Assembly (NCBI GenBank): GCA_973895155.1
Contig: OZ316892.1
Span: 25,443,233-25,507,232 of the forward strand
Length of the DNA: 64,000 bases
Origin: Marsupella aquatica
Lineage: Eukaryota; Plantae; Marchantiophyta
Reading direction: 5' to 3'
Positions within the stretch are counted from its first letter, which is position 1. Each line of letters begins with the position of its first letter. Positions 1-64,000 of the stretch are shown here, one piece after another. The position numbers and the translations under genes are program-made. The notes beneath the pieces are model-generated. The model did no database searches. It was not told the DNA's origin and saw nothing but the letters and a program-made list of their open reading frames with translations.

Positions 1-360
1 TCGATCAAAGCCTGACGGAGAGACCCACAGCAAATTCGAGGTATGGGATGGCCTTCAAGATCTGTGTCGTGCCACACGTTTAAGAACGATCTTCCAACGG
101 TAGATGAACAGGCTGGACTCCGAGAGGACATAGGAATCGAGTTCTTCGTTTGCAAGTTTTGCCTCGACTTTTACCACAATCGAGCATCCGGCAGCATCAA
201 GCATGAGGTCAATATCAGCTCTAGGTAAGGCCCTTAAACCTCGACCACTAGGGTCAGCGTGAATGGGAGCATAGTAAAATTCTACTTCCAATCTCTTCTC
301 GGATCTTTCAAACCCCTGGGTATGACTTTGACTTTTCGTCACAGGCCTAATCACTTTCAT
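1..360 (-). pseudogene. SAMDC: S-adenosylmethionine decarboxylase, N-terminal part, frameshifted (pseudogene or sequence error); at window edge
   Basis: GFERSEKRLEVEF...DPSGRGLRAL...LDSYVLSESSLFIY matches plant SAMDC, including the SESS self-cleavage site. The expected KTCGTTQILKAIP continues in a different frame after ~80, and that frame stops near position 5. Confidence 0.85.
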
Positions 361-947
361 GTGAAACAGACATCCCCATTCTGACAAAAGAGAATAAATC
401 AACAAGCTAGGAAGAGGTTTCCCCAAATGATGGGCTATGCAGTAGGAAAGGAGGCCTCCGTGCAGAAATCAAGTAGACCATTCCAGCCCATGGTCTGTAG
501 ACTCCCTTTGATTGGACTCCATTTCCTGATGGACTAAATGAATGCGCATGAGTAGTAGGGTTGAGTGCATCCTACGCATGAAGAGCCGACCCAGTCCTGG
601 AATTGTTCCAGGATTTCATTTGGATGTATCAAAATGGCTTCCTCACAGACTATTGACACAAGACATCATGACATTTGGCAATCAGGCAACATTTCAGGAT
701 AACAAAATGCATAATGAATGAGTGTTCGCGAAAACCCAAATGAGCCACACGGCTAGAACATTATGACAACGTTACCCAGAGTCCATCATTGCAAGGTAGA
801 CCAGGAGGTCAGCAACTAGAAGACTACCTAGTAAGACTACCAAATCCTGGTCTGACCTAGGTACCATTACGCACTAGACTTAGATTATTTGAATTTAGTG
901 ATGGGTAGGTTGAAATGAGATCAGGGGCTAAACTCACATCAGAGTAA

Positions 948-1076
948 CTATGAAATGCTTCTGAATTTCTTGACACCACCGTTCGGTTGCACATCCTCTA
1001 CCACGTGGCCAAGGGGAGACTCATATTGCCATAAGCTCCGATTGGGATCTTGCTTGTAACTTCCTTTAGCGTTCAT
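948..1076 (-). CDS. SAMDC conserved small upstream ORF (42 aa, C-terminally truncated)
   Basis: Hand translation MNAKGSYKQDPNRSLWQYESPLGHVVEDVQPNGGVKKFRSIS* resembles the plant SAMDC uORF peptide (YEAPLGYSIEDVRPNGGIKKFRS). It lies ~590 bp upstream of the SAMDC ATG on the same strand and is below the ORF-track cutoff. Confidence 0.85.
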   Translation of the reverse strand: MNAKGSYKQDPNRSLWQYESPLGHVVEDVQPNGGVKKFRSIS

Positions 1077-3798
1077 TAGAACAGTAAGGGTTTTTGCGAC
1101 CATCATATGAAAAGTGGCCTACTGCCAGATTTCATAAAAAAAACCCGACTATTTGACGGGCCATCAAGCAGCTGTAGGAAAGTGTGGATGAATTTTAGTC
1201 AAGCCTCTGGTAGCAGCAGTAGCAGCACCCTTCAGGTACCGGATCTGCCCTTCCCTTTGCCTATTTGAGTACGTCACATCTGTGAGCATCCATTCTTGTT
1301 TTCACAAGAATACGAACACAAGGTGCAGTCTCTTTAGATTCACCACCACGAGATGGGACATATAGGAGCACAAAACCCTCGGGACAATAAGGTAGAACAA
1401 TGAAAGCTTAAATTGAGTCTCCAACAAAGAAAATTGATCAATGCCAACCGATTCACGAGTTCAACATCAGAGAGAGTGGGAAACGAGTACAGGAATCTAA
1501 CTAGAAATTTCATAGCTTTAACTGGACTAGATGTCCTGCACATAGCGCAACTGATTTCCAACTGAGTCTGTCTGCAAATTGACTGACCTCGCAAAGGAGG
1601 TAATTGAACTCTAGTCTAGACAACCAGAGAGAAAGACATGATAAGGAGAAGCTCGCTAAATGTTCATCATCACAATCTTCAGCATTGAAAAGGCGGATGC
1701 CTGTTTAAATCATGCAACGCCTAATCAGTTGGACTTTTCTAAGGCGTGACGATCAAATCCTGCAATGGATGGTCGCAGCAACGTAATTGCCTTTTGTTTT
1801 GAATGCAACATACAGAATCCCTGATGACTTTTACAAGACCAAACAAGAGATACAAACAACTGTAGAGAAAATTGATACCACTCAAAAATGAAAGGTAGAA
1901 TCTCCACCCAAGGATGCTGAAGAGATATCCAAAGTCTCAACAGCAAGTCCATAAAGGCTGGACCCTAAACGGGACCCTAAAATTCACAATTCATAATATT
2001 TAGATGTACGATTACTCGGAAACCAACAACTGTCGGCCAACAACTCCTGTATGCCCGCAGAGGAGTAGAAGCTCACACCGTAGGGAAACACCCTGCAAGT
2101 CACAAACTCACCTCATCACCATAAAACGAACATGTACAACAGAGAGGAAGTGAACGCGAGGCATTCCCATAAAAGGTTTGTTGGCCAAACCAACGAGTGA
2201 ACAGTAGCAGCACAACCTCTAGTCTGACTGTTTCACAAACCCAATTCCTGATCCGAATCAATGGGGTCCAAGTCAGATATATTTGTTGACTGTCTGCAAT
2301 TTCACCTTCTTTTCGCAATGTGCTCATCAATCACAAAGGTCTCTCTTCTCCGCTAATGAATGCAAAGCAATGACTTCTTGCAAAACAAAAATATATAGCT
2401 GCCAAAAGACAAAAACTTCGTTCAAAATTATATGCTATGCTGCCAACGAACAAAATGCGCGTAGCCAGGACCCTGGATTCCAAAAGGCTGGTCGGTGACC
2501 CAAGGGAAGAAAACTAACATACTTTATGTTACTTTATTGTGCCTTGGAGTCGGGGGCCCACGAATTTGGACTGACCCCACTCTCGCGGCGTCGTCTAGCC
2601 TTCGTGTCAAATCTAGCTCGATGCAATTGACAATCTCGGGAGGCGCGAAAACAAGCCAACTGCAGCAATTCGCCGCCACCCAGTCTCAAATATCTCTTCG
2701 CCACGTGTTTGTTGCCTGAATGAATGAATGAGGAACAAAAGAAAAAGGATCGATGACAGTGCAGTAGCATCTCGAAAGGTTATTGGGTTGGTCGGACCTT
2801 CAAAGGTTATTGGGTTGGTCGGTATACTGTAAATTACACTGTTCACCATAATTAGTGTGTCTAACACTAATTCGAGAGTGCCCATTAGACACACTAATTC
2901 GAGAGCACCCATTTTCAGGGTTTATTCGCGAAATAGTGTTAGTCACACTAATTTTGTGCTAACACTATTTTCACGCACATGAAATAATGTTACTATGGTC
3001 TTAAAAGTGACAAAATACAAAGAAAAAGACTATTTTAAAAAATCCACAACAATTAGCATTACTTTGGACTAGAGATCATCCATTTTTTACAAGCAATTTA
3101 AACTAAACTGAAAAAAATTCATTTTAAAAACTGACAAAAATTAGTGTTACTTGGACTCAAAATCATTTTTATCAAAATTAATGTTAGTAACACTAATTTT
3201 GTACTAACATTAATTCTTGCATACACTAATTACGGTGAACAATGTATGTCTATTTCAAAAAAGGCAACCCCAATGGGTTACTATAAGACCATTCACTTCT
3301 GACCTGGGTATTTTGGTCCCCGTTTGTACTTGTCCGACAAATAAGGGGTCTGGACCCCAACAAATGATGTTTGTCACACCCGACCTGTCCCGGCCCCAGC
3401 CCACACCCTGCCCCCCCCGGTCCCAGCCTGCCCCAACCTGCCCACACCCCGCCCCGACCCAACCCTGACCAGCCCGGCCCGACCCCAGCCTGTCCCAGCC
3501 CCCCGACCCCGACCCCAAACCGGGGGGGGGGGGTGGGGGTGGGGGTGGGGGGCAGCTCACTAAACCCGGGGGAGTCCGGGAGGGGGTTGGGAAAGTCCAG
3601 GACCGGGATGGGAGGGGGTTGGGAAAGTTTGGGATCGGGCCAGGAGAGGGTTGGGAAAGTTTGGGGCCGGCCGGGGAAAATCGGCGAATATGCAATAAAT
3701 GACCCCTTTTGGAGTCGACAAATGACAAGGACACAACAACTTGTCCGTCAATTCAAACCAGGGATTACGGTAATTGGGTTTGTATATGAGCTGCTATA

Positions 3799-4142
3799 TG
3801 TTGAGCATAGACGACATTCGTAACGGCAAGCCCATGAACCATCCAACACACAAGAGTCGACACAGAGAGATACGTGGTTCACCTCCACATGAGGCTACAT
3901 CCACGGGAACATACAAGAGCTTTACTGCACTCTAGGCCGACCGGCCATACCAAGCATCCACAGCACAAGCTCTTCCTATCTCTCAACTAGCTCCATAACA
4001 ATGAGCCTTTGTTCCACCAGGGTCTGGCATCAGCCCTGGCTATATACACAACAGCACTACCGCTAACATTAGCTAAGTCCTAACTCGAGTTAGACTAACT
4101 GTGGTTAGCTCATGAGTCACAAGACTAGAGCAATATCTAACA
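3799..4142 (-). repeat. 3' LTR of copia-1
   Basis: Direct repeat of 10187-10530; TGTTGAG...CTAACA. Confidence 0.97.
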
Positions 4143-4340
4143 AACTCCCCCTTGACTCTTGTCTTGGGGATTGGACAAAATGCTACCATATGGATTCCTC
4201 AGCGGGAAGTTCTAGACAATCACCAAACCAGGTCTCCCCCTAAAAACCACAAAGGTTAACTAAGGGTTAACTAGAACTAAGGCGTAGCCTAACAGGAATG
4301 AATAATCCATATACAAATAGTCACACATTGCTAAATAACT

Positions 4341-7300
4341 CTACTTGCACTCCAACTGCAAAACCTGCGAAGTAGCACGGTGTCTTGAGAAACTCTCCAA
4401 AGGAATCACTTTGGTAAAGGCATCAGCGGGATTGAGCTTTTTATCAATCTTGACTAGCTCAAAAGTTTTATCAGACACTGCTTGCCTGATAAAATGGTAC
4501 CTGATATCAATGTGCTTCACCCTGCTATCCATCACCTGGTAGCAGCCAAGTGAAGAGCACTCTGACTATCACAGTTTAGAGTCATTTTTCCATGCTCTAA
4601 ACCCATCTCCGCGATCAACTTATCCAACCAAATTGCTTCCTTTGCTGCTTCTGCTGCTGCAATATACTCTGCTTCTGTAGTAGACTGAGAAATGCACTTC
4701 TGCAAGGTAGATTTCCAACTGATACATCCTCCTCCAAGAGTGTATACAAACCCAGTTGTAGACCTCCTTGTATCCAGACAGCCTCCATAGTCAGAATCTA
4801 CATAGCCAACTAACGTTCTATCTGATTTGTTATCAAATAGTAATCCATAGTCCTGTGTTCCCTTCAGATACTTGAGAATCCACTTCACAGCTTCCCAATG
4901 TACCTTCCCTGGATTTGACATGAATCTGCTAACCTTGCTCATCGCTAGGGCCAAGTCAGGCCTAGTACAAGTCATCAAATACATCAGACTGCCTACTGCC
5001 TTCTCATAAGGAATCTTAGCCATCAGACCTTTCTCCACAGCATCCGTAGGAGAGAAAGCCGATGATAACTTGAAATGTGAAGCTAAAGGAATACTCACTG
5101 GCTTACAGTTCTCCATGTTGAATCGTGCAAGTACTTTCCTGGCATACTGGCCTTGACTCAAGCACAACTGTCCAGTCTCAGAGTTCCTAAAAATCTCCAT
5201 CCCTAAGATCCTCTTGGCTTTACCAAGATCCTTCATCATGAATTCAGCACTCAATTTTGCCTTGAGACTGTCAACCTCAGATTGATCTTTAGCCACAATC
5301 AGCATGTCATCCACATAAATCACCAGAATGATGAAATCAAATACATCATTCTTGATTGATTGCGTATACACACAAGGATCATACACCATCCTTGTAAAAC
5401 CTTGAGCAAGCATGAAATCATCAAACCGCTTGTTCCACTGTCTGGGAGACTGCTTCAATCCATACAAGGACTTGAGCAATCTGTAAACTAAGTTCTCTTG
5501 GCCCTTCATAAGTTCTCTTGGCTCATAAAGATCAACTCTTCCAAGTTGCCATAGAGAAAAGCAGTAACAACATCCATCTGATCCATCACCAGACCAAAAA
5601 ACACAACAAGCTGACACAAGATCCGTATTGTGGAATACTTCGCCACCGGTGAAAAGACCTCATTGTAGTCCACTCCTTTCTCCTGAGTGAATCCCTTGGC
5701 AACAAGCCTTGCCTTGTAGATCTTGTCTCCACCCTCTGAAGGACTATCCTTCAACTTGTAAATCCACTTGCTGTCCACCACTTGCTGATCTCTTGGAAGC
5801 TCCACCAGCTCCCATGTCTTGTTGTCACTCAAAGATTGCAACTCCCTCTGCATTGCTGCATTCCACTCATGCTTCTGCTCTGAAGCACAAGCCTCACTGT
5901 ACGAGGAAGGTTCTCCTTCTTCCAAGATCAAAGCCATGTCATCATCATCAGGTGCAATGTCAATATCATCTAGCTTAGATGAGTCTGCCCATTGACCATA
6001 CCTGGTAGGAGCTCTAGTAGAACGACTGGAAGTTCTTCTAGTAGATGACTCAGGCTGATCTGCTGCTGCTGCTGGTTGAATTTGAGGTATCCCAACAACA
6101 ATCTGCTCCTCTTGTTCCATTACAGGAACCAGCTCCAAGCCCGGAGCTTCTCCATCTCTCCTGTCATGAACTGCATCATGACTAATCTCCCCCTCAACCT
6201 GGTCCGGGATGGGAGATTTTCCCTTGTCAGTATGGGAGTCCTGAGAACTCTCCCCCTCCTTTGATGATCTGGATTCATTAAAGGACACATATCTACTGAC
6301 AATTAGTTTACAGGTTATTGGATCCCATAACCTATAACCCTTCACACCTTTCTGATAGCCAAGGAAAATGCACTTCTTCGACTTGGTCTCCAACTTGGAT
6401 CAAAGCTGGGAAGGTGTAAGCACATAAGCATCACATCCAAAAATCCTTAGATGTGAGTAATCTGCTGGACGCCCGTACCTCATTTCAAATGGCGTCTTGA
6501 ATCCAATAGAACTGGATGGAGAAAAATTTACCAAATAAGCTGCAGTGTTGACAGCTTCAGCCCAAAACTCATGTGGTAAGCATGATTGACTCAACATACT
6601 CCTCGAGCGGTCCAATAGTGTTTGGTTGAGTCTCTTAGAAATACCATTCTACTGAGGAGTATAACTTGTTGTGAGATGGCGGGTAATCCCCTGCTCCTTA
6701 CAATACGTTCCAAATTCCCCGGAATTGTATTCACCGCCGTTATTCAATCAAAGATATCTCACCTTATTACCAGTCTGATTCTCAACTTGGGCTTTCCACT
6801 CCTTAAAAGTGGCAAAAACATCAGACTTATTGTGTAGAAAGTATATCCACACATACCTTGAGTAATCGTCTATGAACGTGACATAGTATAACCGTCCAGA
6901 ATGTGAGGGAGTAGGGGCTGGACCCCACACATCACTATGTACATACTCAAGTACCTCCTTGCTGGTGTGAGTTCCAACTCCGAAGGGTTTCCTGTGCTGC
7001 TTCCCTAGCACACAGTGCTCACAAAATTCCAACTTACAAGATTGCAAATTAGAAAGTAATATTTTCTTTTGAAGAATAACCAAACCTTTTTCACTCATGT
7101 GGCCCAAACGGAAGTGCCACAGCCGGGCCGTCTCCTCATGAGATAAGGTTACATTGGCTTCATCACAAACTACACTGCCCTCCAAAACGTATAGATTGCT
7201 ATGTCTCTTTCCCTTCAATACAACTTTAGTATCAGTTGAAACCTGAAGGACACCATTAGCAGAGCTCCACTGATGGCCATTTGCTTCTAAAACTCCAAGT

Positions 7301-8625
7301 GAAATGAGATTTTTCATCATGCTGGGAATATGTCTCACATTCCTCAACGTTCTCACAACACCATCAAACATCTGAAATCTTACAGATCCAAGTCCAACAA
7401 CTTGACATGGGATTCCATTTCCCATCAACACTGACCCGTTGGAAACCGTGTAAGAACTGAAACAATCTCTCCTAGAGCAAATGTGAAAAGTACATGCACT
7501 ATCTAGAATCCAGTCATCACTACCTGGATTTGACACTACGTTGAGAGCATAACCTTGACATCACAATATGTCATCATCATCGAGTAAATCTACCTCATGC
7601 GAGCTCGATACCGCATTAGCAGAGGCAGTAGGGACCTTTACTCGACAATCTCTTTTCATGTGGCCAGGCTTGCCACAATTCCAACATGCAAGAGGCTTCC
7701 TCTCTTGCAATTTTCCTCTGGATTTAGATCTTTCCCGTGATGTAGATCTAAACCTGTTCTGCCCATTCGTGCGTTGCGCTGCTCTTCCCCTGTTCACATT
7801 CAGCGCAGTGCCAGAAGAAGATGCTGTCTGTGATTGATCCAGCTTCTTTTGAGCATCATCGGATAGTAATGAGCTCACCACCTCATTATACGAAATGGAC
7901 TTCAAATCTCTGTACAAGAGCACCTATTTCAAGCCCTGATATGATGGCGGTAAGGAGCTTAGCAGAAGCAAAGCCTTATCCTCATCTTCAACTCCTTTTC
8001 CCAGGTTTGACAGATCCATCGCTAGACTGTCAAATTCATCCAGGTGATCTTGCATTTTGCTCCCTTCCTTGAGCCCGAGGCTCATCAAGAGAGACTTCTT
8101 GTAAAGCCGGTCTGACGCATCTTCCCGGTAGTACTTCTCTCTAAGAGCCTTGAACAGTGACGCGCAATCCGCATAATCATCCAGCTGCTTGATGATGTGC
8201 GGCTTGAGATATAGCATCACTGCATTGACAACAATCACCTGTTCCTGTCTCCACTGTCTCACAGAAATCTCCTCCTCTCCATCATACTGCTCTCGCGAAG
8301 AGAGCAGATGAGCTAAGCCCATGGCCCGAAGGACACCCTTCACTTGCTTCTCCCACAGCAAGTAATCAGTACGATCATCGTACTTCTCCACCTCAAACTT
8401 TACTCCTTCGAATCTAGCCATCTCCCTCTTCTTCCCTACTACCGACAGCTCTGGTAGTAACACAACTTCCTCCACTGCACGCCGCACCGGTGATCGTACC
8501 GGTGTCACTAGTTCCTCCTCAAACGGTAGCAGCTCCTCCTCAGACTCACCGTCTAATCGTCGCGATCCTGAAGCTCCACCGATGCCAATTCTTCCGGTAT
8601 CCTCTGAGTCACTCATATGAAACAA
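4341..8625 (-). pseudogene. copia-1 gag-pol (zinc knuckle, protease, integrase, RT, RNase H) with stops and frameshifts
   Basis: CWNCGKPGHMKRDC; WILDSACTFH; HFRLGH...CEHC; HSDVWGP; SKKCIFLGY; YKARLVAKGF; YVDDML; KHIDIRYHFIR. In-frame stops at ~7924, 7561, 6748 and 6650. Confidence 0.95.
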
Positions 8626-10172
8626 TCACGAAAAAACGTCTTTTTTCGAAACTTCTCATAAAACTCAAAACTCAACACCGCCGCGTAGCCCACGAAGCTA
8701 TGAGTCCAATACTGAAAGCCAAAATCAAAATCAAAATTCGACGGAAAAGTTATTCAAATTTCGGTCGGGGTGGGTAAAACCTTGGGAAACTCCCCCGTTT
8801 TGACCACCTCGGAGAATAACCAAAATACCCAGTACAACCCGTTGTCGGAATCGCGATGTGATTGGTGCGCCACGTTGCTAACTCCAGTGGCAACGTCCTC
8901 ACCAAAAAAGAACCAAAAAAGTTACCGTTCGACGGACGGAAGCTTTGTCGGACGGCCAAAAAACAGCTCTCTATTTTTTGGGAATATTCCCGCACAGTCC
9001 GACAGGTCTCACAACGGGCCGTTCGCCCTGTCCAAGCGATTAAAACGGAGGGCGGCAGGTCCCGGCACAAAGGGAAACCAATAAGGAGGGAAAAAAGGCA
9101 AAATAATGGCCCTAAAGGGGGTGCTTAAGCCCCTAATCAAAAAATACAGTATAAACGGGCGGGCCCCAAGGGCGTAAGGCCGGGAGTACGCCCTAGGGTT
9201 ACTAAGGCGGTGTATTAGAGCGGATGCATACGCAGCCGCGTACACATGCAGGGCCGGCCATACGACGTCAGGGCGGGGCCGAGGCAGCGACTGGCGTGGT
9301 ATGGCGGAGGGCGTATGAGCGCGCGAAAAGTGCCGGCCGGTGTTGCGCAGCTCGTCGCCGCGGCTGAAGGATGAGGGGAAAACAAGGTGCGGGGGGGTCG
9401 GGCGTACAAGGGGAAACGATGGGGGACCAAGGGCCGGGAGGGTGTGTATACACACCAAAAGTGGCCCTAACCTAAGATTTGACTTTAAAACAAAAAAGCC
9501 GTTTACACACCTTGAACGCCGCTGCTTCTCACGAGTAAAGTGAACGCCGCCGACAGGAAATGTTGTCGAATTGCACCAGCACAGTCTGCAGCTTCAGCAG
9601 AGAAAAAAATTTCCTCCGCGTCACACTCACTCCGCGTCAAGTGCCAATCCCGGACTCAAAACGACCGCTTCACCGTGATCAAACCGTTGAGCCGTAGCAC
9701 TTCGCGTTTCTTCCACCGAGTCGGACGTCACAAAGAGAAACCCGGTTCAGATGAGAACAAGCTCCATAGCTTGTGAAAAAACCTGAACGCCTCCGTCACT
9801 CGTCACGTCACACTTGGTAACAACTTGGCAACAAATCAGCTACCAAAACGACCAGCTTGCTTCAACCTTCAACTTGAGCTACAACATGCGACGCCTCCCG
9901 CACCGCACAGCTCACACTGTTGAAAACACAAACTCTGGTTTCTCCCCCGAAAAAACCGTCGAACACGAACAAAACCTGAACGACGCAAACTTCGATTCCT
10001 TCACACCACGGATACCGATCAGCGAGTTCTAACCACCGTTAGAAAGCCCTCTCACTAACCTATCCGCTCAGCCACACACATTCAAGTTTCATGCGATGAA
10101 ACTCCAAATGTACCATCGACAATGAACGCTGGAAAAACCTGTCACGAAAAAACCTCGTCACCTCCCAGGCAT

Positions 10173-10184
10173 GCTCTGATACCA
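10173..10184 (-). other. Primer-binding site (tRNA-iMet) of copia-1
   Basis: TGGTATCAGAGC on the minus strand, 2 nt from the 5' LTR. Confidence 0.95.
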
Positions 10185-10186
10185 CT

Positions 10187-10530
10187 TGTTGAGCATAGAC
10201 GACATTCGTAACGGCAAGCCCATGAACCATCCAACGCACAAGAGTCGACACAGAGAGATACGTGGTTCACCTCCACATGAGGCTACGTCCACGGGAACAT
10301 ACAAGAGCTTTACTGCACTCTAGGCCAACCGGCCACACCAAGCATCCACAGCACAAGCTCTTCCTATCTCTCAACTAGCTCCATAACAATGAGCCTTTGT
10401 TCCACCAGGGTCTGGCATCAGCCCTGGCTATATACACAACAGCACTACCGCTAACATTAGCTAAGTCCTAACCCGAGATAGACTAACTGTGGTTAGCTCA
10501 TGAGTCACAAGACTAGAGCAATATCTAACA
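10187..10530 (-). repeat. 5' LTR of copia-1
   Basis: Direct repeat of 3799-4142. Confidence 0.97.
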
Positions 10531-13117
10531 CTATATACAGGATATTGACTGGGTTCCCAAAGATCTAATGATTAGTATCCCAAGGTGCATCTGTTGGGAG
10601 ATACTAAAAAAAACCCAATAATCATTGGGCTTGCTTTTTGACATACCATCCTTGCTATATCCCATACTAAAAAAGAACAATCTTTTAAGTTGTATTTAAT
10701 GTAGACAGTAAGCAAATAGCGTACACAGTTGGAGACGCTCTAAGCGCACATTCCTCTAATTGCAAGGGTTCTGTTCTTCCTCTTTTCATCTACCGTATTG
10801 TACCTTTTTTTGCACTATGTGTAAGTGATCCATAAGACTGGATTTTACTAAACAGCAAATCTATAATTGCCAATCCTCTACAAGTGTTGATGAGCGCTTA
10901 TTGATAAGCACACATTTTTTTGGACATGGCTAGGTTCCATTTGAGGCTTGAGCTTGATGGCAAAAGTTTTGGCTAGCTGAGAGGTGGGAGAAATTGAACG
11001 GGGTCTTCAGTCCAGATGGCAAATGGACTCCTGTTGACAGGAAATGCAATGTTGGGGGCAGTGGAAGGTGAAGTGGACCAGGCAACAACCTGTTCAATTG
11101 AGGTGGGCACCTCAATCGACAATGCCATTGGTACTGAAGATGTTGTGCAGTCAGCTGCTTGAGAGGAATAGGAAGTACAATCTACCAACTCTAATGTAGG
11201 CTCTCAGGAAAATGCCCAAGCCTGCACTTATCCACAATATGCACTATGCTATAAGAGCACGGGATGTTTTATGCACTTCTCCATATGTGCATGGTTGTAC
11301 AACCCAATAAGTGCAAGGGAAATCACCTATGCACTTTCTTGTATCTGTTGTTAGGTTTGCACACATCTTCTCATATCCTGAGTCTGTATACTACATGATT
11401 CAACTTGATAAGTGCATGAAACCACTCCCAAAACTTATTGTGTGCTGCACTTATCAATAACTGCTTCTATGTGTGCATTGCAGTAACTGATAATTAAATA
11501 ATGCATGTGTACACTTACAGACAGAAATGCAGTTATGTATTTGTAGTCTAGTGAGGGTCTACCTGCACTAATGCACAATGTATTTGGTTGCATTTTCCAA
11601 TTAAAGCACTGTAAAAACATGGGACTACATGACCTACTGCAGTTAACCACAGAATGCACTTATACACATTACAATTATGCAGGGTAGTCTGTATGTTCAA
11701 GTTTCATTTATTACAAAGTATCGGCACAATGTTTGAGCCCCTATGGCTGTTCATTCACTTTGTGGAGCTTGATCTGTCATTGCCAACGCACCTTGGCAAC
11801 ATTCCCCTTGTGTTTCCTGACAATTGCAAATCTAACAAATAGATCTAAACCACTGTTTTATCAATAAGTGCCAATTCCACATGTCTGCACTTATAACTTA
11901 ATGCAAACCCTTGTTAGTGCTCACCAAATGTTTCTTGCTAGGAGTGTGCACTTAGAGAAAGATGACAATATGAGGGTGTCTCAAACCCGCTATCCTGCAG
12001 AGATTTCCTGTGACCAGAATGTCACTCATAATGTCATGGGTCAAATCTGTGGTGGTTGGCTAATACTATCGCCACTAGCTTGGGCAGTCAGTGCACCCGC
12101 TTATGCACCAAAAAATTGTTGGCACAAATGTGTCCTTCCAAAAAATAAATGTGACACGGTGGGTTGGCGACCCATCTCAAACTAAAATCTGTTGAGTGAA
12201 GATACCCAAAAGTTGGTTTTTGATTGGGATTGTCACCTTAAATCTCGCCTTAAATTTCCGTCATTGGAATCAACTGGCTTTGATCAGTTGGCCAGGGGAT
12301 TAGCCTGGAACCGAGAGGTCCTAGTTTCAATCCCCCTTCCACATGCAAGATGTGTAGACTGTGTGTGTGGGTGGGTGGGGTGGAGTGGGGTGTAGTGGTG
12401 GTGGTATTGGTTTCTCCTCAGCCCTTGGTTAGTTTGCTTTTGGGCCCTGGTCTAGGTGGATCCCTGATCCCTAGGTATGTCCATTATAGAGGCGTATTCT
12501 CTGGATTAGATCATCTATCCTATGTCGGCTGGGTATGCTTTCAGTTTCAAGGCTGAAGAAATGTCAGGAAACAGGTGAGCACGTTTGAGACACCATAGTA
12601 CATTAGCCACACACACATCAATCATGCAATCATTTGTATTTTTTAATTTGGCCTTGAAAGCCAAGAGCAGACACATCCAACAAAGGATAGACATTCTGCT
12701 CCAGAGCATGTAATTCTGTAGTGTAGCCACTAGGGAGAAGAGACCCAGGAATCCAACAGAGACCCAAACCAGGAGGGATATAAGGTTAAGAGCCAACTTG
12801 CATGTGAGCATATAGGCAAGAATGAGAACAATGCCTTACCCCTCCCATGCCCAGGCCTTACAGCAAAAGAATATGAGTTACTAGGGCAAGAGCCATATAT
12901 ATCTGGGCCTTGAGCTCAAACTCCAGGATTAAACAAAATCCCATACAAGACACATTTTGTGAAACTATGCCATTGCAAGCTCTGCCATGCGCCAGGCAAC
13001 AGATGTTGTTGTCAAACTAAACCTGCTGTTTCCCTAATGGTTTGCAAATGCCAAGGGCCATATTGTTGAGTACCTTCACATTGGGCTTCACATGCAAGTT
13101 GGCTCTAAACTAAGGCT

Positions 13118-13528
13118 TCTCAAGCTTCAAAGTTGCGGACAATGGCTTTGGCCATAAACAAATGATAGTAACTTTTTCATAGGGTTATGTAAAAAAAATT
13201 AAATTATTTTCTCACTAGCCTCTATAGTGACTAAAGGTCATGGCATATGGCCAATCTTTATAGCAAAAAGTTATAGACTACCATATTAGGGCGTCTCAAA
13301 GCTCAGAATTTGATGGACCTTAGCTCCATAGTTAGAGACACAAAAGATTACAAACCACCAAATTCATACTCCATAATTTTTTGCCATAAGGACTGGCCGT
13401 AAGCCATTTCCATTAGTCATCTAGATGCTAGTGCACAATTTTTTAAATTTTTTTTATATAACCTTGTGAAAAAGTTATGACCATCCTTTCAGCCCAAAAG
13501 CCATCATCCTTGATTTGGAAGCTTGAGA
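13118..13528. mobile_element. Foldback/MITE-like element with long imperfect inverted arms
   Basis: Ends tctcaagcttc and gaagcttgaga are inverted. Internal blocks pair up: taactttttcatagggttatgtaaaaaaaattaaa with tttaaattttttttatataaccttgtgaaaagttat, and ggccaatctttatagcaaaaagttat with ataatttttgccataaggactggcc. Confidence 0.7.
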
Positions 13529-13940
13529 CCGTAACTCGGTGGGACACATTCTGGTTAATGGGACCCTTAATTAGGTGGGGGACACAGGCTAAGGATCACA
13601 TCTCCCTAGATTTAAGGATGATGGTTAGATTCTGGTTAATTGGGACCATAACTAGGTGGAGAAATATTTTTTATCTGATTATTTTTCTCACTGTCACATC
13701 AAGGGTGATGGTTAGATTCTGGTTAATACAACCGTAACTCGGTGGGACACATTCTGGTTAATGGGACCTTAATTAGGTGGGACACTGGCTAAATAAGGAT
13801 CACATCTCCCTAAATTTAAGGATGATGGTTAGATTCTGGTTAATGGGACCCTAACTAGGTGGGGACACATTCTGGTGGGACACTGGCTAATGAGACAGAA
13901 AAATAGGATAGGAAAGCTTTTTGGGGGAGGTGGAATTTTC
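13529..13940. repeat. Internally duplicated repeat; related copy in inverted orientation at ~37375-37575
   Basis: Recurrent gggacacattctggttaatgggacc and gatggttagattctggttaat. Reverse-complement matches near 37380-37570 include ttccacctcccc, gtctcattagccagtg and cagaatctaacc. Confidence 0.7.
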
Positions 13941-14264
13941 GTGATTTGGCGAATTTTCGCCACTAAAAAGAACGCTGGTACAGTGTACACCTGTCTAGGA
14001 ACCGCGGGAGAAGTGAGAAGGAAGGCGGTGGTTTGATAGGCTGCGGGATCTTTGTGGGCATTCTTCGGCCTCGACTGTAGGATGAGCCTAATTGGATCAG
14101 GCCCTTGCTTGGTGGGTCAGGCGATTCTTTAATTGGGATAACTATAGGCATTGGCAGAGCAGATGATTTGGGTTCTTTGCGTCGCTCCCACCTCGTCGAT
14201 CCATTGGAGACACTTCGAGGATCGTGGTGGTTTGGAGGGTTTTTTTGGTTGTGAATCTTGTCCC

Positions 14265-14795
14265 ATTGAGCTGGTGAAACATGATGAGAGTATGGAGCAC
14301 TTGCCGAGACATGACGAGATGATGGGGCGATGAGCACAGAGCGACAGAGCGACAGAGGATCGGCCGTTCGTTCAGTTGGAGCAGCTGATTCCTGTAAGCC
14401 GATTTTTCTGTCCTCTGGGACTGTTTCCCTAAGGATCGTCGATTTTTTGCAGGGTGTTCGGTTGTGAATCTATTCACATTGAGCTCGGTGAGTGAGTACA
14501 GGATGAGAGGATGGCGCACTTACCAAGCCAGGACGAGATGGTTGGTATGAGCACCGAGCGACAGGGGATCCGGCGAACGTTCAGTTGGTGCAGATGATTC
14601 CTGTCAGCCTATTTTCCCGTTCTCTGGGAATCTCTTCACATTGAGCTGGGTTAGTGAGAACAGGATGAGAGGATAGCGCACTTACTGAGCCACGACGAGA
14701 TGATTGGTATGAGCCAAGAGCGAAAAAGGATCGGCCGTGTGTTCAGTTGGTGCAGCTGATTTCTGTCAGCCGATTTTTCTATCCTCTGGGATTGT
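14265..14795 (+). repeat. Three imperfect ~160-210 bp tandem repeats upstream of the F-box gene
   Basis: Units begin at cattgagct (~14265, ~14477, ~14639) and share gatgagag, gacgagatg, gttcagttgg.gcag.tgatt and tctctggga. Confidence 0.8.
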
Positions 14796-14962
14796 TCTTG
14801 GAGCTGAATTGCCATACATGTAGACGAACTGCTTTCCGCAGTGTTGAAGAGATTTTAGTGCAGTGCTTTTCTGAGCAATTGTTGGTGGCTTGGCACGAGC
14901 AGACACCTCTAGCGTCTACATTCTTACGGGTTCGGGGTCCACTTTTGGACAAGGATTCCACA

Positions 14963-16249
14963 ATGGATTTAAATGATATGTTTCGTCCTCTTCGTTTGGA
15001 GGACGGCGATGGCCAGAACCTGGCATTGGATTCGGTGCGCGGGTTCTACAAATTGCATCCAGACCTTCCAGAACCTGCGGTGGAGACGATTATTTCAGAG
15101 CCTTTACTGGAGGACATTATCCGGAAACACTTGAGCTCGCAGCCCATTCGCAGATTCTTTGAGCTCAGAGTTGTGTGCAAGCACTTGCAGGCATTCTTGA
15201 CCGTTCCTAAGTTACTACAAGCTCACCCAGTTCCTGAATCGTGGATGCTGAAGCAGAATTGTGTGCGGAGAATTGACAACACTGTCACCTTGGACACGTA
15301 CGATGTCCTCCAGAAGAAACCCTTGCTGCTTCCAGTCCCTACACACATTGCTTCGTGCCAGGGCCAACCTGGATTGATTTCCACAGATGAACTCCGAGTC
15401 TCCTCAAGCCAGGGTGGTGAAAGTGGATTGGTTTATTTGGAGAAAAGCGGTGATTCAACCTCCGACTCCAGACGTACAAGAGAATGTTTTGTATTTAATC
15501 CGATGACAAAATCTGCGAGGCAGCTGCGTCTGCACTGTTCAGTTCGACAGGTCGATAGATTTAATTCTGGATATTTGAGCTGGGCTTCCAACCATGGAGA
15601 AGAGATGTTCCCTTTACTGCTTGACCCACTGACTAATACCTGGAACCGAATTGGCTCCGATTTCACAACGAGGGGCCCAATCAGGAAGGAAAAAGCAGTT
15701 GTGAATGAGGTTGTTTACCTACGGTATCAGGGTCGTAGACGTGAATTGAAGGATCAACTCATCATATACGACACGCGTCACAATACCTTCCGAGAGGTGT
15801 CAACAACTGGGTTGCCAGATAACATGGTGGACGAACATTTGTTCCACCATGAGGGCCACATTTACTTGGCAGCTGTGGTATTGGTTCAACCCACAGCTTG
15901 GAAGCGTGTTCTTTTATATGAATTCAAGTCCAGCAGTTCAGAATTGAAATGGGAGATAGTCGGTGAAATACCAGCCCGACTATTGCATGAACTCATTAAT
16001 CCTTACCCTGCAGTTACTAAGCTTAAATTCTTCTACATGGAGCATGAACTCCTGGTGGCAAGTTTTGTGACTAAACGCAGAAGTGATGGTGCCCATGTAT
16101 TCGTTGATGGAGGCGTCTCTCGTTGCCTTGCGGTTGCAGCGTATGATCTCACTTCGCACTCATGGCGCAAGGATGAAAGAAGTCGTTTGGGGCCAGAGCT
16201 CCATGTTAACACCATTGTTTTCAGGCCCAGACTGGACATCGAAGCGTGA
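14963..16249 (+). CDS. Divergent F-box protein with probable kelch-like/beta-propeller C-terminus, intronless (~428 aa)
   Basis: F-box-like LLEDIIRKHLSSQPIRRFFELRVVCKHLQAFL, followed by GLVYL..VFNPMTKS, LDPLTNTW, IYDTRHNTF, WEIVGEIP and AYDLTSHSW. First ATG at 14963. Confidence 0.7.
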   Translation: MDLNDMFRPLRLEDGDGQNLALDSVRGFYKLHPDLPEPAVETIISEPLLEDIIRKHLSSQPIRRFFELRVVCKHLQAFLTVPKLLQAHPVPESWMLKQNCVRRIDNTVTLDTYDVLQKKPLLLPVPTHIASCQGQPGLISTDELRVSSSQGGESGLVYLEKSGDSTSDSRRTRECFVFNPMTKSARQLRLHCSVRQVDRFNSGYLSWASNHGEEMFPLLLDPLTNTWNRIGSDFTTRGPIRKEKAVVNEVVYLRYQGRRRELKDQLIIYDTRHNTFREVSTTGLPDNMVDEHLFHHEGHIYLAAVVLVQPTAWKRVLLYEFKSSSSELKWEIVGEIPARLLHELINPYPAVTKLKFFYMEHELLVASFVTKRRSDGAHVFVDGGVSRCLAVAAYDLTSHSWRKDERSRLGPELHVNTIVFRPRLDIEA

Positions 16250-18495
16250 CGGTTCTTGTGTTTTAAAAGAAACTCCTCGCCTAATTTCAACGGTGTTCAG
16301 CTCCACATTCAGATGTTCTCGAGCAGGTTGAAGGCAATTGTAAACCTGCTATCTCTTCAGATGTGCCAGGTGTCTTCTGCATTCACAAAGTGGTAGGCAT
16401 CTTTTTGTGCAGAAACTCTTTCGTCAGTGTAAAGCATACATCGCAAATGCAATATGATAGAAACTGGTCCTCCCACTTTCAGTATTCAGCTTTATGTCCT
16501 TGTCTGAGCTTGGATCATGTTCTTTAGTAGAGAGTGGTTGATCATATATCTTCAACGTGCAATTGGAGGAAGCATTCCTTTTACAGCCCTTTCGATCTCC
16601 TAGCCTTCTAGTTTGAGCAATTGAAGATAGTCCTGGCCCCCCTGGATGCTGGTAATCCACTTCTCAGTAAAACTGGTGGAGGGAAACAGGATCCTGTTCC
16701 AGACAAAAATATTGACTTGTACATATACGTTTTCAGAGCGAGGGTAGAACGTGAGGGTTCGGGTCTGATCATTGTTTCTGATGAGGTCCTATTGGACACA
16801 CGATCTTTGTTGCTCTGCACCCAATTTATGGAGCTCTGTAGTTTTATATTCTTGAGCAGGGCAAATGCTGTTGTAAAGCCACTATTTTTTAAGATATGTC
16901 AGGGATCTTCTGCACTGGTGAAAATCCTTTTTTGCTCGAAATTGTTTCATCATGGAGACGTTACATGGCGGATGGAAGCCAATGTAAAGTGTTTCTCGCC
17001 ACTATCACTGTTTCAGCTCGATGTGTCAGCTTGGGATGTTTGAAATGGCACAGAGAAAATATGTCGTTCACATATCTTGAACTTTCGATTGTATTAAACA
17101 TTTGTTCTACAGCTCTTCCCGTCTTGAAGCCGTGTAATGTACTGAATTCAAGCGGGTTGTGGCCTCTGCTGGATCCTGGAACTCCGTTCTCAGTTTGTTG
17201 CCATGAAAGGTCATAACAAAATGGGCTTTCAACTTCTTACAGAAGACCAGTACAACTTGAGGTGGAGCGTAGACGTTTACTTTGAGGTATGGGCAAAGAA
17301 GCCTGTTCGGCACGAAATTTTCATCCTGTAGAGAAACAGCAAGACAGTGATAGGAGGTCCTCTCGCTTGAGTCCGAAGTATTTTAGGATGATTAAATCTC
17401 GAGTGCATTGTTGTATCATATTTATGGGAGTAAGGGAAGATTGAGCAGAGGTCAGTGTAGAATGGTTGATAACTACAGATTGGAAGTGCTGCGTTCGATC
17501 ACTCCCAATCTGGAATTATGTCATAAATGTTTTTGGCCCACAGTTCGGAGTCATTTGTGAAAAACGTTACCCTTATTGGTGCATACTTAATGATACATCA
17601 TCAAGACCCATAACTGAATAATTTAGCGTGAGCTTGGATGGGGTAGCTAATGCAATTGTAACTCAGTACAATAAGTACCCTTTTTATGCCAGCGAGAAGG
17701 GGTGTCTTCCATCCAACCTGTTGAACGAACTGAATGACACTTCCTCTGATATATCTAGGAGCATTCATTGTACAGCATAGATTACTTAGGGAAAAGTTTG
17801 GACACAAGAACACTCCCACGCGTTCCCCTTTCAGATGTCTGCGTTATCTTTGATCTATATGGAAGGTACAGCATCGCTTTCATTATGGAAACAGACTGGC
17901 TTTCTATGAACTCCTATCACTATGGTTTTTAGCTTTGTTGTTCATCTGCTGTAAAATTGCATCGATCATCCAACCTCAAATTTGAATACATTAATCGATA
18001 ATTGGCAAAGAAGTCTACACTGCCATGAGAAAAGTGAGGCAATGGAATTACGTTAGGACTGGCAGGGGTTGTTAGAGTACTTTCATCTTCCGGACTCTAG
18101 AAACTCATCCTTTCTGGACAAACCTCATACTCGCTTTTCCTCTGTTCATTAGAGGTGAGCGGACATGTACTCCGTACTCATATAGATTGAGAATGCCTGA
18201 GGAATTTGGTAGTCCCAGATCAAAAATCCTTACCTATCACCATTGCGCATACAGTGTGCCGACGAAATGTGCGGCGAGTGTGGAGTAACAAATTTGAGAG
18301 GATCAAACGAATATATTGCGTTCTTGAAATATTTAAATTCGAGTCGTCAGATCTTCCATCGACGCCTTAAATGTTACGAAAAGGTTCGCCACAAACATGG
18401 TGGTCCCGGTGATATCTTGCAAGGAATCTTCTACCACATCCCACTATAGGTGTTCCGAAACTTACTGTACAACTTGAAAGTTCCTGGAATTATGC

Positions 18496-18685
18496 ATACC
18501 TGTGGGTCCCCTAGGATCAAGTGTTGTATCTGTTCTCATCCGTTTAATTTTTGATACGACGGTTATCGATCCTCATAATAATCTTTCTCGTGGGTGCAGA
18601 TTTGGGATGAGATGCGCGCTCCTCAGGATCTGCCAGTGCCGCCTTCGTATGGCACTACTTCCAAAGATAAGCTCAGCCCATCTCC
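18496..18685 (+). ncRNA. U2 snRNA-like sequence (variant or pseudogene), copy 1
   Basis: ATACC...CTAGGATCAAGTGTTGTATCTGTTCTCATCCGTTTAATTTTTGATA versus U2 CTAAGATCAAGTGTAGTATCTGTTCTTATCAGTTTAATATCTGATA. The 3' GCACTAC loop is present and a USE-like taccacatcc lies ~60 bp upstream. The Sm site is degenerate. Confidence 0.75.
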
Positions 18686-18728
18686 CTCACCGAGAAACAA
18701 ATGAAAGCAACTAAGATAATTAATTGAA

Positions 18729-18905
18729 CAGTTGTGTCTATCCTCGTCAGTTTAATCTCTAATACGACCATTATCGATACCCACAAAAATCTTATTCTCG
18801 TGGGTGCAGATTTGGACGAGGCGGGGCACGGGGTGCTCGCTCCTCAGAATCTGCCACTGCGAGTTTGTAGTGCACTACTTCCAAGACAAGAGCAGCCAAC
18901 TCACT
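18729..18905 (+). pseudogene. U2 snRNA-like tandem copy 2, 5'-truncated
   Basis: tcagtttaatctctaatacg...tctcgtgggtgcagatttgg...atctgcca...gcactacttccaaga parallels copy 1. Confidence 0.65.
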
Positions 18906-20808
18906 CACCGAGGATGAAAGCAAGGTCTAAAGGACATTTACTTGCATGATGAAGTCCTGCTTTCCAGCAAAGGCTAGCTGGTTTGTGCGAGTTGGTAGAT
19001 TTACCTTGTGAATTTTGGAAATTACTTGAGAAGATTCAGTCATCAAATATATTTGATGTTGGGCAGGATTGTCGATTATCTCTGCAAGGAGAGCACTCCA
19101 TGATGTTCTTTCAAACGACCTCTTAGATTCATTTGTCCATTCTTCGACCTTATCCATGTATAATTGCGGATTCCTTACTTCTCATGTAAAGTCGAGTCAG
19201 GATCATGTCATTCCCTAGTGATTGAGCTCACTCAGGAAAAAACGATCATTTCGCAGGTTCCGCTTAGTGACCAGGTTCCGCTTAGTGACCTTCGTCTGAG
19301 AGGCTTACTTCGGAGCTAACGATCATTTCTCATGGCCTCTAGGCAGGTTCCCCTTGGTGATCTTCCTTTGAGGTTTTCAGCTCACTAGGGTATTAGCCTT
19401 CGACTCCTTTGTTTGTTACTTTTTGGTCTTTGTTTCTTCATCACCTTTTGGTTGGGACCCTTTGGCTTGTTTTTATGGGGCAGTCTCTTCTCTTTTCCTC
19501 CCCTTCATTGGGTTGCTTTGCCATTGGGACCATGTCTCCTGGTTTGACATTTTTGGCAGTTGGGCATTGTGATATAATTTTTTTCCAAGACATTGATTCA
19601 TTCTCGGTTCTCAGAAAACCATTCTTAGATAATCCCCGGACATTATTTCCGAGAGATCGGGGCTACTATTGTTCCAATGAAACATTCAATCTATAGAAAT
19701 GTTGTCCTGAAAAGTGAGAATATTAGGCCCAATCTGAGACAATCCTGGATACTATTTCTGGGATTATGTCTGATTGGTTCTTGTTTCAAACATTTTAACC
19801 AGAATATATACTCACCGTTTGACCATTGATTGACAGTACTGAGAGATCTCCTGGAGAGAGCAAACAGGTCAAAGCTGCCCTTTTCCAGATTTCACAATTT
19901 TATCTTCCATATATAGCATGTTCATCTTACTATAGCATGTTCATCCTACTACATGCCTATTTTGAATTATCTCAAATAAGTGAAATGAGGAGACATTTTA
20001 ATTTGACTAGTTTATGGTATTAAAAGAATGATTATAAGAAAGTTAATGAAAAAACTGCACACCTTTTAAAAATGAGAAAAGTACAATACTTGAAGACATG
20101 TGCATTAATTTCAAGGTACTAGTCAATGTATTTGTATATTAAGTACAACACTTTATGATTGAAAGAGAAAACGTGAACTAGTGAACTTTGTTTTAAAGTG
20201 ACACTTTTTACACCTTCACTTGTTGACACTCTCCTTGTTTCCAACACTCAACCAGGTTGCACAGGTGTTCATGACTACAACATGCTCATCCGAAACATGC
20301 TTGAGTTTTTGTCTTGTAGTGATTTGAAAGTAAATAAAATATGAGAACATAACTATAAGAATTGGTGCACATTGACCAATGAAAAGTATAATCAAGGATG
20401 TTACTATGTGTGCACTTAATTAATTCAATGTACTCATGAATGACACCCATTTCAATAAAAACCATAAACTTAAGAAAAAAGGACATGAGGGGAACTCAAG
20501 ACATAATCAAAATCATTTCTCTCATTCATGATAATGTTCAAGTGGTGGAGCCCTTCATTTCATCTCTAATAAATCACAAACATTAAAATTTATAAAGGGA
20601 CTGCCAAAATAAGTTCAAAATACTTTAGAATCCTAAAAATTAAAGTGGTCCATAAATTAAATAAAAATGTAAATTAAGGGGTCCATAAAATGATATAGAA
20701 ATGTATACTATACACAAGTGTATTTGCTCGTCATTGTTATTGAGTCTGTGAGGGGTAATTGCCAGTTTGTTTTAAGGATCAGTGTCCTTAGGTTTTGACC
20801 TACCTTAC

Positions 20809-21140
20809 TGTTAAACTATGACGTCTTCCTTCATGACGATCCAATCATTACTCATTCTATGCACACGTAGTTGACACAATCTCTACGTGGTTCACCTCTT
20901 CTCCAAGGCTACATCCACATGAACACTCAAGTTTTACTTCAAGAGTAGACGAACACACATGCTCTCCCTCTTCCTCAAGTTGCTCCGTTACAATGAGTAA
21001 GCACCACACACCAGCGGCTTACACTAGCCCTGGTATATACAAGGTCACACACAACTAACCTAACCTCAGCTAAGATCCTAACTGTGGTTAGCCTAAGTGT
21101 TGTAATCTATGAGTCACAAGACTAAGAGCTATCCTTAACA
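20809..21140 (-). repeat. 3' LTR of copia-2
   Basis: Direct repeat of 36466-36797. Confidence 0.97.
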
Positions 21141-21347
21141 AACTCGGGCCCCTTGACTCTAGTCTTGGGGACTGCAATTTTTGCTATCCATATGAGATAC
21201 TCAGCGGGAAATTCTAGACAATCACCTAAAACCATAGGTGTTTCCCTAAAAACCATTTAAGGTTAACTAAGGGTTAACTAGAATTAAGCCGTAGCCATAA
21301 CAGGATTGAGTAACCCATATACATAAATTACATATTGTTAAGTTACT

Positions 21348-23896
21348 CTACTTGTGCTGCAAATGCAAAACTTGCAAAGTAGCACGGTGTCTTGAGTAAC
21401 TCTCCAAAGGAATCACTTTGGTAAAAGCATCAGCCAGGTTGAGTTTTCCATCAATCTTGACTAGCTCAAACATTTTATCAGACATTGCTTGCCTAATAAA
21501 ATGGTACCTGATGTCAATGTGTTGCACCCTGCTATCCATAACCTGGTTAATAGTTAGGTGAAGCGCACTTTGGCTGTCACAATGAAGAGTCATTTTCCAT
21601 GCTCCAATCCCATCTCAGTGACCAGCTTATCCAACCAAATTGCTTCCTTTGTTGCTTCTGTTGCTGCAACATATTTTGCTTCTGTAGTAGACTGAGATAC
21701 ACACTTCTGCAAGGTAGATCTCCAACTTATGCATCCTCCTCCAAGAGTAAACACATACCCAATCGTTGACCTCCTTGTTTCCAGACAGCCTCCGTAGTCA
21801 GAATCTACATAGCCAACCAAAGAATTGGTTTTGTTTGATCTACTATCAAACAACAGACCATAGTCTATTCTGCCCTTAAGATACCTGAGAATCCATTTCA
21901 CAGCCTCCCAATGTACCTTCCCTAGATTTGACATGAATCTACTCACTTTGCCCATTGCTAGGGCTAGATCAGGCCTGGTACATGTCATCAAATACATTAG
22001 ATTGCCCATTGCCTTCTCATAAGGAACCTTAGTCATCAAGCCTCTCTCCACTGGATCCATGGGGCAGAAGCCGATGATAACTTGAAATGTGAAGCCAAAG
22101 GAATACGTACTGTCTTACAATTTTCCATGTTGAATCTTGCAAGTACCTTTTCAGCATACTTGCCTTGATTCAACCACAACTGTCCAGTTTCAAAGTTCCT
22201 CGTAATCTCCATACCTAAGATCCTTTTGGCTTTCCCAAGATCCTTCATTCGGAATTCAGAACTCAATTTTTCTTTGAGTTTGTCAACCTCAGTTTGATCC
22301 TTAGCCGCAATCAACATGTCATCCACATAGAGCACCAGAATGAGCAAACTAAACACACCATTCTTGACTGATTTTGTATACATACAAGGGTCACACACCA
22401 TCCTAGTGAATCCTTGTGCAAGCATGAAATTATCAAACTGCTTGTTCCACTGCCGAGGAGCTTGCTTCAATCCATACAAGGACTTAAGTAACCTGCAAAC
22501 TAAACTCTCTTGGCTCTTCTTCACAAAGCCCAGTGGTTGCCTCATGAAAATTTGTTCCTCCAAGGTGCCATAGAGAAAAACAGTAACAACATCCATTTGA
22601 TCTAACACCAAATCAAAAAACACAACAAGTTGACACAAAATTTGTATCATGGAATACTTGGCAACTGGAGAGAAGACCTCATTGTAATCCACTCCCTTCT
22701 CTTGAGTGAATCCCTTGGCAACAAGCCTTGCCTTGTATATCTTGTCTCCTCCATCTGAAGAGTTGTCCTTCAGCTTGTAAATCCACTTGCTATCCACCAC
22801 TTGTTGATCACTTGGCAGCTGCACCAGCTCCCATGTTCTGTTGTCACTTAAAGATTACAACTCCCTCTGCATCGCTGCATTCCATTCATCTTTCTCGTCT
22901 GAAATGCACGCCTTATGATAAGAAAAAGGTTCTCCTTCTTCCAAGATCAGTGCTCTGTCATCATCATCAGGTGCAATGTCAATATCATCTAACCTTATGA
23001 ATTTGTCCATTGTCCATACCTTGTAGGAGCTCGAGTAGTATGTCTCAATTTTCTAGCTGATGATTCTGGATGATCTTGTTCTGTTGGTTGAATTGGAGGT
23101 ATTCCAACAACAGCCTGCTCCTCTTGTTCCATTACCGGAATCAGCTCCATTCTCTGAGCACCTCCTTCATTTATGTCATGAAAATTCTCATGACCAATCT
23201 CCCCCACAACATGGTCCAGGATAGGAAATTTACCTTTGTCAGTACGGGAAGCCTGAGCATTCTCCCCCTTTGATGATCTGGATTCATTAAATGATACATC
23301 TCTACTGACAAGCAACGTACAAGCTTCTGGATCCCATAGCCTGTACCCTTTCACACCTGGTTGATAACCAAGAAAAAGACACTTCTTGGAAGTAGAATCT
23401 AGTTTAGATCGATGTTGCTTAGGTGTGAGAGCATATACATTACTTCTAAAGACTCTCAAAACCTGATAGTCTGCATGCCGTCCATACCTCATTTCAAACG
23501 GTGTCTTGAAATTGATTGCACTTGAAGGAGAAAGATTTACCAAATAAGTTGTCGTATTTACAGCTTCAGCCCAAAATTCATGCGATAAACCTGATTGGCT
23601 CAACATACTCCTTGATCGCTCCAATAGTGTTCGGTTCAGCCGCTCACAAACACTATTCTATTGAGGAGTATAAATTATCGTGAGATGACAAGTAATCCCT
23701 TGCTCTGCCCAATACAGTTCAAATTCACTTGAATTGTACTTCCCGCTGTTATCTGATCGTAGATATCTCACCTTGGATCCATTTTGATTCTTAATTTGGG
23801 CTTTTTACTTCTTAAAAGTGCCAAAAACTTTAGACTTGGCGTGTAGAAATGTGATCCACACATATCGTGAGTAATCATCAATGAATGTGACATAGT
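21348..23896 (-). pseudogene. copia-2 pol, 3' part (integrase core, RT, RNase H), decayed
   Basis: YVTFIDDYSRY, FWAEAVNT, SKKCLFLGY, YKARLVAKGF, YVDDML, QHIDIRYHFIR; stops and frameshifts. Confidence 0.95.
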
Positions 23897-23920
23897 AATA
23901 AGAAGCCTTAAAGGATGGGT
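23897..23920 (+). repeat. Left terminal inverted repeat
   Basis: AATAAGAAGCCTTAAAGGATGGGT; 22/24 identical to the reverse complement of 33216-33239. Confidence 0.93.
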
Positions 23921-24217
23921 CTAAGGCCTTAATTCCTTTTTTCAAAAAATTATGATTTTTAGAAATGTAGTCCTAAAACAAGCAATAAAATCAGCATATT
24001 TGTTTGACATTCATCCTTTGCATTTTAAACTAGACTTTACATCAATGTTTGAGACAAAACATATTCAAAACTTGATTTTCATAGCATTGACCTGTCAAAA
24101 ACAATCATTTATATCATAGTCTAGGCTCCAAGGCCATTGACATCTCAAAACTTGCAAGTAAAGTCTACTTCTATGCAACTAAAACAACCCTAAAAAGTCT
24201 TACAGAAATATCCTCAG

Positions 24218-27200
24218 CTAATCATCTCTTGTTTCCTCAACACTTCCAACAACTCCTGAAGAGTCAAGTCCTATGATTTCCTCCTCTCCAACTTCTATCT
24301 CTGGTATTGATAGAATGGTATCTTGAACATCAACATCTAAATCCACCATGCCTTTGCCATCATCTTCCTCAATGTTGTCCACCAGGTTTAGAATTCTCCC
24401 TTTCAAGACACTACTCTGGCGCTCATCAATTTCTACAGCAACACAATGTCTTCCTTGTGCCAAAGAGGAAGACAATCATGTGCCTGACCCTGAACAAATA
24501 TCTAGCACCCAGTCTCCAACCTGGCTAAAGTGGGTAACTTCCCAATCCAATAACACTCTTGGCTTCTGGTAAAAGTTCACCATCTTATTGTCCCCGTTGT
24601 GTTTCAACTTATTGGTCACAGCTGGACACAATCACATTATTTCGAGACTCATTAGTCTCAAAATTGAAATGCTCCAAAGACCGTTTCCCATCCTGACTAT
24701 GAAAGCCAATGGTGAAACACTCAAAATTGCTGTTAAGCCTTGCACCTCCTGCATTCTTAACATTGTCTTTCACCCTGCAAAAACCAAAACTTGCATTATG
24801 GATTTGTTTCAAAATCAAACATCATGAAATCATGAACACCAAAAAAACATATTCACCTTTTGAAATGTTTCTTACCAAATACAATTCTGGAAACCACCAT
24901 TACACTCAGCTTTCAAGATAGTCTTGATAGCATCATACTGGTCAATACTATGATGAATGATAATTCGCCAAAGATTTGCCTTGGTGACAACCTTGAAGGA
25001 CTGAACCATCTTGGTCACCTCTTCCACACCCCATCCAACATTGTCTTCGTGAAGACAAGCAGTCATTCCAAACCCATAAGGAATATCTGCCAAAGCCAAT
25101 GTGTAAGCTCGTGATGGGATTACCTCGTGCAACCGCTGAGCATCGTGTGTAAAGATATCATAGTACACATCCCCAAACTGTGGATGCTCAAAAGCATTAG
25201 GATGAAGTTCACTTCCCTGGGTCTCTTGGCAAGATTTCTTCATTGCCAACCAGTTCTATGCTTGTGCAATATGTGCATTGAACTTATCTGGGAAAGACTT
25301 CAACTCTTTGCTTTCTTCATTCTCTCCCTTCTTTTTCCGGGAGCTGCTGTCTTTCTGAGAAAACAAAATTGGGTACATGAGATTCCTACATACTTAAGAA
25401 TAAAACTGTAAAACAAATGCTCAATCAATCTCAAATAAACTTACCCAAGTCTGGAAGACAGGAACAAAATTCTTTAGCACATTATCAGTGCAGTGTTCTG
25501 GGTACTTGGTTTTGCAATTCTTCCAACTCTCTTCGTGAAGACAGGTAAGAAATGCTTTTTGAACTTGCATTTGGAATTTGTGTCGTTGAAATTCCTGTCC
25601 CATCTCTTGAAGAGATAATTCCTTTGCCAAAACCCTTTGTAGCACTGGACAGATCATGTCCGGATCTTTCAATGCCTGCATGTGTCTCCACTTAGTCAAC
25701 TTCATATCCTCACATAGCATTTTAGCATCTCCAGACTTGGACATCTTTTTCTTGGTCTTATCTCCTTTCTGTCCTTTTATCTCACAAATTCTCCCATCTG
25801 TCAAAGATCTGCCGTATGAAAGACCAAACAAGATCCTTACGAAATGCCAACTGAAATAAATTATCATTGGCATTCAGAACCTCAGAATCTTTACGTACAC
25901 CCCAGTCCTTTAGATTGATTTCAGTGGCACACTCCTTGAAATCAACATTTGATGATGATCCATTCTCTACAAATCGCATGTGAATGTAATTCACTCTTTG
26001 GATGGTGCTCATTTGTTGACGAAATTCAGAGTCTATATTATGACTCCAAGCTAAGTTCCTTGCTTCCTGGATAGACAGACCTGCAAAGATCCAAGATTGC
26101 ACTCTCCTGTACGACTTGTTGTTGGGAAATTGTAATGCTAGGTCTGCCTTTGCACAAGCAGAATGATTTCCCCCAATCACGTAATAGTGGTAATCATTCT
26201 TTTTTGAGAAATCAAAATCAGCTCGAGTTGGGCACTCCTTGGGATCAACCAAGAGAACAAAAGGTGCTGCCAATGGACTAGCTCCAGCTGCTTTCATCCT
26301 TGTTGTCAACTGTGTAAGAAAGTAGGGCTGGATATGCCTTACTTGGTACACTGGCAACTCCAAAGATTTCTCCCGGACAGGTGGGTGAAGTTGTGCAATG
26401 TCAATTATGATTGTCTCCTCTTGAACTCCACACCTCATCAAAATCCCTTCCTGGTACACCACCCGAGCATCCATAGACATAGATTGAGCCTTCTACTCCA
26501 GATGAGTGGGGACTTTTCCAATGTCTGCTTCTTGGATTTTGGTGGACTTGGTCTTGCACCTTGAGAACCCTCTGGTCCACGTTTCTTTGATGAAGTTCGA
26601 GTACCGGTAGTGCCTTGTGCTGATCCTCCAGTCACAGTTGTCCCCTCTTGTGATCTTGCAATTTGTGAACCAGCACCAGATATTGGAGATGTAACAACCA
26701 TCTTTCTTGCTGGGACAGAACTCGGACGAGATCCGGAAGGAGCAGAAGAAGGACCAGACTTTGGTGGACGGGCACTAGCACTCTTCTCTGCTGCTTTTCG
26801 AAGAATCTCCCTAGACTTTCGAATTGCACTCTTCAATGTGCTAGCATGATGTTCAAACACAAAACCAGCAATGAGCTCTGCAATCTCATCGTAGCTTTCT
26901 TCTGCAGACAGATTCTTCACCTTCTCAATAATCATCTCAATGTCATCAGGCAAGTAACAATGCGCAGCTCTTCCAGAAAATCTCTCACTGTCAACTGCAA
27001 TCAGTGTAGATGTCTCCTTTGTTGTGATAAGCATATTGAGGACATCAGCCCCTCGTCGAAAGACATCAATCCGGCCATAATTCACCCAACCAAGACCTCC
27101 AGAAGGCAAGGTCTCGTAGATGCACAACATCAAAAAAGGCTTCTTCCATGATTCTGTACCCAATGATATTGTCCAGGAAGAGTTTCCAAAATCTGTCAAT

Positions 27201-27265
27201 GGATGCTCAACGAAAATAGCGTCTAACACCTTCTCCTGTAATTTTGGTTCAACCATTCTGACATC
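24218..27265 (-). pseudogene. ParB/Srx-like domain + beta-class N6-adenine/N4-cytosine DNA methyltransferase fusion, spliced and disabled; 5' end unresolved
   Basis: Introns at 24775-24875 and 25355-25444, probably also 27266-27361 (all GTAAG...CAG). ParB-like part: YQVR..LTTRM..PFVLLV..YYVIGGNHSACA..LSIQEARNLAWSHN..MSTIQRV. MTase part: LALADIPYG (motif IV, DIPY 25076-25087), CIWVKDN, NFYQKPRVLLDW..SQVGDWVLDICSGSGT*LSSSLAQGRHCVAVEIDE (motifs X/I/II). Stops at 26493, 25256 and 24476; frameshifts near 26515, 25785 and 24625. Confidence 0.85.
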
Positions 27266-27579
27266 CTGAAATCAAGTCCAACAATGCAAAGTCAGCTTTG
27301 TTTGTTTTTCAAGTTCAGTTGCAGAATTCAGGTTCATGATTTCATGAAGCAAGGTTCTTACCTTGACAGTGTGAGTCGGAAGTTGAATTTGCAGCGCCTG
27401 AGCCTAGACGGTTGTTCCCGCTTAGAAGAGTGTCACTGGTGTTTTTCTCCCTGATTTTGGCTTAGCTTATGTCCTTCACCTCCCTGGCAGATGCCCGAGC
27501 TGATCGACCCCTCCCCACTTAATGTCGTTTGCAATGTCCTCCCCGATTTGGACCTCGTCTCTTCGGCGATGGACCTCCC

Positions 27580-28085
27580 TTGGCCCTTCGACAGTTTCTC
27601 CTCCCCCGTCCTTTGCCAATTTCTTCCTCCCCTGGCGCTTCGACTATTTCCCCTCGATCCCCCAACCTTTGACGCTTCAGCCCCACGCCTCGACACATTT
27701 TCTTCCCCCCGGCCTCAACACTTTTTCCTCCCCCCGCGCCTCGACACTATTTCCTCTCCCAGGCCTTTGCCAATTTTGCCTCCCCGAGGCCGGCGCTTCT
27801 TCCCCGTGCCCCTGGCCGCGCCTCGACAATTTTTCCCCTCCCCGAGGCAATTTTTCCCCGCGCACCTGGCCGCGCCTTGACAATTTTTCACCTCCCTGAG
27901 GCTGGCGCTTCTTCCCCGCGCCCCGGCTGCGCCTCGACAATTTTTCCTCCCCCCGGCCTTTGCCAATTTTTCCTCCCTCCCCTGGCCTTCAAGAATTTCT
28001 CTCCGCTCCCCTGAATTTTGCCAATTTCCTCTCCCCAGGCCTTCGACAATCCCCTTCCCGAGCGCAAACTTGCACGACAGCTTTT
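27580..28085. repeat. GC-rich degenerate tandem repeat array inside the DNA transposon
   Basis: Recurrent gcctcgacaatttttc(c)tcccc, ggcctttgccaatttt and ggcgcttcttccccg units. Confidence 0.8.
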
Positions 28086-28418
28086 GATCTTGCTGCCTCC
28101 TAACCAAATTTCTTCCACTCCCTTACACGATTAATCCTCTGTTCCACGACCGATCTACGCCTCAACAGTCAGGAAATTACAAAGCTGCACCAGATGTTGG
28201 TCCGCCCCCCGATTTTCTGTTCCAGTTTAGGGATTCAACCCAACTCCTATTCAGACCACACCAATCACTGAGGGAAGAGCTTTCCACAGCACCAAGCATC
28301 AGCCCACCATAGCTCTTCGCCAAGGTTCCTTTCCGTTCGCCCTTTGCAGATGCACGCCCACACTCCAAGCACCTGACAGTCCAATTTGTCTCAAACTTAG
28401 CATTTTCTAATTTTTGGG

Positions 28419-28494
28419 TTCATGAATTCATGAAGCTTTCGCCACCTCCACTTCAGGAATCCAGGAAGGTCGTAACCCTTCATGAATTCATGAA
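28419..28494. promoter_or_regulatory. Two perfect 16-bp palindromes TTCATGAATTCATGAA, 60 bp apart, in the divergent intergenic region; putative protein-binding sites
   Basis: 28419-28434 and 28479-28494, with a degenerate copy at 28452-28467. Function is inferred only. Confidence 0.55.
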
Positions 28495-29096
28495 AGGGAA
28501 TCAAGTATCATTTGAAAGAATCTAGTAAAAAGTCAAAATTTGGGCCCAAAATAACCAATACCATGGGTAAAAGAAATACAAGAAAAAACCAAGAAAACCT
28601 CTAAAAACAAAGGTCATTGAAGACATTTTTGGTTGCAATTGAATAGTCTCCAAAAACATCAAAGAAAACATGGGGTAAAAATGACCAATGCATTACTGAT
28701 ACACTATCTTAAGAGTTTAGCATGAAAACATATGCTTTAAGTAAAAAATAAAATTATGAGAAGTCTCACAATATTTCAGGAGAAGACTTCACATGAATGA
28801 ATTAACCAAGTCTCCAAGAACTCTAATGAGTATTAGAAACCTGAAAACATAAGTAAACCTGTGCGATTTGAATAAATAATAAACTATTTTCTCATGAAAG
28901 ATTTCTTTCCTTTTCACTAATTACTAATGAGGGGGCCTGGCCCTTTTCCTTATTTTATTGCTAATTAAGTTTTTGAGTTATTTCCAAAATCTATAAAAGG
29001 GGCTTGGTATTCATGACTCTATCTCATTTCAATTTTTCAGTTTGAGTTCATTTGGTGTTCTAGGTGTTCCCTTGTGAGTTTTGTGCAATTTTTGAA

Positions 29097-32000
29097 ATGG
29101 CAGCCTGTTATGAGTCAGACGATTATTCGGATGGTATTTCGGATAATGTTTCCTTCCCGGATTGTCATTGTCCTGTTACTTCTCCAGATGCTCCTAGTAA
29201 AACCACTATTTTGGAGATGCTTCCCCCAACTCCAATGAGTAAGTTGAAAGGAAAGGCTCTAAGTGTACCAAATATTCAGCAAAAAGTATTTGGTCCTTGT
29301 CTGAGTGAGCACTCTGAGTCTTCGGACTCATCTGAGAGTACAAGTCCCCCTGGCCGTCAAGTATTATCGAATCCTTCTCAAAGAGGGGTTAAATTGGGTG
29401 TGCGTTCTGTAGGCCCTCAACATAGTGGAGATGTGAAAAAGAGGACTCATGAATTCATGAAGGCCAGATCTGGAGATGTGTCAAAAATGCCCAGTGAAAA
29501 CCCAAAAGTGGATTTTTGTGCATTCCGGGAAAGTCGTGGTGTGCAACATGCACCAATGAAAGAGAGTGAGTATTCTCGTCCTACATCTTTCAGATTTCAA
29601 GAAGGAGTGAGAGCGGAAACAAGGAGGCCGCTTGGAACTGAGACTAATTCAAACAAGGAGAGGATCAATTTGAGAAGATCTCCAGGGAACTTTGATCGTT
29701 TGGCTGAGGTTGGAAGCGGATCTAAGCCGGCATACAACAAGGGCAAGAAGAAGGTCTTTGAGGAGATTCCAAACAAGAGGCCAAGAGAGTCAACCGAAGG
29801 TGGTTTCTTTGGAGATTCAGATGGAAATCGATCAAACTCACTCCTTTTGAGAGTGAAGGAGGAGCCATTGAGTCCTCGAGGGCCTGCTCGAGGCCGGGTG
29901 AGGAGGGGTTTGTCTGCATACCAACTTGATAAACTTGTGGAGATATCTTCTTCAATCGAAGAATCTTCTTCTGAGAGTGATGGAGAGCCCGCAGAGAGAG
30001 TTATGATGGCTAATAAACGACCGTCAAATCTCAGCTTGTGTGAAACAAAGATGACAGACGAGGATATCAAGAAGACAAATCGTAAGTACTGCTGTCAACG
30101 TCATTGTCTCCTGAGTCTTTCACCAAAACAAATTCGTGAAGCACGCTCAAAGTTTTTGAGGCAAAAATCTCAGGATCGATCTTTATCTTTGCAGTGGCTC
30201 GTCAAGCAAGACGGAAATGAAGAGGGGAGGTCCAATGTCACATACATGATTGGACAAAGAGATGTGTGTCGGAAAGCTTTCAAGATGGTCTTTTGTGTAG
30301 GAAATGAGAGATTGAATAGGATCAAGAAGCTAGGCAATCAAGATCTTGCTTATCCTAGACCAGCTGGTCGACCTCCATCTATGAGAACATTGGTATTGAG
30401 CTCTTGGTTGAAGTCTTTTTTTGAGACTCGTGTGGAGACTCTACCAAATAAAGATGTTTCACATTTGCCTGATAATTATTCCAAACTAGAAGTTTGGAAA
30501 ATATATGATTCAAGCTATGTGATCACTGATGAGTCATCCAAAATATCATATCGGCAATTTTTAAAAGTATGGTCACAAGACTTTGGGCATGTGAAGATTC
30601 TTCCTGTGAATCGTTTTAGTGCTTGTGCGGACTGTGAGGAATTCAAAACGATTCGAGACAAAGGAGTCTCTGAAACTGAAAAACGTAAGTCATTTTCATT
30701 TTTGTTGTTTTGAACATGTCTTTGTATTAGATTTGTCAGGAAATCAATTGAGTAATGGCTAAACATTAGGAATGAATTTCAAGTTAACAACGTTGCTCTA
30801 CCATTTTTGGATTCATTGCAGGGAGAGGAGAAATAATGTTACAAAAACATCGAGAACAACAATCGAAAGAGCGGGAAAAACTAGCAAAGCATCGAAAGAA
30901 ATGTTTCACAAACCCAGAAAAATATTTGGGAGTTGTGATTGATGGAATGGATCAAAAAAAGACTAGATTACCCCATTGGCCACGTCCTCCAAAATCGGTT
31001 GATAAGGCCTGTTTAATCCAAATGCATGTGGTTGGTTGTCTTCTTTTCCACGAAGCACTATTTTCTAGGGTGTTCCTTAATTATCCAGTTCTTCATAATG
31101 ATGGAAATCTTACCATTACTATTTTACAAAGAGTATTCCTAGAATACCAAGAGAAGTATGGGGGCCTTCCACTAGTTTTTTACCTTCAGCTTGACAATAC
31201 AAGTAGGGAAAACAAAAACAATTTACTTTTCACATATCTTCACATGCTGGTACAAAAAAAGGTATTTCGAAAAATCAAACTTGGATTCCTCTTAGTTGGA
31301 CACACCCATTATCAAATAGATCAGATGTTTAGTAGGTTCTCAAAAAGGCTTGGAAGATTTAAGGCCTTTACCTATGATAGTTTATGTAAGATTATTCAAG
31401 AATCTTACCAACCCCAACCTGAAATTACCCTTTTAAATGAGACATATGATTTTCGAAAATTTGCTTTCTTAGAGCCTGCTTTGATCAGAGAAAGGATACG
31501 AAATGTTACTTTTCATCACCAATATAAAATTTCTTTTGCTTGTGAAGATGATCAAGTTCCAACACAATGGGGGAAGAAATTTTCCACCGACACGGTTTGG
31601 AAACCAGAAGGAGGTGTTAAGTTGTTGAAAGAAGACATGCCACCAAAGGTGATTGGGTGCTCTGATGGGATGCCACTTATCAAGAAAGGAGATAAGAAAC
31701 GAGATGACGGAAGGGCGGGAAATCAAGCTCATGTATCATCTTCAGGAAAAATGACCCTTTCCGAAATGGATGATTGTTTGAATGAAATTCAAAAAGGTAT
31801 ATTTGCAGCTCAAATATTATTCTCGGAAGAAGAAGTTGTTTGGTGGACTTCTTTTTTTGAGGAAAAAAGAGAATTCAATCGATCTCTCTTGCTTGAAGAA
31901 AGACCTTTGATCTCTCCATTTGAATGGCCCAAGGCACAAGGGGATACAAATGTTGAAGCTGATCTCAGAGCTAAACCTCTTACAACTATATTGAATGAGG

Positions 32001-32569
32001 AAGAAATTGAAGAGAGAGTGTACGGTCCAACTAGAGAAATTTATGTTGGTCCATATCGAAATCAAGAAAAGATAGATGCAGAGAAGGAGAATATGGAAGG
32101 TGATTTTTCGGATTTGGAAATCAACACATTTATTTCTGTGGCCGGAGAGAAGTCTGAATCATTTTGGGTGGCTAAAGTAGAAAAAATTGTTCTTCGCGAT
32201 GAGGCTCACATCCCAAAGATTATCTCAGTTCTGTGGCATGCAGCAAAGAAAGGATCCGACCCTTGGAAAGGAAAATATCTGCCAGAAGTGTTGAGTTACG
32301 AGAAGAAGAAAAGTGGACGAGGCAAGGGAACCTTGAAACCAGTTTGGTTTCGTCAAGACCTTGATCTGTCTTCAACTATGGTCTTTGCATATAATTTTAT
32401 GCTAACAAGGTCTGGTACTCTTTACAAGAAAACAATAGATCGTATTAAAATACGACTCTCAGAATTTCTCAAGGAGGAGAAAGACCAAGAAGGTGAAGGT
32501 AGCATAGTTAGAAATTATCAACAAGAAACTTCAATGGAAGTTCCTCTAGAAATGAATGGTAGGAATTAA
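29097..32569 (+). CDS. Transposase, Sola-like RNase H-fold (DDD/E) family; exons 29097-30684 and 30822-32569, ~1111 aa, uninterrupted
   Basis: Intron 30685-30821 (GTAAGT...TGCAG) joins the two ORFs in frame. Cys motifs YCCQRHCL, VCRKAF and FSACADC; core IDGMDQKKT, YLQLDNTSRENKN, FLLVGHTHYQIDQMFS; TATA-like ctataaaa at 28991. The superfamily call is from motif memory plus the 4-bp TSD. Confidence 0.85.
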
Positions 32570-33215
32570 GATTTACCAATCTTAGCAATTTTGTCAAACA
32601 AGAGTATTTGCAATTTATTATTGTTTGAGTTGGTGGCAAACCATAAATGTTGTGAATGATGAATTCATGAATTCATGAATGATATTGAAAGAAGTTTGAC
32701 ATTTTGAGAATGTCCATCGTGTGGGCAGTCTTGTTTGAGAAATTCAGAAAACAAAATATCAACTAATAGAGGTACCTTCTAGAATCTCATATATATGTGG
32801 AAGCTTTTGATATACTCGTCATTCCCTTTGTGTGAATGATGGTTTTTCTTGGTAAATGAACCCTAGGATCCTACAAACTGCAAAATAATTTGGACATCTT
32901 GACCCTCTTTTAAAAACTTTACATATTTGGGATGTCAATAAACTTTAGGGTGGTATTTCAATGGTGAATGTGTTATTGAGCCGATTGAATGTGTGCAAGT
33001 AGTAAATTGCAACATTGAAATATGTGGTATTTGCTATTAAATGTTTCCCACAACCAGTTTTGTGATTTTGAGTAGTCAAAATGATGCCATATTTTGTGTT
33101 TTTTTGCAAGTTTTGAGTTCTTGCCAAAAAAAGAGCTTGTTTTTAGATGCATTTTTTGCCTTTTTCCATATTTTCAAGGTTTTTTTATCATTAGTTCTTA
33201 TACATTGGGCTTATT

Positions 33216-33239
33216 ACCCATCCTTTAAGGCTTCATGTT
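33216..33239 (-). repeat. Right terminal inverted repeat
   Basis: ACCCATCCTTTAAGGCTTCATGTT. Confidence 0.93.
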
Positions 33240-34840
33240 TAGTATAATTTTCCAGAAAGTGAGGGAGTTGGGGCTGGACCCCACACATCACTATGTACAT
33301 ACTCAAGTATAGCTTTGGTATTGTGAGTTCCAACACCAAAGTTTCTCCTGTACTGCTTCCCAAGCACACAGTGTTCACAAAAATCTAACTTAGTAGATTC
33401 CAAATTAGAAAGAAGTTCTTTCCTGCAAAGTACCGCCAAACCTTTTTCACTCATGTGTCCCAATCTGCAGTGCCACAACTGAGTCATCTCGGCTTGAGAT
33501 CTAGTTACATTGGCTTCTTCACAAATCACGTTGCCCTCCAACAAGTATAGATTCCTGTGCCGCTTACCCTTTATGACAACCTTGCCTCCGGTTGACACTT
33601 GAAGAATACCATCAGCAGAACTCCACCGACATCCATTTGCTTCCAGCATTCCAAGAGAAATCAAGTTCTTTTTCATGTCAGGTATGTGTCTAACATTACT
33701 CACTGTTTGCACAGCTTCATCAAACATCCAAATTTTCACGGATCCAATTCCAACAATTTGACAAGGATGATCATTCCCCATCAACACGGAACCGATTGAT
33801 ACTGAGTAAGAACTAAAAACCTCTTTCATACAATAAATATGATAGGTACAAACACAATCTAAAATCCATTCATCACCGTTGTTACTGGATGAAATGCAAA
33901 GGGCAACATCTTGACTTCACAAGATTTCATCATCAAACAAGTCAATCATATCAACATCAGTGGCTGTGTTCGTTGATGGTTGATGAGTCTGCTTGACTCA
34001 ACAGTCTCTTTTCATGTGGCCGGGCTTGTTACATTTCCAACATATAATCGGTTTCTTTTCTAGAGATTTCTCTCTAGACCTGGATCTAGACTTAGACCGA
34101 GCCTTCTCCTTGCCTCTATTCCGTGAGGGGTATGATTGTGGAAAGGACCTATTTTCACTAGTCATCCGTTGTTGAGTCCTCCCGTGGTTGACATTCAACA
34201 CACTGCCAGATGAAGATAGTGTCTGGGTATGACCTAGTTTCTTTTGTGCATCATCTGACAGCAAAGAGCTTACCACCTCATCATATGAAATGGTTTTGAG
34301 GTCTCTATACAAGAGAACCTGCTTCAAACCTTGATACGATGGGGGTAAGGAGCTGAGAAGAAGCAATGTCTTATCTTCATCTTTCACTCCCTTGCCAAGA
34401 TTTGACAAATCTACAGCTAGGCTATCGAATTCATCCAAGTGATCTCAAAGCTTGCCGCCCCTCAAGCTCATCAAGAGAGACTTCTTGTACAACCAATCTG
34501 AGGCATCCTCACGGTAGTACTTCTCTCTGACGGCCTTGAATAAGGATACGCAATTCTCATAATCGTCCAGCTTCTTAATGATATGCGGCTTCAGATACAA
34601 CAAAATCGCATTCACAACGATCACTTGCTCCTGCCTCCATTTCCTCAACGGGATCTCCTCCTCACTGCTAGACTCCTCCTGAGTCGATAGCAGATGATCT
34701 AGGCCCATTGCACGAAGAATTCCCTTAACTTGCTTCTCCCATAGCAAATAATCCATGCGCCCATCATACTTTTCCACCTCAAACTTGACACCTCCAAATT
34801 TGGATGCCATCTCTATCCTGTCGCCGTTCTCCATGTGCAA
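33240..34840 (-). pseudogene. copia-2 gag, protease and integrase N-terminus, decayed
   Basis: KFEVEKYDGR, CWKCNKPGHMKRDC, WILDCVCTYH, HCRLGH...CEHC, HSDVWGP. Confidence 0.95.
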
Positions 34841-36465
34841 TTTCTTCGCTGCTCCCTTTATCCTTTTGTCGCTTTTTTCTTCCTTCTGTTCCGTTGACTC
34901 AAATCCAAATCACAAAAAAATATCGTTTTTTGCAACTTTCCAAAAAACTTGAAACTTATCACCGCCACGTAGCCCAAAAGCCTAGCAAGCCAACGCTGAA
35001 ATCTGAAATCAAAACCGAGTTTCAACGAAAAACTTTTTCATGTTTTGGTCGGGGTGGGTAAAATTCAAAAATTCTCCCCCATTTTGACCACCCCGGGGAA
35101 TAAAAAAATTCCAAGTACCACCCGTCGTCAGAATTGCAAAGCGAGTGGTGCACCGCATTGCTAGCTTTAGTGGCTACGTCCTCGCCAAAAAAGATCTGAA
35201 AAAAGTTACCGTTTGGACCTTGGAATCTTCAACTAAAGGTTGAAAAACAACTCTTTGTTTTTTCAGAATATTCCCCGAACTGTGCGGCAGGTCTTACAGG
35301 AGGCCATTCCCCCTGTTGGAGCGGTTAATTAGGAGGGCGGCAGGTCACCGGATCCGGGAGGCGGCACAACCAATGAGGAGCTGGGAAAGAAATTATAAAA
35401 CGGGCATAAGGGGGTTTAAGCCCCTTAACACAAAAAATACTGTCTTAAAAAAGGCGCAGTGTATAGGAGGTCAGGCAGTGTATAGGAGGAGCTACGTACG
35501 CGGAGAGGGGGCCGGGGAGGAAAAAACCGAGTTGAAATGGGTAGGGACGGAGCTGGGATGGCCTGGACGTCTGGGACGATCACGCCGGCCGCGACTTGTT
35601 ATTGCAGGGGTATTAGCGAGAAGGAGGAGGGGATCGCCGACGGGGTAATGACGGGGGTGCAAGGTTCGGGAGGGTGTGTATACACACCATGAAAAGGGCC
35701 CTATTCTAAGGCAAAATGTGCACAAAAAATAAATTTGTCGGGTTACTCACAATGCCGCTATCACTTTACACTAGAAAATGACTAGTTGTCGACGGGAAAT
35801 GTTACCGAATTGCACGGGCGCCGTCTGCAACTCCAACACTATAAATATTTCCCCCGTGCCTCGATTCCTTCACTTCAAGTGCCCATCCCTAACTTAGAAC
35901 GACCACCTCGTCGTGACCTCTCCGTTAAGCCATAGTACTTTGCGATTTGTCCCCCGAGCCAAGCGTGACTTTGAGAATCCGCTTCAGCCAAGGGCTATGT
36001 CTCCATAGCCATGGAAAAACCAGAAATGACTCCGTCACTTGTTGTGTCGCACTCGGTTCACCCTCGACAACAAACCAGCTACTGAAATGATCAGCTTTGC
36101 CCAATCTATAATTTGAGCTATAGGTTGTGACGTCTTGCGCACTGCAAAGCTCACACCGCTGAGAAAACGATCTCAGGTCCCCTAGAAAGAACCATTGAAG
36201 AAAACCGTCGAACACGAATCACAAAAAATCCAGAACAACGAAAATGTGAATTCCTCCGCACCACAAACTCCGTTCAGAGATTAATTTCTTTGCACCGTCA
36301 AAAATCCCTTGCCCCGATCTATCCGTTGAGCCCAACACCTCCAAATTCCATGCGACAAAACTCCGTGAAATCCACCAACTCTAACCGCTGGAAAAACCGT
36401 CACCAACACGTCACAAAATTTTTGATCACCTCAACGTCACCTCCCAGGCTTGCTCTGATACCAAT

Positions 36466-36797
36466 TGTTAAACTATGACGTCTTCCTTCATGACGATCCA
36501 ATCATTACTCATTCCATGCACACGTAGTCGACACAATCTCTATGTGGTTCACCTCTTCTCCAAGGCTACGTCCACACAAACACTCAAGCTTTACTTCAAG
36601 AGTAGACGAACACACATGCTCTCCCTCTTCCTCAAGTTGCTCTGTTACAATGAGTAAGCACCACACACTAGCGGCTTACACTAGCCCTGGTATATACAAG
36701 GTCACACACGACTAACCTAACCTCAGCTAAGATCCTAACTGTGGTTAGCCTAAGTGTTGTAACCTATGAGTCACAAGACTAAGAGCAATCCTTAACA
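36466..36797 (-). repeat. 5' LTR of copia-2
   Basis: Direct repeat of 20809-21140, adjacent to the PBS. Confidence 0.97.
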
Positions 36798-36809
36798 CTT
36801 ACGTATGCT

Positions 36810-37150
36810 GGCACTTTAGGTCTTGGTTTACTTAAGTCCTATGACTTGCACTGAATCCCCTTTGGGCCCTTGTGGTGTGCCTTTTAGTGGGTCTTTGTGT
36901 TCCCCTTGACTTGGCGGCTGTCTTGGGTTGGCCTGGGTCCTGGTCTTTGTCTGTTGTTGCTGGCTTGCTGCCCGGTCCTCTCTGCTGCGGCTTGTTGGGG
37001 GCCGGCGCTCTCGCCTTGTGGGGGCTCTCGGGTGCCCTGGGTTCCAGGCTTATTTTTCTCCTCCCGCTGGTTTCGCCGCGGGTGTCCTTGAATAAATTCG
37101 CACCTCGTCGCCTTCCCCCGTGAATAAATAAATAAATAAACAAAAAAACA
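36810..37150 (+). repeat. Possible 3' end of a non-LTR retroelement or SINE
   Basis: A-poor, GC/T-rich stretch ending abruptly in (AATA)4 plus an A-rich tail. Confidence 0.35.
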
Positions 37151-38509
37151 GGCTGGCCCTTGATAAGGCACATTGAAATAAAAATATATGACACCAAAAC
37201 TCTGAATAAGACAAAATGTGAAAGGTGGATTCACCATATAGCAACTTCAAAATTTTCAACACTCAACCAGGTTGCACAAGTGTTCATGAAAACTGACATG
37301 CCATCTTGGCGTCTTTCAGGTTCAAGGCGGGGTTCAAGGGTGTCAAGCAGTGTTTTTTTTAGTGGCAAAAATTAGCTAGATTCCACCTCCCCAAAAATCT
37401 TTTTGCCACTTTGGCAAAAATTTGTTAGTACTAAAAAATAAAAAAATAAAATAAAATTTGTTAGTACGATTTTGCTGTCTCATTAGCCAGTGTTCCACCT
37501 GATCCCAGGCCCCATTAGTCAGAATCTAACCGTCAGCCTTAAATCTAGGGAGATCTGACAGTCAAGAAAATACTTGAATAGTGAATCTTTTGAGCATCTT
37601 CTTCTTCGCCCACTTTACATTTGCCAGTCTGGCCGCTGCTGTCAAGTCATCAAGCCACTCAGGAAACCCATCTACAACTATATATAATATGATACCCTGC
37701 CAAATCTGGATTTTTTTTTGATCAATTGATTTGTGGCTGTTCGATATACCCTATGTTTAACTATGATAGTCAGATTCATAAAAGAAAAGGTTAAGGGGAC
37801 CATTCACAACAATGGGAGACATGCTTAAATGGGAAGGGAAGAGGAAATATAGAGGACATGTAAAATGACGCGACCATTCACAAGAGTGGGAGACATGCTT
37901 AAATGGGAAGGGAAGAGTAAATGTAGAGGACATGTAAAATGACGCATATTAAGAACAAGAATTATGTGAGTTGCTCAGTATGGCTGCGCATGTGAGGGAG
38001 GCACATAGGAAAGTGTGTCTCATCTCTAAGTTTTATTTAAATATACATCCAATTAAAATATTATTTTTGAATTTTATTAGACCTGGAAAGTGACACCACA
38101 GGGAAAGGGAGGGTGTACAGGGGTGAACAAGCAAGAAATACAAATATTACTCAAGGTGGAGCGAAGCATTCTTTAAATGTGATTATTTAATTTAGTTTTT
38201 ATAATGTGCATTTATTTACTGGTAAGCTTTAGTGTACACATGGAATCATTTGTCTTGCTTTGTGTGATTTTTAATAATTTATTTGAATTTTGAGAGCTGG
38301 TGGAGACCATGATGCCCGCCATGATGATCCCATTTGTTTGAATTGTAACTTTTTGAATTTTCATTTAAATAAGAGATGAGAAATTAGGTATTCTCACTAA
38401 GAATGGTTTGACCACTTCTCATTTTGTCCAAGAAATTAGAAAGAAAATTGATTTTTTTTCTCTTTCATTTCATTTTGTTGGGACAAGGTGATAATTTTCC
38501 CAGTCAAAG

Positions 38510-40855
38510 TCAAGCTTGCCGGTACATGTGGGCTTCAAAAGAAAGTGGAGGTGAATCTCAGCTTCAGAAGAGACGTGGTGCTAGAGACATGGTGCTGATA
38601 TATATTCTCAAAATACAAAGAAACACTGGCTAAAGTCAATTCAATTCTAGTAGACATAACTCTATGGTCATCATGTGCATGGGAAAATCTGAACACATGA
38701 TTATGATCTATGTCGGTGCTAGAGACATGGTGCTGATATATATTCTCAAAATACAAAGAAACACTGGCTAAAGTCAATTCAATTCTAGTAGACATAACTC
38801 TATGGTCATCATGTGCATGGGAAAATCTGAACACATGATTATGATCTATGTCAACTGGTATATGCAAGTTTTTTGTGATAATTTTATGGTCATCATGTGC
38901 ATGGGAAAAACTGATGACATGACTATGATGTATGTCAACTGGTACATGCAAGTTTTTTATGATAGTTTTTAAGTATTTATATTCAAAAAATATGGGCACT
39001 ATGGCCCCACCACAACATATGTACATAGAAGATGGATGTGCATAAAAAAAGACTGATGTGCACATAAAGAAGAATGGTATATTATATATGATTATTAAAA
39101 TGATGAGTTTGTCTATCATTTCATTAACCGTCAAAGAATATGAATAGAAAATATATTTTGATTATACTTTTATTATCCTCTCCACTATTCATGTTCTAAG
39201 AACGGGTAATCAGGGCTAGTTGAGCTTCACGCTGAACGTTCAAAAGAAATTCCCGGAAACTCCTATGCATGAGATGAGCACACAAATCGAATCATGACTG
39301 TAACTCTGAAAGACCAGTCAGACTTGTTGTGTCTCTTTCGAAAGACTTTTGTAATCTTACGAATTGAAAACCAAAACCAATTCTGCAGCCGTCGGTCAGA
39401 CTTCGTTTCAAAGTGACATATATATCAGGGATGTAACATATATCTCAGGGATGTACTATAGACATGATGAGTGCACTTCTAGATTTATTTTTGCTCATAA
39501 TCTTGCAAATGAATAGGGTTGGAGAAAGGTATTGTTGGGTGGGGGATGGGGACAAGAGCCGAAAACACCCTTGCCATGCAACTTCTACCTCTCCTCCCCA
39601 TCCATAACTCACTTTTTTCACACCTCCATTAATATGGAATCCCTCCACTTTTTGTCCCTAGTCCGCTTACAAAAACCAAAAAAGGCGAGCTGGATCTAAA
39701 TAATCCTAGCCTTCCATTGAAAACAATACAGTTTAATCACCGTCGAATGAAGATCCAAAAACCACCTTAACTCCCTAAACCCCCCTCAGTTTTTTTTGGT
39801 GACCCTTGATCTGCAAAACTCCATAGCTCTGGACACAATCTCCTCTAACTCCCTTTTGGTATGTTGGGTTTCTCCCACTTTGCCTTTTATCTTACTTTGA
39901 CGTCTTTGCCTTGCCTCAACATCTTTCCTTCATCTTGACATCTTGCCCTCGCCCTGGCATCTTTCCCCTCACCTTGACATCTTGCCCTCACTCTAAATGT
40001 TGCCCTCACCTCGACATCTTGCCCCTCAGCTCAAAGTCTTGCCCTCACCTCAAAATTTTGCATTCACCTCGACATCCGACCCTCACTCAAAATCTTGCCC
40101 TCATCTTGATATCTTGCCCTCACCTAGAAATCTAGCCCTACTTAACCTTGACATCTTGCCCTCACATTGACATCCAGCCCTCACTTGAAACACTTGTCCT
40201 CACCTTAACATCTTGCCCTCACTCAACATTTTTCATGTAACTCTGGGGCATAGGGCTATTTGGTAGTGATTAAAACACTCTCCAAACCTTAGAGAGACCC
40301 TTAATATACAAGAGAGACCCTTTACATTTCAGTGAAAAGTTTAAACATTGCAATCCAAGTCAATGTCGAGCTTGCCAGTACATCTGGGCTTCACAAAAAA
40401 GTGGAGGTGAATCTCGGCTTCAACAGAGACATGGTGCTAGAGACATGGTGCTGATATATAATCTCAAAATACAAAGAAACACTGGCTAAAGTCAATTCTA
40501 GTATTGTGTTGCGTGCACTGGAACTCTGATCCGGGCCCACGCATATAGACTGATTCTGCTCTAGGCCCAAGTCCAGTAACGCGCTGCCCAATTTGACACT
40601 TTGCTGACATTGAGCTTCACGCTCTAAAGAAATTCCCGGAAACTCCTATGCACGAGATGAGCGCACAGATCGAATCATGACTGTAACTCCGAAAGACCAA
40701 CTCCGAAAGACCAGTCAGACTTGTTGTGTCTCTTTCGAAAGACTTTTGTAATCCTACGAATTGAAAACCAAAATCGATTCTGCAACCGTGGGGCAGACTT
40801 CGTTTCAAAGCACCTTATATATCAGGGATGCACTATAGATATGATGAGCGCACTA
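38510..40855 (+). repeat. Local direct duplications: 38510-38640 ~ 40368-40498, 39220-39475 ~ 40610-40855, and a ~138-bp tandem pair 38577-38852
   Basis: Shared ggtgctagagacatggtgctgatatata...aaacactggctaaagtcaattc (3 copies) and gaaagaccagtcagacttgttgtgtctctttcgaaagacttttgtaatc (2 copies). Confidence 0.9.
39895..40230 (+). repeat. Degenerate ~20-bp minisatellite (cttgacatcttgccctcac)n
   Basis: About 15 imperfect tandem units. Confidence 0.85.
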
Positions 40856-41006
40856 ACTTGTATAGTGACGGGGAATCAGTGTGAGGAGAGGAGGTCTAGT
40901 CGTTCTCATCTAGACAGTGAGTAGCTTACAGTCGATGTTCGATAGAGGATAAGGAAGTAGGAAACGAATTGAAGGAGACAGGGAAGGAGATCGAGCAAGA
41001 CGCGTC

Positions 41007-42038
41007 ATGGCCATCATGAGGAAAGAACAGAGAGACATCGATGGGCTGGGACCGATTGGGATCGTCCGTGAGTCTCTCAAGGTCTTCTGCGCGCACGCCA
41101 AGGTCTTCGCCTTGATTCAGCTAGCGCTGATGTTAGAATTGGCGATCTTGTTGGTCGTAATCCAATACTTTCTCTACATGTCACTGCCGCATCCGGAGCC
41201 AGACCAGCGCTTCAATGGCCTCCGATTTCTGTATGTTCCTCGTTTCGTCAGCCACTTGCAAATCTCGGTCCATGGTTCAGTGGGTGGGCCTCTGCTGAAT
41301 GTGGTTCTGTTGGTGGTTGTCACGTCGGCCTGTTTGATCGCCTTTCAAGCAGCTCTGAGTCTCTCGCTTGCGGCCACTATCTACGCCGTGGGCCTCCACT
41401 ATGCCGGCCAGGCCGGTTCCTTCGTCGATGTAGTGCGGGCTGCCACACCCCGACTGTGGATGCGCCTTGCTCTCACCAATACTTATGCCAGTTTGATATC
41501 CATGTCCTACGCATACGTGTACACTCTAGGCAATGTACTCCTGAGACAATACAACGTCCCCAGGTTGGCGCTTGTTCAATTGGTGTTCTTGTGCTTGCTG
41601 GTGGTTGGGTCGCTCTACATTCAGATCATCTTCTCAGTTGCTGCTGGTGTGTCTGTTCTGGATGAAGACTACGGGTGGGCGTCTGTGACCAAGAGTCTTA
41701 AGCTGCTGAAAGAGAAAACGATCATAGCTCTCTTGTTTCAGGTCTTGTTTTACTTGCCGGCTGGCGTCAATTTTGGCCTCCAGTACGCACTGCATTCTCA
41801 AATCGACAAGGATGTTTATTCGCCTTGGACTCTCACGCTCTTGCTCCTTGCCGTAGTCGTGTACCTAGGTTGGACGACCTTCATCTGGCAGTTCCAAGCG
41901 TTGTCTTCAGCAGTCCAATATGTGTCGTTTAAGGCTTATCATGACGAGAGCCTTCCTGCTTCCCTTTACGAGCGAACAACGAAGGAGGGATATGAACATA
42001 TTCAAGATGACAGTAATGCGGCTCTACTTGGAGCATGA
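41007..42038 (+). CDS. Uncharacterised plant multi-pass membrane protein (343 aa, intronless)
   Basis: Clean ATG-to-stop ORF with ~6 hydrophobic segments. The LGPIGIVRESLKVF and VSVLDEDYGWASVTKS motifs resemble a widespread plant membrane-protein family. Confidence 0.8.
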   Translation: MAIMRKEQRDIDGLGPIGIVRESLKVFCAHAKVFALIQLALMLELAILLVVIQYFLYMSLPHPEPDQRFNGLRFLYVPRFVSHLQISVHGSVGGPLLNVVLLVVVTSACLIAFQAALSLSLAATIYAVGLHYAGQAGSFVDVVRAATPRLWMRLALTNTYASLISMSYAYVYTLGNVLLRQYNVPRLALVQLVFLCLLVVGSLYIQIIFSVAAGVSVLDEDYGWASVTKSLKLLKEKTIIALLFQVLFYLPAGVNFGLQYALHSQIDKDVYSPWTLTLLLLAVVVYLGWTTFIWQFQALSSAVQYVSFKAYHDESLPASLYERTTKEGYEHIQDDSNAALLGA

Positions 42039-45000
42039 CAGAAGGCAGGTCACAATACTGTGTAGCCACAGGTGTCAGGAAAAAGAAATACTCTGTTTGC
42101 TGTTTTGACTCAAGAGATAGTAGTTTGAAAAAATTCCATCCACATCGCATAGGTAGTCAAAATTTGCAAATTGAAGGACCCATTTGGGGTATGTTATATA
42201 GTTTCAAGAGAAAATTAATAAATGTCTGCTTGAGCGACCTAGTACCTGTAATTGTAATCTTCAGCAGTACTCAGAGACTGAAGAATTCCGTGAACGGATT
42301 CTTTTTGTAAAGTGGCCTAGCTAAACATATATATACAAGTATAGCAGCTGCATGAGTTCATATTTCAATTCCTTCTTAGATTTAGCAAGTCGAGTACGTG
42401 GGCGGATGGAGTGGTAGCCTTAGTTAGATCGACATAGTAGTGCTTGTACAGTACGTCGAGGGATTAATTACAAACCTAGGCAGATGGATATGATGAGTGG
42501 CCACTGAGACGACAACAATATATCATGTCCACTTCTGCAACAACTGTCTCTTTGCTCTCTCCACTCCCATCGCGGCTTTTCTGCCTCGACAGTTACTTTC
42601 TCTGAGTCTTGCTGATGCAGTGATGCTCTTTGGCGATACAGACCGCATTACTGTAGCAACTTAGCTCGTGACATCGTCAAGTAGAACAGCATTCGAAACA
42701 GGACCTGGTTTCGACTTCTGCTTGCGAAAGATTAAAGGGTTCGAGCATTCCTTCTAATTGTAGTATACACTTACTTTCAGCGAAAATTGTCTACACCTTC
42801 GGAGCAATCCGTTCCAAAGTCAAAAACTAAGAAATTATTGAGATTTTCACTAGATCTGGTGGTGGAAATTGAAACCCGGATATACCTCCACTTTTGCCTA
42901 AGGACTCCTGGTAGATTTTTGCAAGCCCTTTCTGCTCATACAGTACAAATTACAATGTGGCACCTATGAAATTTTCTAAGGTTTCTCAATTCTTAAAAAG
43001 TTATTTCTAGCTAATTCAACAAGATAAGATTATGTTGGATGTCAAAGGAAATACTAAAAGTGGCAAAGTTAGCTACTAAAAGTTCTTCAAATTGTAGAGT
43101 GTGGATAGTGAGTGATGGAGCTTACAGAATCATAACTCTCTCACTTCTTCATGAAAACTGTAGATATTAGACCCTAAACCATAGAGCTCTTTCCAAGACG
43201 CTTCTAACAAACCCAGGAGCCAATTCCACTAGAAGGGAAATATTCAAGGTCAAACTTTGTGATGAAATTGTTTTGGGAAAGAGAAGAGTGACTCCAGGAG
43301 TGACAATCAGCGACGTGTCATGGTCCATGGGGTTGCAGGGTTCACTGCTGGGTCCATGAGAGCGTCTCGTTTTGGTCTTTGTGAAGCTTGAAAACAGATT
43401 ACAATATATATAAAGCACTTTGATGTAAAACATTGATGTATCAGTGTCTAAATTGTTTTTGAAGTCAAACATGAAATTTAGGTGAAGTGTGTATGGCATT
43501 ACGCTGTAACTGGAGAGGTAAAAATATATTTTCAGTTTTTACGTCATGCCTGCTGGACAAAATATACTTGTTCCGCACCTAATTATCGAGCATGGAAAAA
43601 TAAAAGTCTACATTGGACGTCGTTCACAGCTGAAGGATGAATCTGGAACGATCATTCCATTCTCAAGGATAGATGCTATGTGGTGGTATGGTCGTTGCGA
43701 CACTAGTGCCCAAGAAGATATCATTCATTGTCAATGGCTTTGTCCTGATTCTCAAACAATATGGCTATGGATTGCGAAAGGTTTACAGTGTGCATTACCT
43801 CGTACTTGTTCTGTTCGATTCGCAGCGGTTAATGCAATCCTAGGGGCTCCGATATCAGTAAGTAAATATGAGGGGATTCCCTAGTAAACTATAGCAAATT
43901 TTGAGAGGCATAACAAACTGGCAGATCTGGAAGGTGAGATGTAAATTGGAGAAAGAGGAGGTGCGTGTGGAGACAATAAGGATTCAAATCAAAATTTGGT
44001 GTGAGCTTCAATTACATATGAAGATGGCGCGGCAGCAAGGTCTGACGCGGATGGCTTCACATGGTAGAGGCAAAGAGGAATTGGTCGGCCAGATGGGTCG
44101 TGATTCTGGCTGTGAAGGTGGTCTGTATAAGATCAAAGACGGCATGTTCTTAGTCGACTACAAACCTCTGTGGTTGTTTGATCCTCCTTGAAGGGTTGAT
44201 GTTATGTTCTGCCCAGTTTCACTTTTGTTGTATCCTATGAACCTTGGGTGCTAGTTAGGCTTTGTTTTTGCTTGCAGGTGGTTAATCCGTTACGGGTTTT
44301 AGTCCTGGAACATTTGCTCAAATTAAGCCATCACTATTAATTTTCTCTCATTGTTCTTTTGGGCTGAGTCAGCCCTCAGCGTTGCGGTTGTGTGTAGTTT
44401 GCTTTTCTTGTGGGTCACATATTGTCACTTTTCACTGTTTGTCCTGTTTTGGCTGTCGTCATGACTGAACCTGATTGGTCTTTGGGTGACTTTCTGTCCT
44501 TGGTCTTTTTGGAATCTGGCCAGGCCTTGTTTTATTGGATTTTACTTTTCACAAGAATAAAGTGCTCGTTTGAAGAAAAACATATGAATAATATATAGAT
44601 CTAAGCATAGAGCCTAATCCAAAGCTACTCCCAAGACCTAGTGTTCAAAGTGAACCTCTCAAGTGCCTCTAACTGAGTACATAATTGACAGAGAAGGTGG
44701 GGACAAAAAAGGGATGAGGGCAAGGGACTTGGGCAAAGATGAACATGAAATAGCATCCAATCATTTTTTGTGCAAAGGTTTTTTTTAGACATTTTACAAG
44801 TAAATTGCAATTGAAATCTACTCTTTAGGGCTACAGTCTAGAGTGAAGCTTTTAAACCATGACAGGGGAAAGTTGACAAGGGGGCAGTGGGGTGAGTATG
44901 CATAGTGCCTAAGGATTGAATGCAAGTTTGTGAACTAGTTGGATGGAATACTAGTGGTTGAACACAACCAGTGCATATTGACATTCTAACCAGGACATTG

Positions 45001-45423
45001 AAGAGTAGCTAGTGCTATGGACCTGGTGATGCAACTGTGGGTGCTGGCAACCTGGGGGATGTGTGAGAGAGTGACAACCTGGGAATGCATGAAAGATGTA
45101 CTTTTTTGTCCTCACCCCTTTTCACATTGAACAAATGGGACTTAGGCTAGTCATCTTTCCTTACATTCAAGGAATGGGTGATCAGGTTAGTTAACTGTAT
45201 TTTGCAATCCATTTGTGTTGCTTGGCCTAGTGTCTGTATATATATCCTTCTAGTGTCTGTTTATGGAAAGCTACTCCCTAACGCCTAGTTTCTATATATA
45301 GCTACTCCTTGGTCTAGAGTTTGAGTTGCTTGGCCTAGTGTCTATATATCTCCTTCTAGTGTCTATTTATGGAAAGCTACTCCTTGGTCTAGAGTTTATT
45401 CTTGGTATAGAGTGAAGCCTCTA

Positions 45424-45598
45424 GACCTTGACCTTAACTAAGGGCATAAGTGAAAATTAACTTCGAGATGAAAGATAAGGAATGCCACAACATGACAACG
45501 CTAAAGAGAAGACCTTGACCTTAACTAAGGGCATAAGTGAAAATTAACTTCGAGATGCAAGATAAGGAATGCCACAACATGACAACGCTAAAGAGAAA
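45424..45598 (+). repeat. ~87-bp tandem duplication, with further short duplications at 45220-45410
   Basis: gaccttgaccttaactaagggcataagtg...gacaacgctaaagagaa occurs twice. Confidence 0.9.
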
Positions 45599-46726
45599 AT
45601 ACAGGTGAAGAAAGAAAACTGCAACCGGCATGGAAATTTTCTTTTCACAAGTTCTTTTTTATCTCATCTTTCTATGTCAGTTGGGTAAACAGGCTACTTG
45701 TACAAGTTACAGATGGTATAAGTTCTCACCTAGGTAGCAGTGAAGATTATAATTTGGTAAATTACCACTTCTTGAATATTCCCCATGCTTTTTACTATAG
45801 ATTTTATTATTATAAAATTATGTCGTACAACTTGTGCAGATTGCTCCGTTAGCAAGAACTGGCCTTACAATGAGTTTCCAAATCAGTTTTAAAGCACGTC
45901 GAAGCACGTCCATTCGTCCCAAGTTACACTACTCTTCGAGTATCTATGACTCTTCGAGGACTCCATTCGTACACTATTCTCGGAGATTTAATCTGTAGCT
46001 TAAGATGTTCACAGCAATCGTGGCCTTGTTCCACACCGTCCCTTTCCTCGTTTAATAATCGCGGAATCATCTCCTTGAACATCCACATACTTCAGTACAA
46101 TAAGCTGGATCAAAAAATTCATCACAAGGGAAAAAAGAACACTTTCGCAGCACTTCTATGCGGAGAAAAGTTCGAATTTCTCGTTCATAGCGAGACATCA
46201 CGATGATTTGACGGACATTTAAGTAGGTTTGCTTTCTCGTTCATAGCGAGACATCTCGAAGATTTGACGGACATTTAAGTAGGTTTCCAGCTATCTCAAT
46301 CATCCATCTAATTAGTAACAGTTCAATTTACGCCCTTCACTGCAGTCTTAGTCCAAAAATGATGAACGACACTTTTCAACGACAAGTAGTCGCGAGGCAA
46401 TACCTTCCGAATGAAAATTCATTGAGTGGACACTTCGTCACAGGAAACACCTTCCGCATGAAATTTCATGGTATTTTGCAATTGATCGACGTATGATATG
46501 CTGTACAAGTCAACAAGACAATTTTGTGGCTATATGTACACATTTACAGATCTTCCCACTATACTGCCCTACTGCAGTCGTAGACGAGCTGCTGAACAAA
46601 GCTTGGAACTGAACTACGCCAATTCTACATCGACCGAATATGCAAGTGGGCTATTTTACTAGCTGCTCATGATGATGGGCAGCTCCATTCTCAGGTATCT
46701 TCGATATCGTGTCGAAGAGCATTGCT

Positions 46727-48379
<1,653 letters not shown>

Positions 48380-50756
48380 AGCTGAAAGCTCTGCCTCCTC
48401 CTTTCGATGCAGGTTTTCGCACTCCTTTGTGAAGCTTCTGTACTTCTGCGGAGGAAGCCCGTCCCTTAAAAGGAGAAAAAGAACGGCGATCGGACGGCAC
48501 AGTGATCGGTGCCGTGCAAGAGACGACGGCGACCGTCGACAAGCAAGGCGCAAAGCCCTCCCTCGTCGCGTACTTTTCTATGCTCCCCGTCATCGCCCCC
48601 GAGTTTCGGGCTCTAATCGGACGGCCCTGAGACCAAGATGGGCCGAATCTGGCTCCGATTGGTTGGGCGCCGCTAGGATTCAGATCCATTGTACGGCTCT
48701 CCAGAGATTCTCTCCTAGAGAAAGTAACATGGTGGGCCCCTGTATTTGCCGTGTCTCGCTGATCGCCCTTCAAACTCCCAAACAGCGCTCGATACAACGC
48801 CGGGTCTCGTTACAAGGACTCGTCGCCGAGGACGGGAGTGGAGTACGCTTCACGGTAACGCGAGCTGCGGGTTTCAGTGGAGCGCTAGACTTATATTCCC
48901 TCTCTGATTTTTTCTTACTTTCCAGTTTCCACCTTTTTTCGCGGTCGAAAGATTCCGCACTCCTCGTAACTTTCTAAAACGGAAACTGACTTTTTCGGTG
49001 CTCCAAACCAGTGATCACTTGTTTCTACATTCCTCAAACAGTCCTAGGCCAGTTTTGAGCCTGGCGGACTTTCAAGGGACGACGAATCTTGTGATGTCTT
49101 GCTCATACGTATTTTTATACTCAGTACGAGTATACAGTATTAGTTTTTATTCGACTACAGTACGGTACGGTTTGTAGTACGCCCGGACACATGCATCTTG
49201 CCATGTTTCTCTAGTGGATAAACTTTCGCTAACTGCTGGATAAAGACTGACAACACCGATTTCTGAGGGATGGATGTGTGATTCCTAACTTAGTCCGGTG
49301 GATAAAACCCTGAAAACTCGGTGGGAGAGTGGGCGAGGTCCAAAGCTGTGGCGTGCACACTTTATATCAAGTTGGGCGATTCTCTGTGTTGGTGCATGAT
49401 TATTGTTTCTGTGGCTTGGGTTAATTTTCGTCTGCACCGTGTAGTTCTTACCACCACAGGTCCCAATGGCCTGCTTGGAGTCGGGAGTGCAAGATCGACG
49501 CTGGAAATCGTCCTGCTGATTGGGAGAGCTCTCGTATCCGTCGATGGCCTAGTCAGATGCATGTACCCGTATGAGAAAGAACCTGGACGAAAATATCGGC
49601 AGGTTTCAGAGACAAAATAATACAATTCTAAAGGGTAGTCTTATCTATACGATTACTGTACAGTGGTCTCTCTACAAGTACACAATCCGTAAGTGCGAAC
49701 CTTGGCGAATTGCAAGGTGTATCATTTTTCCCTTCCTTTCTGCGTAAGTGCAAAGAGGCCCCCAAAAAATTCACTACCAATTATATAAAGTCCCAGCCCT
49801 TGGTAAGTGTACATGAACACTTATCATAAGCTGCTTTGTATTCTATACATTTTTAATTAATTTTTAGACCCCTTTAGTTTTAGGTATTCTAGATGTTTTA
49901 AACTTATTTTGGCAGCCCTCTTTCACAATATGTGTTTTCTTCGAGATGAAACCAAAGGCTCCACCACCACTAGTGAGAAAAATGATGCTGAAGAACATGA
50001 ATGCATAGCCTCTTAAGTTCTCCTCATGTTTTTCTTTCCTAGGTTTATGGTTTTTATTGAAAGGAGTGTCATTCATAAGGCACCTTGAGTTAAGTGCACA
50101 CATAGTAGCATCGTTTGACTGTATCTTTTCTTGGTCACTGTGCTTTTCTTGGCAGACATTTTACTTATATAACAGCACTTCTATGCTTTCATATTTTATT
50201 TACTTTCATATCACTACAAGACAAAAAATAAACCATGTTCCAGGATGAGCATGTTATATCAATAAGAGCATGATTCCATGAATTTGTATACTTGCTCTTA
50301 GTGCCTGGCAATTTTTTGTAGGCTAAACATTGCACTTATGGGGTAGGGGATCACGGTTTTGGGCATGGATGTACAACTTAGGGTGAGAAGCCCATTGCTC
50401 GTGGAGGCACTATAGGTCTTATAGATAATTGTACAATTCCATTTATTTACACATGTCATATTACTGCAAACTCACAGTAAGTGCACACCAGATGTTTTCT
50501 CCAGGAGTGTGCACTTAGAGAGAGATGACTGTATGGGTTTAGGGTACATACAAAAGCTAAGTCGGGATGGACCTTCCATGGACTTACCCAACTCAGATGG
50601 ACCTCCTTTCTTGCTAAGGGATCACTTGCATGATGCTGTTTACACTAGTGACAGAAAAATGATGTGTAAAGCCATTGACAGTCGTTGTGGTCTGTATTCT
50701 GTCTCTCTCAGCCAAATATAACCATTCATCTGACCAGGTTACACTCTGTTGTAACG

Positions 50757-50955
50757 TGGATGCACTATACCCGTTTGCCGTGGAGGTCTTTGGAGCGCTG
50801 CACCCGACTTTTGACCAGTTCTTGCGCTCCTGTGCGGTTCATTATGTGGAGCGGAGGCCTTATCCACTTGTCTCTGTTATCACATCATTTTTTAGACAGA
50901 GGGTGTCCATTGCACTTCAGCGTGCACAGGCCTTCACTATCCTTGTAGAGGCAAG
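50757..50955 (+). mobile_element. Fragment of a non-LTR retrotransposon restriction-like endonuclease C-terminus (CRE/R2-type), followed by a T-rich tail to ~51240
   Basis: YPFAVEVFGALH...FDQFL...FFRQRVSIALQRAQAFTI matches the 'PfavE..G...qrisialqr.na..i' ending of RLE-type LINE ORFs. Confidence 0.6.
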
Positions 50956-53900
50956 GCGGTTGGAGTCCGGGCATCTAGTCGGATTCCATTGCTTGACCCC
51001 CCTATGCAGTTCACGACGGAGCTTTATCAGGCCCTTCACTTTGCCGTTGGGTAGTCTTTAGGTTTGTGTGTCCTTTGTTCTCCTTGGGCTGTGCCTGGGG
51101 TTTTTTGTTTTTGCTCTTTGGCCTTTTGGCCTTTTTTCTTGTTTTCCCTTGATTGGGTTTTTTGGCCTGTGGGATCCTGTCTCCCTGTTCAGCGCCTCCT
51201 GCTCTTTGGCAGTTTGATATACTTTTGTTGTGACAAGAGTGTAAATAAGCATCACAGGTTTCAATGATTGAGCTCAACCTTCCATCAATGCACATTGGCA
51301 GAGTCGAATGTTCGATTAAGGGACAACGAAATTTGCTCTGGTGCTTGATTTCAAAACCGTCTCGAACCATCAATACACGTTGCTACCCTGCTGCTTCATC
51401 ACCTGGAGGAATTACATTTTACGCTGAGTTCGTACGCCTCTCCTTAATCTTTTGCTTCCAGGGATGCTGGTCGTTTAGGAAGGCTCTCTTCGTACCCTAT
51501 AACCCAGGGATGCTGATCGTTTTGGATCTCTCTAAATCTTTGATTCCAAGAAAGCTGCACGAAGCTTCTCTTTATCTTCTCTGCTGCTCGACTTCAATGA
51601 ATGTTGCTTGATTTCATCTGAACGGTGGTTGTGCATTGAATGCTGCTCATGGTCAATGCTCGATTTCACCTGAATGCTGCTCATTCCCACCTGAATGCTG
51701 CTCGGTTTCCTCAGCCAGTCTCCAATGTGTGCATACGTCTTTAAACATTCCACACTCAGTAGGATAGATCACATGTTCAGGATCAAGAACTTCAGCACTT
51801 CAATCAGCTATGTCACTCAGAAACTGTTGAAGTCGTCTAATTAAAACCGTTTCAGTTTAATGACTTTTCGGGATCCAGAACAATTGATGAAACGATGCCT
51901 AGACTCCATGTGAATAACAAGTTGCCAGATGTACGATCATAAGTTTCCAGAAAGAATGAACTCGGAAACAACCTGGCCCTGAATCGACGAATTTAGAATT
52001 CCGTCATCCAAAAAGAATGATGTTGTTTGATCAAATTAGGAAAATGCAACGAACAGCCAAAGTGCTCTAAGTGGTCTGCAATTGACGCGACTGCATCCAT
52101 TTCACAATCAGCACCCTTTTGTTCATTGCAGGACCTGGATAACCCCGAAGACTGTGCAGTTGGCGTGGTCCCATGGTGTCCTCCTGGGAGAATTGACACA
52201 CTAGTGACAGAAAAGTTCCCTCCAGTGCAAGTACATCCGAAAGAGCTATCAGGAAAGGTACAGTCCATCCGGTCACCCTGTATATGCTCGCTTTTCCTCT
52301 CACTAGCCTGAATGCCCCCGAGCTCTGCTCATAAACGGATGGTGGGTACCATTGTGCCCATTTCCAGCTTCCCCAGGGTAGAGTTGCATGTCATAGTCAG
52401 GCCCTTAGCATGGCTTTCAATCATGCTTTATTAGATAGATATCCCATGCCCAATGCAATCATATAGAGTAATCTTTTCTGTTGATATAAGTTTCTGGTAC
52501 AGAGTGCGTTGGGCATGGGCACAGTTTTTACATGCTTATGAAACATGGCTCATTTATATTTCTTTTGAAACTGGAAGGAATTTATTGCAAAGCTACAGAA
52601 AACAAGCGCAAATAATGGCAGGAAGAGACTGAGGGACCTAGAGGCTGGAGCAGAAGAGCCGAGAACCAACACACAGATCTTGCCAATGGCACAAAAAGGG
52701 AGCAACAAGAGCTAAGGGGGGCCCTACAAGAGGGTGGGGGCCGTTCAATGTCTCTCCATCCAAAGCAAAGCTGATGGCCATTTCCTTACATAAACATTAA
52801 AATGCCTGAGCCAAATTTGTCAGGTCTAGAAATAATCAATGCAATTCCCTAAAAAGAAGGGGTACTTTACTCCAGTTTTTCTAGACTCCAAGAGGAGGTC
52901 GAAGCTTTTGACAAAATAGCATGCAAACATCAGCAAAAAAAGGGACCCACAAGGGGCCCACCAAGAGATGACTTGGTTTGGTAATGGTTTTGTTTGATTG
53001 TGCCCTCAAGTTCATATAAAGTGAAGGGTGGCCTGTTCCACCCCGGTTCCCACATATGAATGGCTAGGATTGCATCTCACACTGAAAAAAGGGAACTGCT
53101 GCCCCCAGGTTCTTGTGAAGCCACCCTAAATAAATGTCAGGAGACCAGTCCACTGAGGAAAGAAAAGTCCAGTCAAAAACATTTTTTGAATCATTTTATT
53201 GCCCCCAAGGTCTGGTAAAGCCCCCGGTAAAGCCAAGTGCAGCCAGTGGTACAAAATTAGTTTACTAAAAGACAGATTGAGGACCCACTCCACATGAATG
53301 TGACGTAGTCTTTGGCTTTTTAATGCAAACGACTTAAAATAGAAATGAACCAAGAGGCTAGAAGAAGAGACCCCAACAGAGGTGGTCTAAGGGTGGCTTT
53401 ACAAGCGGTTGGGGGCAGTTTAAACTTTTGTTTGGTCTCCAAGATCTGATCAGAGCCCTTGGGGGCAGTTTAGACTTTTGTTTGGTCTCCAAGATCTGAT
53501 CAGAGCCGTCCATTTGGGAGGAACTGCTGCTGTTCACTTTACAAAATGTTGGGGGCACTTTCAAACAAACCTCTTACCAATCCTACATGGAATGTAGTGG
53601 GGCCCAATTTTTGCTTAGGTGGAGCACTAGTTTGTCCCAGATTTTAGACCACCTCTCTTGGGGACCAAATTACACTACCACATATATGGAATGATATGAT
53701 TGTTGGTCAATCATGGGTTGATGTACTCAGTCTTATCTTACAATATCATGAGTAGTGACCATCTAACCTGAATCAAGTACATGACTTAGTAAACGTACCC
53801 TAGATCTAAGAATAAATGTCTAACAAATGAAACTTTAATGTGAATACATTTTGAATTGAATGAACATTATATCCAGTTATAGAACATCTTGTTTGGACAA

Positions 53901-56900
53901 AAACTAAAAAAATATTTTATTTTATTTTATTATTAAATATCCATTGTTCTCATAACTTTAAATCCTCTCAAGGCCATTTGAGATTCGTCCTCTAGTTGAG
54001 TCCTGGTAACGAAAGCAAAATATGAACTCCCATGAAATCTAGGTTTGTCTTAAAGTGTGAAGAAAGGAGAATACAATGAACAGTGTGGCAGTGAAAAATC
54101 TTTCAGGGATTAAAGTGCATTAACTGCTTGTTACGAGGGCATATGGGCAACTACCCCACAAAATGCTGAAAACAGAGCATTGCTATGTAAGTTGTATCCT
54201 TGTTTTGGCTAACCTCGAGCTAGTTGTGTCACTCATTGCTTCACTAGGTTGTGTCTCTCTCTTCATTTGATTCAATTTTGACTCACCCCAATTTAAACAA
54301 AACTGGACTTTGTAACATCCAAAATATATACATCTAAATAATAGAACAGATCATCTGACTATAGACTTATTTGTCAAATCAATAACAATACACATATTTA
54401 AATTTTCAAGGAATACACATATATAATTGGTTGATTGACACAATATTAGAAATAGGTATGAAATTATACTAATTTTATTTTTCATACTTCTTGTGATTTA
54501 ACTATTACTAATGCTTAAGGAAATCCAAAACTTGTCCAAAAGTCCAGTCTTGGACAAATGAAGGTATAGTTTACTATTATGCTTTGACTGTTTGAAGATT
54601 TAAACCATGATTTATTGCTTTACACCCTGCTCGACATTGTCTTCTCTGGGATTTCGTTGGTAGATTTCTGGTGTGTGAATTGTCATCCTCTGTTTTCCTC
54701 TTTAATTTGGGCTCCCCTTGGATGCCTGCTGGCAATGAGGAGTTTGAAAATGTGGTTAATCTATGCTTGTAGGGTTCGTGTATTCAGTTTCAAAACAGAA
54801 ACCTGCCCTTACACTGAATTTTGTTGTTAGACTTATGCCACTAGACAAGGGCGTTACAGTTTACAGCATTTCATACTGTCTAAGTCCACACCTGGAGCCA
54901 ACGCAGTGTTTAAAGTGGCTAATAAATTGCATTGCTGCAAGAGGGAAAGCCCTGATAAGCTCTCCTATGAATCTCCCAATAAAAAAATCTGTCGTAGCAG
55001 GTTAGACAAGAATCTTATCGAGTAAAATATCCCACCAATTCTCTTAACTCAGTGTGCTTGCAAATCCTCTCTCGCCAAGATTTTTATGTACTTCAAGACA
55101 AGAAGCCCAGGTCTCACTTTCTAGCCACGTGGATGAGTTCAAGCGGTCCTTATTAAAGAATCAATTATGTAAATGAGTTCAAGCGGTCCTTATTAGAGAA
55201 TCAATTTGTAAGGTAACGTGTAAAACAATACAAAAATGAAGGCAGATGGGGACAAAAGGAGAAGGGGCAGAGGGGGCATGAAAAACTACCTCAACCTCCC
55301 ACCCTAGATTACTTAAAGGCAAGTTAGTGGAGGAGACTACTATAAGTCACCTGACCTTCAAAATGGCATTTGTTTTGATTAAATTTGGAATGGCATCTTT
55401 CAAATGAATTATCTTTATTTAAGTGCCGATTCTCATAAGGGAAATTTTCCTTTGTATTGCTGTCCACTCACAGTTGTGCGACACTATTGGAGGGAGAACT
55501 TATTTTTCCTCAGTCACCATTTACCGCTCCCTGTGCCCTCCCTTTCTGTCCTCTAGCTTGCCCCTGCTTGTTATTTTGCTCCATGGCCCTCCCTTGCTCC
55601 ATAACCCTTTTTTCTTCCCACCACCCCCCCCCCCCCCCCCCCACCCCCCCCCACCCCACCACAACACACCATTACAAAAATAGAAGAGTAAACAGGGAGG
55701 AAAACAGAGCATTAGCATGCACAGAGAAAATTCCCCTCCTCCATAGCAAAAAAACCAAAACTCTTTCTTGCCAATGTAGTTCTCATGGATTAGTGTCTTA
55801 CCCCAAACACAACGCCATGACATTATATTCAAAGAAGTGGGCCATGGGAAGCTCTATTCAAATAGTGCACCAGGGGCACTGTGTAGAGTGAACTCGAGAG
55901 TGAAGACATAGGCTTTGATTTGTTTGCTAATTTGTTGCCCTTTGTGATTTTTCTCTTCAATTGTATTTTTTGGGGTATTATTGGAGAACTTCATGCATTT
56001 CTTGGATTTCTGATGCCAACCCTTCCAAGGGTTTGATCAAGTACTAAATCCATTCTGGTGGTCCATCAAGTCAAGTCCATAAGATGCTCGAGGGGTCTCG
56101 TTAAGTCCTTTCCTCTTCCCTAACCCTTTTATTATCTCCAAACCTGACATTTGGCTCAGTCATTTTAACTTTAGTATATGCAACTGGCTGGGCCCCCCAT
56201 AATCACGACGTACGTTATTCTTGGAGCACAAGAAACGTCATCCCAGCCACTGTCACAGAATCGGAGCTTGACCGTCTCGCTCTCCATTCTGAATTTCTGA
56301 TGCTCACAACCACTGTAGCTTTCCATAGCTTCCAACGAGGCTATGGGTTGGTGGCCCGCCTCTCTTTGTGGGTTACTTTACTGTTCTTTTGTTGCTCTTG
56401 CAGACTTGCAGACTTGCAGTACAGCAATTCCCTTTTCAGGCTTTTAAAATAATGCTGTCTGAGGCTGGAATTGAATGGAAGAAGACGGAAGAGATGCTGA
56501 AGCAATCCCTCGAAACTTCATGGCGTTGTGAAGCGAGGTGGACCATCATCGCGCTTGGTCTGGAGTCCCCACGATTGAACGCAGGACTGGGCTTTTCAGC
56601 TGTCGGGGAGATCTCTTTGGACATACCTGCAGAGTGAAGGGGGGCTACAGTGCTTCTGGAAGCATGTTTCAGAAGGGTGGGGGGCGTTTCGGAGAAAGAG
56701 AAAGGAAGAAGTGTGGGAAATGAGGGAGGGGGGGTTCTTTTGTGAAATAGGTTCGGCTTTCGCGTGAGACCCAAGCGAAGTTTTGGAGAAACTGTGACTT
56801 CTCGCTGTAAAAGAATCTGAATTGGATCCAATTTGTGTTATATTTAGAGATTGCTAGAGACTGTTCTGCATCTGTGGGTTAGAGACGGAGAGATTTAAGC

Positions 56901-57065
56901 AGAGAGTAAAAGAGGGGAAGAGATAGAGCGGGTGTGCGACAATCGGTCATACGAAGGATACGAATTGGAGATTCAAATCGTGTATACGAGACTGGTACCA
57001 TTCTGCGTTTGTGGGTTAGAGCGAGAGAGAGAGAGAGGGGCATGCGATACTCTGTCATACGGAGG

Positions 57066-60000
57066 ATGGCAGAAACGGCAAAATCAAAGAGCACTTCTTC
57101 GGCGGCAGCAGCAGCAGCAGCAGGAGAAGTCCAGACGACCCTTAAGACCACGGAGGTGCGGACGGACAGCGATGGCCACACATCGACGAAGTCATGGAAG
57201 CAATACTTTCGGTGGAGTCCCACTTCCAAGGAAGACATTGTTGGTGCCGAGGAGCGCCTCCTCAACGCTTTGGTCAAGTGGGTGCCTTCTTCCTCCCCGG
57301 TCGCCCTTTGGTTCCAACAATTATTTCCTAAGATGTGATAGCCCCAATCTTGTCAATTACGTTGAATCCCGGCATGATCCAAGCAATAGCCCTGGATGGA
57401 GTCCCTAGAAAGACGAATTCCTGCCGCCGACGTGGGACTGAATGGATGCCGGTTCCCCCGGCTTCGTCACAATTACCATGTGCAGCTACTTTGTTTCCTC
57501 TGCAGTTGTCTCTGGTTTCTGAAACAAGTTTAGGCAGGCGACAAATCTCAAAACTTCTCAATTTCTCAATTTCTCAATTTCATGGTCAAGATTGCAGCAT
57601 ATGAACCTTACACCATCCAGGTCACGGAGGCCGTACAGCATTGGGTTTGAGTTTTTTTCGGTAGGATTCTGCAGTCGGCGCATGAGCTTTGAGTACGGTA
57701 ATCCGTTGTGGAACTCGTTTTGGTAAGAGGATTTCGAGGAAACAGGGGGTATTGAGACAAGGCGAACATTACATACCGGTGTTGCCGTTGGCTACTTACT
57801 CTCCAGAGTACCGAAACCTTAGGTTGAGGCGCATAGAGCGCGCGTAGCAATTCTTCGCATATCCTGAAGTTCCACAGAGCTGGGTACTATCTTGCTTACG
57901 TAAGGTGCTTGGCATAGTTTGAGGTGGCCACGCAGTACCAATGGAACCAATTGGCTGTTGGATAACGTTTTGGCTGAACTAAAAGCCTGCGAGGCAGGTG
58001 GCGGTCAGCCGGAAGATATTGTACCCCACAGAATGACAAAACGAAGTAATGTGTGAATTGGATTCAGTACACATAATTAGGAATTATGTTGACATACTTT
58101 TCCTCATTGATTATACTGTTTGTTTACAGGACTCCTTACGTTCAAGAGCAGGTGAATATTGGGTCCGGGCCACCTGGGTCTGCTGTTAGATGGTTTCGAT
58201 CAGTGAGCGATAAGCCGCGATTTATAAATACCATCACATTCGATAAAGCGGGACCAGACGCACCAACACTTGTCATGGTGCATGGATATGGTGCTGCTCA
58301 AGGTTTTTTTTTCAGAAACTACGATGCACTTGCAGAGCGATTTCGAGTGCTCGCGATTGATCAGATTGGGTATGACCTCTACATTCACAAATTTAGTCGG
58401 CCAATATTGTCTTTGAACAAGCTTCAAAACAAAAAAAGCAGCAAATGCGGCCATATACTTCTGTGAGAGGAATATAAATCATTGGACTAGCTAATGAATG
58501 CATGAGAGAACTTTGTGAGAATTGTCTACATTTCTTGCAATCGGAAGTTTAGATCTTACAAACAGCATTTGAGCTTGACATTTATTTTCTCGTTTTACCA
58601 CATTTTGCGAAGCGTGTATTGTGTTGGGATTGATCTGTTTGAAAATGTATGAACGTATCAGATGGGGTGCCTCCAGCCGACCTGATTTCACTTGTAAGAG
58701 CACCGAAGGTAATTCCGTTTCCGGGTGTTCATGAACACTCTAAAACTGCAGTATTTGACGTTTGTTTTGGGAATTTGATTTGGTTTTGTGCCGTGTTGCT
58801 CATGATTCCTATGGTGTTTCAACGAGTGGGCATGGTAGTAACATGAAGTGCTCTGTATATCTGCAGAAACCGAATCATGGTTCGTTGATTCATTGGAAGA
58901 ATGGCGGAAGGCGAAAGGCTTGGATAAATTTATTCTGCTGGGACACTCTTTAGGAGGATATGTCTGCTCTCGCTATGCCCTAAAGGTAGATTCTGTGGTT
59001 TCTTCCTGCAGCTGTTCCCGGTTACTGTGAAGGTTACGTTAAATCTGTTTTTTTTGGTTGAGGCTGAGTTGTGAGTTTTTCTTGGAACAGCATCCAGAGC
59101 ACGTGGAGCATCTTGTTTTGGTTGGCACTGCTGGGTTCTCAGTTGAAGAGGACCGGATGCTAAAGTTTCGGCAGACTTGGAAGGGAGTTATTGCAAACGC
59201 AGTTTGGGAGTCTAACTTCACCCCACAAAAAGTAGTGAGGTATTTGCCATTTAATAAGCCCTGTCTTCAGCCTCAAGAGCGGGATCTCTTGGACGTTCAG
59301 AGGCTTTGTGTTGCAGCCTAGCAGTATGTTAAATAGTATTTACACTACCTGTTCACTGGAAAGAAACTGATCATTATATATGATTTGTCTATATGCAGAA
59401 CCTTGGGGCCATTGGGTCCACAAATAGTACGAAAGTATACGGGGGCCAGATTTGGTACATATGCTTCAGGGTTGGTTTTAGCAAAACAGGAGTCAAGTCT
59501 CCTCTCTGGTGAGCATTGGACTTTTGCGTTGATACTTGTCTAGTCCGAAAAACAAGTGTGCAGGGTTTTCCTGTTATTGCTTTCCATTGAAGCAATCATT
59601 GTGATTAGAATTTTGGTGAGGGTGGTTGGACTGTCTTGTCCAAAGTTTGCGCGGCAAATATGAATAATTTTGTCATGTTCTCTTTAATTTGACAGATTAC
59701 ATTTTCCATACGTTGGCTGCGCGACCGAGTGGAGAACTGTGTCTTAAGTATATATTTTCTCTAGGAGCGTTTGCCCGTCTACCACTCACCCAAAGGTTTG
59801 CTACTACCCTATGCTTTGGATGCCTTTTTCTATTCCTAGATACCCAGGATGAGATGGCAAAGAATATTTCAGAGGCAGTATTTTAGTTTCAGTCTGTTTC
59901 ATCTGTCATGATTTGTGACCAATCGTCCCTGCTTATCCAGTGCCCCAGATTGGAAAGTGCCTACAAGTTTTATATACGGAACGGAAGATTGGATGAATTG

Positions 60001-60460
60001 GCGTGGAGCACAGCAAGCAGTTGAGCTGATGAAAGTACCCACAGAGATAATTCGGGTTCCTCAGGTTAGGATCTATGTGCTCAAGCTTCAAGGTTTGTGG
60101 CGGATAGTAACGTGCATTAATTGTTGACAATGCACGCACTCGATGTACGTATTTTTTAGTGTTTCATGCCGTGTATACCTACAACACCAACAAGTAGTGG
60201 ATATAGACTGACTTTAGCTGCAAAGTTTGCTGGTCAAATTGGCTAATTCTAGGGCTGGTCCCCTTTTCTTGCAGGGTGGACATTTTGTATTTATGGACAA
60301 TCCAGAATTGTTTCATGCTGCAGTCGTGTATTCTTGCCGGAAGTATTTTGCGACCAAACCTGACGATCCGGTGCATGATTTGCCAGAGGGTCTTATTGTC
60401 CCACCTCGGTTAGCCGCAGAAATGGCTGCTAATGAGAGTGAGCCCAATGTGAGATCGTAA
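57066..60460 (+). CDS. ABHD4/5 (CGI-58)-like alpha/beta hydrolase / lysophosphatidic acid acyltransferase; exons 57066-57277, 58130-58369, 58662-58708, 58867-58985, 59091-59239, 59399-59508, 59696-59795, 59941-60064, 60275-60460
   Basis: MVHGYGAAQGFFFRN, GWGASSRPDF, GHSLG (GxSxG) and HFVFMD (HX4D). All introns are GT-AG and phase-compatible. An alternative in-frame ATG lies at 57042. Confidence 0.95.
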
Positions 60461-61888
60461 TTGCCATCTGACGTAATTATTACACCCACCTCTGTACATA
60501 GCAATTAGTGCCCCATTTTGCAGTACTGCTTATTACAACTCATTAATTTATTTTAGAAAGGTAGTCTTGATTTTTCCTTCTATTGAGGATGTCTTGACAC
60601 CTTAAACACGTATGAAGTTATGTAGTGGTTCTTTGTGGGAAAGGATGCGACTATTTCGTTTCCTTTTGGCCCTACTGAAAACGCACTGTGGTGACGACAC
60701 TGGGGACCTGGGCTTGCCGAAAACGGTTGTAGAGAATTGTCTCAATCCACAGAGAAGTCGTTGTACTTACATTCAGCTGAGTTTCTCTTTCACCTAGAGA
60801 TTAATGCAGACTTTCTTTGCCAGGGTGATTGTTTTACCGGTCTATTAACAGATCTACACGGTGAGTTCATGGATAGGTTAGGGTGCCGTAGCACTGGCAG
60901 GGACACCACAGCAATCCAGTGTTTGACCCAGACGTATGGTACTTCATTGTCAGAGATGGATTGCAGAGGGAGGCTGTACCGTAGATTCTAGCACTCAGTG
61001 TCCGGAAGGAAAAGGTAGCGAAGGCCTGCTCTTTGAAATATTTGTTATGTTCGTCAGGTACCATCATTATTGCAGGTATTGAAACTTGTAATTCAATGGA
61101 TAGTGCACAGATGAACCATTTTATATGATGTGATGGGGATTCATTCTAATGCCACTCTTCTGAATCGAAGATGATCAGAGTGGAGAAGAAAAAATCTCAC
61201 TCTGAATGCACTTCCACCTATTCCATGCTTTTATTACTCAATATCGACCACAGACAAGTGACTTGAAATCATCAATCACCACGCAACAAAACAAAACAAG
61301 TATCAAGATATACCATCATTAAGATCTGCAATGCCCTAGTCGAGCTTGGCCAGGATCAAGAATATTTTAAAGTCGTCAACTACCCTCGGACTCTTGAAGT
61401 AGTCTGCTTCACCTTCAATGAATTGTATTGGCTTCTAGTATAACTACCTCATGCTTTCCTCAAATGAGGTAAACTTCAAGAAAACCCTCCAAAGTATCTT
61501 TATTTCCGTCGACTCAGATCTCTTACAACAAGTTATTGCGATGGACCATCTATGTTACATGTCAGTCCAATGAATTCATTATTTGGTGCGTAATATGCTA
61601 CATGTGTGTACATGCTCATAAATTGCACATCTTCCAATCTCTGGCTCTATTTTAGAAAATTTCTTGAGGGTCTAGACAACCCGTTTGAGGCCTTACTGTC
61701 GCAATCACCAGGTGCTGTCAGGTTTGCTAGAAAGATTTCAAGTGGTGTCGACGACGACAGTAGTGCTGACCAGAGTTTAATGCCCAAAACATGCCTGTCT
61801 AGTTATGATGCACCTTGTAATTGGTATCCACTTTGTTGCTCGTATCTCATAAAAAACGAGATATCGCCGAGAGGAAGAATTTTGCCAA

Positions 61889-64000
61889 TCAGCGGAGTAT
61901 GAATACGAGGTCTTTCAATTCTAGCGGTTCATGAGGTGGGGGATTGGTGAAAACGTAGGAGACGAGCGACCCATGTGCAGTAACTGGTCGATACAGTCCA
62001 AGCGCGAGCACGTGATCGCGTCTTAGAAGCCCTGTAAACAGTTGCCCAAAAGTTTGGCTCAGGTAGGGCTTGGGCACTGCGATCTGATCCAGAACTCTCA
62101 CTTGGTTTCCTTCTGCGTTATCATAGAGGACCTTGCCTCCTGAAATCAGTTGCTCGACGATAGACACTGTGCTCCGATTAAAGAATGACGCATACCTACA
62201 TCGAAAGTTTACCTTGTAAGTAAGCACTGAACCCTTACGTGTAAATTTGCCTCAATTTTGAAGTATCCCTGACATTGGATGTGCCAAAGTACCTCTAGTT
62301 ATTTTGAATCTTCAGGGTTTGGAATTCTAAAATTGCAGAATGTGAAGCGGTACTTAAGTAAAATCTTAAAGTTCTTCTCATGGATCTGTTTGGAAAATGA
62401 GAAAGCAGATGCAGGTGCAAAATAACTATTTACAAAGTTTTATATAATTTATATAATTCCATAAAATGACAGTAAACATAGATATGTTGATTCATCGATA
62501 GTTTTGTAAGATTATGGATGAACGTGATCTATGATTCTTTGGGTTGCGATGGTGGTTTAACTTAAGAGTGCAGGACATTGAAACGAGAGTTTAAGCGAGG
62601 GTATGTTAAGTACACAGATCTGTCATAAAATAGTGTCAAACTTTGATACCTTTGTTCAAGAAACTATCAACGAAACGGATGATTGAATATTGTTACGTAC
62701 TGTACTATGCATATCAGTATTATTCGACGAGGACTTACATGAGGAACGCGAGTGTTTGAGGACAGAAGGTTTTCCCTTCGATATATGGTGGGGCAAATTG
62801 AAATGTACCCACGCGATTTCGCTGGTACATTTCAGAAAAGAACTGGCGTTGATCAATGAACAGCTTCGGTCGAAGGTACTGAAATGCTGCCTCTTGTTGC
62901 AATTCTACAATTATACGTTCTCTGACCGGCTTCAGCAGCCTTTCCACAGTAGCAGCGATTATTATGTTGTTTACATCCTGTGTGGAGGTTCCCGGAGCTA
63001 GTACTGTTTGTTCCGTATCATTGGCAACTTCTCCATGCTCATCGAAATGGCTACGAGATGTCAAAATCACCACTTTCACTGCATGCAAGAGTGGATGCAC
63101 GAACTGAATTTGTAAGTTTTGTAAGTGTACAAAGAGTGAATGGACAAGCCATCTAACTTTGAATACTTCTTTAACAAGAATAATGCATGCCTCGAATTGT
63201 GGATTGAAGGGTATTGCCACCCCGGCCAGAGAATAGTTCTGAAACCTCTTATATGCCTGGTTGTAGAACAAGATTCTGATTACATGACTCGGATTGTGGA
63301 TTGAAGGGCATGGACGCCGCTGCCAGAACAAAAAATTCCAACCTCTTATTACCTGCTTGTAGAACTCCTGCACGAACGAGATCCAGTTCGTAAATAGGAG
63401 ACCCCTGCACGAAGTACACCTCTTCGAACATTCCCACACACCCCCAGTCTGCGGCAGTTGGCTCACTGGGGTGCAAAATAACGATGGGTGTTAAGTTTGG
63501 GAAAAGTTCTCTGGAATGTGAACAAAAGTAAAAGAAGTTGACAGGCCATTGGCCTTGCATGCACACGAGAATATGCGATGTATTCAGTTTGACCATAGAG
63601 ACTGTATGGTTTTTCAGATGCTCTAAAATGTCATTTGCTCTTCTCTCCAAAATAGGTGGATCTGGTTTGTGTTCGTTGTTCAAAGGTGGCCAACTCATTG
63701 CCAAATCGATTGCCTCCTCCAATGAGCTAATTTGTTGGGGTTGGGGCTCGCTGGCATCGTCATCTGTATCCTCAGGTTTGGAGCTTGACGAAGACGAGTG
63801 GAGATTGAGGAAGTGGTTCTGCAAGTTGCTCACACTCTGGAGTAAACCTTGAGTGGGGCTGGATGTTCGTCTCTCCTTCTTGATCTCTTCTGCTCTGCTC
63901 ATGATGACTGTGTAGTCATTATTCTCCTCGCCCAAGCTGTTTCTGTAGCGCTTGCTTTTGACATGATGCAGTGATGCCATATCCGTTAGTCCAGAGCGCT
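61889..64000 (-). CDS. BK/Slo-type potassium channel, C-terminal RCK2 region (partial); exons ..64000-63353, 63078-62739, 62195-61889
   Basis: HILVC, PIVILHP, VYFVQGSPIYELDLVRAGV, IIVEL, PPYIEGK, YASFFN..VEQLISGG, TFGQLF, LALGLYR and YVFTNPP...DLVFIL are characteristic of Slo C-termini. Confidence 0.88.

Follow-up and report, generated by a model that had tools for sequence, protein, structure and literature searches.

Transposons that carry ParB-like and methyltransferase genes have recently been described in algae. In the brown alga Ectocarpus, the element Sola1-1_Ec32 bears an opposite-strand gene for a ParB domain and an N4mC/N6mA methyltransferase, for which the available part of the report proposes self-binding and self-modification (PMC12477816, Genome Biol 2025). 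Accessory genes for PF01555 and ParB proteins, PAG2 and PAG3, are found in Plavaka, Mutator and Zisupton elements of red algae, according to the available text of a preprint (bioRxiv 10.1101/2025.02.11.637652). N6A-methyltransferases are few in land plants, as excerpted from Iyer et al. (PMC4738411). No land-plant report of a transposon ParB-methylase gene was found in the literature searched, where an earlier moss or lycophyte mention is possible; an account of moss transposable elements does not mention Sola (PMC7466625). The 64,000-nt window of the liverwort Marsupella aquatica contains a candidate. With a probability of roughly 0.5, we read it as a Sola-like transposon from a land plant of the seed-free type, with a ParB-methyltransferase that in a working copy likely recognizes TCATG-N4-CATGA palindromes within the element and likely places N6-methyladenine (6mA) on the element's DNA. 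The observed part of this reading comprises the anatomy, both protein folds, intron conservation, purifying selection, a transposase linked in other elements as well, and a palindrome that is specific to the element and conserved in place.

The element is of the cut-and-paste type, spans 9,343 bp (23897-33239) and holds two divergent genes. Its terminal inverted repeats (TIRs) are 24 nt each (23897-23920, forward strand, and 33216-33239, reverse strand), with arms 92% complementary and termini that start with AACAT and AATAA. The insertion interrupts a Ty1/copia integrase gene. The window holds another copia copy, at about 4.5-8.6 kb, that is unbroken; aligned to it, the two flanks overlap by 4 bases, and its sequence runs continuously across the site. 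Comparison with this copy recovers both the TIRs and the target site duplication (TSD) of a TIR DNA transposon, as the initial annotation had claimed; the TSD, TAGT, lies at 23893-23896 and 33240-33243 (forward strand). A TSD of 2, 3 or 5 bp would be out of register with the TIRs, whereas 4 bp fits. C/T-rich tandem repeats with units of 26-29 and 54 nt lie between the genes (27574-28013), and no further TIR pair or MITE was found in the window. What remains is a genuine cut-and-paste transposon of 9.3 kb in a state of decay; the accessory gene of the present copy has lost its reading frame, and the copy is a relic.

The transposase gene (29097-32569, forward strand) consists of two exons, 29097-30684 and 30822-32569, separated by an intron at 30685-30821, and encodes 1,111 residues without an internal stop. 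The protein matches the DUF7869 profile at E 1e-49, its only Pfam label, and has a DN..xxNKN and GHT...D pattern that we take to be Sola-like. Conserved in 96-99% of 101 aligned transposase homologs, residues D570, D654 and D696 may form the catalytic triad of a DDD/E transposase. The transposase had been called intact; the open frame agrees with this, but position 693 holds Tyr, a residue found there in none of the 101 homologs, 98% of which have Asp or Glu. A quick transposase tree built from 102 of 121 rows, with 19 short homologs omitted, places the four methyltransferase-linked transposases at three positions, P0099 beside a Chara transposase, and no order of events is drawn from it. DUF7869 is not mentioned in the literature searched. 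The 4-bp TSD agrees with the Sola superfamily (Sola1-like) and is also the length given for Sola1-1_Ec32 in the available text (PMC12477816). The single target site examined, TAGT/ACTA, does not match the AWWT preference of Sola1 (PMC3845634), but ACTA fits the target of Sola1-1_Ec32, for which that text gives no more than a bias towards a final A (PMC12477816). Kolobok, characterized in the available source by a TTAA TSD and a C/DxxH signature (PMC9587614), is ruled out by TAGT.

The accessory gene lies on the reverse strand (24218-27256) and yields a read-through of about 948 residues. The initial annotation only alluded to frameshifts; three are located near 26515, 25788 and 24627, along with three in-frame stops at 26495, 25258 and 24478, and at least one stop is present in all three DNA copies seen. 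Since the methyltransferase gene is broken, this copy cannot write the mark, and the earlier idea of an element marking its own DNA is impossible for the copy at hand. The protein runs from an N-terminal domain through a low-complexity linker, a ParB-fold domain, a helical region and a beta-class amino-methyltransferase to an acidic tail (35% D+E), and its motifs follow in the order GGNHS, DIPY, QKP, DICSGSG, VAVEID. The GT-AG splicing proposed for the gene is borne out by intron 1 (25355-25444, 90 nt) and intron 2 (24775-24875, 101 nt), both on the reverse strand: the Calypogeia fissa protein P0012 and the loci L001 and L002 are spliced at the same codons, all three sharing the codon position of intron 1. 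GT-AG ends also point to a likely 5'-UTR intron (27266-27361, reverse strand).

The accessory gene has relatives in Chara, liverworts, a fern, Ginkgo and a hemichordate; they retain its introns and motifs. No relative was found in annotated phages, IMG/VR or GTDB genomes, the last searched by exact-word patterns sensitive to close relatives only. Purifying selection on the gene is present throughout, with pN (0.05-0.33) below pS (0.55-0.94) in 15/15 pairwise block comparisons of the ParB, helical and methyltransferase parts; together with the shared introns, it supports the long residence in eukaryotes that had been suggested.

Linkage of such a gene to a transposase is likewise supported elsewhere. 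On the metagenome contig L001, a divergent ORF starts with MAACYE and shares 13 of 21 residues with the transposase start in the window; it scores 61, while the best of 67,288 other 20-mers scores 28, and the promoter DNA of the two loci matches with a score of 95.5, where shuffled sequence reaches 66.5 at most. This anchored comparison was used in place of BLASTP, which relates the two transposase N-termini weakly (E 0.048). In Riccia, R1sor_010795 (transposase) and R1sor_010796 (ParB and PF01555) are neighbouring gene tags, with one of four ParB proteins adjoining one of 42 listed transposases. The gene probably stands beside the same transposase on two further contigs, as the contigs of P0005 and P0016 are equal in size (8829) and so are those of P0178 and P0099 (8915). 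No transposase was found beside the accessory gene in L003 (9.5 kb), and the fetched transposase homologs gave no tblastn match in the upstream DNA of L001 and L002 or the flanks of L003. That the gene is a host pseudogene, picked up once and of no use to the transposon, is hardly credible on these results. Such a capture would suit the broken state of the present copy and the many homologs tied to no transposase, but the divergent arrangement in L001, the gene neighbours in Riccia, strong purifying selection, 621 homolog clusters at 50% identity and, in the available account, the same pairing in Ectocarpus (PMC12477816) speak against it, and linkage and selection together largely refute it.

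The C-terminal domain is predicted to be a beta-class amino-methyltransferase closest to CcrM and RsrI. Motif IV, DIPY (25076-25087, reverse strand; residue 694), aligns to the DPPY of CcrM and precedes the QKP motif and the SAM-binding motif I, DICSGSG (24482-24568, reverse strand; motif I at residue 855), in the order that the initial annotation had noticed. The class assignment holds up in P0012, which reaches 32.7 bits against the PF01555 curated cut-off of 26.7, and in 7 of 34 long relatives, which also pass it, while 8 of the 34 match at E <= 0.01. The unbroken piece from the window, taken alone, scores 17.1 bits (E 0.0056), short of that cut-off. The family profile matches CcrM at E 1.5e-10, RsrI at 2e-9, DpnA at 4e-9 and MboIIA at 8e-8, and the NCBIfam CcrM and PHROG 67 families are also matched. 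The assignment rests on these profiles, and a single-sequence AlphaFold model of P0012 (pLDDT 34.7) was not used.

The family leans to 6mA, as first suggested, with 6mA enzymes ranking above N4C enzymes (2e-5) and the Asp and Pro of motif IV near invariant in 13 long members. Plant members read DIPY, DFPY, DLPY, DAPY or DIPH rather than the canonical DPPY of distant members, and His or Arg replaces the Tyr in Ginkgo and L003/L004-type copies. It is quite improbable that the enzyme writes N4-methylcytosine (4mC), as bdelloid N4CMT and Marchantia DN4MT1 do, and represents the lineage that gave liverworts DN4MT1. PF01555 spans both marks and has switched specificity repeatedly, according to the available part of one report (PMC8885841), and N4C enzymes are indeed matched; but the profile search puts 6mA enzymes higher, and both eukaryotic 4mC enzymes have SPPY (TSPPY in DN4MT1) in the excerpts available, where this family has Asp. 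The earlier suggestion that such an element was the source of DN4MT1 is therefore not favoured.

Upstream of the methyltransferase, the ParB/Srx-like domain of the initial annotation (25785-26471, reverse strand, including the start of the helical region) is confirmed by fold and not by a Pfam profile. Searches of Pfam and PDB sequences gave no match to it; it was detected only by fold search and in an atlas, where its look-alikes are DUF3723 and ParB_N. In an AF2 model built on a homolog alignment (pLDDT 76), the N-terminal part has the fold of the ParB/Srx superfamily: the best Foldseek matches are Noc/ParB (E 4e-6), ParB/Noc make up 13/13 matches listed at E <= 0.001, KorB is also matched, and the model superposes on Caulobacter ParB with a VIA Z of 9.2 (rmsd 2.4 A over 96 residues). 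The helical region (25445-25786, reverse strand) is likely the ParB-type DNA-binding part; model residues 170-317 align, weakly, to residues 128-225 of parS-bound Spo0J (Z 5.0, rmsd 4.6). ParB CTPase clamp proteins have a GxRR arginine patch. Because this position reads GGNHS here (26174-26160), and GG[NGTQ]H[ST] with no GxRR across the family, a CTP clamp is doubtful.

A palindrome, TCATG-N4-CATGA, occurs six times in the element and not once in 54,657 flanking bases, and none of 100 shuffles reaches six. The divergent promoter region (28419-28494) holds two perfect 16-bp copies, starting at 28419 and 28479, and a degenerate one at 28452; others lie in intron 2 (24821-24836), in the likely 5'-UTR intron (27333-27348), in transposase exon 1 (29446) and, overlapping, 3' of the transposase stop codon (32656-32679). 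Neither GATC nor GANTC is enriched, nor is plain CATG (36 seen, 43.5 expected). L001 has four palindromes and L002 three, while L003, L004 and L005, all distant, have none. The sites recur in relatives at the same places, intron 2 and the transposase 5' end. Intron 2 contains one in all three of the element, L001 and L002, a conservation that rests on two independent lineages only, because L001 and L002 are mutually related (their intron 2 is still alignable). The four central bases differ between families and the half-sites are fixed, as expected of a dimeric binder. Element-specific and conserved in place, the palindrome is new here and a candidate binding site.

Two other uses of these sites were considered. 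Dam methylation controls transposition of IS10 and IS50, and the palindromes might similarly be transposase sites, with the methyltransferase modifying the element's ends to switch transposition on or off. A TTCATG half-site in the right TIR tip and a TCATGA half-site after the TATA-like box of the transposase (28990-29016, forward strand), conserved upstream of the L001 transposase start and so seen in two elements, are compatible with this idea. It is nonetheless unlikely: full palindromes keep at least 560 bp from either end, inside introns and coding DNA rather than subterminally, and the left TIR tip, of the one pair of ends seen, has no half-site.

Alternatively, the accessory protein might be mainly a sequence-specific binder and repressor of the KorB/Noc kind, autoregulating both divergent promoters through the palindromes, with a methyltransferase fold that is weak, inactive or turned to RNA or single strands. 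Palindromes at both promoters and in the transposase 5' region, KorB among the fold matches and a motif IV that strays from DPPY (DIPH, DIPR and DVPN variants) would all suit such a protein, and the available part of Iyer et al. describes repeated shifts of eukaryotic N6A-methyltransferases to RNA and inactive DIRS copies (PMC4738411). We consider it rather unlikely, given that the methyltransferase blocks are constrained as much as the ParB block, that the motif IV Asp, QKP and motif I are retained from Chara to Ginkgo, and that the closest solved structures are DNA 6mA enzymes.

Under the preferred reading, self-binding followed by adenine methylation, a dimer would recognize the palindrome through its ParB-type helical region, by analogy with ParB and Noc, which read 16-bp parS/NBS palindromes. 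With SAM as donor, the tethered methyltransferase would then modify adenine in the CATG half-sites or in DNA close by. Lying at both promoters, in an intron and in the transposase gene, the mark might protect the element's expression from host 5mC silencing, or might instead time transposase expression. A wider version is tentative and somewhat doubtful: an ancient Sola-like lineage, extending from charophytes to liverworts, ferns, Ginkgo and marine animals, would have its own parS/ParB-like addressing, in which a dimer at family-specific palindromes paints 6mA across the element and counters 5mC silencing, making it a natural programmable, site-tethered adenine methylase.

In the available text, what is known of the ParB-methylase accessory gene in algal transposons comes so far from a single descriptive paragraph. 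The present finding extends it to land plants, shows strong selection across streptophytes and offers a candidate binding site, conserved in position, through which the self-marking hypothesis can be tested directly. If true, a transposon would write, not erase, a DNA mark on itself and would give plant genomes a defined source of 6mA.

Among known proteins, ParB, Noc and KorB share the N-terminal fold, weakly the helical domain, and a palindrome of similar length; here, by contrast, the arginine patch is replaced by GGNHS, no Pfam ParB match exists and a methyltransferase is fused on. M.CcrMI, M.RsrI, M.MboIIA and phage PHROG 67, the best sequence matches, have motif IV before motif I, QKP and DxxxGSGT, whereas the protein described here has D-[IFLA]-P-Y instead of DPPY, an N-terminal ParB fusion and spliceosomal introns. 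VANC of Arabidopsis VANDAL elements is likewise an accessory protein that a transposon encodes and that targets this same transposon through short internal motifs, but it causes 5mC loss, is itself no methylase and accompanies a MuDR-type transposase. DN4MT1 and N4CMT are eukaryotic beta-class enzymes of the PF01555 family with a bacterial origin, yet as far as their available descriptions go they are SPPY-type 4mC enzymes encoded by host genes, with no ParB domain. With PAG2 and PAG3, DNA transposons carry an N6-adenine methylase of the PF01555 type and a protein resembling ParB, for which tandem inverted repeats on the element are proposed to serve as binding sites; in the available text these are separate genes for methyltransferase-SET and ParB-2OG oxygenase fusions, beside EnSpm-type and other transposases, while here ParB and methyltransferase form one protein beside a DUF7869 transposase. 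Sola1-1_Ec32, compared by its published description, comes from a brown alga and differs in size (21.5 kb against 9.3 kb) and TIR length (282 bp against 24 bp), and the available account mentions no palindromic sites. It has a DDE transposase, an opposite-strand ParB-methyltransferase fusion (1,104 residues against about 948), a 4-bp TSD, termini that begin with AA (AACCG there, AACAT/AATAA here) and the same self-marking hypothesis (PMC12477816). The same arrangement, a ParB-methyltransferase fusion opposite the transposase in one TIR element, is present here; the architecture, whose novelty the initial annotation had left to the literature, is thus already published for Ectocarpus, with red-algal accessory genes besides. 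The element is a land-plant member of this recently described algal kind, in which the architecture is known and the palindrome new.

The element is a true insertion flanked by a 4-bp duplication. Its 24-nt terminal inverted repeats (TIRs; left, 23897-23920; right, 33216-33239) are 92% complementary to each other, and TAGT adjoins both. The element splits a Ty1/copia pol gene (RVT_2, SH3, gag_pre-integrase and Pol_BBD domains), one half of which lies in each flank; a second, degraded copia copy in the window (4532-8625, minus strand) provides an empty-site control. Both flanks can be aligned with this copy (78% identity), the two alignments overlapping by 4 bases, and the copy runs unbroken across the site, which confirms the TIR- and duplication-bounded element of the initial annotation.

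Several other features share the window. A long intronless open reading frame (ORF; 14669-16249, plus) has the look of an F-box/kelch-type plant gene, with a weak Kelch_6 match (E 0.009), and a 361-aa ORF (40953-42038, plus) resembles a multi-pass membrane protein lacking a clear Pfam family. A papain-family cysteine protease exon with an I29 propeptide lies at 47792-48577 (minus). Tandem arrays of a 19-nt unit in about 17 copies (39897-40222) and of 74-, 84- and 138-nt units (37798-38969) may be part of another element.

The transposase gene (exons 29097-30684 and 30822-32569, plus) has an uninterrupted reading frame of 1,111 aa, and its second exon matches DUF7869 (E 1e-49). We take its motif pattern to be Sola-like; a Kolobok identity is ruled out by the target site duplication. 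Across 101 aligned homologs, 96-99% retain D570, D654 and D696. At position 693, 98% of them carry an acidic residue (Asp or Glu) and this copy a Tyr, which may compromise its function. The "intact transposase" first described is thus intact as a reading frame and possibly impaired as a protein. The closest named relative of the transposase is from the liverwort Riccia sorocarpa (52% identity), and the best 120 of 129 homologs include sequences from Riccia (at least 42), Adiantum, Ceratopteris, Chara, Cymbomonas, amphioxus and Ptychodera.

The divergent accessory gene (27256-24218, minus; introns 25444-25355 and 24875-24775) is spliced as predicted. The annotated protein of its closest named relative, the liverwort Calypogeia fissa (P0012; 65% identity), joins its exons exactly at the predicted positions, and two closely related metagenome loci, L001 and L002, carry both introns at identical codons plus one additional N-terminal intron. 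With liverworts supplying the closest named relatives of both genes, the host is probably a seed-free land plant. Nine of 10 homologs end at or just beyond intron 1, which is where prokaryote-style gene calling would be expected to stop; eight of these nine are long enough to test, and in each a single frame spans the N-terminal, ParB and helical parts. The first 100-130 residues (27256-26960, minus) form a conserved domain that matches no known family, and one homolog (P0205) fuses an N-terminal SAM (sterile alpha motif) domain to the helical part. One stop codon interrupts each of L001 and L002, and three stops plus three frameshifts interrupt the window copy. The latter is a pseudogene or in part reflects misassembly, and its stops by substitution point to decay.

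The family itself is under purifying selection. Pairwise among the window copy, L001 and L002, pS values of 0.55-0.94 approach saturation, whereas pN stays at 0.05-0.33 in all 15 comparisons of ParB, helical and methyltransferase (MTase) blocks. A one-off captured host pseudogene, the outcome that the initial annotation set against its own proposal, is excluded by this difference. That the accessory gene is inert cargo is highly improbable. A profile of the ParB part matches 621 clusters at 50% identity (E <= 0.001), 150 of which were listed; among these listed matches, 8 of 34 longer proteins match PF01555 (7 above cut-off), and 20 relatives include 6 from Chara, 4 from Riccia, 3 from Adiantum, 2 from Ginkgo and 1 from Ptychodera. 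The Ptychodera flava member (P0247), an animal protein, joins a ParB part to an MTase that has degenerated (DVPN). Atlas look-alikes, among them sponge, mollusc and fungal DUF3723 clusters, hint at a broader eukaryotic ParB-fold cargo family. Loci L003 (2700-5388), L004 and L005 represent a distant AT-rich subfamily (~37% identity), Ginkgo-like by motif, with additional introns and a DIPH/DIPR motif IV, amid LINE and gypsy fragments.

Linkage of the two genes recurs in some relatives. In L001, a divergent ORF 1.0 kb upstream of the accessory gene begins like the window transposase (13/21 residues; score 61, while none of 67,288 other segments scores above 28), and the promoter DNA also matches. 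Riccia R1sor_010795 (transposase) and R1sor_010796 (ParB-MTase) have neighbouring tags on a common 45.9-Mb sequence. Two further transposase/ParB pairs, each on contigs of identical size (8829; 8915), offer circumstantial evidence of one contig per pair. Other observations speak against linkage: L003 shows no transposase within 9.5 kb, only one of four Riccia ParB genes adjoins a listed transposase, and adjacency is not demonstrated for the Chara, Adiantum and Ginkgo genes.

Both predicted domains of the accessory protein are upheld. An AlphaFold model of the C-terminal half of exon 1 (15-sequence alignment; pLDDT 76) finds Noc and ParB as best fold matches (E 4e-6); its N-terminal domain superposes on Caulobacter ParB (Z 9.2, 2.4 A, 96 residues), and the resemblance of its helical part to the DNA-binding domain of Spo0J is weak (Z 5.0). 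ParB proteins have an arginine patch, whereas the accessory protein has GGNHS at that place. P0012 passes the PF01555 cut-off, and the family MTase profile ranks CcrM (E 1.5e-10), RsrI, DpnA and MboIIA above N4C enzymes, with the DIPY-type motif IV aligning on DPPY. Since adenine enzymes rank first and the motif IV Asp and Pro are nearly invariant across 13 long members, sequence comparison favours 6mA over 4mC. The available text on the two known eukaryotic 4mC enzymes gives SPPY as their motif (PMC8885841; bioRxiv 2021.02.12.428880) and warns that the domain switches specificity (PMC8885841). The original lean towards 6mA is supported. An accessory MTase that writes 4mC is quite unlikely; a protein that binds or represses, its DNA-MTase activity slight or absent, is unlikely.

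A palindrome absent from the initial annotation suggests where such a protein might act. TCATG-N4-CATGA occurs six times in the element and never in 54,657 flanking bases, a count reached in 0 of 100 shuffles; L001 has four copies and L002 three, while L003, L004 and L005 have none. One copy sits at mid-intron 2 in all three close elements, and the rest of this intron is no more alike between the window and L002 than shuffles are. Copies also fall inside transposase exon 1 in both the window and L001, which share a half-site after a TATA-like box. The four central bases vary by family. L002 additionally carries two perfect 32-bp palindromes centred on CATG (307-338 and 349-380), upstream of its ParB-MTase gene and far longer than those of the window. 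The TCATG-N4-CATGA pattern resembles a dimeric protein's site and is a candidate binding site. With a probability of about one-half, the accessory protein would bind these palindromes and methylate adenines on its own element, and the mark would keep the element expressible or time its transposition. That the palindromes are instead transposase sites, with end-methylation controlling transposition, is rather unlikely.

The element is real, well supported and biologically odd, and its kind is already known. The literature searched contains no land-plant report of such elements; the additions here are the land-plant range, the evidence for selection and linkage, and the candidate binding site. 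The portion consulted of Iyer et al. (2016; PMC4738411) names algal and fungal cases of eukaryotic MTases linked to ParB, the plant family described here not among them. A Bostrychia preprint describes PF01555-SET and ParB-2OG accessory genes together with inverted-repeat arrays (bioRxiv 10.1101/2025.02.11.637652).
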